Positions 1 to 64,000 of a DNA stretch of 64,000 nucleotides are shown one piece after another. The stretch covers positions 83,343 to 147,342 of the forward strand of contig JBEKMM010000004.1 of assembly GCA_050008515.1 (NCBI GenBank). Direction: 5' to 3'. This DNA comes from Candidatus Limnocylindrales bacterium (GTDB lineage: Bacteria > Chloroflexota > Limnocylindria > Limnocylindrales > CSP1-4). The translations under genes and the position numbers were made by a program. Positions within the stretch are counted from its first letter, which is position 1. Each line of letters begins with the position of its first letter. The notes beneath the pieces were generated by a model. That model was not told the DNA's origin and ran no database searches. It saw only the letters and a list, made by a program, of their open reading frames with translations.

Positions 1-1
1 G

Positions 2-403
2 AAGGGCACGCTCTGGGTTCGCCTGAACCAGATCGTCATGGTCGCGGAGCGCGGCGTCATCTCTGCTCCGCGCCCGGGCGCCCCGGTCGTCCAGAAGGAG
101 CGCCGCAAGGCCACGATCGTCACGCCCGGCTACAGCCTGCGCGGCAACCTCCACGTCCACACGTATGGCTCGATGAAGCAGTTCCTCGAGTCTCCGGACC
201 CGCATTTCCTCCCGATCACGGAGCTGACGATCCGCTGGACGAGCGACCCCGCTCTGGTCAGCCGATGCCCGTTCGCCCTCGTGAACCGAGAGCAGCTGAT
301 CTCCCTGCTCGACGAGCCCGCAACGCCGGCGGGCGAGGGGTCCCAGTCCGAAGCGGACCAGGAGGCGGAAATGCCGCTGCACCGGAGGTGGGGCGCCGCC
401 TGA
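2..403 (+). CDS. hypothetical protein, 5'-truncated at window edge
   Basis: Reading frame is open from nt 2 (track ORF 38..403 extends upstream in frame); no domain recognised. Confidence 0.3.
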   Translation, partial: KGTLWVRLNQIVMVAERGVISAPRPGAPVVQKERRKATIVTPGYSLRGNLHVHTYGSMKQFLESPDPHFLPITELTIRWTSDPALVSRCPFALVNREQLISLLDEPATPAGEGSQSEADQEAEMPLHRRWGAA

Positions 404-431
404 GGCGTCCGACCCACGCTCCTGCGGCTCC

Positions 432-1247
432 TCAGCGCGTGGGCTGCGTGGGCAGCTGCCGGCGCACCTGGACCACTCGCTTCATCTCGAGATCGGCGAC
501 GACCACACCCGGGCCGTCCGGTGCCTGCGCGATGACGACGCCCCACGGATCGACGACCATGCTGCGGCCGTGGGTCGGCACGCCGCCGCCGATGCCGCAC
601 TGCGCCGGCGCGATGACGAAGGCGCCGTTCTCGATCGCCCGGGCGCGCAGCAGCACCTCCCAGTGGTCCCGCCCCGTGGCCTCGGTGAAGTTGGCGGGCA
701 CCGCCAGCACCACCGCCCCCGCGGCCGTCATCTCGCGGTAGAGCTCCGGAAACCTAACGTCGAAGCAGATGCTGAGGCCGATGCGCACGTCCGCTTCCTG
801 GGCCACGCCCTGCATCACCGCCACGACGCTCCGGTCGCCGGGCGTCGTCCGGGCGGACTCGCGGTCGGAGGGGCCGTCGTCGATCGACACGTCGAAGAGG
901 TGCCGCTTGCGATACGTCACGCAGACCTGGCCGGCCGGGTCGAGCAGGACGGAGGTGTTGTACGGGCGCTGGGGGTCGGCCGAGCGTTCGGCCAGGCTGC
1001 CCAGCAAGATCCAAGTGTCGAGCGCGCGAGCCAGCTCGGCGAAGGGCTCGGTCATCGGGCCTGGCATCTCCGTGGCTGAATCTCGCAGGCCTGCGGCGGG
1101 GCCGCGGTACAGGAACATCTCCGGCAGCGCGACCAGCTGCGGGCGCAGCTCGCCGGCCTGCTTGACGAGGGCGACCGCCCGCTCCACGTTCGCGGCCACG
1201 TCTTGGTCGGCGGCGAGCTGGATCAGCGCCACTCGTAGACGGCTCAT
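432..1247 (-). CDS. carbon-nitrogen hydrolase (nitrilase/amidohydrolase superfamily)
   Basis: C-terminal 271 aa of track ORF 432..2093 begins MSRLRVALIQLAADQD. Typical CN-hydrolase fold features (ALPEMF, catalytic Cys region SICFDVRFPE). ATG at 1245-1247; the upstream extension overlaps the HD gene on the other strand. Confidence 0.85.
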   Translation of the reverse strand: MSRLRVALIQLAADQDVAANVERAVALVKQAGELRPQLVALPEMFLYRGPAAGLRDSATEMPGPMTEPFAELARALDTWILLGSLAERSADPQRPYNTSVLLDPAGQVCVTYRKRHLFDVSIDDGPSDRESARTTPGDRSVVAVMQGVAQEADVRIGLSICFDVRFPELYREMTAAGAVVLAVPANFTEATGRDHWEVLLRARAIENGAFVIAPAQCGIGGGVPTHGRSMVVDPWGVVIAQAPDGPGVVVADLEMKRVVQVRRQLPTQPTR

Positions 1248-1334
1248 GGATGCTCCCCTCCCCGATCGCGGTGATGTTCGCGGCCCGTGCCGGCTGGCTT
1301 GCGTCGATGGTACGCTCCCCCCGAGGAGGTTTCC

Positions 1335-1901
1335 ATGACCAGCCCGAGCCGCGCGGATGCGTGGCAGCTCCTGACGGAATGGTCGCCGAGCGAGGCGCTT
1401 CGCAAGCACGGCCTTGCGGTCGAGGCGACGGTGGCGTGGTACGGCGCGAACCGCTTCGCGATCACCGGCTCGGAGCTCGAGACCTGGCGCATCGCCGGCC
1501 TGCTCCACGACTTCGACTACGAGCGCTTCCCCGACACTCACCCTCTGCGCGGCGCCGAAGAGCTGCGGCGTCTCGGCTACCCCGAGGTCGTGGTGGAGTC
1601 CGTCCTGGGCCACGGCGACCACACCGGCGTCCCCCGGACGAGCCTTCTGGCGAAGACCGTCTACGCCTGCGACGAGCTTTCCGGCTTCGTGATTGCCGTG
1701 AGTTACGTTCGGCCGAACCGGAGCCTCGATGAAGTGGACCCGCACGCCGTCGTCAAGAAGATGAAGGACAAAGGCTTCGCCCGCCAGGTCCCCCGCGACC
1801 AGCTGGTGCGCGGCGCCGAGGAGCTCGGGGTCCCGTTCGAGGAACACGTCGCGAACGTGGTGGCGGGGCTCAAGACCATCCGAGAGACGCTCGGCCTCTA
1901 G
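1335..1901 (+). CDS. HD-domain phosphohydrolase family protein
   Basis: GGAGG RBS followed by ATG at 1335. Motifs LLHDFDYERFPDTHPLRG and GHGDHTG are typical of HD-superfamily proteins. Confidence 0.8.
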   Translation: MTSPSRADAWQLLTEWSPSEALRKHGLAVEATVAWYGANRFAITGSELETWRIAGLLHDFDYERFPDTHPLRGAEELRRLGYPEVVVESVLGHGDHTGVPRTSLLAKTVYACDELSGFVIAVSYVRPNRSLDEVDPHAVVKKMKDKGFARQVPRDQLVRGAEELGVPFEEHVANVVAGLKTIRETLGL

Positions 1902-2079
1902 GGCGCGCCGGACATACCCAGCAGATCGCCGGTCCGACGAGCGCAGGCCAAGGCGGCGCAGAGCACCGGAGCGAGCGCACCCAGAGGTGCGTAAGCGAGG
2001 AGCGCAGGCGCCAACGCCGGAATGCGCCGGCTGACCGAGCGAGATGAGCGGCGGCCGCCCCGACGGTCCCCCGGGCGCC
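1902..2079 (+). repeat. intergenic structured repeat element, copy A (family of three in this window)
   Basis: About 85% identical to 36012..36189 and 61857..62010. Terminal inverted repeat ggcgcgccgg/ccgggcgcc and a conserved internal hairpin cgcacc-N4-ggtgcg. Confidence 0.7.
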
Positions 2080-2216
2080 TCCAACCGGCACATCGAACCA
2101 GCCTCCCTGCGGTGTTGCCAGGACGCACCCCGGCAGTGGAGGCTTCGGCCCCGGACCGGGGGTCTTGAGGCGGAGCGGAGGTCGCGGACCGGCGGCGGGG
2201 CCGGCGGAGCTTGCGG

Positions 2217-2732
2217 TCAGGCGCGGTTGGCGACGACCCGAACGCCCGGGAACGCCACGGCTTCGTCGTCGCTGGCGCGGACCCAATCAACGAGGTCCCG
2301 GTTCACGATCAAGGTGCCCACGTCCCGCAGGGCCAAGGCCCCTCGCGTGGCAAACCCGAGCGTGGCGTCGGATAGCGGAATCATCGGGCCGCGCGCCGTC
2401 AGGTACGGCAGCGGCATCTGACCCGGCGCGGCGTGCAGCAGGCCCAGGGCGCTGTACGGGCCGATCTGGACCTGCAGCCTGTGGCGGACGGTGTTGATGC
2501 GGAGCGCCCCCTCGCCTCTGGCGCCGGATGTCTCGACCGCGTACAGGATCGAGCGATTCACCTCGCCGTCACCCAGGTTGACGACCGTGTCGTCTTCGAA
2601 GCTCTCGACGTAGGCCTCGCGGATGACGACCGACTCGGTGCGATTCAGGAGGTCCGTGAGGCGCTCGCCCTCGCACTCGACGTAGCCGATGAAGCGGCGA
2701 CCCAGGGCGTACCCGATGAACGGGATGAGCAC
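2217..2732 (-). CDS. hypothetical protein
   Basis: Track ORF 2217..2774. Probable GTG start (VLIPFIGY) 5 nt after an AGGAG. No recognised domain. Confidence 0.4.
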   Translation of the reverse strand: MLIPFIGYALGRRFIGYVECEGERLTDLLNRTESVVIREAYVESFEDDTVVNLGDGEVNRSILYAVETSGARGEGALRINTVRHRLQVQIGPYSALGLLHAAPGQMPLPYLTARGPMIPLSDATLGFATRGALALRDVGTLIVNRDLVDWVRASDDEAVAFPGVRVVANRA

Positions 2733-2905
2733 GGAGGCTCCTGCTGCTCGAGGTGGGGGGCCGGGCCGGGCCATATGTGCGACCCCGCGAGGTTACCGCG
2801 ACCCCTCCGCCACTCCACCCCCACATAAGTACGGGTGGCGCGTCTGCGCACCATGCGGGGTACGTACTCTGGCGGAGAGTCTTGCCCTTGGGCCCGACGC
2901 CGGTC

Positions 2906-4039
2906 CTACCCGTTACGCAAACCGCTGGTGTCCACCACCTCGAAGTCGGCGCCGGTCAAGGTCTGCAGGCGGTGCAGCTCGTCGTCGTTCCAGCGCGTGT
3001 TCGGCTCGCCGGTGATGTACCACGGGGCGCCGTTGTCGGCCAGGATCATGCCATAGCGCTTGAGCGCGGTCAGGACGACGCGCGCCTGCGGCCCGAAGCT
3101 CGAGATGTTGACCGAGGCCTTGAGCCGAACCCGCAGCCCCATCGGCGGGAGGTTCGAGCAGGGATCGGCGGTCAGATGGCGGGCCGGGTAAATGTAGCCG
3201 CAGGTGTCCGGGGCGGTGAATCGGATGGCGTGGCGGATGGCGCCCGACTGCACCTCGGCGTAGAGGCCGAGCCCCGGCAGGATGGGCAGCCCGGCCGCGT
3301 CGGCGCTGGTCCAGCCGGCGGGTCGCAGGGCGTTCGACCGAAGGCTCCAGATTGCGCCCGAACCGGCGTGCCAGCTCGAGCCCGACTTGCGGACGTCGTA
3401 CAGCTCGTACAGGCGGCAGGCGCTCCTGTCGAGCATGAGCATGTGGCGATCGGACCCCTTCTCGATCCTGGGGTTGGCAGGGATCGGATACGGCCCGGCG
3501 TCCGACTCGTCGGCATACTGGAAGCCGACGGTGTACTTGGGCGTGCTCGAGGTCACGACGTTGAAGGGGATGCCGTCGCCGATGGCGTCGAAGTCCGGAT
3601 GCAGGTAGTCCGACCGGCCGATGGCGTCGACCATGGCCGCCGAATTGGCCGCGACCGGCAGGCTCGAGATGTCCCTGTTCCAGACGTTCGAGGACGGGAA
3701 GATCGGGCACGGAGCCGGAGTGGCCGCCGGGGTGCGCGTCGCGGTCTGAGTGCTTGTCGCGACCCGCGTGGCCACCGGAGTCACGAGCAGGCTAGGCGCG
3801 GGGCTGCCGCCCTCGGTCGGGGACTGCGATACGCTCGCGCCGAGGCTCGCGGCGGCGAGGGCCCCGGCACTGTCGATCGGGCCCGAGGCGTCGGAGGTGG
3901 CGGCTGCGCCTATGTCCGGCGCGCCGGGGCTTCCGGCCGGGCTCGCGGCGAGCGGCCCGAGCTGGACGACGACGAAGGCGGCGATGAGCAAGCCGGCGGC
4001 GCCGGTCACCAGGAGGGGGAGCGAGCGATCTTTGCGCAT
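2906..4039 (-). CDS. secreted or membrane-anchored hypothetical protein with Ala/Thr/Pro-rich linker
   Basis: N-terminal hydrophobic segment LPLLVTGAAGLLIAAFVVVQL, then a low-complexity linker and a roughly 250-aa globular C-terminal domain. Family not recognised. Confidence 0.6.
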   Translation of the reverse strand: MRKDRSLPLLVTGAAGLLIAAFVVVQLGPLAASPAGSPGAPDIGAAATSDASGPIDSAGALAAASLGASVSQSPTEGGSPAPSLLVTPVATRVATSTQTATRTPAATPAPCPIFPSSNVWNRDISSLPVAANSAAMVDAIGRSDYLHPDFDAIGDGIPFNVVTSSTPKYTVGFQYADESDAGPYPIPANPRIEKGSDRHMLMLDRSACRLYELYDVRKSGSSWHAGSGAIWSLRSNALRPAGWTSADAAGLPILPGLGLYAEVQSGAIRHAIRFTAPDTCGYIYPARHLTADPCSNLPPMGLRVRLKASVNISSFGPQARVVLTALKRYGMILADNGAPWYITGEPNTRWNDDELHRLQTLTGADFEVVDTSGLRNG

Positions 4040-4167
4040 GCGGCGATCCTACGAGCCGCCGCCTGCGTTGGCTCACGCCGAACGTCCCGGCGGGCCGATC
4101 AATCCGTACGGAACCAAGACACGCCGTACGGAACCCCGACACGCTGGTCGGGGAAGCGTGCTGCCCG

Positions 4168-5091
4168 TCAGCCCTTGATGGCTCCGCTGAGACCGCCGCC
4201 CCGCAGGAACATACGCTGGAAGATGAGGAACAGCGCGATCGGGAACAATGTCGCGATCGCCAGGGACGCGAGGAAGAGGTCGAGCTGAATGCCCCTCTCG
4301 AGGGTCGGGAGTCGCACCGAGAGCGGCTGGTTGGCCGGAGTCGGCAACACCAGCATCGGCCACAGGTAGTCCTTCCACGTCGCAATCACGGCGAAGACAG
4401 ACACGACGCCCAGGATCGGGCGCGACAGCGGCAGGACGATCGACCAGAAGAGGCGGAACGGGCCGGCGCCATCGACCCGTGCCGCCTCGAAGATCTCGCG
4501 GGGCAGGTTGTCGAAGAACCGCTTGATGATCACGACGTTGAACGCGCTGGCCCCCGCCGGCAGCCACACCGCCCAAAACGTGTCGAGCAGCTTGATGTTC
4601 ACCAGCGGCATGTCCAGGACGGTCAGGTAGAGAGGAACCAGCAAGACGATCGAGGGGACGAACAGAGTGGCCAGCACCAATCCATACAGGAGACGCGTGC
4701 CCCTGGGTCGCAATACCGAAAGAGCATAACCGGCAGTCGTCGCGACAGTGATCTGGCACATCCAAGATCCCACGGCGATCCAGACCGTGTTCATGAAGTA
4801 GCGTTCGATGTGGACCTTCGTGAAAGCCTGGGTCAGAAGGCTCAGGTCGAAGCCGTTGGGCCACAGCGCCATCGGCTGTCGCAACGTGTCCTGGGTCGGG
4901 GTGATGGCCGCCTTGGCCAGCCACAGGATCGGACCCAATCCAACGATGATCAGCAGGATCAGAGTCAGCACGTGGACCGTCTGGACAGTCCAGCGGATCC
5001 TCCGGCGATGCCAATCCGCCAGCGAAACGATGCCGCGCTGCTCGGCCGGAGGAGCCTTTCGACCCACCCGGGAAGGAAGGGACAGCTTCAT
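4168..5091 (-). CDS. carbohydrate ABC transporter permease (MalG-like)
   Basis: Starts MKLSLPS at 5089-5091. Six TM segments and the EAA-type loop (FDNLPREIFEAARVDGAG). 4-nt overlap with the upstream permease. Confidence 0.9.
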   Translation of the reverse strand: MKLSLPSRVGRKAPPAEQRGIVSLADWHRRRIRWTVQTVHVLTLILLIIVGLGPILWLAKAAITPTQDTLRQPMALWPNGFDLSLLTQAFTKVHIERYFMNTVWIAVGSWMCQITVATTAGYALSVLRPRGTRLLYGLVLATLFVPSIVLLVPLYLTVLDMPLVNIKLLDTFWAVWLPAGASAFNVVIIKRFFDNLPREIFEAARVDGAGPFRLFWSIVLPLSRPILGVVSVFAVIATWKDYLWPMLVLPTPANQPLSVRLPTLERGIQLDLFLASLAIATLFPIALFLIFQRMFLRGGGLSGAIKG

Positions 5092-6035
5092 GATGTGGTG
5101 CTCCACGACCGGGTGAGCCAGAAGTAGACCGCGGTGAATACGCCGAGGAATGCCGCCAGCATCAGGCTCAGCGCGGCAGCCTCTCCGAAGTGGCCACCGA
5201 GACTGCTCCCGAAGGCGTACTGGTATATCAGAAGCAGAACGGTCGTCGTCGCGTTGCCCGGGCCTCCCTCCGTCAGCAGGAAGGGCTCCGTGAAGACCTG
5301 GGCCGTGGCGATCAGCTGAAGGATCAGCGTGATGAACAGAATCCCTCGCAGGTGCGGCAGGGTCACGTACCGGATCTTCTGCAAGATCGAAGCCCCATCG
5401 ACCTCGGCCGCGTCGTAGAGCTCCGGTGGGACGCTGAGAAGCGCCGCGAGGTAGATGATCACGGTTCCGCCGAAGGCAGCCCAGGTCGCCTCCACCACTA
5501 TCGATGGCATCGCCATTGCGGCGTCCCCGAGCCATTGGACCGGCCCGAGCCCGACGACGCCAAGGATGGAGTTGAAGGCTCCGTTGGATCCGCCCTTGTA
5601 GAAGACCTTCCACAGGAGCACGGCAACGACGGGCGGAACGACCACTGGCAGATAAGCCAGGGCGCTGTAGAGGCTCCTGAAGCGGCGCGTCTCGCTCATG
5701 ATCACCGCCAGCACGAGCGGCATCGGGTAGCCGAAGATCAGCGCCAGAAGAGCGAAGTAGGCCGTGTTGGCGACGGCCGTGCCAAAGAGCGGATCCCCCA
5801 GGACGTTGGCGAAGTTGTCCAGGCCCACGAAGGTGGGCGTCGAGACGAGGTTGGTCTCCTGAACGCTCATGACGAACGACCGGAGGATCGGGAACCAGGA
5901 GAAGATCCCGAAAATCAATAGCAACGGCAGCAGAAAGGCCAGCGTGCTGAGTCCGTCTCTGCTGACCCAGGTCAGCGGACCACGGCGCTTGCGCACACCG
6001 CTCGCGGCAACTGCCGGTTCAGCCCGAGAGCTCAT
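5088..6035 (-). CDS. carbohydrate ABC transporter permease (MalF-like)
   Basis: MSSRAEP start. Motifs TLPHLRGILFITLILQLIATAQVFTEPF and EAA loop DAAEVDGAS. Confidence 0.9.
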   Translation of the reverse strand: MSSRAEPAVAASGVRKRRGPLTWVSRDGLSTLAFLLPLLLIFGIFSWFPILRSFVMSVQETNLVSTPTFVGLDNFANVLGDPLFGTAVANTAYFALLALIFGYPMPLVLAVIMSETRRFRSLYSALAYLPVVVPPVVAVLLWKVFYKGGSNGAFNSILGVVGLGPVQWLGDAAMAMPSIVVEATWAAFGGTVIIYLAALLSVPPELYDAAEVDGASILQKIRYVTLPHLRGILFITLILQLIATAQVFTEPFLLTEGGPGNATTTVLLLIYQYAFGSSLGGHFGEAAALSLMLAAFLGVFTAVYFWLTRSWSTTS

Positions 6036-6153
6036 TCCTGGGCATCTGCCTTTCTGCGCGTCACCCACCACGCTCTTGAGCGTGAGGGCTCTACTCGGAT
6101 CGGAGGTCTCGATGGGGGCCTGGAATGGCGTAGGCCCCCATCGAGGGTGTCGA

Positions 6154-7590
6154 TCAGCCCTTGTCGATGATCGACTGGATCTGCTTGTTCGCCGCGTCGA
6201 GCAGCGCGTTGATGTCAGCGTTCTTGTCGGTCAGGACCTTCTGAACGACGGGGTCGAGAGCCGCATAGAGATCCTGAGTGTTGTAGCGCGGCTCGGTGAC
6301 CAGAGGCTCGCTGAAGATCTTGCTGGTGAAGGGGGTCATCTGGGCCGTGGGGACGTTGATGTAGTCCTTGATCCAGATCTGTGACTGATCGTAGGTAGCC
6401 TTGTCGAAGATCGGGAGAGCCGGGACACCGACGGGCTGATTGTTGGCCTTGAGGGCCTGTGCGTCAGCCACGGCGCCGTCCTGGGTCCGAAGCTTGTTCA
6501 TGTAGTAGAAGTCGATGAAGTCGACCGCCGCATCGCGCTGGGCGTCGGTGGTGAGGACGTTGACCGCGACGAGGTTGCCGCCGCCGAGGACGCCCGCATT
6601 CGGGTCGCTGGCGAGCGGGATGACGGTGATGCCGTAATCGTCGGCCTTGAGGGCGTTGTTCTGCACCATCGCGGTGTAGAGGTCGGAACCGCCAGTGAAC
6701 ATACCGATCTGGCCGGCGGCGAAGTCCTGGTTGATGGTGCCCCAGTTGTAGTCGAACGTGGCGCCCATCGAATTGTCGTCCCAGCGCAGGCCGTGGAGGT
6801 ATGCGAGGGCGGCCTTGGTGTAGGAGTTGTTGAGGGTCGCGGTGACCTTGCCGGTCTTGGGGTCGACGGACTCCATGCGCCCACCCAGAGAGTAGGTCAT
6901 GGTTGTCAGCTGCCAGCCACCGGTGTTCTGAGTGGCCATCTGGGCGAAGCCGGCGACGCCGGTCTTCGAGGCGATGATCTTGGCGTCGGCCTTGACTTCG
7001 TCCCAAGTCGTGGGCGGCTTGTCAGGATCGAGGCCAGCGGCCTTGAACAGAGTGCGGTTGTAGGTCAGCGACATGCCGTACGCCGTGATCGGCACGGCCC
7101 AGATCTTGCCATCGGTGTCCTCGCCGTTGACGAGCACGTTCGGGTTGAACTTGTCGGCATAACCCAGCGCGCGGACGCGGGAGTCGATGTTGACGATCTG
7201 GTGCTGAGCGATCAGGCCCTTGCCGTCGGTGAACGGGATATTGAATACGGTCGGCAGTGTGCCGCCGGCGAGCTGGGCCGTGAAGGTCGGGGCCGTCCAG
7301 TTGTACTCGTTAGGCACGACTGTGACCCAGGGATACTTGGCTTCGAACTGGCTGATCTGAAGGTTCAGGGCATCGGAAGCTTCCTGCGTGGCGCCCGGCC
7401 GCAGCACGCCGACCGAGATGGTGACGGGCTTATGGGTGTCGACGCTCGGGGCCGCGGTCGCGTTGGGCGCGGTGGTGGGAGCGGTTGTCGGGGTGGTGGT
7501 GCTGGTCGAGGAACTGCAAGCGCTCACGGTGAACATGGCCAACGCGACCATCACCAGCGCCTTGGATATGCGATTGGGCTTGGCTCTCAT
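6154..7590 (-). CDS. sugar ABC transporter substrate-binding lipoprotein
   Basis: Start MRAKPNRISKALVMVALAMFTVSAC with lipobox VSAC, a Thr/Pro-rich linker, and a family-1 extracellular solute-binding fold. Confidence 0.9.
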   Translation of the reverse strand: MRAKPNRISKALVMVALAMFTVSACSSSTSTTTPTTAPTTAPNATAAPSVDTHKPVTISVGVLRPGATQEASDALNLQISQFEAKYPWVTVVPNEYNWTAPTFTAQLAGGTLPTVFNIPFTDGKGLIAQHQIVNIDSRVRALGYADKFNPNVLVNGEDTDGKIWAVPITAYGMSLTYNRTLFKAAGLDPDKPPTTWDEVKADAKIIASKTGVAGFAQMATQNTGGWQLTTMTYSLGGRMESVDPKTGKVTATLNNSYTKAALAYLHGLRWDDNSMGATFDYNWGTINQDFAAGQIGMFTGGSDLYTAMVQNNALKADDYGITVIPLASDPNAGVLGGGNLVAVNVLTTDAQRDAAVDFIDFYYMNKLRTQDGAVADAQALKANNQPVGVPALPIFDKATYDQSQIWIKDYINVPTAQMTPFTSKIFSEPLVTEPRYNTQDLYAALDPVVQKVLTDKNADINALLDAANKQIQSIIDKG

Positions 7591-7683
7591 TTGCTCACTC
7601 ACTCTAGGTTTGTCGCTCAATTGCCCTTGTCGTCTGAGCTGAAAGATCCCCTTGGAGAGCGTGTCTGGGCCGTCACACCATCC

Positions 7684-9439
7684 TCATTCTCCCTCCACTG
7701 TCGGGAACCGGAGGAATCGGTCCTCGGTTAGGGGCCGGTCGGGGCGCAACCAAGCGGTGGCGTCCGACGGCAGTAGTCCACCCGTCAGGTCGGCGCTGGC
7801 AAGCAGCACGGATGCGCCGGCGGGCAATTCGATGGGGGCGCGAGAGAGGTTGGCGATGCAGACGAAACTCTCGCCCCGCCCAAAGGCGAGCACTTCGTCG
7901 GCCGAGAGTAGCCATCGCAGATCGCCGCCGGCCAGGTCCGGGTCGCTCCGCCGGATGCGCAGCATCCTTCGATACAGGCTGAGCATCGAGGCCGAATCTC
8001 TCTGCTCCGCCTCGACGGTCAATTCCGCCCAGTGGCTCGGTTGGGGCAACCAGGGCTCGGCTGTGGCGCCGGCCGGGCTGAAGCCGAAGGGCTGATTGGA
8101 TCCGGCCCACGGCAGCGGGACGCGGCATCCGTCCCGGCCTGGATCTGCGCCACCGGAACGGTGATACATCGGGTCCTGCCGCTGTTCGGCGGGCAGGTCC
8201 TGGACCTCGTCGAGGCCCAGCTCTTCGCCCTGGTAGATGTACAAGGAGCCCGGCAGGGCGGCACACAGCAACGCGGCCGCTCTCGCTCGCTTCCGACCGA
8301 GTTCCAGATCCGTCGGAATGCCAGCCCGCTTCGTGGCGAAGGCAAACGCGGTGTCCTCCTGGCCGTATCTGGTCACGGGCCGGGTGACGTCGTGATTGGA
8401 CAGCACCCACGTGGGCGGCGCGCCGACCGGCGCGTGCGCGGCCAGCGTGCTGTCGATCGACGCCTTCAAACTGGCCGCATCCCAGGCCCGAGCCAGGAAG
8501 TCGAAGTTGAAGGCCGTGTGAAGCTCATCGGCGCGCAGGTACTTGGTGAAGCGGTCGATGTCCGGAAGCCAGATCTCCCCGACCAGAATCCGGGTGTCGG
8601 GATAGGAATCCGCCACGGACCGCCAGCGGCGGTATATCTCGTGCAGCTCGTCCCGATCCGTGTTGGGATGCTCACCGGGCCCGGGCTCCGCCGGCACCTC
8701 AGGCAGCGCCGGGTCCTTCACCAACAGGGCCGCCGAATCGACACGAACACCAGCCACTCCACGGTCGAACCAGAAGCGGAGCACAGCCTCGTGCTCGGCC
8801 CGAACGTCGGGGTGGCTCCAGTTCAGGTCGGGCTGCTGAGCCGAGAAGAGATGGAGGTACCACTCGCCTGGAGTGCCGTCCGGGTTCTGCGTCCGTGTCC
8901 AAGTCGGGCCCGAGAAGTTGGACACCCACCCATTGGGCATCTCGTTGCCATCTTCGCCCCGGCCAGGGTGGAACCAGAACCTCGCCCGTTCCGGCGAGCC
9001 CGGGCCCGAGGCAAGGGCCGCCTGGAACCACGGGTGCTGATCCGAAACGTGATTCGGGACGATGTCGACGATGGTCCGGATGCCCAGGCTTCGGGCTTCC
9101 GATATGAGCCGCTCCGCCTCGTCGAGCGACCCGAAGGACGGGTCGATGGCTCGGTAGTCCGCGACGTCGTATCCGCCGTCGGCAAGCGGCGATACGTACC
9201 AGGGAGTGAACCAGATGGCATCGACTCCCAGATCCACCAGGTACTGCAGCCGCGTCCGCACGCCAGTGAGGTCGCCGATGCCGTCGCCATTGCCGTCCGC
9301 GAAGCTCCGGACGTAGACCTGGTAGATGACGGCGCGCCGCCACCACTGGTCGTCCGCGTCCGATGCCCTGCGAGGCCACCCCTCCGGGTCGGCCGTGGTC
9401 CGCGGTGAAGCTGCGCCTGCGAGGAGCTCGTCGGTCACT
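7684..9439 (-). CDS. alpha-glucosidase / oligo-1,6-glucosidase family (GH13)
   Basis: GH13 conserved regions: WWRRAVIYQVYVRSF, DGIGDL, GIRTIVDIVPNHVS, GVRVDSAALL, EIWLPD, FNFDFL. Start uncertain: GTG near 9439 proposed, and the ORF upstream of it looks non-coding. Confidence 0.85.
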
Positions 9440-9737
9440 GGATCTGTGCTCCGGTCGGGCGGCCGGTGTCTCACCTGGAGCGCATCCGGAGGCCGCCTGG
9501 GGCAAAGTACACTATCGGACAGATCTGCGCAATATCTTGACAGTAGATCTTTTGTTCTATGTGCGCGCCCTGCAACTAGTTGACGATACCCGTCCTGCTG
9601 AGCCCGCTCGACTCGCGAACGCGCGCGCGGGACAGCTGGGACGTGGCGGCCGACGACAACGCAAAGGGCGAGCCGCATCGGCTGCCGCCCTCGTCCGGTG
9701 TCCGGAAAGGGCGCGACTCAGGCCGAGCCGGCGAGCC
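9440..9737 (-). promoter_or_regulatory. promoter/operator region of the alpha-glucoside operon
   Basis: Only AT-richer stretch in the locus (9480-9600), between the lacI-family gene and the glucosidase. Contains a TTGACA-like hexamer and repeated AGATCT palindromes. No precise operator called. Confidence 0.3.
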
Positions 9738-10751
9738 TTAGAGCGGTGATGCGGGAGGAGCCGTCGAGCCGCGCACCACAAGCTCCGGCTCGAAGAGCAG
9801 CTCGTCGTGAGACAGGCCGGTGCCGGAGATCTGGCTGACGAGAAGCTCGATGATCATTCGGCACATCGGCTCGATCGGCTGGCGCACCGTGGTCAGCGGC
9901 GGGTCAATCGAGTTCATCAAGGCCGAGTCGTCGAACCCTACGACCGAGACGTCCCGAGGCACGTTGAGGCCGGCCCTCTTTGCGGCGCGAATGGCGCCCA
10001 GGGCCATCGGGTCGCTGGCGCACACGATCCCCGACACTCCTGCCTCCAGCAGCCGCATGGCCGAGGCCTGGGCGCCTTCGAGCGAGTAGTGCGAATGCGC
10101 AATCTGGTCGTCGTTGAACGCAATGCCCGCTTTGGCGGCCACCACACGAGCGGCCGCGAGCTTGCGCTGGGACGGTACGTGGTCTGGCGGACCGATGAGG
10201 ACTCCGATGCGGGTGTGCCCGAGCGACAGCAGATGGCCCATGGCCTGCTCCATGGCGACGGAGTCGTCGCACGAGACGCAAGGGAAGTCCAGGCCTTTGA
10301 CGGAGGCGTTGACCAGCACGGTCGGCAGGCGCCGTGCGGCCAGGCGCGCGTAATGCTCGTGCGGTGCGTCCTCCTGGGCGTACAAGCCGCCTATGAATAC
10401 GATGCCGGAGACCTGCTGCTGCAGCAGCAGATCGACGTAGTCGGCCTCGGAGACGCCGCCGGTGGTCTGGGTGCACAGCACCGGCGTGAAGCCCCGCTGC
10501 GCCAGCGCCCCTCCAACGACCTCGGCAAAGGCCGGGAAGATCGGGTTCTGCAACTCCGGCAGCACCAGCCCCACGAGCCTGGCCCGCTCCCCGCGTAGCT
10601 TCGTGGGCCGCTCATAGCCCAGCACGTCAAGCGCGGTGAGAACAGCCTGGCGTGTCGATTCGGATACTCCGGGCTTCTCGTTGAGGACGCGGCTGACCGT
10701 CGCCTCGCTGACGCCGACCTTCCGAGCCACTTCCGCAAGTCGTTTCGACAT
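9738..10751 (-). CDS. LacI-family transcriptional regulator
   Basis: N-terminal HTH (LAEVARKVGVSEATVSRVLN) plus a periplasmic-binding-like sugar-binding core. Lies upstream of the glucosidase/ABC operon on the same strand. Confidence 0.9.
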   Translation of the reverse strand: MSKRLAEVARKVGVSEATVSRVLNEKPGVSESTRQAVLTALDVLGYERPTKLRGERARLVGLVLPELQNPIFPAFAEVVGGALAQRGFTPVLCTQTTGGVSEADYVDLLLQQQVSGIVFIGGLYAQEDAPHEHYARLAARRLPTVLVNASVKGLDFPCVSCDDSVAMEQAMGHLLSLGHTRIGVLIGPPDHVPSQRKLAAARVVAAKAGIAFNDDQIAHSHYSLEGAQASAMRLLEAGVSGIVCASDPMALGAIRAAKRAGLNVPRDVSVVGFDDSALMNSIDPPLTTVRQPIEPMCRMIIELLVSQISGTGLSHDELLFEPELVVRGSTAPPASPL

Positions 10752-11034
10752 TGTGCAATTCTACGCAAAAACTCGCCAGTCCTTGCAAGTCCCCGCGCCA
10801 CCATCCTCTCACCCGCTCAGATGGGCGCTCGGGTCCGTTCCGCTGGCCGGAGCTAGACTGGGCGGCGAGCCGGTCCTGATCAGTTGGAGGTCGAAGGGTG
10901 GGCAAGAGCGGACTCGGAAAGGCCTCCGCGGCAGAGGTGAAAGCGGCTGTCGAGAAGGCCCTGGCGGGCTTGGATAGACTCGCGGTCGCCCTTGAAATCG
11001 CGGGCTGAGCCGCTTGAACGACACGACGCCGCGG

Positions 11035-12177
11035 ATGCGGCCACGCGCCAAGTGGACCGCGTTCAGCTTCCTCGCCCTGTGGGGCTACCTGCTCTACGGG
11101 CTCGGCAACGCCACACCCTACCTTCGTGACGACCTGCGGCTGACGGCTTTCGAGGCCGGGCTGCATGCCTCGGCGCTCGCACTGGGCGTTCTCGTCGCAG
11201 GCGCGACCGCCGACATCCTCGGCCGAAGGGTCGGGATGAGCCGGCTGTTCGACCTCTCGATCGCCTACTTCGCGGTCGCGGTCGCCCTGATCGTGCTGGC
11301 CCCGGGCCTGCCGGTGTCTCTCTGCGGAGCGTTCCTGCTGGGCCTGGGGGGTGGCACGTTGGGCACCCAGGTCAACGTCGAGCTGAGCCGGTTCGGCCAG
11401 GCGCAGAGCCGGATACTCCTGTCCCAGGCCAATGCCTTCTCGATGATCGTGGCCGCGGCCGCGCCCCTCGCCATCGGCCTTGCCGCGTCAGTCCTGCACG
11501 CCTGGCATCTCGCCATGCTGCTGCCGATCGTCGGCGGCGCCGCCCTGACGGTGCTTCGGCCGCGCGAGAGAGTCGCCGCCGCTGCCGTCCACGCGCCGAA
11601 GGTCAGCCTGCCGCGCAGCTACTGGATTGTCTGGCTGCTGCTGGTCATCGGCGTGTCGATCGAGTTCTCGTTCGTGGTCTGGGGCTCGACGATCGTGATG
11701 CTCAGGACGGGAATCTCGACCGCCGACGCCACGCTGGTCGCCAGCCTCTTCGTGGTGGGCATGTTCGCCGGTCGGACGGTCGTCGGCAGCGGCGTAGGCT
11801 CGGGCCGCTCTTCGCTCGCGTTGCTGGCCGCGGGCCTGGTCGTGGTGCTGGTGGGCGCGGCTCTGACGTGGATCTCGACGACGCCGATCCTCTCCGGTTT
11901 CGGGCTCCTGCTGGGCGGCTGCGGCGTGGCGGGCCTGTGGCCGATAGGCGTGACGGTCGCCCTGCACACAGCCGGCGTGGGTCAGCTGCAGGCAGCCGCC
12001 CGGGCCACGCTGGGTGCCGGGCTGGCCATCCTGATCGCGCCGGCCACGCTGGGGCTGGCCGGCGACGCGGTCGGGATCACGGCGGCATGGCCGATCATCA
12101 TGGGCATGGCCGCATGCGGGCTGGGGGTGGTGGCCCTGGCGCACCGCATCGGCAGGCAGACCATTGCCGCGGGGTGA
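11035..12177 (+). CDS. MFS transporter
   Basis: Twelve predicted TM helices; glycine-rich MFS-like segments. ATG at 11035 (track ORF begins at TTG 11014). Confidence 0.8.
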   Translation: MRPRAKWTAFSFLALWGYLLYGLGNATPYLRDDLRLTAFEAGLHASALALGVLVAGATADILGRRVGMSRLFDLSIAYFAVAVALIVLAPGLPVSLCGAFLLGLGGGTLGTQVNVELSRFGQAQSRILLSQANAFSMIVAAAAPLAIGLAASVLHAWHLAMLLPIVGGAALTVLRPRERVAAAAVHAPKVSLPRSYWIVWLLLVIGVSIEFSFVVWGSTIVMLRTGISTADATLVASLFVVGMFAGRTVVGSGVGSGRSSLALLAAGLVVVLVGAALTWISTTPILSGFGLLLGGCGVAGLWPIGVTVALHTAGVGQLQAAARATLGAGLAILIAPATLGLAGDAVGITAAWPIIMGMAACGLGVVALAHRIGRQTIAAG

Positions 12178-12257
12178 TTGCCGGCAGGCCGGCCCCGTGC
12201 CATTCTTGAGTCAAGACGTGAGCGAATAACTCATGCGAGATAGCGGGGGAATCGTCC

Positions 12258-13532
12258 ATGCGATCCAGGCTCGGTTTCTCGGGCGCATTGGTAGTCGTCG
12301 CGCTCCTGGCGACGGGCTGCGGCAGCACCAGCCCCACGGCGAGCGGGGCGCCGCCGACCGTTGCCCCCACTCCGGTCAGCTCGCCCTCCGCGCCGAGTCC
12401 CACTGCGACGCCGGCGACGACCGCCACTCCCGTGCCCACTCCCACGCCCAGTCCCGCCAGTTGGGTCTCGGCCGGGTCGCTCAACGCCTCTCGCGGTTCC
12501 ACTCGCCTGGTCGCGCTGACCGACGGGCGGGCCCTCGTCGTCGGGGACGACAACTTCTGCGACCCAGGGCCGGCCTGGGACACGAGCATGGCGGCGGAGG
12601 TGTGGGAGGCCGGCAAGTGGGCCACCACCGGAAGCCTCAACTCGGCCCGCAATGACTTCACCGCCCAGCCGCTGGCGAACGGCCAGGCGTTCGTGGTGGG
12701 CGGCACCAACGTCGACTGGATCTCGTTCTCGAGTCCGAAGATCTGGGACCCGAAGACCGGCACCTGGAACACGTCGGGGCTGATGGCGACCGCGCGCTCC
12801 TATCCCGCGTCCGCCCTCCTCAAGGACGGGATGGTGATCGTCATCGCCGGCGAATACCGAAACCCCCCGGCGGACGCGTTCCTCGCGACCGCCGAGGTCT
12901 TCAATCCGGCTACCGGCAAGTTCGCCAAGACGGGCGCGCTCAAGGTGGCCCGCAGCGGGGCGATGGCCGTCACGCTCGCGGACGGGCGCGTCCTCGCGGT
13001 CGGCGGCTACACCGCCAAGGGCGCCGTGGCAGACTCCGAGATCTGGGACCCGACGACCGGCAAATGGGCCGCCGTCGGCGCCACGCCGATCTGGGGCGGA
13101 TCCGTTCTCGTGCCTCTGGCGGACGGCGGGGCGCTTCTCGCCGGCGGTCAGGACAAGGCTCTCAAGGGGATCGCCACGGCCTACCGGCTGGATCCCAAGA
13201 CCAACAAGTGGGCGGCCACCGGCAAGATGCTTACGGCGGCGTACGACCGCGCGGCGGCGGTGCTGACCAACGGACAGGTGCTGGTCGCCGGCGGCCTGCC
13301 CGATCATCTCAAGCCGGCAACAGCCGCCGCGGAGCTCTTCGATCCCGCGACCGGAACCTGGACCGCCACGCTGCCGATGCCGTCGGCCCGCGAGCAGTCG
13401 AGGGCCGTGCTCCTTCAGGACGGCTCGATCCTGGTCGCCGGCGGCGACGCCGGCTACTTCCCCCCGGCCCTTACCCCGTGGTGTCCCAAGGAGATCAAGG
13501 ACACGCTGCGCTACATCCCCGCGGTGCCTTGA
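12258..13532 (+). CDS. Kelch-repeat lipoprotein (beta-propeller)
   Basis: Lipobox LLATGC, Pro/Thr-rich linker, then repeated Kelch-like blades (ALxDGRxLVxGG, WDPxTGxW). Confidence 0.75.
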   Translation: MRSRLGFSGALVVVALLATGCGSTSPTASGAPPTVAPTPVSSPSAPSPTATPATTATPVPTPTPSPASWVSAGSLNASRGSTRLVALTDGRALVVGDDNFCDPGPAWDTSMAAEVWEAGKWATTGSLNSARNDFTAQPLANGQAFVVGGTNVDWISFSSPKIWDPKTGTWNTSGLMATARSYPASALLKDGMVIVIAGEYRNPPADAFLATAEVFNPATGKFAKTGALKVARSGAMAVTLADGRVLAVGGYTAKGAVADSEIWDPTTGKWAAVGATPIWGGSVLVPLADGGALLAGGQDKALKGIATAYRLDPKTNKWAATGKMLTAAYDRAAAVLTNGQVLVAGGLPDHLKPATAAAELFDPATGTWTATLPMPSAREQSRAVLLQDGSILVAGGDAGYFPPALTPWCPKEIKDTLRYIPAVP

Positions 13533-13572
13533 TCGGTCTCGACCACGCCACTTGCCGGTGGCCGATCAAGGC
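13526..13572. terminator. bidirectional terminator-like inverted repeat between convergent genes
   Basis: gccttgatcgg-N25-ccgatcaaggc with an inner hairpin gccac-ttgccg-gtggc. Sits between the Kelch gene stop and the PD40 gene stop. Confidence 0.45.
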
Positions 13573-14217
13573 TGCCAGTGCACCTCGGACGCCTTCGAGG
13601 TGCCGGGGATGGCCGTGACGGCTCCGCCGGTCGAACCGACAACGAAGATCCCGCCCGTGCTCTTGATGAAGGCGATCTTGCTGCCGTCAGGCGACCAGGT
13701 GGGCTTGGATCCCGTGCCGGCATAGATGATCATCCCGACTCCGGTGGTGGCGCTCTGCATGGTCAGATGGCTGCTGAAGATGGCAAGCGTGGCGCTGCTG
13801 GGGGACCATGCGAAATCGGTTGCCGCGCCGAAGTCCCGAATGGCGCCGCCGCTGAGGTTGCGGACGTAGAGATGGCCCGACTTCAGGTAGGCGATCTTCG
13901 AGCCGTTGGGGGAGATTTCAGCCCGCGTGGCCGTGATGCCCAAAGATGTGTAGACGCCGTCCGTGAGGCTCACCTTCAGCCACACACCGGAGGGGTTCAC
14001 AGCAAGGAGCGCCGATCCATCGGGCAGCCAGCGTCGGGGTCGCGGTCGGGGCTAGCGTCGGGGTCGCGGTCGGGGCTAGGGTCGGGGTCGCGGCGGAGGT
14101 GCCGCTCGGCAGCGCGGAAGATGTTTCGAGCCAGGGCGTTGTCCTCGCGGATCCGCAGGCCCCGACAACCAGGGAGAGAGCGGCGACAACCGCGGCCGCA
14201 CGGACGTTGTGACCCAT
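13566..14217 (-). pseudogene. PD40/WD40-like beta-propeller lipoprotein interrupted by a frameshift in a Pro-Thr repeat
   Basis: Track ORF 13918..14217 encodes signal peptide plus lipobox (LVVGAC) and a PTLAPTATPTLAPTATPTLA linker. It then runs out of frame into ORF 13566..14000, which encodes PD40 repeats (YLKSGHLYVRNLSGG, KPTWSPDGSKIAF). The 83-nt overlap lies inside a 12/24-bp tandem repeat. Confidence 0.5.
14020..14095. repeat. tandem 12/24-bp coding repeat (gtcggggtcgcg / gtcggggctagc units)
   Basis: About 5.5 alternating 12-mers encoding (PTATPTLA)n on the minus strand. Likely site of the frameshift above. Confidence 0.7.
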
Positions 14218-14370
14218 GCCACATCCCCCTTTGCCTCGGACCGGCGTCCCCGGGCCATCGGCGCCCTTGCTGGTCCGGCGGTCATGATCGCACGAGTCTC
14301 GACGCGCCGAAAGGCGGGCCGTGGCGCACGACGTCGTCGGACGTGGCGCGGCAGCGCGGCAGAAGGGGGA

Positions 14371-14445
14371 GTGGAGCCGACACTCGGATTCGAACCGAGG
14401 ACCTGTTGTTTACGAAACAACTGCTCTACCGCTGAGCTATGTCGG
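14371..14445 (-). tRNA. tRNA-Thr (anticodon CGU)
   Basis: Reverse complement GCCGACATAGCTCAGCGGTAGAGCAGTTGTTTCGTAAACAACAGGTCCTCGGTTCGAATCCGAGTGTCGGCTCCA folds as a canonical cloverleaf: 7-bp acceptor, D arm GCTC/GAGC, anticodon stem GTTGT/ACAAC with loop TTCGTAA, T arm CTCGG/CCGAG with TTCGAAT, encoded CCA. Confidence 0.9.
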
Positions 14446-14573
14446 CGCGAGCGGGATGGTATCACGACCGTTCGACGGGATCGAACCTGGCCGCGCCCGA
14501 GAGAGTCCACAGAGCAGGCAATCACGTTTGATTGGGGGAAGCCTTCCACTGCCCCGGTGGGTAGGATGTACGC

Positions 14574-16667
14574 ATGAAGACAGTCGCCCGGCTTCGCTCG
14601 TTCATCTGGCCCGCGCTCCTTGCCGGCGTGGTGCTGTTGCTCGCCGCCCCGGCGGCCCTTGCCCAGGGCCCGAAGCTCACTGACCACGTCATGGACCAGA
14701 CCGGCGTGCTCGGGTCCGACCAGTCGAGGGTGGAAGACGCGGTCACGTCGCTGTCCGGGAACGCCAACGTCGACCTGTGGGTCCTTTTCGTATCCACGAC
14801 CGGGAGCTCCACGGCCCCGGAATACGCGAAGGAAACCTTCGACTCGAACGGCCTGGGCGGGAATGACATGCTTCTCGTCGTCGCGGTCGACGATCACCGC
14901 TATGGCTGGGCGCAGCATGGGGCCGTCAGCCTCTCGGACGATCAGCTGACCGCACTTGCGAGCGACAGCCTCGACCCGAGGTTCAAGGCGGGCGATTACG
15001 CCGGTGGCGTGGTCGACTTCACCACCGCCCTCGCAGGGGCGGTCAACGCAGGGGTGAAGCCAACAGCCGCGCCGGCAGCTACAGGATCGGGGTCGGGATC
15101 GACCTCCAATGGGTCGTCGACCACCGGAGACCTCGGCACCTTGCTCGTATTCTTCGGCATCCTCGGCGCCATCTTCGTCGTCATCGTCTTCGCTTTCGTC
15201 TTCCGCTCCTGGAGGCTCTCGAAACTGACGGCCGAGGAGCGCGATAAGCGGACCGGCGATCTCGCCCGCCAGGCCAACAAGCTCCTGGTCGACACCGACG
15301 ACGCCATCACTTCCGCGAAGCAGGAGTTGGGCTTCGCCCAGGCCGAGTTCTCGGACGCCGACTGCGCCCCATTCGCGGCGGCGCTCGACAAGGCCCAGGA
15401 CGAGCTCAAACAGGCGTTCACGCTGCGCCAACAGCTCGACGACGCCACGCCCGAGGATCCCCCCATCCGGGAGAAGATGTACCAGGGCATCATCGCCCAC
15501 TGCCAGACTGCCGGCGCCGTCATCGACGATCAGGAGAAGCGGATCCAGGCCCTGCGCGACCTGGAGAAGACCGCTCCCCAGGCTCTCGACGGCCTTGCCA
15601 AAGCCATCGGCGATTTGCAGGCCCGGCTGCCTGCAATCAAGGACGCCATGAAGACCCTGTCCGGATACGCGCCTGCCGGCTGGGCGGCGGTCAAGGGCAA
15701 CGCCGAGGAAGCCGACAAGCGAGGCGCCTTCGCCGAGGATCAGATCAAGAAGGGCAAGGCCGCGCTGGCTCAAACACCGCCGAACAACGTCGACGCGGCC
15801 AGCGCCACGCGGGCCGCCCAGGAAGCAGTCGCCCAGTCCAACCAGCTTCTCGATGCGATCGAGAACCAGGCCAAGGCGCTCGAGGACGCGAAGTCGAAAC
15901 TTGAAGGCGAGCTCACCGCCGCGCAGGCCGACGTCGAGGCGGCCAGGGCCTCCGCGAACGCCGGGCCGACGGATCCGACGCTCGCCGGTCAGCTGGCCCA
16001 GGCGGCGACACAGCTGGCCCAAGCGCAAGCTCAGGCCACGGCGGCGGCACCGGATCCAATCGCGGCCCTGAAGGCCGCCCAGGCTGCCCACGCGACCGCC
16101 GACACGGTCCTCGCGGGCGAGCGCCAGGCCGCCGAGCTGAAGGCTCGCAACCAGGCGGCATTCGCCTCCGCGCGGGCGCTGGCAGTTTCCAGCATCGCGC
16201 GCGCGGACGGCTTCCTCTCGGCGCGGCGCAGCGCGATCGGACAGGAAGCGCGAACTCGGCTCGTGGAGGCCCAGCGCCATCTGGCACAGGCCGATGCGCT
16301 GGCCCCGACAGACCTTGCCGGCGCCACGAACGAAGCCCGCACGGCCGACAGCATGGCCGACGACGCCTACAACTCGGCCTCTTCGAACTTCGGCGGAGGA
16401 GGTTACGGGGGCGGCTACGGAGGCGGGTCCGGTGGCGGCTCGAACGTGGCCGGTGCGATTCTGGGCGGGATCATCGGCGGGATGCTGTCCGGCGGCGGAG
16501 GGCGCCGTGGCGGCTTCGGCGGCACGCCGTGGGGCTCCGGTGGCGGTTGGACCGGCGGCGGGAGCTCCGGCGGCTTCGGCGGCTTCGGCGGCACCCACAG
16601 CGGTGGCGGCAGTTTCGGTGGTGGCGGCGGAGGCGGCGGTACGCACAGTGGTGGCGGCGGCTGGTAG
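14574..16667 (+). CDS. TPM-domain (TLP18.3/Psb32/MOLO-1 family) membrane protein with long cytoplasmic coiled-coil and Gly-rich tail
   Basis: Signal peptide; TPM-like domain (LTDHVMDQTGVL...DLWVLFV...DMLLVVAVDDHRYG); Gly/Ser/Thr linker; one TM (LLVFFGILGAIFVVIVFAFVF); about 350 aa of Ala/Gln/Glu-rich coiled-coil; GGxGG C-terminal tail. Confidence 0.75.
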   Translation: MKTVARLRSFIWPALLAGVVLLLAAPAALAQGPKLTDHVMDQTGVLGSDQSRVEDAVTSLSGNANVDLWVLFVSTTGSSTAPEYAKETFDSNGLGGNDMLLVVAVDDHRYGWAQHGAVSLSDDQLTALASDSLDPRFKAGDYAGGVVDFTTALAGAVNAGVKPTAAPAATGSGSGSTSNGSSTTGDLGTLLVFFGILGAIFVVIVFAFVFRSWRLSKLTAEERDKRTGDLARQANKLLVDTDDAITSAKQELGFAQAEFSDADCAPFAAALDKAQDELKQAFTLRQQLDDATPEDPPIREKMYQGIIAHCQTAGAVIDDQEKRIQALRDLEKTAPQALDGLAKAIGDLQARLPAIKDAMKTLSGYAPAGWAAVKGNAEEADKRGAFAEDQIKKGKAALAQTPPNNVDAASATRAAQEAVAQSNQLLDAIENQAKALEDAKSKLEGELTAAQADVEAARASANAGPTDPTLAGQLAQAATQLAQAQAQATAAAPDPIAALKAAQAAHATADTVLAGERQAAELKARNQAAFASARALAVSSIARADGFLSARRSAIGQEARTRLVEAQRHLAQADALAPTDLAGATNEARTADSMADDAYNSASSNFGGGGYGGGYGGGSGGGSNVAGAILGGIIGGMLSGGGGRRGGFGGTPWGSGGGWTGGGSSGGFGGFGGTHSGGGSFGGGGGGGGTHSGGGGW

Positions 16668-16742
16668 CCAGACGCGATTCGCCTCCTCGGCACTTAGACT
16701 CACGTTCAACAATTCACGCGATTTGGAAGGGAGATCGAATCG

Positions 16743-17456
16743 ATGCCTCAGACGACGATCCTCGGGCGTGTCGGCCAGCTGCTCCGGGCAGACATCAACT
16801 CGCTCATCGACGGCGCCGAAGACCCGGAGAAGATGCTCGACCAGCTCGTTCGGGACTTCACCAACAACATGAGCCAGGCCGAAGACGCCGTTGCTCAGAC
16901 CATCGGCAACCTGCGCATGGTCGAGGACGATGCCAAAGAAGCGCGCGACGCCGCCGCCGACTGGGGCAACAAGGCGACCGTCGCCTCCAAGAAGGCCGAC
17001 GAGCTGCGCGCCGCCGGCAACACCTCCGACGCCGACAAGTTCGACAGCCTGGCCAAGCTCGCGCTCGGCCGCCAGATCAGCTTCGAGGCTCAGATCAAGA
17101 CTTTCGACACCCAAATCGAGCAGCAGACCGCGCTCGTAGCCCAGCTCAAGGACGGCCTCAACAAGATGACCGTTCGGCGCGACGAGCTGGTCCAGAAGCG
17201 CGACGAGCTGGTCGCTCGAGCCAAGATGGCGAAGGCGCAGACGCAGGTTCAGACGACGCTCAAGAACGTCTCGGTCATGGACCCGACGAGCGAGCTCAGC
17301 CAGTACGAGGAGAAGGTCCGGCGCCAGGAGGCGATGGCGCGCGGCATGGCCGAGGTCAACGCCAACTCCGTCGACGCGCAGTTCGCGTCGCTCCAGGGCG
17401 ACGAGGACGCAGCCGAGGTCGACGCTCGCCTGGCTGCCCTCAAAGCGGCCAAGTAG
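16743..17456 (+). CDS. pspA: PspA/IM30 (Vipp1) family protein
   Basis: N-terminal MPQTTILGRVGQLLRADINSLIDGAEDPEKMLDQLVRDF and a coiled-coil body typical of PspA/IM30. GGAAGGGAG RBS. Lies 76 nt downstream of the TPM gene. Confidence 0.9.
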   Translation: MPQTTILGRVGQLLRADINSLIDGAEDPEKMLDQLVRDFTNNMSQAEDAVAQTIGNLRMVEDDAKEARDAAADWGNKATVASKKADELRAAGNTSDADKFDSLAKLALGRQISFEAQIKTFDTQIEQQTALVAQLKDGLNKMTVRRDELVQKRDELVARAKMAKAQTQVQTTLKNVSVMDPTSELSQYEEKVRRQEAMARGMAEVNANSVDAQFASLQGDEDAAEVDARLAALKAAK

Positions 17457-17460
17457 CTCG

Positions 17461-17480
17461 GGGGCGCCCGAAGCGCCTCC
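17461..17480 (+). terminator. possible terminator hairpin after pspA
   Basis: ggcgcc-cgaa-ggcgcc-like stem-loop immediately after the stop codon. No U-tract. Confidence 0.25.
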
Positions 17481-17634
17481 GATCTCGCGACCCAACGGTG
17501 GGGCGGCGCGGCCGGCTGCCCGCTTTCGTGGCTAGCAGCTGAGACCGCCGCCGCTCCCTCCGCCTCCCAGGCCCGCCGGCACGGAGTCGAGTCCGTGGCG
17601 GACGATGTTGCGTATCTTCTTGAGCGCTCGAGGG

Positions 17635-17919
17635 TCAGCGGGTCGCGGCCATCGAGCGGAGAGCGGCTGCCTCGCCAGTCAGAAGCCCCGAACGCCACTC
17701 CAGGTATTGGGCGTGACGAGTCAGCTCTTCAGGAGAGGCGTCGGCCGCAGTCTTGGTGGGCTCGGCGCCGCGGCAGTCCTGTGGAAATTCGCCGCTGTCG
17801 TGGATTGGAATGAATGGGGGCGCGTTCACGCCAACCGGATTGACGGCGGGTGCCTCTCCGCCCATGGCCTGGGCGATCGCCTGGTCGCGGTGCTCTTGCT
17901 TCAACTCTGCAATGTCCAT
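17635..17919 (-). CDS. hypothetical small protein
   Basis: 94-aa ORF with reasonable composition (MDIAELKQEHRDQAIAQAM...). No homology recognised. Confidence 0.35.
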   Translation of the reverse strand: MDIAELKQEHRDQAIAQAMGGEAPAVNPVGVNAPPFIPIHDSGEFPQDCRGAEPTKTAADASPEELTRHAQYLEWRSGLLTGEAAALRSMAATR

Positions 17920-18061
17920 CGAGTCTCCTTGACGCTCACCGCGATGCCACGGCGACGCCGGAGGCCAAGGCGGACCTCCGGTGCCGATGAGGACCGTGTC
18001 TGCGGCCGTCCGCGCGTCTGCGGAGCCTGAGGGGGATAGGGTCTGTCAGATAGCCCGGCCC

Positions 18062-18130
18062 TCAGCGACGGCTGAAGCTGAACCCGCCGAAGAGCAGGAG
18101 AAGGATGACGAAGATGAGGAGCAGTTCCAT
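18062..18130 (-). CDS. candidate 22-aa hydrophobic membrane peptide (not in ORF track)
   Basis: Minus-strand ATG at 18128-18130 preceded by gaaagaagg. Encodes MELLLIFVILLLLFGGFSFSRR, stop at 18062-18064. Lies 114 nt downstream of the response-regulator gene. Confidence 0.35.
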   Translation of the reverse strand: MELLLIFVILLLLFGGFSFSRR

Positions 18131-18244
18131 GGGATACCTTCTTTCGCCCTCAGGCTGCGCCTCCTGAGCCGACGGCGCGAGGATGGAAACCCTCGCTGTC
18201 ATCGCCGGGTGAAGAGGGGGCGGGGCGGCAAGGTCCGCGACGGG

Positions 18245-18853
18245 CTAGCGATCCCCCTCGATCCAGCCCTGCCGCTGGGCCACGCGCACGAGCGACGTCC
18301 GGCTCGTCACGTCGTAGCGATCGAACATCCTCCTGAGCTGGCTCTCGACGGTCTTGACGCGGAGGGACAGGCGTTCGGCGATCTCGGAGTTGGCGTGGCC
18401 CTCGGCCACGAGCGCCAGGATCTGGGCCTCGCGCGGCGTCGGCAGGCGTAGAGCCGTGCGTGCGGCTCGGCGGACAGCGTCCGGGAAAGCCGTGCCCCCA
18501 GCGGCGACCGTTCGCACGGCTGTGACGATCTGTCCGATGCTCGCCATCTTCGAGAGATAGCCCTTCGCCCCGTGCTCGACCGCGGCGACGTAGTAGCTCG
18601 GATAGGAGTACGCGCTCAGCATGATGAACGCCGGGCCCGGCGTGTGGCGGGCCAGGATCTCGAGGCCGTCCACCGTCCCGGCCAGGCGGATATCGCACAG
18701 GATGACGTCGGGGGATTGGGCCTCGATCAGGCGGTCGGCTGCGATGCTGTCCTGCGCTGTCCCAACAACGGTCACGTCGAGCTCGCCGCCCAGAAGTGCC
18801 GTGAGCCCCTCGGCGATCGCAGGATGATCCTCGATGATCGCGAGCCGGATCAC
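18245..18853 (-). CDS. LuxR/NarL-family response regulator (REC + HTH)
   Basis: REC domain (IEDHPAIAEGL...ILCDIRLAG) and a C-terminal LuxR-type HTH (REAQILALVAEGHANSEIAERLSLRVKTVESQL). Start overlaps the HK stop by 4 nt. Confidence 0.9.
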   Translation of the reverse strand: MIRLAIIEDHPAIAEGLTALLGGELDVTVVGTAQDSIAADRLIEAQSPDVILCDIRLAGTVDGLEILARHTPGPAFIMLSAYSYPSYYVAAVEHGAKGYLSKMASIGQIVTAVRTVAAGGTAFPDAVRRAARTALRLPTPREAQILALVAEGHANSEIAERLSLRVKTVESQLRRMFDRYDVTSRTSLVRVAQRQGWIEGDR

Positions 18854-21800
18854 GTTCTTGCCCCCGCCCCCGCCTCCGCCCCCGGCCGGCCAGCTGCCCG
18901 GGGCCTCCTCCTGCCGAGCGGGAGCCGAACCATGAACGCCGTTCCCAGGCCGAGGACCGACTCGACCTCGATCGTTCCGCCATGCGCGGTCACGATCTCG
19001 CGCGCCACGTAGAGCCCGAGACCCAGCCCGGCCGACGGCTTCTGCCCCAGCAGCGTATACGGCTGAAACAGCTGCGGCAGCACGCTGCTCCCGATTCCCG
19101 GGCCATGATCGCGGACTTCGACGACGCCCGTCGAGCCGGATCGACGCACGGTCACGTCGACGGTCGACGACGTCGCCGCGTGCTCGACGGCGTTGGAGAG
19201 GAGATTGACGAAGACCTGCCCCAGGCGACCGGCATCCGCCTGGACGAAGATCGGTCCGCGAGTCGACGAGACCCGAATCGGCGGTGCCTTCGGCAGCGCT
19301 CCGGCGACCTCGACGGCATTACGCACGACCGCAGTCAGATCGATCGGTGCGATAGCAAGCTCGAGTCGACCTGCCTGGATGCGGCTCACGTCGAAGAGGC
19401 GCTCTACGAGCTCTCCGATCTGCCTCGTCTGCGCGAGTGCCCGGTTCGCATAGGCACGGGCCTGCGCGGAATCCTCCGGGCCCAAGTGACGCTCGACGAG
19501 CTGGAGGTAACCATGCAGGGCGGCTACCGGGGTCTTGAGCTCGTGACCCGCCGAGGCCATCAAGCGCTCCAAGCTGAGGCGCATCGTGCGCTCGGACAGG
19601 TCCCGGATCGTAACCACTCCGCCCCAGGTCCGGTCGCCGGCGGTGAGCGGCTCGGCCACGGCCTCGAACCAGCGCCGAATCCCCCCAGGCGGCGTCACGG
19701 CGAACTCCATGCGGAACCGTTCACCTCGGGCCGCCCGTCGTTGCGGCCAGTCGGCCCGCGGAATCGGGAGGCCGGCAGCATCCTCAGGCTCGATCTCAGC
19801 CTCGACGCCACCGAAGGTCCGATCGTAGGCGTCGTTGGTCGCGACGATCCGGCCCTCGTGGTCGACCGCGACGACCGCGTCGCCGAGGCTGGCCAGGATC
19901 GATCGGAGGCGATCGTGCTCTTCCTGGAGGCTCAACCTCTGCTGCTCGAGCGCCGTGGTTTTGACACTGAGCTCTTCGGTGCGCGTCGCGAGATCCTCAT
20001 TCGCCACCCGAAGCTCCTCGACGCTCGCGGTCAGTTCCTCGTTGAGGGTTTCGAGCTCCTCGTTGGTGGCCTGGAACTCCTCGTTGACGGTTTCGACTTC
20101 CTCGCGAGTGGCCTGCGCGTCCTCGCTGGCAAGGAGCATCGATTCGTTCGCCGCCCGAAGCTCCGCGACCAGGGCGGCCAGCTCCTCGTTCGCTCGAAGG
20201 AGCCGGCCGTTCGTGGCGACCGCCTTCTCGAGCCGCTGCCGCGTCCGGAGGTCGGCACGACGCTCCTGTTCGAGCCTCGTCGCATCGGTCAGCTCAATGA
20301 CGACACCTTCGACGGCTTGCATCTCGACACGGTAGGGGCGGACCGTGGCCTCCACGAAATGGGTCGTCTCGCTGGCGGCGTCCGAGGGTTCCACCTCGAA
20401 CACGGCCGAGGTGGTCTTGCCGGTCAAAGCGGAGTCGATGGCCGCTCGGATGGCGCTGGGCGGAAGAACCTCCGCGAGGTGGATGAAATCCTGGTCGTAG
20501 GCCGTGCCGTGGATGCCGAGCATCTGGCGTGCCGCGGAGTTGATGCGCAGGATGTAGTAGCGCGGATCGACGACGACGATACCGACGGTCAGGTTGAGGA
20601 GCAGGCTATCCGCCGACGCCGACGAATCCGCCACCCGCCGGACGTCGCGGTGCGTGACACGGATGGCCTGGTCGAGCTGGGATTCCTGGCTACGACGCGG
20701 GCGGAGCACCGCCGGTCGCATCGGTGGGATCGCGTAGCTCCCGGGCAGCCGCCGATAGACGCGCAGGCGCGCCTGCTCCTCTTCGAATGGCTCCGGCAAG
20801 GCCATGACGGTCTCGGATGGACCGAGGGCCAGCCTACCGCCGGGCCGCAACGAGAACGCGAAGGTTTCGAGAGCGATCCGCTGCATCGGCGCGGTGAAGT
20901 AGATCAGGACGTTCCGGCAGAGGAGGAGATCGATCCGCGGGAACGGCGCGCGCTCGCCGAGATCGTGCTCGCCGAAGACCATGAGGGCACGCAGCCGTTT
21001 GCCGACCTCGTAGCCGCCGTCCGATTTCACGAAGTAGCGGTCTCGAGCACCTGCGGGCAGGCCCTTGAGGGCAGCTGGCTGATAGACACCCCGGCGCGCG
21101 AAGGCGATCGCCTCGCGGTCGATGTCGGTCGCGAAGATCCGGACCTCCGGCCACGGGAACTCTTCTCCGAGGGCATCGGCAACGATGATGGCCGCTGAGT
21201 AGGCCTCTTCGCCGGTCGAGCAGCCGGCCGACCAGATGCGGAGCTCCCGCTGATCGCGTCGGGCCTCCGCTATCAGCTCGGGGAGTACACGGCCGCGCAG
21301 GTACTCGAAAAGCTTCGGGTCCCGGAAGAACTCCGTGACCTTGATCAGGAGGCTGTTGACGAGCCGGGCGAACTCCTCGGGATCGGACTCCAGATATGCC
21401 GCGTACGCGGCTAGCGTTGGGCGCGATGTGGCGTTCATTCGGCCGCGCAACCGCCGCAGAATCGTGGCCGGCTTGTAGCTGCTGAAGTCGATGCCGCTTC
21501 GCTCGTGGATCCGTTCGAGGAGGTCGCGGAGCTCGTCGTGATCGGGCCCCTCCGCGGGAGCGTTACCGGCCGCCAGGAGATCGCCCAGGATCCGTCCGAT
21601 CGAGTCGAGGTCAGCCGTCGCGTCGACCAGGGAGGGGGGAATCGAGCTCGGCATCGAGGGGAACATCGCCGTCGCGGGGTTCTCGATCACGACCGCTCCG
21701 CCCGCCTTCTTGACGTGCCACGCTCCCGCGGATCCGTCGGACCCGCTGCCGGTGAGGATCACTGCGATGAGTCCGGGACCGAAGACACCGGCCGCGCTCT

Positions 21801-22152
21801 CCAGCAACACGTCGATGGAGGGTGCGACTGCGCCGGCCTTGGCCGCGCGAAGCCGCAGGGCGCCGGAGCTGATCTCGACGAGCCGGTTCGAAGGAACGAC
21901 GAAGATCACGCCGTCCTCCAGGGCCTCCCGCTCCTCGACCACTCGGACGGGCAGCGTGGCGTGGCGGGCGAGAATCTCGTGCAGATGGCTGGGGCGGCGG
22001 GGGTCGAGATGCTGCGCGATCACGATCGGCGCCGGGAAGTCGGCCGGCAGGCTCGCCACCACGCGCGAGAGCGCCTCGATGCCGCCCGCCGATGATCCGA
22101 TCACGACGAGCTGAGATTCCTGGGGGACCGCCGGTCGCGCCACGATGGCCAC
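18850..22152 (-). CDS. CheB methylesterase-CheR methyltransferase-PAS-coiled coil-PAS-histidine kinase fusion protein
   Basis: CheB (GSSAGGIEAL, IAQHLDP); CheR SAM-binding region (IWSAGCSTGEEAYS); heptad coiled-coil NEELETLNEELTASVEELRVANEDL; PAS modules; HisKA (AGHELKTPVAAL); HATPase_c (GLGLGLYVAREIV). Confidence 0.85.
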   Translation of the reverse strand: MAIVARPAVPQESQLVVIGSSAGGIEALSRVVASLPADFPAPIVIAQHLDPRRPSHLHEILARHATLPVRVVEEREALEDGVIFVVPSNRLVEISSGALRLRAAKAGAVAPSIDVLLESAAGVFGPGLIAVILTGSGSDGSAGAWHVKKAGGAVVIENPATAMFPSMPSSIPPSLVDATADLDSIGRILGDLLAAGNAPAEGPDHDELRDLLERIHERSGIDFSSYKPATILRRLRGRMNATSRPTLAAYAAYLESDPEEFARLVNSLLIKVTEFFRDPKLFEYLRGRVLPELIAEARRDQRELRIWSAGCSTGEEAYSAAIIVADALGEEFPWPEVRIFATDIDREAIAFARRGVYQPAALKGLPAGARDRYFVKSDGGYEVGKRLRALMVFGEHDLGERAPFPRIDLLLCRNVLIYFTAPMQRIALETFAFSLRPGGRLALGPSETVMALPEPFEEEQARLRVYRRLPGSYAIPPMRPAVLRPRRSQESQLDQAIRVTHRDVRRVADSSASADSLLLNLTVGIVVVDPRYYILRINSAARQMLGIHGTAYDQDFIHLAEVLPPSAIRAAIDSALTGKTTSAVFEVEPSDAASETTHFVEATVRPYRVEMQAVEGVVIELTDATRLEQERRADLRTRQRLEKAVATNGRLLRANEELAALVAELRAANESMLLASEDAQATREEVETVNEEFQATNEELETLNEELTASVEELRVANEDLATRTEELSVKTTALEQQRLSLQEEHDRLRSILASLGDAVVAVDHEGRIVATNDAYDRTFGGVEAEIEPEDAAGLPIPRADWPQRRAARGERFRMEFAVTPPGGIRRWFEAVAEPLTAGDRTWGGVVTIRDLSERTMRLSLERLMASAGHELKTPVAALHGYLQLVERHLGPEDSAQARAYANRALAQTRQIGELVERLFDVSRIQAGRLELAIAPIDLTAVVRNAVEVAGALPKAPPIRVSSTRGPIFVQADAGRLGQVFVNLLSNAVEHAATSSTVDVTVRRSGSTGVVEVRDHGPGIGSSVLPQLFQPYTLLGQKPSAGLGLGLYVAREIVTAHGGTIEVESVLGLGTAFMVRLPLGRRRPRAAGRPGAEAGAGART

Positions 22153-22382
22153 ATTATGGTGGGCGGTCGAGTGGAATGGGTCGTGGTCTCCGCCAGACCG
22201 TCCGTCGACGTCGGCTCAGGGTTTCCATCCTCGCAGGACGAACAGCCAAAGCCTACTTTGGGGGCCTGGGTGAGTCCTATCGAGCCGCCGAGACGCGTTC
22301 GAGGCCCCGGGCCTGCTCATGGGACTCATAAGCGCTCTACTGACCCTCGCCGTGACAGTCGGTGTGGCACGGAGGATCAGAC

Positions 22383-22796
22383 ATGACGACGATGGAGGTC
22401 ACGATGGAGACCCAGGACGACGGACAGGAGTCGTTCGAGCGTGTGCGCAGCGCGATCGATCAGGCGCGAACCGAGGTGTCCGAGGCCATCGGGCACGTGC
22501 CGGAGATCGCCGGCCAGGCCCGCGATCGCGCGGAGCATGTCGCCGATCGGCTCCCCGGGGCGTTCGACAGCATTCGATCGGGCGCGGAGAGCACCGTGAC
22601 CCGCCTGCAAACGATGCCCGATTCGGCGCTGCGTCTGCTGGCAGCCGCCTCGCTCGGTTTGGGTGCCGGGCTCCGTCTTGCTGGGGCGCCGCGCCTTGTC
22701 ACGCTGGCCGGCTTCGCTCCCGCGTCGATCCTCGGCTTCGCGATCGTGTCCCGTCCACGCCGATCTCACCAGGCGCCGCACCCGGCTCGGCCCTAG
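22383..22796 (+). CDS. hypothetical protein with C-terminal hydrophobic segment
   Basis: GGAGGA RBS before ATG 22383 (MTTMEVTMETQ). Acidic N-terminal half, C-terminal TM-like stretch. Confidence 0.4.
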   Translation: MTTMEVTMETQDDGQESFERVRSAIDQARTEVSEAIGHVPEIAGQARDRAEHVADRLPGAFDSIRSGAESTVTRLQTMPDSALRLLAAASLGLGAGLRLAGAPRLVTLAGFAPASILGFAIVSRPRRSHQAPHPARP

Positions 22797-22849
22797 CGCC
22801 GAGCGCCGCGGATACGCACCGTCGCACCTGCGCGGCAGGCCCTCCTGGA

Positions 22850-23650
22850 TCAGTGCATGTAAGTTCCGGTCGGATCAACCTCCCGCAAGCCCGAGCGGCG
22901 GAGCGCAAACCACACCAGGTCCGAGAATTCCGCCTGGAGTGCCGGAGTCGCGCCAGAGGCGTCGAGTCTCCCCTCATGCATCAGCTCGTTTCGGACCTTG
23001 TAGGCCCGCTGAGTCAGCGTGCGGCCTCTGACCATGGGATTGGCGATTCCCAGATGGGACAAAGCCCTTGCCACCTTCTGGTGCTTTCGCCCGGGGAAGC
23101 GCTCCGCAAGCGCTTCAAGAATCAACCAGAGGCGAGCGATGGCAGCGGACGGGTTCGTGTCCCGGCATGCTTCCGAGAATAGATCGGCTAACACCTTCGC
23201 TTGAGGGTGATCGGTGAAGGCGTCCAGGACTCTGAGCAACTCCTCCTGCTCCGAGACGATAGGGACATTCGTTGTCTTCCGGTAGTCGGCGCGAACGTAC
23301 CTCGCCTCATACTCCCCATTTCCCAGGTCGACAAACGCCCCCAGCGGCCTGCCGCGCCCGAACTGGCTATACACAAGGGCGGTCGCGACCGCCATGGCTC
23401 TGGATGCCGTGGACGACAGCGCTTCGTCGACTTCCGTCGCCTCGATTCCCCGAAGGACGATGGCCACCATGTCCACGATGGGAGTCCGCCAGCTGGCGAA
23501 GGTGAATTCGCGCCCGAATGAGGCCGCGAACGACTTCGCGGCCTCATGCAAGGCACAGTCTTCGGCGCTCAACGGAAGAACGGCGAACTCATCGAATCTG
23601 AGTTCTTTGGGCACATAGAGCTGATCGAAGAACCATATGACTGTGGCCAT
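22850..23650 (-). CDS. hypothetical protein with C-terminal R-x4-H (HEPN-like) motif, in a lower-GC island
   Basis: Coding region is about 58-62% GC by hand count against about 70% in flanks. C-terminal motif KVRNELMHEG fits the HEPN Rx4-6H signature. Start MATVIWFF at 23648-23650. Confidence 0.45.
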   Translation of the reverse strand: MATVIWFFDQLYVPKELRFDEFAVLPLSAEDCALHEAAKSFAASFGREFTFASWRTPIVDMVAIVLRGIEATEVDEALSSTASRAMAVATALVYSQFGRGRPLGAFVDLGNGEYEARYVRADYRKTTNVPIVSEQEELLRVLDAFTDHPQAKVLADLFSEACRDTNPSAAIARLWLILEALAERFPGRKHQKVARALSHLGIANPMVRGRTLTQRAYKVRNELMHEGRLDASGATPALQAEFSDLVWFALRRSGLREVDPTGTYMH

Positions 23651-23983
23651 GTTGCCCCCTAGACGAGAAGTCTGGGCCGCGCTCGCCACTCTGGACGCTC
23701 TAGCGACAGAAGGCCGGCCCGACCGCCTGACGGCCTGGCCAAGGTCTCCGGCGCTGATGCTTCGCGCGCGGGCATCCTACGCCGTGAAGAGGCGACGGCC
23801 AACCCAACTTCGCTGAGACTGGGACTCCCCTCGACTCCGTTTCCACCGATTCGCGATCGGGGTTTTCATCCTCGCGGGACGCCCGGGGCAGGTCCAGTAT
23901 CGACCAACGACCACGGATCGAAGGCTCCACCGGCTGAATCGCCGGATGCAGGTCCATCGTCCGTCGCCGGGAAGAAGACCACC

Positions 23984-24397
23984 GTGACAATTCAGGAACA
24001 GCGGAGCGTCACCACCGACGCGCCGACCCCCACCGAGTCCGGTGGCTTGAGCAACCGGACCGTGACCAGGCGGCAGCTCGACTTTCGGCCCAGCAACAAC
24101 GAGACAACCCGCCGCATCGTCGTCCTCGTCTTCGGCCTAGTTCAGATCGTGATCGGGCTGCGGATTGTGCTGCTGCTTCTGGACGCCCGAACGGGCAACC
24201 TGCTCGTCTCGATCATCAACAACGTAGGCGGCGCCCTGGCCGCTCCGTTCCAGGGGATCCTGCGCATCAGCGCCGTATCGGCCGGGGGCTCCGTGCTCGA
24301 TGTCGCCGCGGTCGTCGCCCTTGTGGGCTGGACGATCGTCGAGCTGATCGTTCTCTGGAGCCTCGCGATCTTCCGGCACGAGCCCGCTCTCTCCTGA
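23984..24397 (+). CDS. hypothetical membrane protein
   Basis: Two or three predicted TM helices (IVVLVFGLVQIVIGLRIVLLLL, VAAVVALVGWTIVELIVLWSLAIF). Confidence 0.45.
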   Translation: MTIQEQRSVTTDAPTPTESGGLSNRTVTRRQLDFRPSNNETTRRIVVLVFGLVQIVIGLRIVLLLLDARTGNLLVSIINNVGGALAAPFQGILRISAVSAGGSVLDVAAVVALVGWTIVELIVLWSLAIFRHEPALS

Positions 24398-24483
24398 TCC
24401 ACCCCTCAGAGTACGCAGCCCCCGCCGACCGGTTTCCGGTCTACGCCTGCCAAGAAAGAAGAACTTCCGTGGACATTCCTCAA

Positions 24484-24753
24484 ATGACACTCGTTACCTG
24501 GATCGTCGTCGGCGCGATTGCCGGCTTCCTCGCCAGTCTCATTTCCGGGTCCCGTGAGGGCCTGATCATGATGGTCGTGCTCGGAATCGTGGGCGCCATC
24601 GTCGGCGGATGGGTCGCCGTCGATCTCCTCAAGATCTCCGGCGTGACTGGCGTCAACACCCAGAGCATCATCGTCGCCGTGGTCGGCGCACTCATCGTCA
24701 TCTTCGTCGTCGGAAGCCTTGGCGGCCGGCGTCGCTCGTTCGGCTGGCGCTGA
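24484..24753 (+). CDS. GlsB/YeaQ/YmgE family (transglycosylase-associated) small membrane protein
   Basis: MTLVTWIVVGAIAGFLASLI...GIVGAIVGGWV pattern typical of this roughly 85-aa stress-membrane protein family. Confidence 0.7.
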   Translation: MTLVTWIVVGAIAGFLASLISGSREGLIMMVVLGIVGAIVGGWVAVDLLKISGVTGVNTQSIIVAVVGALIVIFVVGSLGGRRRSFGWR

Positions 24754-24864
24754 TCCGAGGGGCGCCCCCCGGGGCGCTCGCCTCGATCTAGCGAAGCCAG
24801 GCAGGGTCGGTCCCCCGTGGAGGGCCGATCCTGCTTCTTTGAGCCAGCGCAGTGGAGCCACCCG

Positions 24865-26027
24865 ATGAGACCGCGCGTCGCCTTCGTATCGACCTATCCA
24901 CCTCGTCGCTGCGGCATCGCAACCTTCACGCGGGATCTGGCGGCTGCCGTGGGCAACCGCGAGATCGTGGCCATTCACCGGTCGGGCGATCCAATGCTGT
25001 ATCCGCTCGAAGTCTCAGGACTGGTCGGGACGGACGATCGCTCGGACTACCTCAGGGCTGCCGAGCGGGTATCTGCATCCGGCACCGAGGTAGTCTCGAT
25101 CCAGCACGAATACGGCCTTTTCGGCGGCCAGGACGGCGCTTACATCCTCGACCTCGTCGATCGCCTCACCGTGCCGGCCGTGGCGACCCTGCACACGGTG
25201 CTGCGACAGCCTAGCGCGTCCCAGCGCGACGTCATGTCGCGACTCCTCGACCGGACCGCTGCCGTCGTGGTCATGTCAAGAGCTGCCTCGAGGTTGCTCC
25301 AGGACGGGTACCTGCTATGTCGCAGACACGGGTGATTCCCCATGGGGTTCCAGATCTGCCGCTCGTCGATCCGGGCCTGCACAAGCCGGACTTCGGGCTC
25401 GACGGTCGGTCGGTGATCCTGAGCTTCGGGCTGCTCGGGCCGGGCAAGGGCTATGAATTGGTGATCGAAGCCATGTCGCGCGTGAGAAGGGATCGACCGG
25501 ACGCCCTCTATGTCGTGCTTGGGGCGACTCATCCGAACCTCGTCCGCACCGAGGGCGAGGCCTACCGCGATCGACTGCGAAGGGCCGTGAACGACCTGGG
25601 CCTTGGCGAGCACGTCCTCTTCGTCGACCGCTTCGTCGGGCAGGAAGAGCTTGGCAGATGGCTCCAGGCTGCGGACATCTTCGTCACGCCATATCCCAAC
25701 CTCGACCAGATCGTCTCCGGCACGCTTTCCTACGCGATGGCTGCGGGAAGACCGGTCGTCTCCACGCCCTTCGCGTATGCCTCCGAGGTGCTTTCCGGCG
25801 GTCGTGGTGTCCTTGTCGCGCCCCACTCCGCGGAGGCCCTGGCGAATGCATTGAGCGACCTTCTCGGCGACAGGGCCCGCCGCTTGGAGATCGGTCGACG
25901 GGCCTACGCCTTCAGTCGCGGACGGATCTGGCGGGAGGTCGGCGCCGCCTATGGAGCGCTATTCGCCCAGGTCGCGCGCGGCGTCGAGATTTCGTACGAC
26001 GCCCCAGCCCTTGCGGCTCATGGCTGA
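24865..26027 (+). pseudogene. GT4-family glycosyltransferase split by a frameshift near 25310-25335
   Basis: Track ORF 24817..25335 encodes the GT4 N-terminal Rossmann half. ORF 25317..26027, in a different frame, encodes the C-terminal half beginning (R)VIPHGVPD. The junction ...LQDGY / VIPHGV matches a contiguous GT4 sequence. Confidence 0.6.
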
Positions 26028-26658
26028 GCCGGCACGCCTCCACACGGCCCGACGAGAACACCTCGCGCCCCGCTTCGGCGCCCCAGGACGCGACCCAGCC
26101 AATCTCTCGCACCTGGGCATCCAACGGGTCGTCGAGGCGGCCTCTCGCAAGGGAGTCGCACTCGATATTCGGCTCATGGCCGGGTGGGCGCGCACCGCCG
26201 AGGAAACGGCAGTGGCAGTCCACGCCGAACTCGGTCAGATCGTCAACTCCATCGTTCTCGTGGCTCCGCGCCCCGAGGGTCGGTTGATCCCGATCGTCTT
26301 TCTGGTCTCCGGACGCAACCAGGTCGACCTGGGTTTGCTCGCCGCGGTGACGGGGGAGAGCTCAGTTCGCAGAGCAACCGCACGCGAGACGACCGAGCTC
26401 ACCGGCTACTCCGCGGGCGGGATTCCGCCATTCGGACATGGCCGGGACGTGCGCGTCGTGATGGACCAGGATCTATGCCAGTACCAGTCGGTCTGGGCTG
26501 CGGCCGGGACGGACGCCGCCGTCTTCCAGATTGCACCCCGGACCCTGCGAATGCTGTGCAACGCCGTCGTGGCCCCACTGGCGCAGGCATCCTTGGTGCG
26601 CCGAGCCGGCCTCCAGTTCGAGCCGCGGCTCCAGTGCGGGGCTGGCACAGGCGCTTAG
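26020..26658 (+). CDS. YbaK/ProX-type aminoacyl-tRNA deacylase domain protein
   Basis: GYSAGGIPPFGH motif and overall similarity to YbaK/EbsC editing domains. ATG at 26020 overlaps the GT4 stop by 8 nt. Confidence 0.7.
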   Translation: MAEPARLHTARREHLAPRFGAPGRDPANLSHLGIQRVVEAASRKGVALDIRLMAGWARTAEETAVAVHAELGQIVNSIVLVAPRPEGRLIPIVFLVSGRNQVDLGLLAAVTGESSVRRATARETTELTGYSAGGIPPFGHGRDVRVVMDQDLCQYQSVWAAAGTDAAVFQIAPRTLRMLCNAVVAPLAQASLVRRAGLQFEPRLQCGAGTGA

Positions 26659-26883
26659 GGGGAGCGCAGCATCTGGGCCCGGCGGCCGCCGTCTCGCCGG
26701 GCGCATGATCAGGCACACGTTGCTACGAGGCCGTCCGTGGCGCCGAACGCGGTTGGGCGCAGGATGCTCGAGCCGCGTATCTCGTGGGGCCTGTCGGCGT
26801 GGCGAGCAGAGCCCGCCAGCCGGACCAGGTGGCATTCACGACTGTGAACCGGGCGCCCGGATCTCCGGCTCGCGCCCGAAAGG

Positions 26884-27048
26884 TCAGATGATGAAGGACA
26901 GGAAGCCGAAGAACAGGCCCAGGTCGGTCCAGTCGATCTTGCCGCCGAATGAGAACACACCGGCATACGTGAGCACGGCGATCGCGAAGCAGATGCAGGC
27001 CACGAGGAGCGCCAGCCTGTCTCCGCCCCAGGATCCTCTACCAGCCAT
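26884..27048 (-). CDS. candidate 54-aa small membrane protein (not in ORF track)
   Basis: AGGAGATACCAAATG on minus strand; encodes MAGRGSWGGDRLALLVACICFAIAVLTYAGVFSFGGKIDWTDLGLFFGFLSFII with two hydrophobic segments. Confidence 0.4.
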   Translation of the reverse strand: MAGRGSWGGDRLALLVACICFAIAVLTYAGVFSFGGKIDWTDLGLFFGFLSFII

Positions 27049-27334
27049 TTGGTATCTCCTTCATCGGAGCCTGACCCGCTGGACCGATATGAGCGCAGTC
27101 GGAGTAGGCCCGACTTGAGTCTGACCACGCCCGGCCACCGGCCGTGAGGATGAAGACCCCATGCTTGCCTGAAATCGAGGCGCGGGCTCGGACCGCGTTC
27201 CGGCCCTGTCTGGCGCTGCCCCAATCACCCGAGGATGGTCGTCATGATCAAGCCGGCGGCGGCCAAGCCCATGACGATCGTGATCGCCGAAGCGCGTCAG
27301 CGGGCGGTTCTCGGCCCGCAGCTCGGGCACGGCG

Positions 27335-29437
27335 TCAACCCGCCTGTTCGCCGCGTAGTTGCGCCCGCCACGCAGTCAGCTGGCGATAGATGGCCGGCGC
27401 CCCCAGTGGCGGATCTCCGCCAAGCTCGAGGTCCGCGGGGCAGAGGATGAACGGCTCGCTCTGCCAGCCGCCGAGGCCGCCATGCGAACCGACGAGCTCC
27501 TCGAATCCGGTGACCTCCCCGGAAACGCCGTCGACGGCGCCAAGCAGAATCAGGTCGCCGGCCGTCGTGAAACCCTCGAGGTGCCGCAGGTTCTCGGCGG
27601 CCGTGGGACCGTAGTCGGCCAGGGGGTCGCCACCGTCGGGCCCGCCCGCGGTCAGGTCGAGCCGGCCGCGCCGCCCCAGCACCAGCGCATGACCGGCTGC
27701 GGATCTGACCAGGAGCGCTCCGATCCCCGGATGACGGGCCAGCGCCTCGATCAGGCCCGGGTAGAGCGTTTCGATCGCCTCGGCGGCCATCCGGCCGGGC
27801 TGGCTCGTGAAGTAGACGTGGGCCAGGCTCCCGGACGAGGCCACGACGACATCCGGAGGAGCCGCGGTCGCGCCGTGCCCCGTTCCGCCATCGAAGCGTC
27901 TCAGCGCGCTGGGCAGCCGGCGTGCCACCAGCGGCCCCAGGCCGGAGCCTCGGCCGAACTCGGCAGCCATGCGACGGCCGATGCCGGCCGATTCCACCGA
28001 GTCGGTGGTGCCCTCGACGGTCGTCTTGGCCGGCAACAACGCGGCGACTATCGCCTCGAGCGGCTGGCCGTAGCGCTGCTGGAAAGTGGCGCCCAGGCTC
28101 TGGCCGTGGTCTGAGAGCACGATAAGCCGATACGACCGGCTGGCATGTCGAGCGGCCTTCAGCAGCGACCCGATGGCCCGATCGATGCCCTCGAGCGCAT
28201 CTATCGCCTCCTGGCGTTCCGGGCCGCAGTGGTGGGCGATGGCATCGTAGCCGGAGTAGTCCACGTAGATGGTCGGTGCCCCGCAGTACATCTCTTCGAT
28301 GACGAAGGCGGTCGAGACGGTGCGCAGGGCGATGTTGGTCACGGCTCGTTCGACGGCGTAGTGGAGGTCGCGGTGCATCCGCGGCTCGACCGACCGACCG
28401 CGCTGGCTCTCCGCCTGATACAGCTCCTTGGCCACCTCGCCTGCCATCAGCACCAGCAGGCGGAGGTAGTTGACGGAGGTCGCCAGGAAGCCGCGCAGGC
28501 GCCGCCCGTCGTCGGATGGCGCGCCCTCGGCGATGGTGGCCATGGTCAGGTAGCTGCGCGGAGCGTCGCCCGTCACGAGGTTGCCGATGCTGGCCCCGTC
28601 GTCGGCCAGCAAGCCCGCGCCATCGCTAACGCGTCGGACGATCTCGGCCGCATCCTCGGGGTGGTTGGCGACCATCAACCTGGCGCTCGCCTTTTCGTAC
28701 CAGCGAAAGCCCGCGATGCCGTCGTTTCGACCGTGCAGGATGCCCGCCTGGCTGGCTGGCGTCGTGGGTGGCAGCAATGCGATCCAAGAGTGCAGAGTGG
28801 CCTCACCGTCGCGTACCAGCTGGCCGAGCACCGGCACTCGCCCAGCCCGTATCGCATGCTGCAAGACTGGCAGGCTCAGTCCGTCGATCTGCACGATGAG
28901 CAGCCCTGGCTGCGATTCCTGGGCGTGTCCGAAGTTGCGCGCGACCAACCTCCGGACCAGCACGCTGTAGTAGGAATCGTCGTCGCTCACCGCCACGAGC
29001 TCCGCGAGCAGGCTGTTCAGCGTGGTCAGCAGCAAGGCTCCCCAAGCTGCAGTCGCGTCGCCGTCCACGCGGATGCCCGGCACCACTCGCCCGAGGGCCA
29101 ACACGACCAGGAACTGGACCGCCAGGCCCAGGATCTGAGCGACGAAGATCGGCAACCCCACGAGCAGCCCGTGAAGGGCGACGGCGGAGGAGCTGTCGAG
29201 GATCAGAAGGAGGAGACCGGCCAGCAACAGGGCGGCGGGGCCGTCGATCCTCAGCCCAGGGAGCAACTTGGCCGTGATGGCCAGCGCCAGACAGGCCCCG
29301 AGGTAGGACAGGACTGCGCGGCGCACCATCGCCAGCCGGGTCGGTCGCCACTCCCACATAAGGCGGGCCTGGAGCCGGTAGAGCGCGAGCCAGTGCCGGG
29401 CCGCCCGCGCACCCGCGCTGCCGACTTCGGCCCTCAT
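27335..29437 (-). CDS. membrane-anchored alkaline-phosphatase-superfamily (type I phosphodiesterase / nucleotide pyrophosphatase-like) protein
   Basis: N-terminal polytopic membrane region. C-terminal domain carries the LIVLSDHGQS metal-ligand motif and GYDAIAHHCG, typical of the AP/NPP superfamily. Confidence 0.65.
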   Translation of the reverse strand: MRAEVGSAGARAARHWLALYRLQARLMWEWRPTRLAMVRRAVLSYLGACLALAITAKLLPGLRIDGPAALLLAGLLLLILDSSSAVALHGLLVGLPIFVAQILGLAVQFLVVLALGRVVPGIRVDGDATAAWGALLLTTLNSLLAELVAVSDDDSYYSVLVRRLVARNFGHAQESQPGLLIVQIDGLSLPVLQHAIRAGRVPVLGQLVRDGEATLHSWIALLPPTTPASQAGILHGRNDGIAGFRWYEKASARLMVANHPEDAAEIVRRVSDGAGLLADDGASIGNLVTGDAPRSYLTMATIAEGAPSDDGRRLRGFLATSVNYLRLLVLMAGEVAKELYQAESQRGRSVEPRMHRDLHYAVERAVTNIALRTVSTAFVIEEMYCGAPTIYVDYSGYDAIAHHCGPERQEAIDALEGIDRAIGSLLKAARHASRSYRLIVLSDHGQSLGATFQQRYGQPLEAIVAALLPAKTTVEGTTDSVESAGIGRRMAAEFGRGSGLGPLVARRLPSALRRFDGGTGHGATAAPPDVVVASSGSLAHVYFTSQPGRMAAEAIETLYPGLIEALARHPGIGALLVRSAAGHALVLGRRGRLDLTAGGPDGGDPLADYGPTAAENLRHLEGFTTAGDLILLGAVDGVSGEVTGFEELVGSHGGLGGWQSEPFILCPADLELGGDPPLGAPAIYRQLTAWRAQLRGEQAG

Positions 29438-30204
29438 CGCCCGACTCCCGCGGCCAGGGCCATCGACTCGCCCGGCTGCAGGACGCGTACGTCAACGTCG
29501 GGGGCGCGCGCCGCAACGGCGTCACGGAAGGCCTCGCCCGGCCCCTCGAACCGGCGGCCCGCGACGCGACGCAGGCCGAGCGGGTAAAGCGTGCCCCAGT
29601 GGATGGGCGTGGCGATCGTGGGGGAGATTCGAACCGCCGCCTCGGCGGCTTGCCGCGGGTCCAGATGGCCGCGCCCGAGCGTGGGGCCCCAGCCGCTCAC
29701 CGGCAGGAGTGCCACGTCGACGCGCCCGGCCAGCTCCCGCATTTCGGGGAAGAGGCCCGTGTCGCCGGCAAAGTAGACGCATGTCGACCCGGCGATGAGG
29801 ATGCCCAGGGAGCTTTCGGCGGAGGTGAAGAGCGAGCGGCGGCGGTCGTGTTCGGCATAGACGGCCTCCAGCGTGAGATCACCGACCTGCAGTCGGTCGC
29901 CGGCGCGCATCTCGTGAACGACACCTGGTGCGGCCTGTGCGACGACGCGCCCGAGGCCGACCGGGACTATCAGCGCCGGCTCGCCCGGGAGAGCTCGCAG
30001 GGACGCGAGATCCAGATGGTCCAGGTGACCGTGGCTGATGAAGACCGCCGAAAGGCCCGCGAGCGTTTCAGGGGGCACGGCCGGCACCTGGCGTCTGAGG
30101 ACACCTGCCGCCAGGTGGCCCAGCAACGGGTCCGTGAGCACCCGCACGCCATCGAGGTCGACGAGGACGGTCGAATGGCCGAGGAATGTCAGCCGATCGC
30201 CCAC
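29434..30204 (-). CDS. MBL-fold metallo-hydrolase
   Basis: ISHGHLDHLD (HxHxDH) motif and downstream His/Asp ligands. Confidence 0.8.
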   Translation of the reverse strand: MGDRLTFLGHSTVLVDLDGVRVLTDPLLGHLAAGVLRRQVPAVPPETLAGLSAVFISHGHLDHLDLASLRALPGEPALIVPVGLGRVVAQAAPGVVHEMRAGDRLQVGDLTLEAVYAEHDRRRSLFTSAESSLGILIAGSTCVYFAGDTGLFPEMRELAGRVDVALLPVSGWGPTLGRGHLDPRQAAEAAVRISPTIATPIHWGTLYPLGLRRVAGRRFEGPGEAFRDAVAARAPDVDVRVLQPGESMALAAGVGR

Positions 30205-30357
30205 CTAGCATCCTCCGACACCGCGCGCCACTGCGCCGTATCGACGATTGTGACCGATCCCGGCCCGCAGGCCTGGCGGGCCTTGCCCGCCGATCGCGCT
30301 GGCGACCAGCGGCAGCCTGCCAGCAGGACGGCGCTCCATGCGGAGCCGGTCGGCCCC

Positions 30358-30834
30358 CTACTTCTCTGGCGTGACGACGACGAAGACAAGAGTCGCTGCC
30401 GCGGCCTGAAGTGCCTCCGGCGTCGGTAGCTCGCCCTTGTGCATCTTCGGCAGGCCGGCCCGCTTCGCCGCCCCGTGGTGAGTGGCGAAGTAGTCGGCGG
30501 CGATGCGCTGGCCGCGGCCCGTGGTACCTGGAACGACGACCGCCGAGCCCGGGATGCGGCGGCCCTTGCGGACGATCTCGATCGGCCAGGGCGAGGTGAA
30601 GTTGCGCCACCAGCTCTTCTGCTCGGGGCGGCCGACGCGGATCAGATAGCCGCCCTCGAAAGGCTCGCAGTTGACGGGAAGCTGGCGAGGCAGCCCCGAA
30701 ACGCGGCCGGTGTAGCGGACCAGCACCACGCGCCCGGAGAGCACCCCGAACGGCGAGGCGAGCCATCGAGCCATGAAGCGGTTGAATCGAGACTGCTGAA
30801 CGACCGTGCCGGCGACCGGCGTCTTCGTCTCCAT
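30358..30834 (-). CDS. deazaflavin (F420)-dependent nitroreductase-family oxidoreductase (Ddn/DUF385-like)
   Basis: VVLVRYTGRVSGLPRQLPV...GGYLIRVGRPEQKSWWRNF resembles the split-barrel Ddn family found in Actinobacteria and Chloroflexi. Confidence 0.55.
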   Translation of the reverse strand: METKTPVAGTVVQQSRFNRFMARWLASPFGVLSGRVVLVRYTGRVSGLPRQLPVNCEPFEGGYLIRVGRPEQKSWWRNFTSPWPIEIVRKGRRIPGSAVVVPGTTGRGQRIAADYFATHHGAAKRAGLPKMHKGELPTPEALQAAAATLVFVVVTPEK

Positions 30835-30844
30835 TTGGCCCTCC

Positions 30845-31672
30845 TCAGGACTGGCTCGAACTCGAGGCCGTCTTGGCCGCCCGAAGCCTGGCCTCGAAAC
30901 CGGCGATCAAGCAGTCGACGCCAAACTCAAAGCGCTCATTCAGGCTGGCCGAGAAGATGCGCGGGGCAGCAGCATGGAGATTGGGGAAGCGGTCGGCCGG
31001 CAAGGACTCGATGTACTGGCGGAGCACCTGCCCGTAAGAGCGCATGTCCATGCCCGGATGACCCGCGCGACCGGGGCTGGCCGTCTCGAAGGTGCAGAAG
31101 CCGGTGACGAAGTTGGAGATGGTGAAGTAGGCGTCGGCCGCATCGTTGTCGTCGAATCCCGCGGCCCGGAAGACAGCGAGGGATTCCTCCAGCATCCTCA
31201 AGCCGTTGGGTCCAAATGAACCCCGGTTCACCAGGACCTGCACGGCGTTGGCGTGGCGCAGCAGGGCGGCCCGAACGGCGATGGCGCCCTGCCGGGCCGA
31301 GACCCGCCAGTCCTGCTCCGACGGCGGGAAGGAGACGCCGGCAAGCAGGCGATCCGAGACCAGGTCGAGCACCTCGTCTTTGTTCTTGACGTACCAGTAG
31401 AGCGTCATCGTCCCGACGCCGAGCTCCTGGGCCAGCGCCCGGACGGTCAGCCCGTCGAGCCCCGCGGCGTCGATCACGTGCAGGGCCGCGTCCGCGACGC
31501 TCTCAGGCGTGACGGGCTCATGAGACGGCAAGCCCGGCTGCTTGCCGTGGCGCGCGGCGCGCTCCTCCGCCCGCTGCTGCCTCCGCTGCCGGCGCTCTTC
31601 GTCTCGGGCGGCGTGGCGGCTCTCCCGGCTGTTCCACCACGGCGGAGTTGGAAGGGTATTGGGATCGCTCAT
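30845..31672 (-). CDS. TetR/AcrR-family transcriptional regulator
   Basis: HTH LTVRALAQELGVGTMTLYWYVKNKDEVL after an Arg-rich N-terminal tail. Start taken at MSDPNTLP (about 31670); the track ORF extends to 31777. Confidence 0.8.
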   Translation of the reverse strand: MSDPNTLPTPPWWNSRESRHAARDEERRQRRQQRAEERAARHGKQPGLPSHEPVTPESVADAALHVIDAAGLDGLTVRALAQELGVGTMTLYWYVKNKDEVLDLVSDRLLAGVSFPPSEQDWRVSARQGAIAVRAALLRHANAVQVLVNRGSFGPNGLRMLEESLAVFRAAGFDDNDAADAYFTISNFVTGFCTFETASPGRAGHPGMDMRSYGQVLRQYIESLPADRFPNLHAAAPRIFSASLNERFEFGVDCLIAGFEARLRAAKTASSSSQS

Positions 31673-31689
31673 TCGGTTCTTCCTCCGGT

Positions 31690-31827
31690 GCCCGATAGGG
31701 GCTTGACACTCGTGCATTGTACTAGTAACTTGTGCGAGGTCAATAGTACGCTGTACCAGCCACGCCACGTACAGCATACCAGCAAAACATCGTCCACCGT
31801 ACGAGCAAGCTCAGGAGCGCAGCACCA
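31690..31827. promoter_or_regulatory. divergent promoter region with near-palindromic TetR operator candidates
   Basis: AT-richer spacer containing TTGACA and the palindromic cores tgTACTAGTAa and tagtacgctgtac, between divergently transcribed TetR and MFS genes. Confidence 0.35.
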
Positions 31828-33405
31828 ATGCCGGACCCGACCATCCACCGCCGCCGCTGGTGGATCCTCGCCGTCCTCATCGTCAGCCTCTTCACCGTCA
31901 ACCTGGACAACACGATCCTCAACGTCGCGCTGCCCACGCTCGCTCGCGACCTGCATGCTGGCACGAGCCAGCTGCAGTGGATGGTCGACGCCTACGTGCT
32001 CCTGTTCGCCGGGCTGCTGCTCGCGTCCGGCGCGCTCGGCGACCGGTTCGGACGACGGCGGGTGATGCTCGTCGGCCTGGCGATCTTCGGAACGGGGTCG
32101 CTCGCGAGCGCCTTCGCTCCGTCGGCCGAAGCCCTGATCCTCCTCCGCGCCGCGATGGGCGTGGGCGGGGCGCTGATCGTGCCCTCCACCCTCTCGGTCA
32201 CGGCCAACGTCTTCACGATGGAGGAGCGGCCCAAGGCGATCGGCATCTGGACCGGCGTCAGCGGCCTGGGCATCGTCGCCGGGCCCGTGCTCGCCGGCTG
32301 GCTGCTCGAGCACTTCGCCTGGGGCTCCATCTTCCTCATCAACGTGCCCGTCGTCCTGATCTCGGTCGTCGGCACGCTGGCCATCGTGCCCGAGGGTCGC
32401 TCTCCGGGAGCCGCGAAGCTGGACGTTCCGGGAACGGCGCTCTCGATTGGCGGCCTGATCGCGCTCGTCTACGGCGTCATCGAGGCGCCGGCCAACGGCT
32501 GGACGTCTCCGTTCGAGCTGGTCACGTTCGCGGTCGCGGCGCTGCTGCTGGTTGGCTTCGTGATCCGTGAGCTGAGCACGACCGAGCCGCTCCTGGACGT
32601 TCGACTCCTCGCCCAGCCGACCTTCGGCGCGGCGGTGCTCGCCGTGATGCTCACCAGCTTCGGCCTCTTCGGCTCGATGTTCTTCTTCAGCCAATACCTG
32701 CAGGGAGTGCTGGGGTTCGGGACCATGGAGACCGGCTACTCGATCCTGCCCCTGGCGATCGCCATGGCCATCTTTAGCCCCTCCGGCATGGTAGTGGCGA
32801 AGCGGCTCGGGACGCGATCGACGGTGGCAGCCGGAATGGCCACGGTTTCGATCGGCCTGCTGGTCCTGCGCCTGGCCGGGACGCACGACGGCTACCCGTT
32901 CGTGGCGGTAACGCTCTTCCTGGTTGGCGGCGGCATGGGCTTCGCCCTGAGCCCGCTCACGGTGATCATGATCCGGGCCCTGCCACGCTCCAAGCAGGGC
33001 GTCGCCTCGGCGATCAACAGCACCGCTCGCGAGTTGGGCGGGGCGCTGGGCGTGGCCATCCTGGGCAGTCTTTCCGCCCCGGTCTACGCGGCGGGCGTTC
33101 GCCCCGCCACGGCGCTGCTCCCCGGCGACGCGGGCAAGGCCGTCCACGACTCTCTGGCGGGGGCCGAGGTCGTGGCGAGCTACCTGCCCGCGGCCCAGGG
33201 TGAGGCGTTGCTCGCGATGGCGCGCTCCGCATTCGTGGACGGGATGGGCGTGGCCGTGACGGTGGGAGCGGTCGTCGCTCTCGTCGGAGCGGTGGTGGCG
33301 TTCGCGTTCCTGCCCGGCCGCGGCACCGTTCAGACGGCGGCTTCCGAGCCGGCCGTCGGCAGGGCAGCGCCGGCGATGACCTCGGGCCTCTCCGAAGCAG
33401 CCTGA
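31828..33405 (+). CDS. MFS drug:H+ antiporter (DHA2/EmrB-like, 14 TMS)
   Basis: LFTVNLDNTILNVALPTL and DRFGRRRVMLVGLAIFGTGSLASAF motifs; 14 predicted TM helices. Divergent from the TetR gene. Confidence 0.9.
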   Translation: MPDPTIHRRRWWILAVLIVSLFTVNLDNTILNVALPTLARDLHAGTSQLQWMVDAYVLLFAGLLLASGALGDRFGRRRVMLVGLAIFGTGSLASAFAPSAEALILLRAAMGVGGALIVPSTLSVTANVFTMEERPKAIGIWTGVSGLGIVAGPVLAGWLLEHFAWGSIFLINVPVVLISVVGTLAIVPEGRSPGAAKLDVPGTALSIGGLIALVYGVIEAPANGWTSPFELVTFAVAALLLVGFVIRELSTTEPLLDVRLLAQPTFGAAVLAVMLTSFGLFGSMFFFSQYLQGVLGFGTMETGYSILPLAIAMAIFSPSGMVVAKRLGTRSTVAAGMATVSIGLLVLRLAGTHDGYPFVAVTLFLVGGGMGFALSPLTVIMIRALPRSKQGVASAINSTARELGGALGVAILGSLSAPVYAAGVRPATALLPGDAGKAVHDSLAGAEVVASYLPAAQGEALLAMARSAFVDGMGVAVTVGAVVALVGAVVAFAFLPGRGTVQTAASEPAVGRAAPAMTSGLSEAA

Positions 33406-33527
33406 GGCCGGTCGGCCCGCGCGCCGGGACGCCGCGGGCCGCCCCAAACGCAGGTCGCCATCGGCCCCTCCACTGCCCTAGAGTGGGGGGGCCGCTCCGT
33501 CTGCCGAGCGGCCATCAGGAGGAAGCA

Positions 33528-34235
33528 ATGCATACGGACTACATCCCGAAGTTGCTGCCGACAGCGGTTGACGAAGGCCAGGCCCAGGGCGTCCAGTTCC
33601 GAACGGACGGCGAACTGGTTCCGATGCTGACGATGGAGCTCGACGGCTCGATGCCGGTCTTCTTCGAGCACCACATCCTGCTCTGGAAGACGCCGAGCCT
33701 CGAGATCGGGATGGACCCGATGAAGGGCGCGTTCAAGCGGGCGGTCGCCGGCATGCCGATCTTCATGACCGAGGCAAAGGGCGCCGGCCAGATCGCGTTC
33801 AGCCGAGACGGAGTCGGTCATGTCTTCCACTTGAACCTGGCCCAGGGCCAGACGATCGAAGTGCGCGAGCACCAGTTCCTGGCCGCGACGGCCAACACGG
33901 AGTACAGCTTCCGCCGATTGCGCGGCGTCGGGAACATGCTCTTCGGCGGCACCGGCATCTTCATCGACACCTTCGCCGGCGGCCCGGGCGGCGGCACGAT
34001 CTGGCTCCATGGCTACGGCAACGTCTTCGAGAGGGTGCTGGGGCCGGGCGAGGTGTTCGACGTCGAGCCGGGCGGCTGGGTCTACAAGGATCCGACCGTG
34101 AACATGGAGATCAAGATGGTCGGCCTGCGGATGGGCATCCTGGGCGGCTCGGGCAACCTGATCTTCAACCGCTTCACCGGCCCCGGCCGCATCGGCATCC
34201 AGACCATGTACCTCCACATGCCGACGGAGGACTGA
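33528..34235 (+). CDS. AIM24-family protein (TIGR00266/DUF124)
   Basis: AGGAGG RBS plus ATG 33528. Segments GTGIFIDTFAGGPGGGTIWLHGYGNVFERVLGPGEVFDVEPG are typical of the AIM24 family. Confidence 0.65.
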   Translation: MHTDYIPKLLPTAVDEGQAQGVQFRTDGELVPMLTMELDGSMPVFFEHHILLWKTPSLEIGMDPMKGAFKRAVAGMPIFMTEAKGAGQIAFSRDGVGHVFHLNLAQGQTIEVREHQFLAATANTEYSFRRLRGVGNMLFGGTGIFIDTFAGGPGGGTIWLHGYGNVFERVLGPGEVFDVEPGGWVYKDPTVNMEIKMVGLRMGILGGSGNLIFNRFTGPGRIGIQTMYLHMPTED

Positions 34236-34243
34236 GCCGCGCC

Positions 34244-34290
34244 ACGCAGCGGCTGAGAATCGAAACGGCCGATGGGTCGAGCCGACCCGA
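34244..34290 (-). terminator. terminator-like hairpin plus U-rich tail (minus strand), downstream of the small membrane gene
   Basis: Minus-strand hairpin gggtcggctcgaccc followed by cggccgtttcgattctcag. The same 17-mer tail recurs at 34776-34794. Confidence 0.35.
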
Positions 34291-34328
34291 TTGGGCCTCC
34301 TGCTGCCCGTCTCGGAGGTGGTCGCGCG

Positions 34329-34688
34329 TCAGTTGGTCGTCTGGCTCGTGCGCCGCAATCCGACGAGGGTCAGCGACGCGCCGACCGCAACCAGAAGCAG
34401 GGCAACCGCGAGGTAGGGCGTCGCGTCCGGCGAAGAACACGACTGGACGATGCCGTCTGCGGCAGAGTTGAACGCGGCGCACCGAACATCCGCCAGGGCG
34501 AATAGACCTACAACACCTACGCCCACCCCGACGAGAAGACCAGCAAGACCGACCGGCCGCATCGGCTCGCGCGCAGCCCACACTATGCCAGGCACGACCA
34601 CGAGAAGCGCGAGAACTCCGACGACGAGCGTCGAACCGCCGGCGATAACGCCGAGCAGCATCCCCAGGACCCAGTGCGTGAGGCGCAT
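34329..34688 (-). CDS. hypothetical membrane protein
   Basis: GGAGGGG RBS 6 nt before ATG (MRLTHWVLGML). Four hydrophobic helices. Confidence 0.5.
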   Translation of the reverse strand: MRLTHWVLGMLLGVIAGGSTLVVGVLALLVVVPGIVWAAREPMRPVGLAGLLVGVGVGVVGLFALADVRCAAFNSAADGIVQSCSSPDATPYLAVALLLVAVGASLTLVGLRRTSQTTN

Positions 34689-34769
34689 CTCAGACCCCTC
34701 CAAATGGCCCCAACTCACTCTCGATCAGCGACCTAGCAGCGTCAAGTGCGCGGAACCGGGAGTTCATAC

Positions 34770-34816
34770 ACAGGCTCTCAGAATCGAAACGGCCGCCGGG
34801 TTTCCCGGCGGCCGTT
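34770..34816 (-). terminator. strong hairpin (13-bp perfect stem aacggccgccggg/cccggcggccgtt) with a U-containing tail on the minus strand
   Basis: Perfect inverted repeat at 34788-34816 followed on the minus strand by gtttcgattctgag. Lies downstream of the yceI-like locus. Confidence 0.45.
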
Positions 34817-34860
34817 CTCTCTGGCGAGGGATCAGGCGGCGCTGGCCGCCCTGACCCTGG

Positions 34861-35325
34861 TGGCCGCGGCCTCGGCCTGAAGGACGGCCGGGGCGATCGA
34901 GATCTTGATGTCGTCGCCGACGAGGAAGGCGGCGCGACGCCCGCCCTGGAGATTCGGCACGACGCCGCCGATCTCGGCGTCCAGCGTCACGGGTCACGTC
35001 TCGCCGCGGATCGTCAGATCGCCCTGGATCCTGTAGCCGTCGCCACTCCTCTCGATGTGCGTGCTGCGGAACACGAGCTCCGGATACGAGCCTGCGTCGA
35101 AGCAGTCCGCACTCTTGAGGTGCGCATCGCGAGCCTCCATGCCCGTATCGATGGTCGATGCGTCAATATGCGCCTCGACCGTCGAGCGCTCCGGGTCGGC
35201 CTCGTCGAAGTCCACCGCCGCGGTGAACTTGCGGAACTGGCCGTGGCCGTCGTGACCATCATGTGCCCGACGGCGAACTCGATCTGCGAATGGGCTGGGT
35301 TCAGGTCCCAGGTGCTCATCTTCAA
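34861..35325 (-). pseudogene. YceI-family protein gene disrupted by a frameshift and an in-frame TGA
   Basis: Track ORF 35014..35325 gives a YceI N-terminus (STWDLNPAHSQIEFAVGHMMV). The rest of the domain (GQFRKFTAAVDFDEADPERSTVEAHIDASTIDTGMEARDAHLKSADCFDAGSYPELVFRS...DLTIRGET) is in another frame (ORF 34994..35416). After GET comes TGA, then homologous PVTLDAEIGG... continues to about 34861. Confidence 0.55.
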
Positions 35326-35440
35326 CTCCTAGCGTTTCGGTGCTCTCGTGGACCCGACCCGGATCGTTCACTAAGCACCTAAGTGCTATAGTTGTTGAGC
35401 ACGCAAGGATCTGCAAGTGGGCAATACGAAGGAGCTATTC

Positions 35441-36007
35441 ATGGAGCAGCGCGTCGACGACGCGGAGAGCGTGGGCCGGCCGCAGGCCTCGAGCATCGCG
35501 GGTGTCCAGGGCGTCGCGGGTGGTGCGGGCGTCGCGGGTGCCGCGGGCGACCCCGAGGCTTTGCTCGCCGCCGCCCTCGATCCGGTCGAGTTGCGAGCCT
35601 GGAAGGCGTTTCTACTCCGTCACGCTCGCGTCGCTCGCCGCCTCGAGGCGGACCTGATGGCTCGCAGCGACCTTCCGCTGGCCGAGTACGACGTGCTGGT
35701 CCAGCTCGCCCTCGCCGACGGCCGGCGTCTGCGCATGAACGAGCTGGCGGATCGAGTGCTGCTCAGTCGGGCCGGCATCACGCGGCTCGTCGACCGGCTC
35801 ACCGCCGACGCCCTGGTCAGCCGCGTCAAGTGCGCCTCGGACGCGCGCGGCTACTTCGCCGTGCTCACGGCCGGAGGCCTGGCCCGACTCGAAGCGGCGA
35901 CGCCCGGTCACCTGGCCGCGGTGCGACGCTACTTCCTCGAGTCGTTCACTGAGTCCGAGCTCGAGACGCTGGCCGAGCTGCTGGAGCGCAGTCGGCCCCT
36001 CGACTGA
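35441..36007 (+). CDS. MarR-family transcriptional regulator
   Basis: AAGGAG RBS plus ATG 35441. Winged-helix region LAEYDVLVQLALADGRRLRMNELADRVLLSRAGITRLVDRL. Confidence 0.8.
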   Translation: MEQRVDDAESVGRPQASSIAGVQGVAGGAGVAGAAGDPEALLAAALDPVELRAWKAFLLRHARVARRLEADLMARSDLPLAEYDVLVQLALADGRRLRMNELADRVLLSRAGITRLVDRLTADALVSRVKCASDARGYFAVLTAGGLARLEAATPGHLAAVRRYFLESFTESELETLAELLERSRPLD

Positions 36008-36011
36008 CACC

Positions 36012-36189
36012 GAGCCCGGACCCGCCGGTCACGCGCCGCAGATCGTCGGTCCGACGAGCGCAGGCCAAGGCGACGACGAACATCGCAGCGAGCGCACCCG
36101 TAGGTGCGTGAGCGAGAAGCACAGGAGCCAACGCAGGAATGAGCCGGCTGACCGAGCGAATGCAAGCGGCGATCGGCGGATCCGGGCTC
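36012..36189 (+). repeat. intergenic structured repeat element, copy B
   Basis: Homologous to 1902..2079 and 61857..62010. Terminal stem gagcccggacccgccgg/ccggcggatccgggctc. Internal hairpin cgcacc-cgta-ggtgcg. Confidence 0.7.
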
Positions 36190-36215
36190 TAGCGTCGAGG
36201 CGGTATCGTTCGGCC

Positions 36216-37556
36216 ATGCCAACGCGCAGCGAGATCGTCGAGGTCTCCGGCCGACAGGTCGCGATCACCAACCCGGACAAGGTCTACTTCGCCGGACCGG
36301 GCTACACCAAGCGCGATCTCGTCGCCTACTACATGGCCGTGGCCGCGGGAGCCCTGAGGGGAGCAGGTGGGCGGCCGATGGCGCTGAAGCGCTACGTCAA
36401 CGGCGCCGACGGCGACTTCTTCTTCCAGAAGCGCGCCCCCGATTCGCGCCCCGATTGGATCCAAACCGTCGAGATCTCGTTTCCGTCCGGTCGCACGGCC
36501 GACGAGATCGTGATCGACGACGCGGCCGGACTGGCCTGGATCGCCAACCTTGGCTGCCTCGATCTCAACCCGCACGCGGTCCGTGCCGACGACCTAGACC
36601 ACCCCGACGAGTTGCGAGTCGACCTCGACCCGGTCCCGGGCGTGCCCTGGAACGACATCCGGCGAGTCGCGCTCGTCACGCGCGAGGTGCTCGCCGACGT
36701 GGGCCTGGTGGGCTGGCCCAAGACCTCGGGTTCGCGCGGCATCCACGTCAACGTCCGGATCGAGCGGTGCTGGTCCTTCGACGAGGTCCGTCGCGCGGCG
36801 CTGGCGCTGGCCCGCGAGGTGGAGCGGCGCGCACCCACGATAGCCACGAGCAAGTGGTGGAAGGAAGAACGCCACGGCGTCTTCATCGACTACAACCAGA
36901 ACGCCAAGGACCGAACGGTCGCGTCTGCGTACTCGGTTCGGCCGGTGCCCGATGCCCGCGTCTCGGCGCCTGTGACCTGGGACGAGCTGCCCGAATGCGA
37001 GCTGGGCGACTTCACGATCGCGACGGTGCCGGCCCGGTTCGCCGCAGTCGGCGATCCAGCCGCCGGGATCGACGCGGCGGTCGGGTCGCTGGACGGGCTG
37101 CTCGAGTTGTCGGCGCGGCAGGCGAAGGCGGGGCAGGGCGACGCGCCGTGGCCACCCAACTACGCCAAGGCCCCCGGCGAGCCGCCGAGGGTCGCGCCGT
37201 CGCGTGCTCGCAAGCCGGCCAGCGGTGCGGCCGGCGGCGGGCCCAGCGGCGCGCCCAGCGGCCCGAGCCCCCGGGCGCCCTCGCCGACCGGTCGTCGCGC
37301 GTCCACCAAGCCGCTGATCGAGATCGCCCGAGCGGCCACCAGGGAGGCGGCTCTCGCCGCGTTCGAACGCTGGAAGTCGCGCCACGCCGGCGTTGTCGCC
37401 CACCTCGAGCCGTCCGACCTGCTGGTCGATTCGATGCGCGGGCGCTTCACGCTCTGGTATCGCATCCGCGTCAACCTCGAGCACGTGCCCGAGCCGGAGC
37501 GCCCGCCGCAGGAACCCCTCGACGCCGACTACGATCCGTGGAGTCAGTATCGCTGA
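36216..37556 (+). CDS. LigD-type polymerase (primase-polymerase, PolDom) domain protein with C-terminal extension
   Basis: N-terminal 300 aa match the NHEJ polymerase domain (KVYFAGPGYTKRDLVAYY, FFFQKRAPDSRPDWI, DLDP, SRGIHVNVRI). Low-complexity Pro/Ala tail follows. Confidence 0.8.
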   Translation: MPTRSEIVEVSGRQVAITNPDKVYFAGPGYTKRDLVAYYMAVAAGALRGAGGRPMALKRYVNGADGDFFFQKRAPDSRPDWIQTVEISFPSGRTADEIVIDDAAGLAWIANLGCLDLNPHAVRADDLDHPDELRVDLDPVPGVPWNDIRRVALVTREVLADVGLVGWPKTSGSRGIHVNVRIERCWSFDEVRRAALALAREVERRAPTIATSKWWKEERHGVFIDYNQNAKDRTVASAYSVRPVPDARVSAPVTWDELPECELGDFTIATVPARFAAVGDPAAGIDAAVGSLDGLLELSARQAKAGQGDAPWPPNYAKAPGEPPRVAPSRARKPASGAAGGGPSGAPSGPSPRAPSPTGRRASTKPLIEIARAATREAALAAFERWKSRHAGVVAHLEPSDLLVDSMRGRFTLWYRIRVNLEHVPEPERPPQEPLDADYDPWSQYR

Positions 37557-37598
37557 ACGGCCAGGCTGGCACGGCCCCGCCCGCCGACCCGGACCCGC

Positions 37599-38648
37599 CT
37601 ACCCTCCGAAGATCTCCTTGAGCTCGAAGGGGGCGGTCGTCTCCAGCTGGTCGTAGCGGCAGTCCGAGGGGCTCTTGTCGGGGCGCCAGCGCAGGAAGGT
37701 GGTGGCGTGGCGGAAGCGATCGCCCTGCAGGTGGTCATACGCGACCTCGCAGACGCGCTCGGCCCGCAGCGGCTCCCACGAGAGATCGCGGTCGCGGTTC
37801 CAGCGACTCACCGCGCCGGGCATGCGCTGGCCGGACTCGCGCGCGGCGGCCTCCCATTCGGCCCATTCGGCCCAGGGGTGCCCGTCGAGGGCGCCGGCGC
37901 GCAGCGGCGCGAGCTCCTCCGTCAGCGCGACGCGCCTCTCGGTCGTGAAGCTGGCCGTGATGCCGACGTGGTTCAGCCGGCCCGTGTCGTCGTACAGCCC
38001 GAGCAGCAGCGAACCGACCATCGTGCCGGGGCCGTTCTTGTGCCAACGGAAGCCGGCCACGACGCAGTCGGCGGTCCGGGCGTGCTTGATCTTGGCCCAG
38101 CCCCGCTTCCCCGGCTGGTAGCCCTCGGTCAGCCGCTTGGCCACGACTCCGTCCAGGCCCGCGCCCTCGAAATGGTGGAACCACTCGGTGGCGCGTTCGG
38201 GGTCGCGAGTCGCGGGCGTCAGGTGGATCGGCGGCGCGGCGTCCCGAAGCAGCACCTCCAGCAACTCGCGGCGCTCGCCCTGGGGCGTGGCGCGCAGGTC
38301 GCGGTCATCGAAGGCGAGGAGATCCCAGGCCACGTAGCTGGCGGGGGTCTGCGCCGCGAGCAGCTTGACTCGCGACGCGGCGGGGTGGATGCGCAGCAGC
38401 AGCGAGTCGAAGTCCAGGCCGTCGGGTCCGGCGATCACGACCTCGCCATCGAGGATGCAACGGGCGGGCAGGTTCGCTCGCAGGGCGGGCGGCAGCTCGG
38501 GGAAGTAGCGGTCGAGCGGCTTGAGATCGCGGCTCTGGATGAAGACCTCGTCGCCGTCGCGGAAGACCAGGGCCCGGAAGCCGTCCCACTTGGGCTCGTA
38601 CTGCCAGCCGGCGCCGGCTGGGATCCCGTCGGCGAGCTTGGCCAGCAT
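37599..38648 (-). CDS. ATP-dependent DNA ligase (LigC/LigD ligase-domain type)
   Basis: KxDG adenylation motif (EPKWDGFRALVF) and downstream ligase motifs (DGEVVIAG, DGVVAKR). Start taken at MLAKLADGIP (38646-38648). Confidence 0.85.
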   Translation of the reverse strand: MLAKLADGIPAGAGWQYEPKWDGFRALVFRDGDEVFIQSRDLKPLDRYFPELPPALRANLPARCILDGEVVIAGPDGLDFDSLLLRIHPAASRVKLLAAQTPASYVAWDLLAFDDRDLRATPQGERRELLEVLLRDAAPPIHLTPATRDPERATEWFHHFEGAGLDGVVAKRLTEGYQPGKRGWAKIKHARTADCVVAGFRWHKNGPGTMVGSLLLGLYDDTGRLNHVGITASFTTERRVALTEELAPLRAGALDGHPWAEWAEWEAAARESGQRMPGAVSRWNRDRDLSWEPLRAERVCEVAYDHLQGDRFRHATTFLRWRPDKSPSDCRYDQLETTAPFELKEIFGG

Positions 38649-39118
38649 CGGCTCGAGCGGCGGCTGGAACGGCAGGTTCACGCCGCGACTATAGCCGAGG
38701 CGGTCGGCGGCGCCGACTTGTGCCGCTTCCGCGCCCAGGCCGCGACACGTTCCCCCAGCACGCCTGGAGGGAGCACTAGGTCGAACCAGAGCCGCGGGCA
38801 CGCCGCCCTGGCAGTCGACTCGGCCTATTTCGAGTCACTCGGACCGGCCGGAGCAGCTCTCCGACACCACCATGGGGCCGAACGGGGTCACGAAGCGCCT
38901 GGGCGACCGCAGTTCTCCGCGCAGCACTCCAGCCATGCGTATCGGGCAAGAAGCCGAGGCCGGCCCGACAGGGGCACGGGCCGGTCCGCCGCCCCCGCGT
39001 CCGGGGGAACGTGAGGCCCGCCCCAGGACGACAAACGGCCCTATGCCGGCCGGGCGAGGATGGGGCAACCTCGAAGACCCGGATCGGATCGGGATGCAGC
39101 AGCCAGGTGGTGAATCGA

Positions 39119-40432
39119 ATGGCGAAGGCTGGAACCGCGACTGGCGAGCGCAACTTCGAGGTGGTCGGGATCGCGCGCGTCGAAGGCGAGGGCACACTCA
39201 AGCTGCGCATCACCGACGGCGAGGTCAAGGAGGCTCGCCTCTCGATCTTCGAGGCGCCCCGCTACTTCGAGAAGCTCGTCGTGGGGCGCATGCCCAACGA
39301 GGTCGTCGACATCGTGGCGCGGATCTGCGGCATCTGCCCGGTCGCCTACCAGATGGGCGCGTCGATGGCCTTCGAGCACCTCTTCGAGGTCGAGATCGAC
39401 CCCCAGGTTCGGGCCCTGCGCAAGCTCTTCTACTGGGGCGAATGGATCGAGAGCCACGCCCTCCACGTCTACATGCTCCATGCCCCGGACTTCCTGGGCT
39501 ACGAGAGCGCGATCGCCATGGCCCGCGATCACAAGCACATCGTCGAGCAAGCCCTCCGGCTCAAGCGGACCGGCAACGAGATCATGAAGCTGATCGGAGG
39601 CCGGGCGATCCACCCCGTCGCGATGCGCGTCGGCGGCCTGTCGAGGACCCCCACGAAAGCAGAGATAGCGGCGCTGCACGATCCGCTCAAGGAAGCGCTC
39701 GACCTGTCGAAGGCGACGCTCAAGCTCGTCGGCGCGTTCAAAGCGCCGGCATTCGAGCGCGACCCGCTCTACGTTGCCATCAAGCACCCGATCGAGTACG
39801 GCCTCAACGAGGGCCGGATCGTCTCAACCGACGGGATCGACGTGCCGATCTGGGGCTGGCGCGAGGCTTTCCACGAGGAGCACCACGAAGGCACGAACGC
39901 CCTCCACGCCCGAACCAACGACGGCCGAACGTACATGCTCGGGCCGGCCGCGCGCGTGACCCTCAACGCCGACCAGCTCCATCCGATCGCCCGCGAGGCG
40001 CTCGGCGCCAGCGGCCTGGCGAAGCAGATCGCCCGCAACCCGTACTGGAGCATCGCCGCCCGCGCCGTGGAGCTGATCCACGCTTCGGCCTCGGCGCTCG
40101 ACATCGTCAAGACCTACGAGGAACCGGCCCGGCCGTTCGAGGCCTGGACGCCACGGGGCGGCGAGACGGGCTGGGGCTCGGAGGCGCCGCGCGGCATCTG
40201 CTGGCACCACTACGACGTTGACGACAACGGGCGCATCCTGGCGGCCCAGATCATCGCCCCCACGGGACAGAACCAGGGCATGATCGAGCAGGACCTGACC
40301 GGGTTCGCACCGCAGGTCCTGTCCCTATCTCACGCCGAGGCCACGGTGCGCCTGGAGCAGCTGATTCGAGCTTACGACCCCTGCATCAGCTGCGCGACGC
40401 ACTTCCTCACGCTCGAGATCGAGCGCGACTGA
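39119..40432 (+). CDS. [NiFe]-hydrogenase large-subunit homolog (short, about 437 aa), no adjacent small subunit
   Basis: N-terminal Ni-binding motif RICGICP and C-terminal DPCISCATH followed by a 9-aa tail; overall NiFe large-subunit architecture. AGGTGG RBS before ATG 39119. No FeS small-subunit gene on either side. Confidence 0.7.
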   Translation: MAKAGTATGERNFEVVGIARVEGEGTLKLRITDGEVKEARLSIFEAPRYFEKLVVGRMPNEVVDIVARICGICPVAYQMGASMAFEHLFEVEIDPQVRALRKLFYWGEWIESHALHVYMLHAPDFLGYESAIAMARDHKHIVEQALRLKRTGNEIMKLIGGRAIHPVAMRVGGLSRTPTKAEIAALHDPLKEALDLSKATLKLVGAFKAPAFERDPLYVAIKHPIEYGLNEGRIVSTDGIDVPIWGWREAFHEEHHEGTNALHARTNDGRTYMLGPAARVTLNADQLHPIAREALGASGLAKQIARNPYWSIAARAVELIHASASALDIVKTYEEPARPFEAWTPRGGETGWGSEAPRGICWHHYDVDDNGRILAAQIIAPTGQNQGMIEQDLTGFAPQVLSLSHAEATVRLEQLIRAYDPCISCATHFLTLEIERD

Positions 40433-40542
40433 TCGTCGGGCGGCCGGCACATCCCTTCGTTGGCGCCTGCGCTCCTCGGTGCTCTACGCCGCCTCGGCCT
40501 GCGCTCGGCGGCCCGGCGATCTCGCGTACTCTGGGGAACGAA

Positions 40543-41349
40543 GTGATCGAACTCTTCTTCAAGATCGTGCTGCCGGTGCTGATGATCGGCATCGTCACGC
40601 TCGTCAGCCATCGCTACGGACCCTCCGTCGGAGGCATCCTCGGCGCCGTTCCGGCGAAGGGCGGCCCGATCCTGCTCTTCCTGGCCCTGGATCAAGGGCG
40701 GTCCTTCGCCGCCACCTCGGCCGCGGCCTCGCTCGGCGGAGCCGGCGGCTGCGGCGTCTTCTGCCTGGTCTACGCCCTGGTCTGCCGCCGGGTGAGCTGG
40801 CCACTGGCGGGGGCGGCGGCGTACGGCGCGTTCGTCGCGACCTGGGCGGTGATGCTGCCCATCTCGTCCTGGGGTCTCGGGCCGGCGTTCGTGGCCACGC
40901 TGTCCATTCTGATCGTGTCGAGACGGCTGCTACCCGAGGCGCCCCCGGTCGGAGGCCGTCGGGCGACGACCCTGACCGACCTGCCGGCGCGGATGCTCAC
41001 CGGGGCCGGCATGGTCGTCTTCGTCACGACTGTCGGGCCGTACTTCGGGGCCACCATCAGCGGCATGCTGACGACGATCCCGACTGTGGCCGCGGTGCTG
41101 GCGCTCTTCACCCACGCCCAGGAAGGCCCCGAGCGGACGATCGGCGTCATGCGAGGCCTGACCCATGGCCTGCTCGGCTTCGCCGCATTCCTGACGGTCG
41201 TTGCTGCGACCCTCGTGCCGTTGGGCATCGCCGGAGCTTTCGCGCTGGCCGGCACGGCCGTGGTCGCCGTCCAGCTCGTCGAGCTGCGGTCGGCCCTGCG
41301 GGAGCGCCGACCGGAGGCGGTGCCCGCCGGCCTGGAAGCCGCGGAGTAA
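40543..41349 (+). CDS. polytopic membrane protein of unknown family (paralog 1, internal two-fold repeat)
   Basis: GTG start. Six or more TM helices. Motifs RYGPSVGG and FTHAQEGPE are shared with the 42728..43516 product. Confidence 0.55.
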   Translation: MIELFFKIVLPVLMIGIVTLVSHRYGPSVGGILGAVPAKGGPILLFLALDQGRSFAATSAAASLGGAGGCGVFCLVYALVCRRVSWPLAGAAAYGAFVATWAVMLPISSWGLGPAFVATLSILIVSRRLLPEAPPVGGRRATTLTDLPARMLTGAGMVVFVTTVGPYFGATISGMLTTIPTVAAVLALFTHAQEGPERTIGVMRGLTHGLLGFAAFLTVVAATLVPLGIAGAFALAGTAVVAVQLVELRSALRERRPEAVPAGLEAAE

Positions 41350-41365
41350 CGAGCGAAGGCGAGGC

Positions 41366-42049
41366 TCAGCCCTGTTTCGAGCCCACCCGGACACTGATGG
41401 TGCCGGCGGTGCGGGTGCGCGCCTGGATCGCTTCCCAGCCCGAGATCGCCGTCGTCATGTGAGCCTCGGCCGTGGCGACGTGGAACGATTCGTCGGTGCC
41501 CCCGCGCAACGGCGAGACGTCCGGAGCGTAGTGCTGGCCTGGTGGGATCGGGCCGCACTGTTTGGCCGCCCTGGCCAGCCGCTCGGAATCGCACAGCGCT
41601 CCAGGAGCGACGAGCAGCTCGCCCAGCAGCTCGTCGAGGTCACGGCCCAGCAGGAACACCTCCATCGTGTCCGGCATGAAGAGCTCCGGCAGGGCGACGG
41701 TGCCCTGCCAGCGGAATCCCAGCTGGTCGCCGAACGGCGTCTGCCCGAAGAAGAAGGGCCCGCCCTGCTTGGGCGGCGAGTAGACCGACCGCCACCACGG
41801 GGCGGCGTTCCATTCGAGCACCTCCGGGCCGGGCAGTCCGGAGCCGGCGTCGCCGAAGATGTAGATCTCGCCGCCGCCGAAGGAGCCCGCGCCGACTCGA
41901 AGCCAGAACAGCTGCAACGCAGCTGGCACGGAGATTCCGAACCGCTCCTCAATCGCCTCAGCCAGCGACACGCCGTCCACCGGGTGCGTCTGACCGGGAA
42001 TCGGTGGGTAGGCGGCGAGGAACGACCGGAAGGAAGCGTCCCGCTTCAT
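41366..42049 (-). CDS. hypothetical cytoplasmic protein (possible SMI1/KNR4 or SUKH-like fold)
   Basis: 227 aa. FGISVPAALQLFWLRVGAGSFGGGEIYIFGD resembles Smi1/Knr4 family cores. Assignment is tentative. Confidence 0.35.
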   Translation of the reverse strand: MKRDASFRSFLAAYPPIPGQTHPVDGVSLAEAIEERFGISVPAALQLFWLRVGAGSFGGGEIYIFGDAGSGLPGPEVLEWNAAPWWRSVYSPPKQGGPFFFGQTPFGDQLGFRWQGTVALPELFMPDTMEVFLLGRDLDELLGELLVAPGALCDSERLARAAKQCGPIPPGQHYAPDVSPLRGGTDESFHVATAEAHMTTAISGWEAIQARTRTAGTISVRVGSKQG

Positions 42050-42196
42050 TCGTACCCCACTGGGTGACTCGTCCTCCAGCCCGCTTCAATCCGAACGTCA
42101 GCTGAGACTCTACTCCGTCGGCCGCATCAAGGGGCGACGAATGCACGGTACCGGTGACGCGGCGAACCGCCCCCGATCGGCCGCTAGACTGCCGGA

Positions 42197-42724
42197 ATGA
42201 GCGACCAATCCGGGCGGCCGAGCGTGCGGGTGCTGCTCTGCGGGGAGCGCATGCGGGGCGACGACGCGGCCGCGCTTCGCGCCGCCGAGATGCTGCCCGA
42301 GGACGCGCGGGCGCTTGCCGAGGTGGTCGAGGTAGGGCAGCTGTCCGTGGAGGCGTTGCTCGACATCCCGGACGGAGTGGCGGCTATCGTCGCCGACTCG
42401 GCTGTTGGAGTGGCTCCGGGCGTGGTGGTCACGCTGCCGTTGGAGCATGTGGCGCAGGGCGCGGCCGGCGGCCCCGGCGCGGCCGGCGGCCCCGGCGCGG
42501 CCGGCGGAGCGACCCCGGCCTCCTCCCATTCGCTCCCCCCGGACCAGGTTCTGGCTCTGGCGGCGGAGTTGCGCGGGTCGTTGCCACGGGGCGTCTTCGT
42601 TGGGATCGGCGGCGCCGAGTTCGGTTTCGGGGAGCGGCTGTCGCCGGCGGTGGCGGCGGGGCTCGCCGCATACGCAGCGACTCTCGCCGACGAGATCCGG
42701 CGGCTCTCGGCGGACGAGCCCTGA
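42197..42724 (+). CDS. hydrogenase maturation endopeptidase (HycI/HyaD/HoxW family)
   Basis: VLLCGERMRGDDAAAL (N-terminal metal-binding Asp region), a His-containing segment, and GVFVGIGGAEFGFGERLSPAV typical of hydrogenase C-terminal processing proteases. Confidence 0.65.
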   Translation: MSDQSGRPSVRVLLCGERMRGDDAAALRAAEMLPEDARALAEVVEVGQLSVEALLDIPDGVAAIVADSAVGVAPGVVVTLPLEHVAQGAAGGPGAAGGPGAAGGATPASSHSLPPDQVLALAAELRGSLPRGVFVGIGGAEFGFGERLSPAVAAGLAAYAATLADEIRRLSADEP

Positions 42725-42727
42725 CCC

Positions 42728-43516
42728 GTGGCGCTTCTCCTGCTGAAGCTCTCCCTGACGCCGATACTGATCGGATCGGCGAGCCTGGCCGCGCGCCGCT
42801 GGGGTCCGTCGGTGGGCGGCTGGCTGGTGGCGTTGCCGCTGACCTCCGGGCCGGTCGCGCTGTACATCGCCCTCGACCGAGGCACGGCTTTCGCCGCGGG
42901 CACGGCCGAAGGCTCGATCGGTGGCCTGCTCGGGGACGCCGCGTTCGCCCTTGGTTATGCCTGGCTGGCGCGTCGCTTCGGTTGGCTCGCATCCATGCTC
43001 GGCGGTTTCGGGTGCTTCGCCATCGCGGCGCTGGCGATGCAGCCGTTCATCACCGGCCCGGCCGTCCTCCTGTTCGCCATCGTGGCGGTAGCGATGGTCA
43101 TCGGCCTGCGCCTCGCCCCGGCCGTTTCCGCCGCCGGCGGCATCACGCCGCTACCCCGCTGGGACATACCCGCCCGAATGGTGGTCGGCACCTCGATCGT
43201 GCTCGCCATCACCGAGGCGGCCTCGGTCCTGGGACCGCAGCTGAGCGGGATCCTCGCCGCCTTCCCGATCTACGTCACCGTGCTGGCCGTCTTTGCCCAT
43301 CGGCTGGAGGGCCCCGAGCCGGCAATGGGCGTCGCCCGCGGTCTCCAGGTCGGCCTCTTCGGCACGATCGTCTTCTTCCTGGTGGTCACCAGCACCATCG
43401 AGAGCCTGGGCATCGGATTCGCCTTCGGTGCCGGAACCCTGGCGACGGTCGCGGTTCAATCGGTCTCCTTGCGGCTGGTTCGACGGCCCGTGTCTACCTC
43501 GGTGAGTGCGCCGTAA
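42728..43516 (+). CDS. polytopic membrane protein of unknown family (paralog 2)
   Basis: GTG start 4 nt after the protease stop. Shares RWGPSVGG and FAHRLEGPEP motifs and overall topology with the 40543..41349 product. Confidence 0.55.
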   Translation: MALLLLKLSLTPILIGSASLAARRWGPSVGGWLVALPLTSGPVALYIALDRGTAFAAGTAEGSIGGLLGDAAFALGYAWLARRFGWLASMLGGFGCFAIAALAMQPFITGPAVLLFAIVAVAMVIGLRLAPAVSAAGGITPLPRWDIPARMVVGTSIVLAITEAASVLGPQLSGILAAFPIYVTVLAVFAHRLEGPEPAMGVARGLQVGLFGTIVFFLVVTSTIESLGIGFAFGAGTLATVAVQSVSLRLVRRPVSTSVSAP

Positions 43517-43524
43517 CGCTCTCT

Positions 43525-43566
43525 TGACAGGACATGCATACTGGTACGTATGTCTGACCAGTCAAC
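43525..43566 (+). promoter_or_regulatory. candidate promoter/operator upstream of the TetR-ABC operon
   Basis: Perfect TTGACA hexamer and an inverted repeat CATAC-N6-GTATG spanning the ATG of the TetR gene. Confidence 0.3.
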
Positions 43567-44359
43567 CCGGGGGACGATCCTGAGCGCGGCTCGTCGCCAG
43601 CTCCAGGCAAGCCCGACCGCGCTCTCCGTTCAGGCGATCGCGGCCGAGGCGGGAGTCTCGCGCCAGACGATCCACCACTACTTCGGCGGCCTGCGGGGGC
43701 TGCGAGCGGCTCTCGCAGCCGAGGGGCTGGACACCTCCGCCAGCCAGGACGAGCCCACGCGCGACCGGCTGATCGACGCCGCCCAAAGGCTGTTCTCGCG
43801 GCCCGGCAGCGGCCTGATCTCCGTCGAGGCCATCGCCGCCGAGGCTGGGCTGACCAAAGGCGCGATCTACCACCATTTCGACGACAGGGCGGAGCTCCTC
43901 CGCGAAGTCGCCCGCTGGGTCAGCCCGGTCGGCGAGATGCGGGCCCAGATCGAGCCGTCGATCGGGCTCGGTGCGCGGGAGGGCTTGATTGCCATCGCCC
44001 GAGCCTATTACGCGGCGATGCGCGCCCGGGCCGATCTGATCCGCAACCTTGCCGCCAACTCGTCGCAGGACCCTGAGCTTGCTCGCGTCGTCATGTCCGA
44101 GATGATCGGCCAGGGCGTCCCGCTGATGCTCGCCTGGTATGGGCTTCAGGTTGAGAAGGGCAACCTGCGCCCGATCGATCCGGCCTTGCTGATCCAGGGC
44201 CTCTTCGGCCCCGTCTTCCTGCTCATCGTCCTGGGCCCGACCGTCTTCGACGAGCTGGCCCAGATCGGTATCCATCCCGTTGTCGACAACGTCGAGGCCT
44301 ATGTGGACCTGCTCCTGCACGGCGCCGCGCAGCCCGACGGCAGCTCAGGAGGTAACTAG
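43550..44359 (+). CDS. TetR-family regulator with two tandem TetR_N HTH modules
   Basis: Two HTH-like segments: LSVQAIAAEAGVSRQTIHHYFG and ISVEAIAAEAGLTKGAIYHHFD. Confidence 0.8.
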   Translation: MSDQSTRGTILSAARRQLQASPTALSVQAIAAEAGVSRQTIHHYFGGLRGLRAALAAEGLDTSASQDEPTRDRLIDAAQRLFSRPGSGLISVEAIAAEAGLTKGAIYHHFDDRAELLREVARWVSPVGEMRAQIEPSIGLGAREGLIAIARAYYAAMRARADLIRNLAANSSQDPELARVVMSEMIGQGVPLMLAWYGLQVEKGNLRPIDPALLIQGLFGPVFLLIVLGPTVFDELAQIGIHPVVDNVEAYVDLLLHGAAQPDGSSGGN

Positions 44360-45160
44360 ATGGCAGCCGCTCCAGCTCCTCTCGCGCCGGCGCTCGAGGC
44401 AATCGCCCTGCACAAGAATTTCGGGCCGATCCACGCCGTGGACGGGATCGACATGGCGCTACCTCCCGGCCGGATCTACGGGCTGCTCGGCCCGAACGGA
44501 TCCGGCAAGACCACGCTCATCCGGCTCCTGGCCGGCCTCGCGTCGGCGACGAGCGGCAGGGCCCGCGTCCTGGGAGTGGAGATGCCGTCGCGCCCGAACC
44601 TGGCGCGCATCGGGTACATGACCCAGTCCGACGGCATCTACCCCGAGCTGTCGGTCTGGGAGAACCTGTCGTTCTTCGCCGCCCTCTACGGCCAGACCGA
44701 CAGGGCCGAGCTGATGCACTCCCTCGAGCTGGTGGAGCTTGACAAGCGGACCGGGACGCCGGCCCAGAACCTCTCCGGCGGGATGCGACGCCGCCTGTCG
44801 ATGGCTTGCGCGCTGGCCCATCGCCCGACCGTCATCTTCCTCGACGAACCCACGGTCGGCGTGGACCCGGCCCTGCGAGTCCAGTTCTGGGACCACTTCC
44901 ACCGGCTGGCCGCGGGCGGAGCCACGCTCCTGGTCTCGAGCCACGTCATGGACGAGGCCGACCGCTGCGACGAGCTGCTGTTCATCCGCGACGGGCACGT
45001 CCTAGCGCAGGGGACGCCGGCCGAGCTCCGAAAGCGGGCCGGCACTGACAGCCTCGAAACCGCCTTCCTCCGGTTCGCGGGCGAAACCCCCACCGGGTCC
45101 GCGACGACCGCCCGCGAATCCGCCGCTTCCGGCGCAGCCGCGAAGGAGACCAACCGATGA
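44360..45160 (+). CDS. ABC transporter ATP-binding protein
   Basis: Walker A GPNGSGKTT, signature LSGGMRRRL, Walker B IFLDEPTVGVD. Confidence 0.9.
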   Translation: MAAAPAPLAPALEAIALHKNFGPIHAVDGIDMALPPGRIYGLLGPNGSGKTTLIRLLAGLASATSGRARVLGVEMPSRPNLARIGYMTQSDGIYPELSVWENLSFFAALYGQTDRAELMHSLELVELDKRTGTPAQNLSGGMRRRLSMACALAHRPTVIFLDEPTVGVDPALRVQFWDHFHRLAAGGATLLVSSHVMDEADRCDELLFIRDGHVLAQGTPAELRKRAGTDSLETAFLRFAGETPTGSATTARESAASGAAAKETNR

Positions 45161-46308
45161 ACCCGCTTCGCGTCGCCGCCGTCTTCCGCCGGATCGTGGC
45201 CCAGTTCCGCCGCGACCCGCGATCCCTGGCCCTTCTGTTCGTCGCGCCCGTGGCGATCATCGCTCTGCTGGCCTGGGTCCTGAGCAGCCAGCAGTCCACC
45301 GCGGCTCGCGTGGCCGTCCTCAACGAGTCGGCCAATCCCGCCGGTACTGCCGTTGCGACCCAGCTTGCGTCGGCGCTCGACGGTCAGGCCGGCATCGTGG
45401 TCGACCGATCGGTCGTCGACGACGCGACTGCCCGGCAGATGCTCAAGGACAAGAAGCTCAACCTGGTCGTCATCCTGCCCGCGGACTTCAGCGTCCAGAA
45501 CCGCAAGATCGAGCTGCTCACGCTGGGACTCAACCCCACGGGCGAAGCTTCGGTCATTCCGGCGGTCCAGAAGGCGCTGCTCGGCGCCGTTGCCGACAGC
45601 GCGGGCGCCGCGCTGCCGACGATCGAAAGGGCGACCGTCTACGGCTCGCCGGACGCCACCCAGCTCGACTCGCTCGCCCCGGTCGTGGTCGGCTTCTTCG
45701 CCTACTTCTTCGTCTTCATCCTGACCGGCATCAGCTTCCTGCGCGAACGAATCGGCGGGACGCTGGAGCGCCTGCTGGCGACCCCGGTCAGTCGGGCGGA
45801 GATCGTGCTCGGCTACAGCCTGGGCTTCGGCTTCTTCGCAACACTTCAGGTCGCCATCGTGATGGCCTTCGTCCTGGGCCGCCTGGACATCCCGGCGCTC
45901 GGGCCGGTCCCGGCATTCGCGATGGGCCTGGGCGTACGAACGATCGGCAATCCGTTGATCGCCTACCTGCTCGTGCTGGTCCTGGGGCTCGGCGCGGTCT
46001 CGCTCGGCATCTTCCTCTCGACCTTCGCGCGGACGGAGTTGCAGATACTCCAGTTCATCCCGATCGTGATCGTGCCGCAGGGCCTGCTCGGCGGGTTCTT
46101 CTGGCCGATCGAGCAGCTGCCCGACCTGCTCCAGCCCGTCGCCCGAATCTTGCCGGTCACATACGCCATCGACGGCCTGCGCCAGGTGATGATCGCGGGC
46201 GCCGACCTGACCTCGGGACAGGTGCTCCTGGACCTGGGCGTGCTCGTCGGAATCGCGGCCTTCTTCGTGGTCCTGGCGGCGGGCACGATCCGGCGGGAAG
46301 TGGCGTAG
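45157..46308 (+). CDS. ABC-2 family transporter permease
   Basis: Six TM helices with ABC-2 type topology. 4-nt overlap with the ATPase gene. Confidence 0.85.
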   Translation: MNPLRVAAVFRRIVAQFRRDPRSLALLFVAPVAIIALLAWVLSSQQSTAARVAVLNESANPAGTAVATQLASALDGQAGIVVDRSVVDDATARQMLKDKKLNLVVILPADFSVQNRKIELLTLGLNPTGEASVIPAVQKALLGAVADSAGAALPTIERATVYGSPDATQLDSLAPVVVGFFAYFFVFILTGISFLRERIGGTLERLLATPVSRAEIVLGYSLGFGFFATLQVAIVMAFVLGRLDIPALGPVPAFAMGLGVRTIGNPLIAYLLVLVLGLGAVSLGIFLSTFARTELQILQFIPIVIVPQGLLGGFFWPIEQLPDLLQPVARILPVTYAIDGLRQVMIAGADLTSGQVLLDLGVLVGIAAFFVVLAAGTIRREVA

Positions 46309-46618
46309 GGCCCGCGCGGACGGCGCCGCGCGGACGGCGCCACGCCACGTTAGGTGCATGCGTCCGGTGACTGCTAACGGCGCTTGCGGCTCCGCCACCT
46401 TGCGTTTATGCGTGGGGTGACTCGTATCGACGTTCGGCACATCTGGAGCGGGTCGGAGGGGGCTCTTGCCCCGCCCGAGACGTCTCGGCCACGCTCGGTT
46501 GGGCGCCCGGTCGCCGGATCGCAACGCCAGAAGAGGGCCCGCACCTGGATAGCAGTCATCGGGTGCATGAACATGAAGTCATGGGTGCGAGGCAGCGCCG
46601 CGGCGGCTCGCTCGGCCG

Positions 46619-48004
46619 CTAGACGGGCAGGCGGGCCCGGGCGCTCCGCAGCCGCGCGCCCAGGCCGTGGCGGCGCGGACCGGCGATGACCAGCGCCACG
46701 GACCAGGCCAGGAGCGAGGCCATGACCACGCCGTAGACCAGCCAGTAGTTGCCCAGGCGGTCGTAGGAGATGCTGCCGACGTTCATGACGATGATCCCGC
46801 CGGTCGGGTAGGCCACGGCGATGATTCCGAAGATCGCTCCGAAGTTGTGGCCCCCGAAGACGTCGGAGAACGCGGCCGACCGGATCGCGATCGTCGCCCC
46901 GATGCCGAAGCCGTAGAGCGTGTATCCGGCCGCGGCCAGGGCCGGCGTCGCGCCCGTTGAAGCGAAGATAGCCGTCGCCCCGCCGGCGATCATCGCGGCG
47001 CAGATGAGGCCGATGTAGCGCCGCCCGAATCGATCGGACAGTCCACCTCCCAGGACCTGGCCGACCACATACGCATAACAAGACACGGCCAGCAAGATGG
47101 CCGCGTAGTCCGCAGTCATGCCCTGCGCCACGACATGGCGCGGCGACATCTGGTAGATGCCCTCATCGATGCAACCGATGCCGACCGCTCCGACGAGCAG
47201 GATCAGGAAGCGGCGGGTCCGCAGCGTGCGCCGAAGGACGTCGGGCCGCGAGCGACTGCCGGGCGGGAGTGGCTCCTGGGACGCGGCGATCGCGCCGGGC
47301 GCCGAGGTCTCATGCAATCCCCTGCCCGTTTCGCCGCCCCGTGGCGCCGCCGCGCTCTTCGGCGCCGCGCCTGCCGCCGTCCCGCTCGGTCCGTGGCGCG
47401 AGCCCCGCGCCGGGAAGATCACCGCCGCCCCGGTCGTCATGAGCCACACGAACGGAACGGCGAGGAGCGACATCGCCGCGAACACGAGGGCCATCGAGCG
47501 CCAGCCCAACTCCGGAATGGCGCCGGCCGCCAGCGGCAGGATGACGGCCACGCCGATCCCCGGACCCGCGTACGCCACACCGAGCGCGAGCCCCGCCACG
47601 CCGGCATAGCGGCGGGCGACTGCGGTCGTGGTCCCGACGAAGGTCAGCTGCAGCCCCAGGGCCAGGAAGACGCCATACGCGGCGACGAGGAGGGCAACGT
47701 CCGAAGCCACGGACGCAACCACCCAGCCGAGGGCGATCAACAGGACTCCGACCGTGAGCAAGAGCCGGTCCCCGAAGACATCGAAGGCGCGGCCAAGGAG
47801 CGGTGAGGCCAGGGCCGAGACCACCAGGAACATCGTCCAGGGCATCTGGCCGAGCTCGCGCGAGACATGGAAGGTGGTCTCGAACTCGGGTGCCAGCAGC
47901 GGGAAGCAGTACAGGGGCGCATAGGCGATCGCCCCCACGACGAAGGCCCCGAGGACGGGCAGGCTGCGGATCGCGTCCCTCCGCGGGGAGCTCAGGCTGG
48001 GCAC
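46619..48004 (-). CDS. MFS transporter
   Basis: Twelve TM helices and MFS signature-like loops. Confidence 0.85.
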   Translation of the reverse strand: MPSLSSPRRDAIRSLPVLGAFVVGAIAYAPLYCFPLLAPEFETTFHVSRELGQMPWTMFLVVSALASPLLGRAFDVFGDRLLLTVGVLLIALGWVVASVASDVALLVAAYGVFLALGLQLTFVGTTTAVARRYAGVAGLALGVAYAGPGIGVAVILPLAAGAIPELGWRSMALVFAAMSLLAVPFVWLMTTGAAVIFPARGSRHGPSGTAAGAAPKSAAAPRGGETGRGLHETSAPGAIAASQEPLPPGSRSRPDVLRRTLRTRRFLILLVGAVGIGCIDEGIYQMSPRHVVAQGMTADYAAILLAVSCYAYVVGQVLGGGLSDRFGRRYIGLICAAMIAGGATAIFASTGATPALAAAGYTLYGFGIGATIAIRSAAFSDVFGGHNFGAIFGIIAVAYPTGGIIVMNVGSISYDRLGNYWLVYGVVMASLLAWSVALVIAGPRRHGLGARLRSARARLPV

Positions 48005-48139
48005 CGCTTCATCGTACGAGGTGCCCGCACCGAGCGCAGCACTCCGCCTGCCACGGCCCTGACCGATCGGTCAGATGGCCGACGGTGAGCCGGCCGGCGG
48101 TCGCCCGAGCGACCCGGGCGACCAATCGGTTCTCCGGGT

Positions 48140-48826
48140 CTAGCTCTCGGTCGAAGGCTTCGCCTCGGCATCCGCCGGAGCAGCCTCGGCAGCCGGCTCT
48201 TCGGCCGGTGCGACAACAGGCTCCTCGACGACGTGCGGCGCGACCACCTTGACCACGATCTCGTCGAGGTCCGCCAGCAACGTCACGCCGGCGGGCAGAG
48301 TGAGATCGCGCACGTGGAGGGCGTCGTCGATCTCCGTGAGCGAGTCGATCGGGACCTCGAATGATTCCGGCAGCTTCTCGGGCAGCGCCCGCACGCGGAC
48401 GTGACTCAGGTTGTGCAGGAGCATGCCGCCCAGGCGGGCGACGGCGTGCGACTCGCCGACCGTGTGCACCGGGATCTCGACGGTGACTTCCTCGCCCGAC
48501 TTGAGGGCGAAGAGATCGACGTGGAGCAGCTGGCGATGGCGCGGGTCGATCTGGATGCCGTGGACCAGGACGCGCCTCTCGTCCTTGCCGTCGATCACGA
48601 GCGAGACGATCGAGTTCGAATGGATGGTCCGGCGCAGGTGATCGAACTCGTGCGCGTCGAGCGTGACGGGGATCGACTCCAGACCGTGGCCGAAGACCAC
48701 GGCGGGGATCTTGCCGGCCTTGCGCAGGTGCGCGACCGCCTTGCCGGTTTCGGCCCGGCTGGTGGCGGTCAGGACTGTCGGGGTGGCGCTCACTGGCTGG
48801 ATCCTCCTGCGCGGTTCGATCGACAC
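48140..48826 (-). CDS. rplY: 50S ribosomal protein L25 / general stress protein Ctc
   Basis: AGKIPAVVFGHG...IHSNSIVSLVIDG...VHGIQIDP, typical of L25/Ctc, with an acidic C-terminal tail. Exact start uncertain (MSIEP or internal GTG). Confidence 0.85.
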   Translation of the reverse strand: MSIEPRRRIQPVSATPTVLTATSRAETGKAVAHLRKAGKIPAVVFGHGLESIPVTLDAHEFDHLRRTIHSNSIVSLVIDGKDERRVLVHGIQIDPRHRQLLHVDLFALKSGEEVTVEIPVHTVGESHAVARLGGMLLHNLSHVRVRALPEKLPESFEVPIDSLTEIDDALHVRDLTLPAGVTLLADLDEIVVKVVAPHVVEEPVVAPAEEPAAEAAPADAEAKPSTES

Positions 48827-49123
48827 GCGGCCGAACGAACCGGTCGCGAGGGTTTGGTCTGTTTGTGTCGCGGCGGAGCGCGACTTCGACTGCGGAGCCT
48901 ACCACGCGCGGGCGCCCGGATCGATTCACCCGCGCGCGAGGCGTCGACGGATCCCCGATCTGGCAGAGCCGACGGCCGCCAGGGCCCGCAACACTGGCTG
49001 TTTCGCCCGTCCCCAAGCCAAACTGGCCCCGGGCGTGGGAAACTGTGCAGTGCTCGACGCCGAGCCGGCCCGCCACCACAGCCGGTACCGTGTCGCGGTC
49101 AACCGTGGGAGAGCATCCGGGGC

Positions 49124-49906
49124 ATGACCAACGTTCTCGTCAGCCTGGCAGCCGTCATGGCCATCCTCGTCGGACAGGCCGCCGCCCCAGCGCGCTCCAC
49201 GTACAACTACAACCTGTACGACCGCCGGGCGATCCGCTATCAGAACCCGGACCTGACCGCCTGCACGGCCGCGATGACGATGTCCATGCTCAACACCATC
49301 TACTACACCTCGACCCAGCCTCTGTCCGCGAAGACTGCGGTCCAGGCAGCCCAGCCGAGCTTCAGGTGGAGCCCGACTCTCTCGGGCAAGAGCCAGACGG
49401 CGATCCTGCGCTATGAGCGGTCGCACATGACCATGTCCCTGGCCACGCCCGGCTCGGACGCGCATGGCTGGCGCAACGCCCTCAACTACTACGGCTGGGG
49501 CAGCATCACCGCCGGCGTCTACAGGGACCTCTCGTACAGGACGTTCGACCAGGCGGCCAAAGCCACGGTTCGAGAGATCGCGCTGACAAACGAACCCGTC
49601 GGAATCCTGTCGGAGTTCGGCAGCCACGCCGCGATTGCGACCGGCTACTCGGTCACCGGTGCGGATCCGCGGACCGGCTCGCTGGACTTCACGGTCAACG
49701 GCGTGTACCTCACCGATCCACTCCGCGAACGACACGTCGCCGACGACTACGTCACGTACCAGGTATGGAAGTCCGGGCCGCCCCTGATCCGCTTCTTCCC
49801 ATTCATGCAGACCGACTCCGTCTTCAAGGATTCGATCGACGGCCAGGTCGGCCGGCGCGAGTGGTGGCGCAAGTTCGTGATCGTCGCGCCGGTGCTGCCC
49901 AAGTGA
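49124..49906 (+). CDS. secreted hypothetical protein, possible papain-like (C39-like) cysteine peptidase fold
   Basis: Signal peptide MTNVLVSLAAVMAILVGQAAAPA. Candidate catalytic Cys in LTACTAAMTMSMLN and His in GSHAAIATGY. Assignment tentative. Confidence 0.5.
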   Translation: MTNVLVSLAAVMAILVGQAAAPARSTYNYNLYDRRAIRYQNPDLTACTAAMTMSMLNTIYYTSTQPLSAKTAVQAAQPSFRWSPTLSGKSQTAILRYERSHMTMSLATPGSDAHGWRNALNYYGWGSITAGVYRDLSYRTFDQAAKATVREIALTNEPVGILSEFGSHAAIATGYSVTGADPRTGSLDFTVNGVYLTDPLRERHVADDYVTYQVWKSGPPLIRFFPFMQTDSVFKDSIDGQVGRREWWRKFVIVAPVLPK

Positions 49907-49963
49907 GCCCGGCGGTCGCCCCCGCGGCGATCCGCACCTGGCGCGGGGTGTAGATTCCGGCCC

Positions 49964-50662
49964 GTGGCTGCCACCATCCTGATCGTCGAGGACGAATACG
50001 CCGTCGCTCGCGGGATCCAGTACGCGCTCCAGCAGGAGGGCTATCAAGTCGCGGTGGCGCGTTCGGGCGAAGAGGGGCTCGAGGTCGCCATGCGCGAGGC
50101 GCCCGATCTGGTCGTCCTGGACGTCCGCCTGCCCGGCATCGACGGCTTCGAGGTCCTGCGCCGGATGAGGATGGGCGGGAGCAAGGCGCCGGTGCTGATC
50201 CTCACGGCGCGCGACGAGGAGATGGACAAGGTCATCGGCCTGGAGCTCGGCGCGGACGACTACGTCACCAAGCCCTTCGGCCTGCGCGAGCTGATGAGCC
50301 GCATCAAGGCACTACTGCGCCGGGCCTACGGCGACCTGTCCGATGCGGGCGGGGGACGGATGCTGCGCCACGGCGATCTGCTGATCGACCTGGAGCGGCG
50401 GCGCGTCCAGCGCGGCGAACGGCGCATCGGCCTGACGGCCACCGAGTTCGAGATCCTGCGCCACCTCGCCAGCCGCCCCGGGCGGGTCTACTCGCGACGC
50501 GAGCTGCTCGAGCTGATCCGCGACTATGAAGCGCTGGACCAGGACGAGAAGACGATCAACGTCCACATCAGCCACCTGCGCGAGAAGCTCGAGGACGACC
50601 CATCCAGCCCCAAGTTCGTGCTAACGGTGCGGGGCGCGGGGTACGCCTTCGCTGAGCGCTGA
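49964..50662 (+). CDS. OmpR-family response regulator
   Basis: REC domain (ILIVEDE...LVVLDVRLPGIDG) plus a winged-helix trans_reg_C domain. GTG start. Confidence 0.9.
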   Translation: MAATILIVEDEYAVARGIQYALQQEGYQVAVARSGEEGLEVAMREAPDLVVLDVRLPGIDGFEVLRRMRMGGSKAPVLILTARDEEMDKVIGLELGADDYVTKPFGLRELMSRIKALLRRAYGDLSDAGGGRMLRHGDLLIDLERRRVQRGERRIGLTATEFEILRHLASRPGRVYSRRELLELIRDYEALDQDEKTINVHISHLREKLEDDPSSPKFVLTVRGAGYAFAER

Positions 50663-50672
50663 GGCCAACGTC

Positions 50673-52457
50673 ATGAGCCCGGAGAGACCGATCGGGCCGA
50701 CCGTGGAGTCGCCGGCGCCCGAATCGTCGGGCAACGGCATAACTGACGACGGCACCGCCGGCGTCACCCCCAGGGGCAGGCGATCGATTCGCATCCATGT
50801 GCCGCTGCCCCGCACCTTCCAGGGTCGCCTGTCGCTCGCGTTCGTCGCGGTCTTCGCCCTGGCCGTCGGGATCGTGTCGGGCGTGACGGTCTTCGTCCTG
50901 GACCGCGACCTGCGCCAGCAGGACCAGGCCACTCTCGAGGCCCGCGCAAAGGCGGTCGCGGCGGTGCTGCGTGTCCAGGCGGAAGACATCGCCGCCCGGG
51001 ACCCCCAGGATCAGACCGTCGTGTCGGCCGCTGGAGTGCTCAACGACGACGTCCGATCGGTCTTCGAGAGCACGCTCCCCGATTACGCCAACACGGTGGC
51101 CCTGGCCGATCTGCGAGTGCGTTTCGGGTTCGGATCCGAGACTTCCACGGGCACCTTCTTCATTCCCGCAAGCGAGCCATCCACCTTCACCGCCCAGCTG
51201 ACGAGCAAGCCCGGGCGCGGGCAGACGCGCGATGCGATCAGCTACACCGAGGTCTTCAGGTTCGCCGACACCACCGGCGTGAGGCCGACCTGGTACCTGG
51301 AGGTCAGCCTCTCGGCGCCGTACTCGACTCGCGAGAGCACGATCGCGGCGGTGGTTGGGTTTCTGACCCTGTCCGCGATCGGCGCGCTGGTCCTCGCGGT
51401 CGTCGTCTCCTCCCTCCTGGCCCGGCGATTCACGGCGCCGTTGCGGCGGCTCACCGAGGCGGCTCGAGCGCTCGCCGACGGCGACCTCGACCGGCGCGTG
51501 CCGGCCGACAGAGCCCGAACCGGCGCCACCGAGATCACCGAGCTGTCGCGCCAGTTCAACGCCATGGCGGCCCAGGTCCAGGAGACGATGGACGTCATCG
51601 TCCGCGACCGCGACCGCAGTCGCGAGTTCCTGGCCGATGTCTCTCACGAGCTGCGCACCCCGCTGGCGGCCCTCCGAACCTTCAACGAGCTTCTCCGCGA
51701 GAAGGCCGGCGAGGACCCGGCCGCCCGGACCGAATTTCTCGAATCGAGCGCTCAGCAGCTCGAGCGACTCGACTGGCTGGCCCAGAACCTGCTCGAGCTG
51801 TCCAAGCTCGACTCCGGTCTGGTGCGCCTCGACCTGCGGCCCGACGACCTGCGCGCGACCGTCCTCTCGGCGACGGAGCAGGCCGAAGCCGCCGCCCGCC
51901 GGCGCGGCGTCAGCCTCACCACAGAGCTGCCCGACGGGACGCTCATCGTCCGTCACGATCCGCCGCGCATCGGCCAGGTCGTGAGCAACCTCGTCGGCAA
52001 CGCCCTCAAGTTCACTCCGCGCGGCGGGTCCGTCACCCTCAAGCTCTCCCCGCATCGCGGCGGCGGCGCCCGGATCCAGGTCATCGACACCGGCGTCGGC
52101 ATCGACGCGGCGGAGCTGCCCCACATCTTCGACCGCTTCTACCGCGGATCGCGCTCCAGCGAGGCGCGCAGCAGCGGCAGCGGACTCGGATTGGCGATCG
52201 TGCGCTCGATCGTGGAGATGCACGGTGGCCGGATCGGCGTCGAGAGCCGGGTTGGGTCGGGGTCCACGTTCACGGTCACTCTCCCGGCGGACCCGCGCAT
52301 GCCGGCGGAACGTGCCGCGGCGGCGATCCCCGAGGGAGTGGCCAAAGGCGCGTCGAAGGGCGCCGTCAAAGGCGGGGCAGGAGCCGAATCGGCCGCGGCA
52401 ACCACTTCCGCGGCCCCCAGGGCCGCCGCGCCGAAGTCATCCGCACGCGGCGAATAG
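50673..52457 (+). CDS. sensor histidine kinase (TM-HAMP-HisKA-HATPase_c)
   Basis: EFLADVSHELRTPLAAL (H-box), N/G-box motifs. 10 nt downstream of the response regulator. Confidence 0.9.
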   Translation: MSPERPIGPTVESPAPESSGNGITDDGTAGVTPRGRRSIRIHVPLPRTFQGRLSLAFVAVFALAVGIVSGVTVFVLDRDLRQQDQATLEARAKAVAAVLRVQAEDIAARDPQDQTVVSAAGVLNDDVRSVFESTLPDYANTVALADLRVRFGFGSETSTGTFFIPASEPSTFTAQLTSKPGRGQTRDAISYTEVFRFADTTGVRPTWYLEVSLSAPYSTRESTIAAVVGFLTLSAIGALVLAVVVSSLLARRFTAPLRRLTEAARALADGDLDRRVPADRARTGATEITELSRQFNAMAAQVQETMDVIVRDRDRSREFLADVSHELRTPLAALRTFNELLREKAGEDPAARTEFLESSAQQLERLDWLAQNLLELSKLDSGLVRLDLRPDDLRATVLSATEQAEAAARRRGVSLTTELPDGTLIVRHDPPRIGQVVSNLVGNALKFTPRGGSVTLKLSPHRGGGARIQVIDTGVGIDAAELPHIFDRFYRGSRSSEARSSGSGLGLAIVRSIVEMHGGRIGVESRVGSGSTFTVTLPADPRMPAERAAAAIPEGVAKGASKGAVKGGAGAESAAATTSAAPRAAAPKSSARGE

Positions 52458-52620
52458 GTGGCGGATTCTTCACCGTCCCCAGGCTGGAACGTGAATCGCG
52501 GCGGCGCATGCTGACGATCGTCCCGTGGGCTGCCCGCGGCGTCTGCCGTTGGGCGCGATTCTCCGCCGTTCCGTAGCATTCCCCCGGCCACCCACCGTTG
52601 CCAGGATTTCGAAGCCCCAG

Positions 52621-53883
52621 ATGACGGAAGCCAACCACTACGAGCCGGTGCCCGAGCAGCGTCCCCACTGGCAGGCCGGTCTCCAGCCCGACGGGTCGAC
52701 TCCCGAGCGGTGGTTCGAGCCGGCAGCGGCCGTCGCGCCCCAGGCGGAGCAACGCGTCGCCCCAAGCCGGGGCTTGATCGGGGCCCTCCTGGCAACTTCC
52801 CTGGTTGGCGCGGTCCTGGGCGGTGGCGGGACCTTCCTGGCGCTCCGGGAAACGGGAATCCTGGACGCCCCGGTCGCGACCGCGACCCCAGGAGGCGGGA
52901 TTCACGTCTCCGTCCAGTCCGAGTCGAGCGCCATCATCCAGGCCGTGGCGAATGTCGGGCCCTCGGTCGTCACCATCGTCGCCCGGCAGGCGACCGGTGA
53001 GATCACCGGCTCGGGCATCGTCTACGACGCCTCCGGCTGGGTCCTCACCAACAAGCACGTCGTGGCCAGCGCAACCGGCATCGACGTTCGCCTCAAGGAC
53101 GGCCGCGACTTCCAGGGCACCCTCTACGGAGTGGACACGCTGACGGATCTCGCGATCGTAAAGATCGACGGTGCGCGCGGCCTCTCGCCCGCCCCGATCG
53201 GGACCTCGTCCGGTCTGCAGGTGGGCCAGCTGGCGATCGCGATCGGCAGCCCGCTCGGCGTCGACTACCCCGACAGCGTCACGACCGGCATCGTGTCGGC
53301 GCTGGGCCGCGACGTCACCGTCACCAGCGACACGGGCCTCTCGGGCGGAACGAACCTTCACGGCCTGATCCAGACCGACGCCGCGATCAACGCCGGCAAC
53401 AGCGGCGGCCCACTCGTGGACGGCTCCGGGCGGGTGGTCGGCGTCACGACGACTCTGGCCGACACGGCTCAGGGGATCGGCTTCGCCATCCCGATCGACA
53501 TCGCCAAGCCGATCATGCAGCAGGCCCTGGCCGGAACGAAGCTCTCGCGGCCGTTCATCGGCATCAGCTACATCGCCCTCAACGCAGGGCTCGCCGCGAA
53601 GGACAACCTGTCCCTGGACCACGGCGCGTGGGTCCACAAGGAGGACGCTGACGGCAACTCGGTCGAAGCCGTTGTGGCGGACGGGCCGGCAGCCCAGGCA
53701 GGCATCAAGACCGGCGACATCATCACCGCGATGGAGGGGCAGCAGATCGACGCGACCCATCCGCTCGAGGACACGCTCGTGCAGTTCGCCCCCGGCCGGA
53801 CCATAAGCATCGAGCTGTTCCGCGGCGGCCAGTACCTGACCGTCCGCGTCACCCTCGGCACGCGCCCGACGGCAGCTGCCTGA
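52621..53883 (+). CDS. HtrA/DegP-family serine protease with PDZ domain
   Basis: Catalytic triad context (TNKHVV, D, GNSGGPLV) plus a C-terminal PDZ domain. Confidence 0.9.
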   Translation: MTEANHYEPVPEQRPHWQAGLQPDGSTPERWFEPAAAVAPQAEQRVAPSRGLIGALLATSLVGAVLGGGGTFLALRETGILDAPVATATPGGGIHVSVQSESSAIIQAVANVGPSVVTIVARQATGEITGSGIVYDASGWVLTNKHVVASATGIDVRLKDGRDFQGTLYGVDTLTDLAIVKIDGARGLSPAPIGTSSGLQVGQLAIAIGSPLGVDYPDSVTTGIVSALGRDVTVTSDTGLSGGTNLHGLIQTDAAINAGNSGGPLVDGSGRVVGVTTTLADTAQGIGFAIPIDIAKPIMQQALAGTKLSRPFIGISYIALNAGLAAKDNLSLDHGAWVHKEDADGNSVEAVVADGPAAQAGIKTGDIITAMEGQQIDATHPLEDTLVQFAPGRTISIELFRGGQYLTVRVTLGTRPTAAA

Positions 53884-53916
53884 GCCGACCGCCGGTTGGC
53901 GGCGATCCCGGCGTCG

Positions 53917-54291
53917 CTATCGCTCGCGGCGGCGGGTGATCTCGACGGAGGCGTGGTCGAGCTGGCCGGGCAGCGGGGCTTCCGGCTTGCGGATGCGCAC
54001 CACGACCTCGGTTGTGCCCGCGGCAGCCGAACGCGCGAGCACGGCCTCCGCGATCGACTCGGCCAGGGTTTCGATGAGCTGGCGGCTCGGGCCCTCCACG
54101 ATGGAACGGCAGATCTCGAAGACGTCGCGGTAGTCGACGGTCTGGGACAGGTCGTCGGCAAGGCCCGCCGGCCGGGTGTCGAGGTGCATCTCCACGTCGA
54201 CCTCGAACGGCTGAGCCTCCGCGCGCTCCGCCGCGTCGACGCCGTGGCGGCCCTGGAAGACCATGTTCGAGAGCACGATCCGGTCGGTCAT
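53917..54291 (-). CDS. folB: dihydroneopterin aldolase
   Basis: 124 aa. MTDRIVLSNMVFQGRHGVDAAERAEAQPFEVDVEM matches the FolB family. ATGA overlap with folP. Confidence 0.85.
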   Translation of the reverse strand: MTDRIVLSNMVFQGRHGVDAAERAEAQPFEVDVEMHLDTRPAGLADDLSQTVDYRDVFEICRSIVEGPSRQLIETLAESIAEAVLARSAAAGTTEVVVRIRKPEAPLPGQLDHASVEITRRRER

Positions 54292-55184
54292 ATGACGACT
54301 CCTCGGACTATGGCGTCGCTCATTCGGGCGGCCCGAACGTTGGGCAGGACGTCGTGGACACGGACGATGTCGACTCCGGCGGCGATCCCGAGAGCGGTCG
54401 TAGCCAGGGTCGCCTCGAGGCGCTCCTCGGGCGGAACTCCACCCAGGACGCGGCCCAGGGTCGACTTGCGCGAGGTGCCCAAAAGGACGGGGAAGCCCAG
54501 CTCGCGCAGCTCGCGAAGGTGGCGCATGAGCTCGAGATTGTGCTCGGGCGTCTTGCCGAAGCCGAAGCCCGGGTCGACGATCAGGTTTCCGCGCGGGACG
54601 CCGACTGACTGCGCCCGATCCAGGGCGGCTCGCAGGTCGGCGAAGAACTCGGCCACGAAGTCGACGTAGTGGGCGACCTCGCGGTTGTGCATGATGACGA
54701 GCGGCACCTGCCGCTCTCCGGCGAGGCGGGCCATAGCGTCGTCGCGGCCCACGCCCCAGACGTCGTTGAGGAGCACCGCCCCCGCGTCCAGGGCGGCGGC
54801 AGCGACCCCGGCCTTGGTGGTGTCGACGCTGATCGGGACCTTCGGCAGCTCGGCGTGGATCGCGGCGATGACCGGCAGGACGCGACCGACTTCCTCGGCC
54901 GCGGAGACCGGCTCGTGGCCCGGGCGCGTGGACTCGCCGCCGACGTCGAGGATGTCGGCGCCCTCCTCGACCATGCGCCGGGCCTGGATGACCGCGGCTT
55001 CGACGGCGGCGCCGCCGCGGCCGGCGACAGTGGCCAGCAACCCGTCGCCGGAAAAGGAATCGGGCGTGACGTTGACGATCCCCATGACGTAGGTGCGGCT
55101 GCCCCACTCGAAGACGCGCGGCCCGATTCGGGTCGGGGGCAGCGGCGCGGGGGCGGTCATCGCGCCGCTCATCTGGGAGCTCAT
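54288..55184 (-). CDS. folP: dihydropteroate synthase
   Basis: VMGIVNVTPDSFSGDG, ADILDVGGESTRPG, ISVDT, GFGFGKT. The track ORF extends upstream, but only the C-terminal 298 aa look like real protein. Confidence 0.9.
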   Translation of the reverse strand: MSSQMSGAMTAPAPLPPTRIGPRVFEWGSRTYVMGIVNVTPDSFSGDGLLATVAGRGGAAVEAAVIQARRMVEEGADILDVGGESTRPGHEPVSAAEEVGRVLPVIAAIHAELPKVPISVDTTKAGVAAAALDAGAVLLNDVWGVGRDDAMARLAGERQVPLVIMHNREVAHYVDFVAEFFADLRAALDRAQSVGVPRGNLIVDPGFGFGKTPEHNLELMRHLRELRELGFPVLLGTSRKSTLGRVLGGVPPEERLEATLATTALGIAAGVDIVRVHDVLPNVRAARMSDAIVRGVVI

Positions 55185-56617
55185 CGGGACGCGGTCTCCA
55201 CTGGCGGCAGCGGCGGGTCGGGCACGAGCAGCGGGTCCGCGACGAGTATGGCGCGCGCGGCGCCGACAAGGTAGAGGGAGCCGGCCACGATCACGGGGCC
55301 GGTTGCGGAGCCACTCCCCAGGGCAGCTTCCAGCGCGGCGCGAGGATCGGCGATGGCCTCGGGCCGCGTGGCCGCGCCCGGCGTCTCCACTCCCCGTTGA
55401 GCGGGCCCTCCCCGTTGAGCCGCCACGGCCGCCCAGTGCGCGGCAAGCTGCTCGGGCGGCATCGCCCGGCCGCCCGCCGGGGCCGTGCAGATGATTCGCG
55501 CCTCCCGCAGCAGCGCCGCTCCCGCCAGCGCACCCACCACTCCGTCCACGTCCTTGTCGGCCATGATCGCCAGCACGAGTGTCGGGCGGCCGGGCGCCAG
55601 GAACGGGGCGAGGTCGTCGAGCGCTTCGGCGAGGGTCGCGGCCCCGGCCGGGTTGTGGGCGCCGTCGAGCAGCACTTCGCGCCCCGCGACGTCGATCAGT
55701 TCCAGCCGCCCCGGCCAGCGGACTGCCGCGTAGCCGGCCCGCCTCGCCTGGTCGCCCACAGTGGCGATCCCCGCCGCCTCGAGCGCGTCCAGGGTGGCGT
55801 CGGCGACCGCCACGTTGGCCGCCTGGTGGCGCCCTCGAAGGGCCACGCGGACCCGTCCCAGCCGCCCGAGCTCGACCTCGATCCCGTCGCGGTCCAGGCC
55901 GCGCAGCGGCGCCGGCGGCGTCACGGTCAGTGGAGCCGCCACTCGCCGGCTTCGGCGCTCGATCACATCGAGCGCCCCACCCCAAGCTCCGGTCACCGCC
56001 AGATCGCCGCGCATGATGATCGCCGCCTTCTCGCGCGCGATCGCCTCGACCGTGTGACCGAGCCGGTCCGTGTGGTCGAGCGCGACGTTCGTGACCACCG
56101 CCACGCCTCCGTCCCAGGCGTGAGTGGCGTCGAGCCGCCCGCCGAGGCCGACCTCGACGACCGCCAGATCGATCCCGGCCTCGGCAAACCAGCGGAACGT
56201 GATCGCCGTCAGCAGCTCGAACTCCGTCGGCTCGCCGTGGCGCCGGGCAACCTCGTCGGCCAGCGCCAGCACCTCGCTCGCGATCCGGGCGAACGTCTCC
56301 GGATCCACCGGCACGCCGTCGATCTGGAGCCGCTCGCGATACGTGACCAGGTGCGGTTTGGGCGTCTCGCCCGTCCGGCATCCGGCGGCCTGCAGCGCCG
56401 CGCTGACAAGCGCCAGGACGCTGCCCTTCCCGTTCGTGCCCGCGATCAGCGCGCCGCGGAAGGACCGCTCCGGATGGCCGAGGGCCACAAGCAGGGCTCG
56501 CGTCCGCGAAAGCCCCAGGTGGATTCCGAATCGGCCGCGCGACTCGAGCGCGGCAAGGGCGTCAGGATAGCTAAGATCGGCGCCGCGATGCCCCTGGTTG
56601 GCCCGCGCCGGCTGCAT
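55181..56617 (-). CDS. folC: dihydrofolate synthase / folylpolyglutamate synthase
   Basis: Mur-ligase P-loop GTNGKGS and DGAHNPAG motif. Overlaps the folP start by 4 nt. Confidence 0.85.
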   Translation of the reverse strand: MQPARANQGHRGADLSYPDALAALESRGRFGIHLGLSRTRALLVALGHPERSFRGALIAGTNGKGSVLALVSAALQAAGCRTGETPKPHLVTYRERLQIDGVPVDPETFARIASEVLALADEVARRHGEPTEFELLTAITFRWFAEAGIDLAVVEVGLGGRLDATHAWDGGVAVVTNVALDHTDRLGHTVEAIAREKAAIIMRGDLAVTGAWGGALDVIERRSRRVAAPLTVTPPAPLRGLDRDGIEVELGRLGRVRVALRGRHQAANVAVADATLDALEAAGIATVGDQARRAGYAAVRWPGRLELIDVAGREVLLDGAHNPAGAATLAEALDDLAPFLAPGRPTLVLAIMADKDVDGVVGALAGAALLREARIICTAPAGGRAMPPEQLAAHWAAVAAQRGGPAQRGVETPGAATRPEAIADPRAALEAALGSGSATGPVIVAGSLYLVGAARAILVADPLLVPDPPLPPVETASR

Positions 56618-56664
56618 GGCATGGGCCCGCGCCGAGTTGCCCGAGCGCCCGATCCCGGTCGGCG

Positions 56665-57200
56665 TCAATCCTTCGTCAGCTCGTCTTCGTAGAAGACGCA
56701 CTGGTTGAACCTCGGCGTCAGGCAGACGTCGTTGACGTAGCCCTGCTCGAGGTGGACCCCGCCGCGCAGCTGGCAGCGCGAGACGTTCTGCTCCTGGCGG
56801 ATCAGGGCCTTGAGCAGATGCGGGGCCTGGATCGGGATCGCGCCGCGGCTGCCCGTCATGTAGAAATGGGGGCAGACGTTGCGGCGCAGGTTCGGCAGCC
56901 CGAAGCCGGTTCGGACGCCGGGCATCGATGCGTAACGGCTCGACTGTCCGCCATCCGCGTGAGTGATTATCGGCGGCGTCCGCGGCATCGGACGCAGGGC
57001 GATCCGGCCCGAAACCGGGAACGGGTTGGCGGGGTACGGGCCGGTGCGATCGGGAGCCCTCGTAGCCGAGCCGCTCAGGACCGGCACGACGCCGCCTCGC
57101 ACGGCCGAAGCCTGGCGTCCGGAGGGTCCGGCGTCAGAGGCGCGGGGCCGATCGGGCTTGGGGTTGCGAACCTCCACCAGTGAGCCTCGTACCGTAGCGG
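56665..57200 (-). CDS. hypothetical protein (boundaries uncertain)
   Basis: C-terminal about 150 aa of track ORF 56665..57726 have protein-like composition; the N-terminal part is low-complexity. No domain assigned. Confidence 0.3.
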
Positions 57201-57373
57201 ACATTCCTGCACGTCCGCTCTCTGCAGCAGAGTACATCCATCCACCCGCAACGCGCACGCCCGTCACACGGAGGACGGAATGGTCGTACCAGGGGGGTGT
57301 CGGTCGGGATGGCCCGAATAGAAGCGAGGAACCGCCGCGCCGGACGACACCCGAGTGATGCGACAATGGAGCC

Positions 57374-58579
57374 ATGCCGATGCGAGAACGGCGAGCGGCC
57401 CACGTTCGACCACTGCCCCCCTCGGGCGAGCGATTTCGGACGCACCAGATCCGGGCCTCTGCGCCGCCACCGGAGCTGATCCGCCGGTACCGGCCGATCC
57501 GGACGAACAAGGGGGTCCCGGCCCCACTCGGCATCGGCGCAATTGCCGTGTTCCTCGTCCTCGGCGTCGCGATGCTGATCGTGGGCGGCAACATCCTGGT
57601 GAACGTCGTGGGCCAGCTCGCGCACGCGTTCGACAGCGCGATCTCGCAGGTCTCGTCCATGCCGCCGGCCACCATGGCGCCCTCGGGCGTGGCCCTCGAC
57701 ACTCCGGTCCTCGACGCGCCCGACAACGGCGGCTACACGAACCACGCGACGGTGTCGCTGTCGGGCAGCGTCCCGGGCGCGGCCATCGGCAAGAGCGGCT
57801 ACAAGGTCCGGGTCTACGCCATCGCCTCGAACGGGACCCGCAGCCAGGTCGCCGAGATCGAGGTTGGCGCAACGACTCACTTCACCACGGCTGCCCTCAC
57901 GCTCGTCGAGGGCTCGAATACCTTCGCGGCGGCGCTGGTTACTCCGAGCACCGAGGGCCAACCGTCGCCGGAGGTCGTCTACATCCTGGACACCGCGCCG
58001 CCGGTGATGTCGGTCACCTCGCCGGTGGACGGCAGCTCCCAGTCGGGCAGCTCGGTCGTCGTTTCGGGCAAGAGCGACCCGGACTCGACGGTCACGGTCC
58101 GCAACAGGCAGGCGCCCGGCGGCGGGCTCAGCAGCAAGGTCGTCGGCCAGGACGGTCGGTTCGCGATCACGGTGGGCCTGGTCGCGGGCTCGAACTCGAT
58201 CCAGGTGACCGCCACAGATCGGGCCGGCAACGTGACCACGGACCAGCTGACGGTCAAGCGGTCGTACGGCAAGCTGGCGGCGCACCTTGCCGTTGCGCCG
58301 GCCACGTTCAAGGCCAGCGGTCCCACGACGCTCAAGCTGACGACCCACGCCACCTCCGCGAACGGCGGCCCGCTGGCCGGGGCGAAGGTCGTCTTCACGG
58401 TCACCGTGCAGGGGCTCGGGCCGATCGTCTCGCCCGAGCTGACGACGGATCAGACGGGGACCGCGACCTGGAAGGTGACCGTCTCGGGGGCGACGCCGGG
58501 AATCGGCGCGGCCACCGCGCTCGTCACGACGAGCGACGGCGACCAGGTGTCCGCCACCACGCGCCTGACGACAACCTGA
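57374..58579 (+). CDS. membrane-anchored surface protein with Ig-like (bacterial Ig/invasin-like) repeats
   Basis: Single N-terminal TM (GAIAVFLVLGVAMLIVGG) followed by beta-rich Thr/Ser/Val repeats resembling Big/Ig-like domains. Confidence 0.55.
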   Translation: MPMRERRAAHVRPLPPSGERFRTHQIRASAPPPELIRRYRPIRTNKGVPAPLGIGAIAVFLVLGVAMLIVGGNILVNVVGQLAHAFDSAISQVSSMPPATMAPSGVALDTPVLDAPDNGGYTNHATVSLSGSVPGAAIGKSGYKVRVYAIASNGTRSQVAEIEVGATTHFTTAALTLVEGSNTFAAALVTPSTEGQPSPEVVYILDTAPPVMSVTSPVDGSSQSGSSVVVSGKSDPDSTVTVRNRQAPGGGLSSKVVGQDGRFAITVGLVAGSNSIQVTATDRAGNVTTDQLTVKRSYGKLAAHLAVAPATFKASGPTTLKLTTHATSANGGPLAGAKVVFTVTVQGLGPIVSPELTTDQTGTATWKVTVSGATPGIGAATALVTTSDGDQVSATTRLTTT

Positions 58580-58585
58580 TCCGGG

Positions 58586-60451
58586 TTACGCGGTCGGGCT
58601 CGGGGTGGGGGTTGGTGTCGGGGTCGGGGTTGGTGTGGGCGTGGGCGTCGGGGTGGGTGTGGGCGTCGGGGTGGGTGTGGGCGTCGGGGTGGGCGTGGGC
58701 GTCGGCTCGGGCCCCAACGAGACGACGTAGTCGACGGTCGAGTCCTTCAGGACGGTCAGACCCCTCTTGGGGTTGCTGCTGATGATCTGACCCTCGGGAA
58801 CTGTGGGGTCGTAGGCCTCAGTGCGATCGCCCGGTTGCAGGCCCGCCGACGTGAGGGCTTTGGTGGCCTCGCTTTCGATCAGATTCCGGATATCCGGGAC
58901 GACGACCTGCGCCGTTCCGGTGACGACCGTGACGTAGATCGTGTCGCCCTTGTTCATGGCGTTTCCGGCCGGCGGGACCTGGGACAGGATCGTCTTGTCG
59001 TCGTGGGTGCCGTCGTTGGGCTTGGTGTCGGAAATTGAGATCTGCAGTCCATAGGATTGGGCGGTCTGCTGGGCATCGCTGAAGGTGAGGCCCACCAGAC
59101 TCGGGGAGTACACCGTCGAGCCGGACGGCGAGTTCCGGCTGATCATCAGGTAGATCGTCAGACCGAGGAGCGTCACCAGGAAGAGAGCCAGGAAGCCCGC
59201 CACCCAGGCCCAGGTGCTGACCGGCTCCGTGTCTTCATCGGGCAGCTCGGACTCCGTCTCGACCGGATTGATCCGGCGGGTGACCCGATGGGCGATGCCG
59301 TCGGGCGAGTAGCCGCTCTGGTCGCCGGACCCGGCGGCGTAGTCATCCTGCACCGGGGGCCGGGTCGCGTAGGCGTCGGTAGAGTAGGTGACGCGGGCGG
59401 TCGGGTTGGGGCGTCGGACCAGCGGCGCCGTAGGCGGGACCGGCGGAACAACGGGCGGGACCACGGGCGGCACCGGCGGTGGTGCCACGACGCGCACGAC
59501 GGGAGCGGGGGGCGTCACCGGCCTGGCGTATCGCTCCGGCTCGGGCTCGGGCTCGGGCGCCAGATGAGCCCCCGGCTCGGTCTCCGCCTCCGCCTCGTCC
59601 ACGACGGGAGCCGCCGCAAGCTGGGCATCGAGCCGCGCGATCAGGGCCTCCAGCGCGTCCGCAAGCGCCCCGGCCGAGTCGTATCGCCTCGGGGGCTCGG
59701 CCGCCATCGCCTTGCGGACGATCGCCTCGAACTCGTCGGGAACGCCGCCCTGGAAGTCGGACGGGGATGGGTTGGGGTCCGCCAGACGAGCCTTCGCCAC
59801 CGCATCTGCCGTCTTGCCGTCCCACGGGCCACGGCCGGTCAGCAGCTCGAAGAGCAGAACGCCCAGGGCGTATGTGTCCGACGCGTCGGTGGCACGCCGA
59901 CCTCTCGCCTGCTCGGGGCTCTGGTACCACGCCTCCTGGACGGAGAGCGCCGGTCGCAGCAACGACTCGGCCAGGGCGCGGACGAGACCGAGATCCGCCA
60001 CCTTGATCTGGCCGTCACGGGTGACGATGACGCTGCCGGACGTCAGGCCGCCGTGGACGATGCCGCGCTCGTGAGCCGCAGCCAGCGCCGTCGCCACCAC
60101 GCTCGTGACGCTGGCGGCGCGGCGCGGCGGAACGGCGCCGTTGCGCGCCAGGAGCGAGCCCAGCTCCTGGCCGTCGATGAACTCGGTGGCAATGTAGACG
60201 TCGGAGGCATCCGCCCCGAAGTCGTGGATGGCGACGATGTTGGGGTGGTCCAGACCGGCCGCGGCTCGCATCGCAAGGCGGAAGTCGGCTACGAAGTCCG
60301 CGTCGGTGCCGAGTTCGGGGCTCAGCACCCTAACGGCGACGACGCCGCCACTCTGGGAATCGATGGCCCGGAAGACAGTCGAGATTGCATCTTCGCCACG
60401 CAGCTCCATGAGCCGGTAGCGCCCTGCGATCACCTGTCCGATCTCGGCCAC
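58586..60451 (-). CDS. PASTA-domain Ser/Thr protein kinase homolog lacking catalytic residues (pseudokinase) with (PT)n tail
   Basis: Kinase fold retained (SPEQARG, activation segment), but VAVK is VAVR, HRD is HGG and DFG is DLG, and the glycine loop is degenerate. TM helix, extracellular PASTA repeats, then C-terminal PTPTPT... x15. Confidence 0.8.
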   Translation of the reverse strand: MAEIGQVIAGRYRLMELRGEDAISTVFRAIDSQSGGVVAVRVLSPELGTDADFVADFRLAMRAAAGLDHPNIVAIHDFGADASDVYIATEFIDGQELGSLLARNGAVPPRRAASVTSVVATALAAAHERGIVHGGLTSGSVIVTRDGQIKVADLGLVRALAESLLRPALSVQEAWYQSPEQARGRRATDASDTYALGVLLFELLTGRGPWDGKTADAVAKARLADPNPSPSDFQGGVPDEFEAIVRKAMAAEPPRRYDSAGALADALEALIARLDAQLAAAPVVDEAEAETEPGAHLAPEPEPEPERYARPVTPPAPVVRVVAPPPVPPVVPPVVPPVPPTAPLVRRPNPTARVTYSTDAYATRPPVQDDYAAGSGDQSGYSPDGIAHRVTRRINPVETESELPDEDTEPVSTWAWVAGFLALFLVTLLGLTIYLMISRNSPSGSTVYSPSLVGLTFSDAQQTAQSYGLQISISDTKPNDGTHDDKTILSQVPPAGNAMNKGDTIYVTVVTGTAQVVVPDIRNLIESEATKALTSAGLQPGDRTEAYDPTVPEGQIISSNPKRGLTVLKDSTVDYVVSLGPEPTPTPTPTPTPTPTPTPTPTPTPTPTPTPTPTPTPSPTA

Positions 60452-60536
60452 AAGAGTTCCTCAGAATGCCGGCGCCACCTGCGCCGGAGCTTGATCGATG
60501 CCATCGGCCGGCGCTGAGCCGGTCCGTTGGGGCGGG

Positions 60537-61415
60537 TTAGCTCAGGTCGAGCCCCTGCAAGTATCGCCTGAACTCGCCGCCGATGTCCTGACGCTGCATT
60601 GCCAGCTCGACTGACGCCTTCAGCCAGCCCATTGTGGTGCCGGCGTCGTAGCGCTTGCCCTCGAACGCGTACCCGTAGACATCCTGCTCTTGCATCAAGG
60701 CTTCGATTGCGTCAGTCAGCTGGATCTCTCCGCCGGCGCCGCGAGGCGTTTGCTCCAGCTTGTCGAAGATCTTGGGCGTCAGGATGTAACGGCCGACGAT
60801 CGCGAGATTGGATGGTGCGTCAGCCGGGTCGGGCTTCTCGACGAGGCCCGAGACCTTGTAGAGGCGGGGGTCCATACCGCCGTCGGCGAGATGGCCGTCG
60901 ATGATGCCGTAGCGGCAGGTCTCCTCGTGCGGCACTTCGGTGACGGCCACCACCGACCCGTGGGTCTGCTGATAGGCGTGGATCAGCTGCCCGATGCAGG
61001 GCCGCTCGCCCACCACCACATCATCCGAGAGGATCACCGCAAACGGCTCGTGGCCGACGAGCTCCTTGGTGACGAGCACCGCGTGGCCCAGGCCGAGCTG
61101 CTCCTTCTGGCGAACGTACGAGATCTGGGCCAGGTCCGAGATCGCTCGTATCTGTCGCAGCATCTCGATGTCGCCGCGCGACTCCAAGAGTTGCTCGAGC
61201 TCCAGGTTCAGGTCGAAATGGTCTTCGATCGCGCGCTTCTGGCTGCTGGTGACGATGATGACCTGCTCGATGCCGGCCGCGACCGCCTCCTCGACGGCGT
61301 ACTGGATGACCGGCTTGTCAACGAGCGGGAGCATCTCCTTGGGCTGCGCCTTGGTGGCCGGGAGGAAGCGCGTTCCCCAGCCCGCAGCGGGAAAGACCGC
61401 CTTGCGTACTCGCAT
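60537..61415 (-). CDS. galU: UTP--glucose-1-phosphate uridylyltransferase
   Basis: MRVRKAVFPAAGWGTRFLPATKAQPKEMLPLVDKPVIQY canonical GalU N-terminus. Confidence 0.9.
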   Translation of the reverse strand: MRVRKAVFPAAGWGTRFLPATKAQPKEMLPLVDKPVIQYAVEEAVAAGIEQVIIVTSSQKRAIEDHFDLNLELEQLLESRGDIEMLRQIRAISDLAQISYVRQKEQLGLGHAVLVTKELVGHEPFAVILSDDVVVGERPCIGQLIHAYQQTHGSVVAVTEVPHEETCRYGIIDGHLADGGMDPRLYKVSGLVEKPDPADAPSNLAIVGRYILTPKIFDKLEQTPRGAGGEIQLTDAIEALMQEQDVYGYAFEGKRYDAGTTMGWLKASVELAMQRQDIGGEFRRYLQGLDLS

Positions 61416-61421
61416 CTGCCC

Positions 61422-61799
61422 TCAGCTTCGATCGGCCGCCAGGGCGGCCGGGTCCACGAACTCGTGGTCGTCGCGATGAAGGCCGTCGCACAACCCCAAC
61501 CGGCGCGGCTCGACGGGCAGCCAGACCGGTCTCATGATCTCGCGAACCTGGGAGCGACGGCAGAAGAGCAGCCCGCGCCCCGACATCCAGGTCAGCACGT
61601 GGCTCGGCTCGCTGTGGAACTCGAACGGGCCGGGGTTCAGGCTGGCGGTCTCCGCCCAGGATACGGGCGCCTCGGGCGCCACGACATCCAGGATGCTGAT
61701 GCGCCAGGGCATTCCTTCGACGATCTTGCCGCAGCCGGCACACCGGGCGGCGACGTTTTCGGTGACGATCGTGGGGATGCGGACGCCGTAGAGTTCCAT
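61422..61799 (-). CDS. hypothetical protein (125 aa)
   Basis: MELYGVRIPTIV... start at 61797-61799. The longer track ORF 61422..62015 runs into the repeat element. Confidence 0.4.
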   Translation of the reverse strand: MELYGVRIPTIVTENVAARCAGCGKIVEGMPWRISILDVVAPEAPVSWAETASLNPGPFEFHSEPSHVLTWMSGRGLLFCRRSQVREIMRPVWLPVEPRRLGLCDGLHRDDHEFVDPAALAADRS

Positions 61800-61856
61800 C
61801 TGTTCCGGATCGTAGCAGGTCGGTTGAAGATGGTCCGGCACGTGGAGCGAGACGAA

Positions 61857-62010
61857 CCCGGATCCACCGGTCACGCGCCGCAGATCGCCGGGCCGACGAG
61901 CGCAGGCCAAGGCGGCGACGAGCATCGGAGCGAGCGCACCTGGAGGTGCGTGAGCGAGAAGCGCAGGAGCCAACGGAGCGAGATGCAAGCGGCGATCCGG
62001 TGGATCCGGG
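61857..62010 (+). repeat. intergenic structured repeat element, copy C
   Basis: Homologous to copies A and B. Terminal stem cccggatccaccgg/ccggtggatccggg (perfect). Internal hairpin cgcacc-tgga-ggtgcg. Confidence 0.7.
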
Positions 62011-62258
62011 TTCAATGGAAGAGGACGAGCTTTCGCCTGCCGAGGCGGCCCGGGAGAAGAGGCGCGACCGCGATGCGGAGGCGCGGGCGCGGGCCGGCAT
62101 GCGCACCGGTCTGGCGAAGCAGTTCAAGCAGGTGCTCGACGTGCAGCGACAGCGCGCCGAAGAGGTGGAGCTGCGCCAGGAGGAGTCCGCGGCGGAGCCC
62201 GGGGCCCACGGCGCGCCCAAGGGGAGACGGCGCAAGCCCTAGGAGCCGGCCCCGTGGC

Positions 62259-63989
62259 TCAATTCATCGTGAAGTAGCCCGAGACGTCGAATACCACGTC
62301 GGCACGAGCCACGGTCATGGCCACGAACGTGACCCACAGGCCGCCGTCGGTACCGATCGGAACCGTGACCGCGTTTGCTCGGGTGTCGCCTTTGGGGAAG
62401 TTGAGGGTCGAGGTGTCGGGCACTCCACCCGGATCTTCGGGCGTCAGGGCGAAGAACCCGGCTGCGCCCTCGCCCACCGCCGTCAGGTTGCCCGTTACGC
62501 CGACCGCGCCCGCCGGAACGTTGAGCGCCGGGTCGGTCGATTGGCCCGTCACCGCGAACTCCTTCTGCACCAGGCAGAGCAGTGACGCCGACAGTCCCAG
62601 ACGCGTGCCCTTGCGCGAGTCGACCAGCCGGTTCGGAGTCAGGGCTACGTAGGTTGCGCCGGTCGTGTCCGGGACGAAGTAGCCGGTGACGTCGAAGAGC
62701 ACGTCCGCGTGCGCGCCCGCTGAGCCCGCGAAGTAGACCCACAGGACGCCGCCGGTGCCGAGGGGAACGGTCACGCCGTTGGCTCTGACGTCGCCCTTGG
62801 GGAAGTTGATGGTCGATGTCGGCGGCTGGCCGACCGGCCTGACCGGGGTCAGAGCGAAGAGACCGCCGGAGCTCTCGTTCACGGCGGTGAGGTTGCCTAC
62901 GACCGCGACCGCTTCCGCCGGGACGTTGAGCGCCACGTCAGCCGATTGACCGGTCACGTGGAAGCTCGCCGAGGTGCCGGCGGTCAGCGACTTCGACATG
63001 CCGAGCCAAGTGGGGCGACGCGAGTCCAGCACCCGATTCGGCGTGAGCGGCTTGTACGTGGCACCGCTCGTGTTGCCGACGAAGTAGCCCGTGACGTCGA
63101 AGACGACATCCGCCTTCCTGCCGGAGACGCTGACATATGTGATCCACAGCTTTCCGCCCGCCCTCAGCGGAACGGTCACGGCGTTGGCCCTGACGTCGCC
63201 CTTGGGGAAGTTGAGCGTCGAAGTATCGGGCACTCCGCCGGGGTCGTCCGGGGTCAGCGCGAAGAACCCGGCGGCATCCTCGTTCACGGCGGTCAGGTTG
63301 CCCGTGACTGCCACGGCACCCGTCGGTATGTTCTTCGCCGGATCGGCGGAGCGGCCCGTGGCCTGGAACCAGACCGGGACCTTGTTGCTCAACGACGCCT
63401 TGAGCCCCAGGGGCACGCGGGAGTCCACCAGCCGGTTCGGAGTGACGGTCACGTACGTGGCCCCGGCGAGCGGCATCGCGGCGGGCGAGGCAGCGGAGGG
63501 GTCGCTCGTCCCCGCAACGTTGGTGGCCGTCACCGTGAAGGTGTACCAGGACCGGTTCGTCAGCCCCGTGACGGTGCAGGAGCGCGCCCCCGTGGTGTGG
63601 CACGGCACGCCGCCGGGCGAGGGGATCACGTCGTACCGAGTCACGGGGCTGCCGCCGTCGAATGGCGGAGCGCTCCACGAGACCAGGGCGTAGCCGTTGG
63701 AGGCGAGGGCTTTGACGTTCACCGGGGCGTCCGGTTTGGTCCGCGGCGTGGCCGCAGGTGACGGGTCGGACGGCAGCCCAGGACCCAGAGAATTGGTCGC
63801 GGTGACTTTGAACGTGTATGCCACGCCGTTGGTCAGGCCGGTCACGGTGCAGCCGATGGTGACGCCGTTGCTGCACGTCTTGCCGCCCGGCGACGCCGTG
63901 ACGGTGTAGCTGGTGATCGGGCTCGAGCCGTGATCGGCTGGGGCGGTCCAGGTCACCGCGACGGTGGTGTTGTCAGGCGTGCCCAACAC
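62259..63989 (-). CDS. surface protein with two FN3-like domains and three tandem about 140-aa repeats of an unrecognised domain; N-terminus outside window
   Basis: FN3-like segments (SPITSYTVTASPGG...YTFKVTATN). Then three copies of LTPNRLxDSR...FxVTGQSxDxALNVPAxAVAVxGNLTAVNE...NFPKGDxRANxVTVPL...ADVxFDVTGYF. The ORF is open to the window end. Confidence 0.6.
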   Translation of the reverse strand: MLGTPDNTTVAVTWTAPADHGSSPITSYTVTASPGGKTCSNGVTIGCTVTGLTNGVAYTFKVTATNSLGPGLPSDPSPAATPRTKPDAPVNVKALASNGYALVSWSAPPFDGGSPVTRYDVIPSPGGVPCHTTGARSCTVTGLTNRSWYTFTVTATNVAGTSDPSAASPAAMPLAGATYVTVTPNRLVDSRVPLGLKASLSNKVPVWFQATGRSADPAKNIPTGAVAVTGNLTAVNEDAAGFFALTPDDPGGVPDTSTLNFPKGDVRANAVTVPLRAGGKLWITYVSVSGRKADVVFDVTGYFVGNTSGATYKPLTPNRVLDSRRPTWLGMSKSLTAGTSASFHVTGQSADVALNVPAEAVAVVGNLTAVNESSGGLFALTPVRPVGQPPTSTINFPKGDVRANGVTVPLGTGGVLWVYFAGSAGAHADVLFDVTGYFVPDTTGATYVALTPNRLVDSRKGTRLGLSASLLCLVQKEFAVTGQSTDPALNVPAGAVGVTGNLTAVGEGAAGFFALTPEDPGGVPDTSTLNFPKGDTRANAVTVPIGTDGGLWVTFVAMTVARADVVFDVSGYFTMN

Positions 63990-64000
63990 GGCGGTTGGCC

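Follow-up and report, generated by a model that had tools for sequence, protein, structure and literature searches.

[NiFe]-hydrogenases are held to be obligately at least bipartite, with a small subunit (SSU) that is thought to carry electrons and to shield the active site of the large subunit (LSU). HoxG, the LSU of the membrane-bound hydrogenase of Cupriavidus necator, has reportedly also been studied in vitro in isolated form, and HoxC, the LSU of the regulatory hydrogenase of C. necator, has neither a C-terminal extension nor a protease. Isolated HoxC has a complete, intact NiFe(CO)(CN)2 cofactor and splits H2 in H/D exchange without its SSU, but isolated LSUs are very poor catalysts of drastically lower activity (PMC8159394).

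The locus described here lies in a 64-kb stretch of DNA from a Candidatus Limnocylindrales bacterium, the whole of which was analysed and is called the window. It encodes a [NiFe]-hydrogenase LSU and a maturation endopeptidase, and the genes that accompany them are listed in Table 1.

Table 1. Features at and around the solitary LSU gene, in window coordinates
Feature	Coordinates	Strand	Basis or distribution
Conserved left flank: LigD primase-polymerase, 36108-37556 (+); ATP-dependent DNA ligase, 37599-38801 (-)	36108..38801		Pfam
LSU leader, probable remnant of SSU 3' end, ending in Shine-Dalgarno-like block CAGCCAGGTGG	38977..39118	+	Local alignment, nhmmer
Conserved non-coding motif CGACAAACGGCCCTAT, 75-90 nt 5' of LSU start	39029..39044	+	Exact 14-mer match
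[NiFe]-hydrogenase LSU, group 3b type, with C-terminal extension	39119..40432	+	Intact ORF, 437 aa
Membrane protein paralog 1, 268 aa, all-helical, ~8-10 helices	40543..41349	+	In 22/30 species
227-aa protein, weak SUKH/SMI1-KNR4 similarity, variable accessory gene	41366..42049	-	Pfam E = 0.0087, below family cutoff; in 7/30 species loci
Hydrogenase maturation endopeptidase (HycI/HybD type), 175 aa	42197..42724	+	TIGR00072 58.2 bits, cutoff 47.45
18-nt tandem repeat (2.8 copies) inside protease gene, coding for GAAGGP repeats	42458..42507	+	Repeat search; insert length differs among species
Membrane protein paralog 2, 262 aa	42728..43516	+	In about 20/30 species; dN/dS 0.20
Conserved right flank: TetR regulator, ABC ATPase, ABC-2 permease, MFS transporter	43550..48004		Pfam; families also follow the L036 operon

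The large subunit, its protease and the absent partner genes

The LSU carries RICGICPVAY on its N-terminal side and DPCISCATH near its C terminus, where the 9 residues FLTLEIERD form a tail, so that both of the Ni-binding Cys pairs and the cleavable tail proposed in the first-pass annotation are present. RICGICP and DPCISCATH are invariant across 31 sequences of the clade, and the tail after the His is also conserved. The LSU matches Pfam NiFeSe_Hases with 97 bits (cutoff 25.8). Its full-length NCBIfam scores are 267 bits for ShyA and 238 bits for HydA, versus 140 for FrhA and 128 for VhuA, and its sequence scores against PDB entries are 227 bits for SHI alpha and 218 for HyhL, versus 151 for Mvh, 140 for Hox and 115 for Frh. 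The closest solved relatives are thus the sulfhydrogenase I alpha subunit of Pyrococcus furiosus (428 aa) and HyhL of Thermococcus kodakarensis. Judged by these NCBIfam profile and PDB sequence scores, this is a typical LSU of group 3b, and it nests inside the group 3b of Candidatus Limnocylindrales.

Solitary LSUs of this kind number more than 100 database sequences, each of 435 to 443 aa, and form one monophyletic clade. The first-pass annotation had suggested a divergent or new lineage on account of the short length and the missing His after the first CxxC. Both traits are common to the canonical relatives, and the Tyr of RICGICPVAY is shared with canonical Limnocylindria LSUs that have SSUs and is not peculiar to the solitary form; the group 3b scores and the substitution data given below likewise speak against a new lineage. 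It had also considered an established hydrogenase group whose SSU is routinely encoded elsewhere. The group is indeed an established one, but the SSU gene is not routinely elsewhere, since it abuts the LSU gene in every canonical relative examined, which agrees with the annotation's own premise that hydrogenase SSU genes are usually adjacent.

We considered a regulatory (H2-sensing, group 2b) LSU, a type that has no C-terminal extension and is paired with a HoxB-type SSU and a HoxJ-type kinase, and rejected it: this LSU does have the extension and comes with a protease gene, its sequence falls with 3b, and no SSU accompanies it. The two-component system nearest to the LSU (49964-52457) is a generic OmpR/HAMP pair and not of the HoxJ type.

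The HycI-type assignment of the protease is borne out by a TIGR00072 score above the cutoff and by the motifs CG..R.DD, (V/I)(A/V)D and SSH, which do not vary among 30 solitary and 6 canonical sequences. Pfam HycI does not match the window protease, though it does match the orthologs in loci L036, L037 and L043, and there is no PDB sequence match for the window protease. The metal ligands of Escherichia coli HybD are E16, D62 and H93. The R.DD, mid Asp and SSH columns of our alignment of these solitary and canonical sequences are probably equivalent to the HybD ligands. The protease gene is found in 29 of the 29 species loci that reach that far (dN/dS = 0.257), with a stop inside the protease match of L020, and over the 30 species no other pair of genes at the locus is invariant as LSU and protease are. 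The C-terminal tail of the LSU is putatively cleaved by this adjacent protease.

With the proteins of a canonical relative as tblastn queries, we detected no SSU, beta-gamma diaphorase or HypC in the window, and Pfam scans of its ~56 ORFs revealed no hydrogenase, hyp or diaphorase family besides the LSU. The earlier observation that such genes are missing nearby therefore extends to the whole 64 kb. The remaining genes of the group 3b heterotetramer (delta SSU, beta and gamma) are absent within +/-10 kb of the LSU in all 30 species-representative genomes. The same SSU-less arrangement recurs in these 30 genomes and in several metagenome contigs, from independent assemblies of Stordalen, SPRUCE, Danish soil and JGI metagenomes that include long-read contigs up to 0.94 Mb, and it is therefore no assembly accident.

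Origin of the locus and constraint on the large subunit

The closest relatives of the LSU are 64-70% identical to it and are encoded in standard operons that also carry beta-gamma diaphorase and SSU genes. In the nearest of them, which occupy the same neighbourhood, the gene order is regulator, fused beta-gamma diaphorase, SSU, LSU, protease. In L035 (LSU 66% identical), the order LigD-PrimPol, ligase, beta-gamma, SSU, LSU, protease places the left flank of the window beside a canonical operon, and the loci are therefore orthologous. In L036 (LSU 70% identical), beta-gamma, SSU, LSU and HycI are followed by TetR, ABC-2, ABC, MFS and L25 ribosomal protein genes, so that the right side of this operon resembles the right flank of the window. 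The SSU, beta-gamma and cNMP-binding regulator genes are gone from all 30 species loci.

The leader of the LSU gene aligns with the last ~130 nt of the L036 SSU gene, with the register relative to the LSU start unchanged. Dinucleotide shuffles reached the alignment score in 1 of 300 cases for the window and in 0 to 1 of 300 for L038, L026 and L028, and for several other loci the score was non-significant. When a profile of 31 solitary-locus leaders was searched with nhmmer, the best match in a canonical operon lay at the SSU 3' terminus of L036 (9872-10001), in a collinear alignment (E = 0.098). Because the leader resembles the end of an SSU gene, a deletion in situ is indicated, and the comparison points to a cognate SSU gene that was deleted in place rather than moved elsewhere. 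As reconstructed from these comparisons, the ancestral operon, with a cNMP-type regulator, a fused beta-gamma diaphorase, SSU, LSU and protease, stood beside LigD and ligase, and the ancestor of the clade lost the regulator, the diaphorase and all of the SSU gene except ~130 nt.

The same leader remnant precedes the LSU P0077 (L038) of a related lineage, which has no adjacent protease or SSU. Within the leader region, the 14-mer GACAAACGGCCCTA is found exactly once in each of 30 of the solitary loci, namely L001-L003 and 27 of the 30 genome-scan loci, and in every case it lies 5' of the LSU. The window has one exact match and the canonical loci have none. No Rfam family matches the motif region upstream of the LSU.

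The dN/dS of the LSU is 0.125 at a dS of 0.64 over 31 intact sequences, the lowest in the neighbourhood, and 29 of 30 species have an uninterrupted LSU ORF, the exception being a frameshift in L032. Root-to-tip distance is 0.70 for the solitary clade and 0.68-0.72 for canonical clades, so there is no rate acceleration. Fixed differences of the solitary clade number 6 under stricter thresholds and 11 under looser ones, all of them conservative (R>K, V>M, P>G, E>D, P>A, S>G). The solitary LSUs retain 187 of the 204 sites that are conserved among canonical enzymes, and otherwise-conserved sites are changed or relaxed at 8.3% in the solitary clade, compared with 4.9-14.9% in three canonical subclades. 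We judge from these rates that strong purifying selection has kept the LSU and endopeptidase in 30 species or more. The retention of all catalytic motifs and the tail, the unvarying metal-ligand positions of the protease and the perfect conservation of the leader motif likewise speak for continued function. Since the constraints on the LSU are unchanged, they imply that its partner interface may have been retained.

Possible partners of the large subunit

We favour, tentatively and with somewhat less than even confidence, a reading in which the matured LSU docks onto an SSU/diaphorase module from another locus. An ordinary cytoplasmic, NAD(P)-linked group 3b operon would have been cut down by deletion in place; Hyp proteins from other loci would still load the LSU with NiFe(CN)2CO, and the adjacent protease would trim the tail. 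The LSU would then still act as a hydrogenase catalytic subunit by docking on the FeS small subunit and diaphorase module of another locus, the likeliest source being a paralogous group 3 operon. Such operons are common in the order, and it is normal for a genome to have several group 3 modules: one contig has 3d-type and 3b operons and an extra beta-gamma copy, and one MAG encodes a 3b LSU ~600 protein accessions away from an SSU that belongs to a different clade. We know of no documented precedent for an LSU that pairs with the SSU of a paralogous operon, and against docking, no partner SSU was found within +/-10 kb of the 30 loci or in the window.

A less probable explanation, which we consider on balance unlikely, is that the LSU is truly stand-alone and was kept after SSU loss for a function of the matured NiFe protein by itself, such as low-rate H2 activation, H2 or redox sensing via a protein partner, or a role as a regulator that bears the Ni/Fe cofactor. 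In its favour are the deletion of the cognate SSU gene in place, the invariant pairing of LSU and protease, the bare LSU and leader of P0077 and the H/D exchange by isolated HoxC. The search for a relocated SSU agrees with it as well, and its outcome also counts against docking. Among the 120 closest SSU matches listed for the L036 query in a 5.8-billion-protein database, there is no sister clade, and no populous SSU clade that matches the large solitary LSU clade; the sole close SSU among the matches listed, P0158, is located in a canonical operon. Also against docking, none of the 120 closest SSU matches listed for the L035 query is on a contig that equals a solitary-LSU contig in length, and no SSU has an NCBI accession numbered close to a solitary LSU. 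However, once exposed, the former SSU interface should relax or change from hydrophobic to polar, and neither is seen; the fixed changes are conservative and relaxed sites are not in excess. In addition, there is no known route for electrons without FeS clusters, and the activity of LSUs prepared without an SSU is drastically lower.

Much further down in probability is a membrane-coupled redox or Ni-handling module, in which the LSU and the protease would each work with a membrane paralog, for example for Ni import or as an LSU anchor. As first described, a paralog follows closely after each hydrogenase-related gene (110 nt past the LSU stop for paralog 1 and 3 nt past the protease stop for paralog 2), and the two share 40% identity over 248 aa (E = 2e-45). 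Of the 30 species loci, 29 have one paralog or both, dN/dS values of 0.16 and 0.20 indicate purifying selection, and there are Asp, His and Arg residues that do not vary within the family. Both paralogs are absent from canonical loci, and therefore they arrived about when the SSU was lost. Nevertheless, either one can be absent from a species: paralog 1 is missing in 8 of 30 and paralog 2 in about 9, and L009 lacks both. The AlphaFold2 model of paralog 1 (mean pLDDT 93) has no convincing match to a solved fold or solved transporter, and the paralogs contain no Cys-rich or FeS motif. The family is widespread (2,207 representative clusters), and of 80 metagenome loci with paralog relatives, 77 show neither an LSU nor a protease gene nearby, the other 3 belonging to this same clade. 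Because the family is widespread and unlinked to hydrogenases elsewhere, the paralogs are probably bystanders, accessory insertions at a variable locus, and the functional pairing suggested by the first-pass annotation is not supported.

In general, genes come and go at this hotspot, the zinc-ribbon genes upstream being an example, and this too counts against a dedicated membrane module.

That the LSU is a decaying relic (an incipient pseudogene) or an assembly or binning artefact would fit the clearly truncated operon, the L032 frameshift and the L020 stop, but it is effectively refuted by the 31 intact ORFs of what is the best-conserved gene of the neighbourhood, by its low dN/dS, by the large monophyletic clade of uniform length and by recurrence in independent, partly long-read assemblies.

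An LSU that has outlived its cognate SSU in at least 30 species is a natural test of the LSU's own abilities or, alternatively, of how freely hydrogenase modules recombine in trans. If the LSU does stand alone, it would be a naturally SSU-free [NiFe]-hydrogenase, able to activate or sense H2 with no FeS relay, in a widespread lineage of peat and soil Chloroflexota. Surveys that count LSUs would place these abundant Limnocylindrales of peatlands among the H2 metabolisers of group 3b, while those that demand an adjacent SSU throw such LSUs out (bioRxiv 10.1101/2021.08.23.457424); either type misjudges them.

Comparison with known systems

The membrane paralogs have a distant counterpart in DUF3147 (PF11345): each half weakly matches DUF3147 and PRK09272, with DUF3147 matches in 6 of 58 family members at E <= 0.01. 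The PF11345 gathering score is not reached (paralog 2, 19.7 bits versus a cutoff of 23.6; paralog 1, no match), and at ~265 aa the paralogs differ in being roughly a tandem duplication of a DUF3147-sized unit.

The protease resembles the HycI, HybD and HoxW endopeptidases in its TIGR00072 match, N-terminal acidic motif, mid Asp and SSH His, and in the position of its gene 3' of the LSU. In contrast to them, it has diverged, with a variable Gly/Ala/Pro repeat insert, and 1-2 inserted genes separate it from the LSU.

Compared with the group 3b enzymes (P. furiosus SHI HydBGDA, T. kodakarensis Hyh and Mycobacterium smegmatis Hyh), the LSU has the same L1/L2 Cys motifs, PRG loop and cleavable tail, and its whole length can be aligned with SHI alpha of P. 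furiosus (E = 4.6e-66) and with HyhL of T. kodakarensis (E = 2.9e-63). The solitary locus likewise has a dedicated endopeptidase. It differs in that delta (SSU), beta, gamma and the upstream cNMP-binding regulator are missing across 30 species, and in the Tyr that replaces His after the first CxxC, which is a Limnocylindria-wide trait.

Unlike HoxC, the solitary LSU has both a C-terminal extension and a protease gene. Isolated HoxC and HoxG are laboratory preparations for which SSU genes exist, whereas here the cognate SSU gene appears to have been deleted naturally and the LSU has persisted through speciation.

Gene content and distribution of the solitary large-subunit locus

The first-pass annotation had described a [NiFe]-hydrogenase large subunit (LSU) accompanied by a maturation protease and two membrane paralogs and lacking a small subunit (SSU), diaphorase, and hyp genes, and this gene content is confirmed across the 64-kb window (G+C, ~70%) by Pfam, NCBIfam, and tblastn. 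The LSU matches Pfam NiFeSe_Hases, the protease exceeds the curated cutoff of TIGR00072, and the two membrane proteins share 40% identity. A Pfam scan of ~56 ORFs over the whole 64 kb detected no other hydrogenase-related genes, and tblastn with a relative's proteins found no SSU, diaphorase, or HypC match in the window. The NCBIfam models for the alpha subunits of two Pyrococcus sulfhydrogenases match the LSU over its full length (267 and 238 bits), with FrhA, VhuA, and group 1 models scoring lower, and among solved structures the LSU is closest to the 428-aa P. furiosus SHI alpha (E = 4.6e-66) and to T. kodakarensis HyhL. Based on this model ranking and on the best solved relatives, we classify the protein as a group 3b-type LSU of normal length. 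The earlier view of it as short does not hold, since its 437 aa compare with 428 aa in SHI alpha, nor does the suggestion of a divergent or new lineage, given these group 3b assignments and a tree that shows no acceleration. Tyr in place of His after the CxxC, once taken as a sign of novelty, was dropped as a marker because relatives in complete operons also have Tyr.

Coordinates of features in the window and in the fetched genomic loci (L numbers)
Feature	Sequence	Position	Strand
[NiFe]-hydrogenase LSU, 437 aa	window	39119-40432	+
Membrane protein (paralog 1), 268 aa	window	40543-41349	+
Opposite-strand protein, 227 aa	window	41366-42049	-
Protease, 175 aa	window	42197-42724	+
18-nt tandem repeat in protease gene	window	42458-42507	
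Membrane protein (paralog 2), 262 aa	window	42728-43516	+
Leader with conserved block	window	38977-39118	
NHEJ genes	window	36108-38801	
NHEJ genes	L035	1431-5889	
NHEJ genes	L039	2569-7315	
NHEJ genes	L047	580-3429	
NHEJ genes	L048	19-300	
Zinc-ribbon gene	L007	1766-2602	
Zinc-ribbon gene	L010	8901-9776	
Zinc-ribbon gene	L012	8980-9849	
Zinc-ribbon gene	L019	8915-9865	
Zinc-ribbon genes	L020	6955-8988	
Zinc-ribbon gene	L021	8685-9779	
Zinc-ribbon gene	L023	8879-9823	
Zinc-ribbon gene	L024	9155-9859	
Contig with several hydrogenase modules	L039	1-14728	
Same contig	L040	1-5330	
CheB/CheR/PAS/kinase fusion, 1100 aa	window	18850-22152	-
LuxR-type response regulator	window	18245-18853	
Low-G+C segment	window	4001-8000	
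ABC sugar transporter, solute-binding protein	window	6154-7620	
ABC sugar transporter, permease	window	5088-6071	

The nearest database proteins to the LSU are 83-91% identical to it and nearly all 437 or 441 aa long. Their sources are metagenomes of peat, fen, and soil, together with MAGs labeled Candidatus Limnocylindrales (phylum Chloroflexota). When species-representative genomes were scanned, 30 species proved to have an LSU 82-94% identical; they were sampled at Stordalen Mire, in the SPRUCE peat experiment, and in Danish soils, and in some of them the locus lies on a contig of 0.5-0.9 Mb. The same gene order is found in all 30: LigD primase-polymerase, ATP-dependent ligase (opposite strand), LSU, variable genes, protease, variable genes, and TetR/ABC/MFS. 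No SSU, diaphorase, or HypC gene lies within 10 kb in any of these species loci, and none has a cNMP-binding regulator. A more distant solitary LSU, P0077 (L038 319-1629; 78% identity with the window LSU), lacks both an SSU and a protease beside it on its 3.4-kb contig, where DUF2461 and HXXEE genes lie downstream in place of the protease.

Elsewhere in the window, one gene fuses CheB methylesterase, CheR methyltransferase, PAS domains, and a histidine kinase and is followed by a LuxR-type response regulator gene. The low-G+C segment (0.63 versus ~0.70 elsewhere), which has strong AT skew swings and carries ABC sugar-transporter genes, may have been acquired horizontally.

Relationship to canonical group 3b operons

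Relatives that are 64-70% identical to the window LSU are encoded in standard (canonical) 3b operons, which consist of genes for a cNMP-binding regulator, a fused beta-gamma diaphorase (domains Fer4_22, NAD_binding_1, and DHODB_Fe-S_bind), an Oxidored_q6 SSU, the LSU, and the protease. In L035, one of two canonical loci that share the window's neighborhood, LigD and ligase genes lie on the left, as in the window; in L036, the other, the genes on the right (TetR, ABC-2, ABC, MFS, and ribosomal protein L25) match the window neighborhood. Given these matching left and right flanks, the solitary locus is orthologous to a canonical operon, with the first three genes lost.

Several distinct Limnocylindria lineages have NHEJ genes directly upstream of their group 3b operons: LigD primase-polymerase and ligase, which may be split or fused, and also Ku in L039. 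This adjacency looks like a conserved linkage and possibly reflects a shared dormancy or stress regulon.

The leader just upstream of the LSU start carries a conserved CGACAAACGGCCCTAT block. A 14-nt motif, GACAAACGGCCCTA, is present in exactly one copy in 30 of the solitary loci that were fetched (L001-L003 and 27 of the 30 from the genome scan), always 75-90 nt upstream of the LSU start, and in none of the canonical loci. In the same register, the leader aligns with the 3'-terminal ~130 nt of the L036 and L130 SSU genes, with the blocks ACGAC-AA-GGC-CT, GGCA-CCTC, and AGCCAGGTG in common. For four leaders, the score against L036 was reached by 0 or 1 of 300 dinucleotide shuffles, while several other leaders were nonsignificant. 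When a leader profile was run against 16 nonclade loci (15 canonical loci and L038), its best canonical match fell exactly at the SSU 3' end of L036, with E = 0.098. No SSU pseudogene was detected by tblastn at E ≤ 0.1 in 19 regions upstream of LSU genes, the similarity to SSU being confined to the DNA level and to those last ~130 nt. The leader has no Rfam match at E ≤ 1 to a known RNA element (e.g., the NiCo riboswitch) and no detectable sigma-70-like promoter, and terminator-like sites are no commoner than in shuffled sequence. We conclude that the leader is probably a remnant of the SSU gene and that the deletion probably occurred in place rather than by relocation. Since the same leader precedes the more distant P0077 LSU (nhmmer E = 9e-7), the deletion is old.

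Selection on the large subunit and its possible electron partner

The LSU has a dN/dS of 0.125 at a dS of 0.64 (31 sequences), and all its neighbors have higher values: DNA ligase, 0.133; LigD, 0.152; the paralogs, 0.16 and 0.20; the MFS transporter, 0.21; and the protease, 0.257. The LSU catalytic motifs and C-terminal tail are all invariant and the protease has three invariant acidic/His positions, the same as in canonical homologs, which bears out the earlier statement that active-site ligands, tail, and protease are retained. In a neighbor-joining tree, 107 solitary LSUs are monophyletic without acceleration (root-to-tip distance, 0.70 versus 0.68-0.72 for canonical clades). Only six differences are fixed in the solitary clade at strict thresholds (R139K, V169M, P228G, E366D, P380A, and S383G), and of 204 sites with ≥95% conservation among canonical enzymes, 187 are unchanged. 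Change or relaxation affects 8.3% of conserved sites, compared with 4.9-14.9% in three canonical subclades that retain the SSU. These patterns strongly suggest that the LSU gene is still in use and evolves as though its partners were unaffected. The GAAGGP repeats of the protease are encoded by a perfect tandem repeat of an 18-nt unit (2.8 copies), and this insert differs in length between species, so the protease loop tolerates expansion.

The LSU would undergo standard maturation and still turn over H2, and its electrons would pass to an SSU and diaphorase module encoded at another locus, onto which it docks. We favor such docking tentatively, at somewhat less than even confidence, because the former interface shows no remodeling, because genomes of the order Limnocylindrales show multiple group 3 operons as well as spare beta-gamma genes, and because hydrogenase large subunits catalyze very poorly when isolated (PMC8159394). 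This poor catalysis also weighs against a truly stand-alone LSU, which we consider a less likely yet serious alternative. Against docking, a search for a relocated SSU gave no positive result. That search comprised database queries with the L035 and L036 SSUs, the context of two populous SSU clades, P0158 (the closest) and P0184, and a comparison of NCBI accessions, and it has little power because it covered database proteins and contigs: every SSU with context examined, P0158 included, belongs to a canonical operon, and none is tied to a solitary-LSU genome; no SSU clade among the matches listed closest to the L036 query is populous enough to match the solitary LSUs; and no contig or accession link of an SSU to a solitary LSU was found.

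On one contig, represented by L039 and L040, a HoxH-type (group 3d-like) hydrogenase is encoded together with Ku, LigD, and a full 3b operon, and a second fused beta-gamma copy follows the protease; duplication of subunit modules occurs in the order. The LSU P0080 (MGZ6340609.1), from the sister canonical 3b clade, and the SSU P0477 (MGZ6340017.1), from another 3b clade, have NCBI accessions ~600 apart, from which one Limnocylindrales MAG probably encodes at least two 3b hydrogenases.

Membrane paralogs, variable genes, and known systems

The pairing of LSU and protease with the membrane paralogs, which the first-pass annotation had emphasized, breaks down in other genomes. Paralog 1 is absent from 8 of the 30 species loci, paralog 2 from about 9, and both from L009; only 7 of the 30 have the opposite-strand gene, and no canonical locus has any of the three. 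The membrane family comprises 2,207 representative clusters at E ≤ 1e-3, falls outside Pfam except for a weak similarity to DUF3147, and has a confidently predicted all-helical structure (pLDDT, 93) with no convincing match among solved structures. Among 80 metagenome loci with relatives of the paralogs, found by a single-protein scan, only 3 have an LSU or protease close by, all three of the solitary-LSU clade, and the other 77 are without hydrogenase genes. The paralogs are genuine genes under selection but no fixed part of the LSU unit; the pairing is most simply a coincidence at a variable locus, and the paralogs may have a lineage-specific role, e.g., in metal handling. A membrane-coupled module of LSU, protease, and paralogs is very unlikely, and so, slightly more, is the reading of the LSU as a relic or artefact.

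In the 77 loci without hydrogenase genes (from L050-L129), the commonest neighbor of the membrane relatives, in 13, is by eye a LamB/YcsF (PxpA; 5-oxoprolinase subunit A)-like gene, upstream on the same strand.

A recurrent ORF of 280-365 aa upstream of the LSU in about 10 species, absent from the window, was considered as an SSU and rejected: it encodes an unrelated protein with a zinc ribbon (CxxC...CxxC) at the N terminus, a linker rich in Pro and Ala, a single TM helix, and a conserved domain at the C terminus. This family is fast evolving and lies between ligase and LSU in about 8 species, in two tandem copies in L020; this gap gains and loses zinc-ribbon membrane proteins, as at a variable locus.

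The literature searched contains nothing comparable on naturally SSU-less [NiFe] large subunits and no detailed description of Limnocylindria hydrogenases, and a survey of Chloroflexi explicitly left out genomes in which no SSU gene lay near the LSU (bioRxiv 10.1101/2021.08.23.457424). The components of this locus are known; their conserved, selected SSU-less arrangement, reached by deletion in situ, appears to be previously undescribed.
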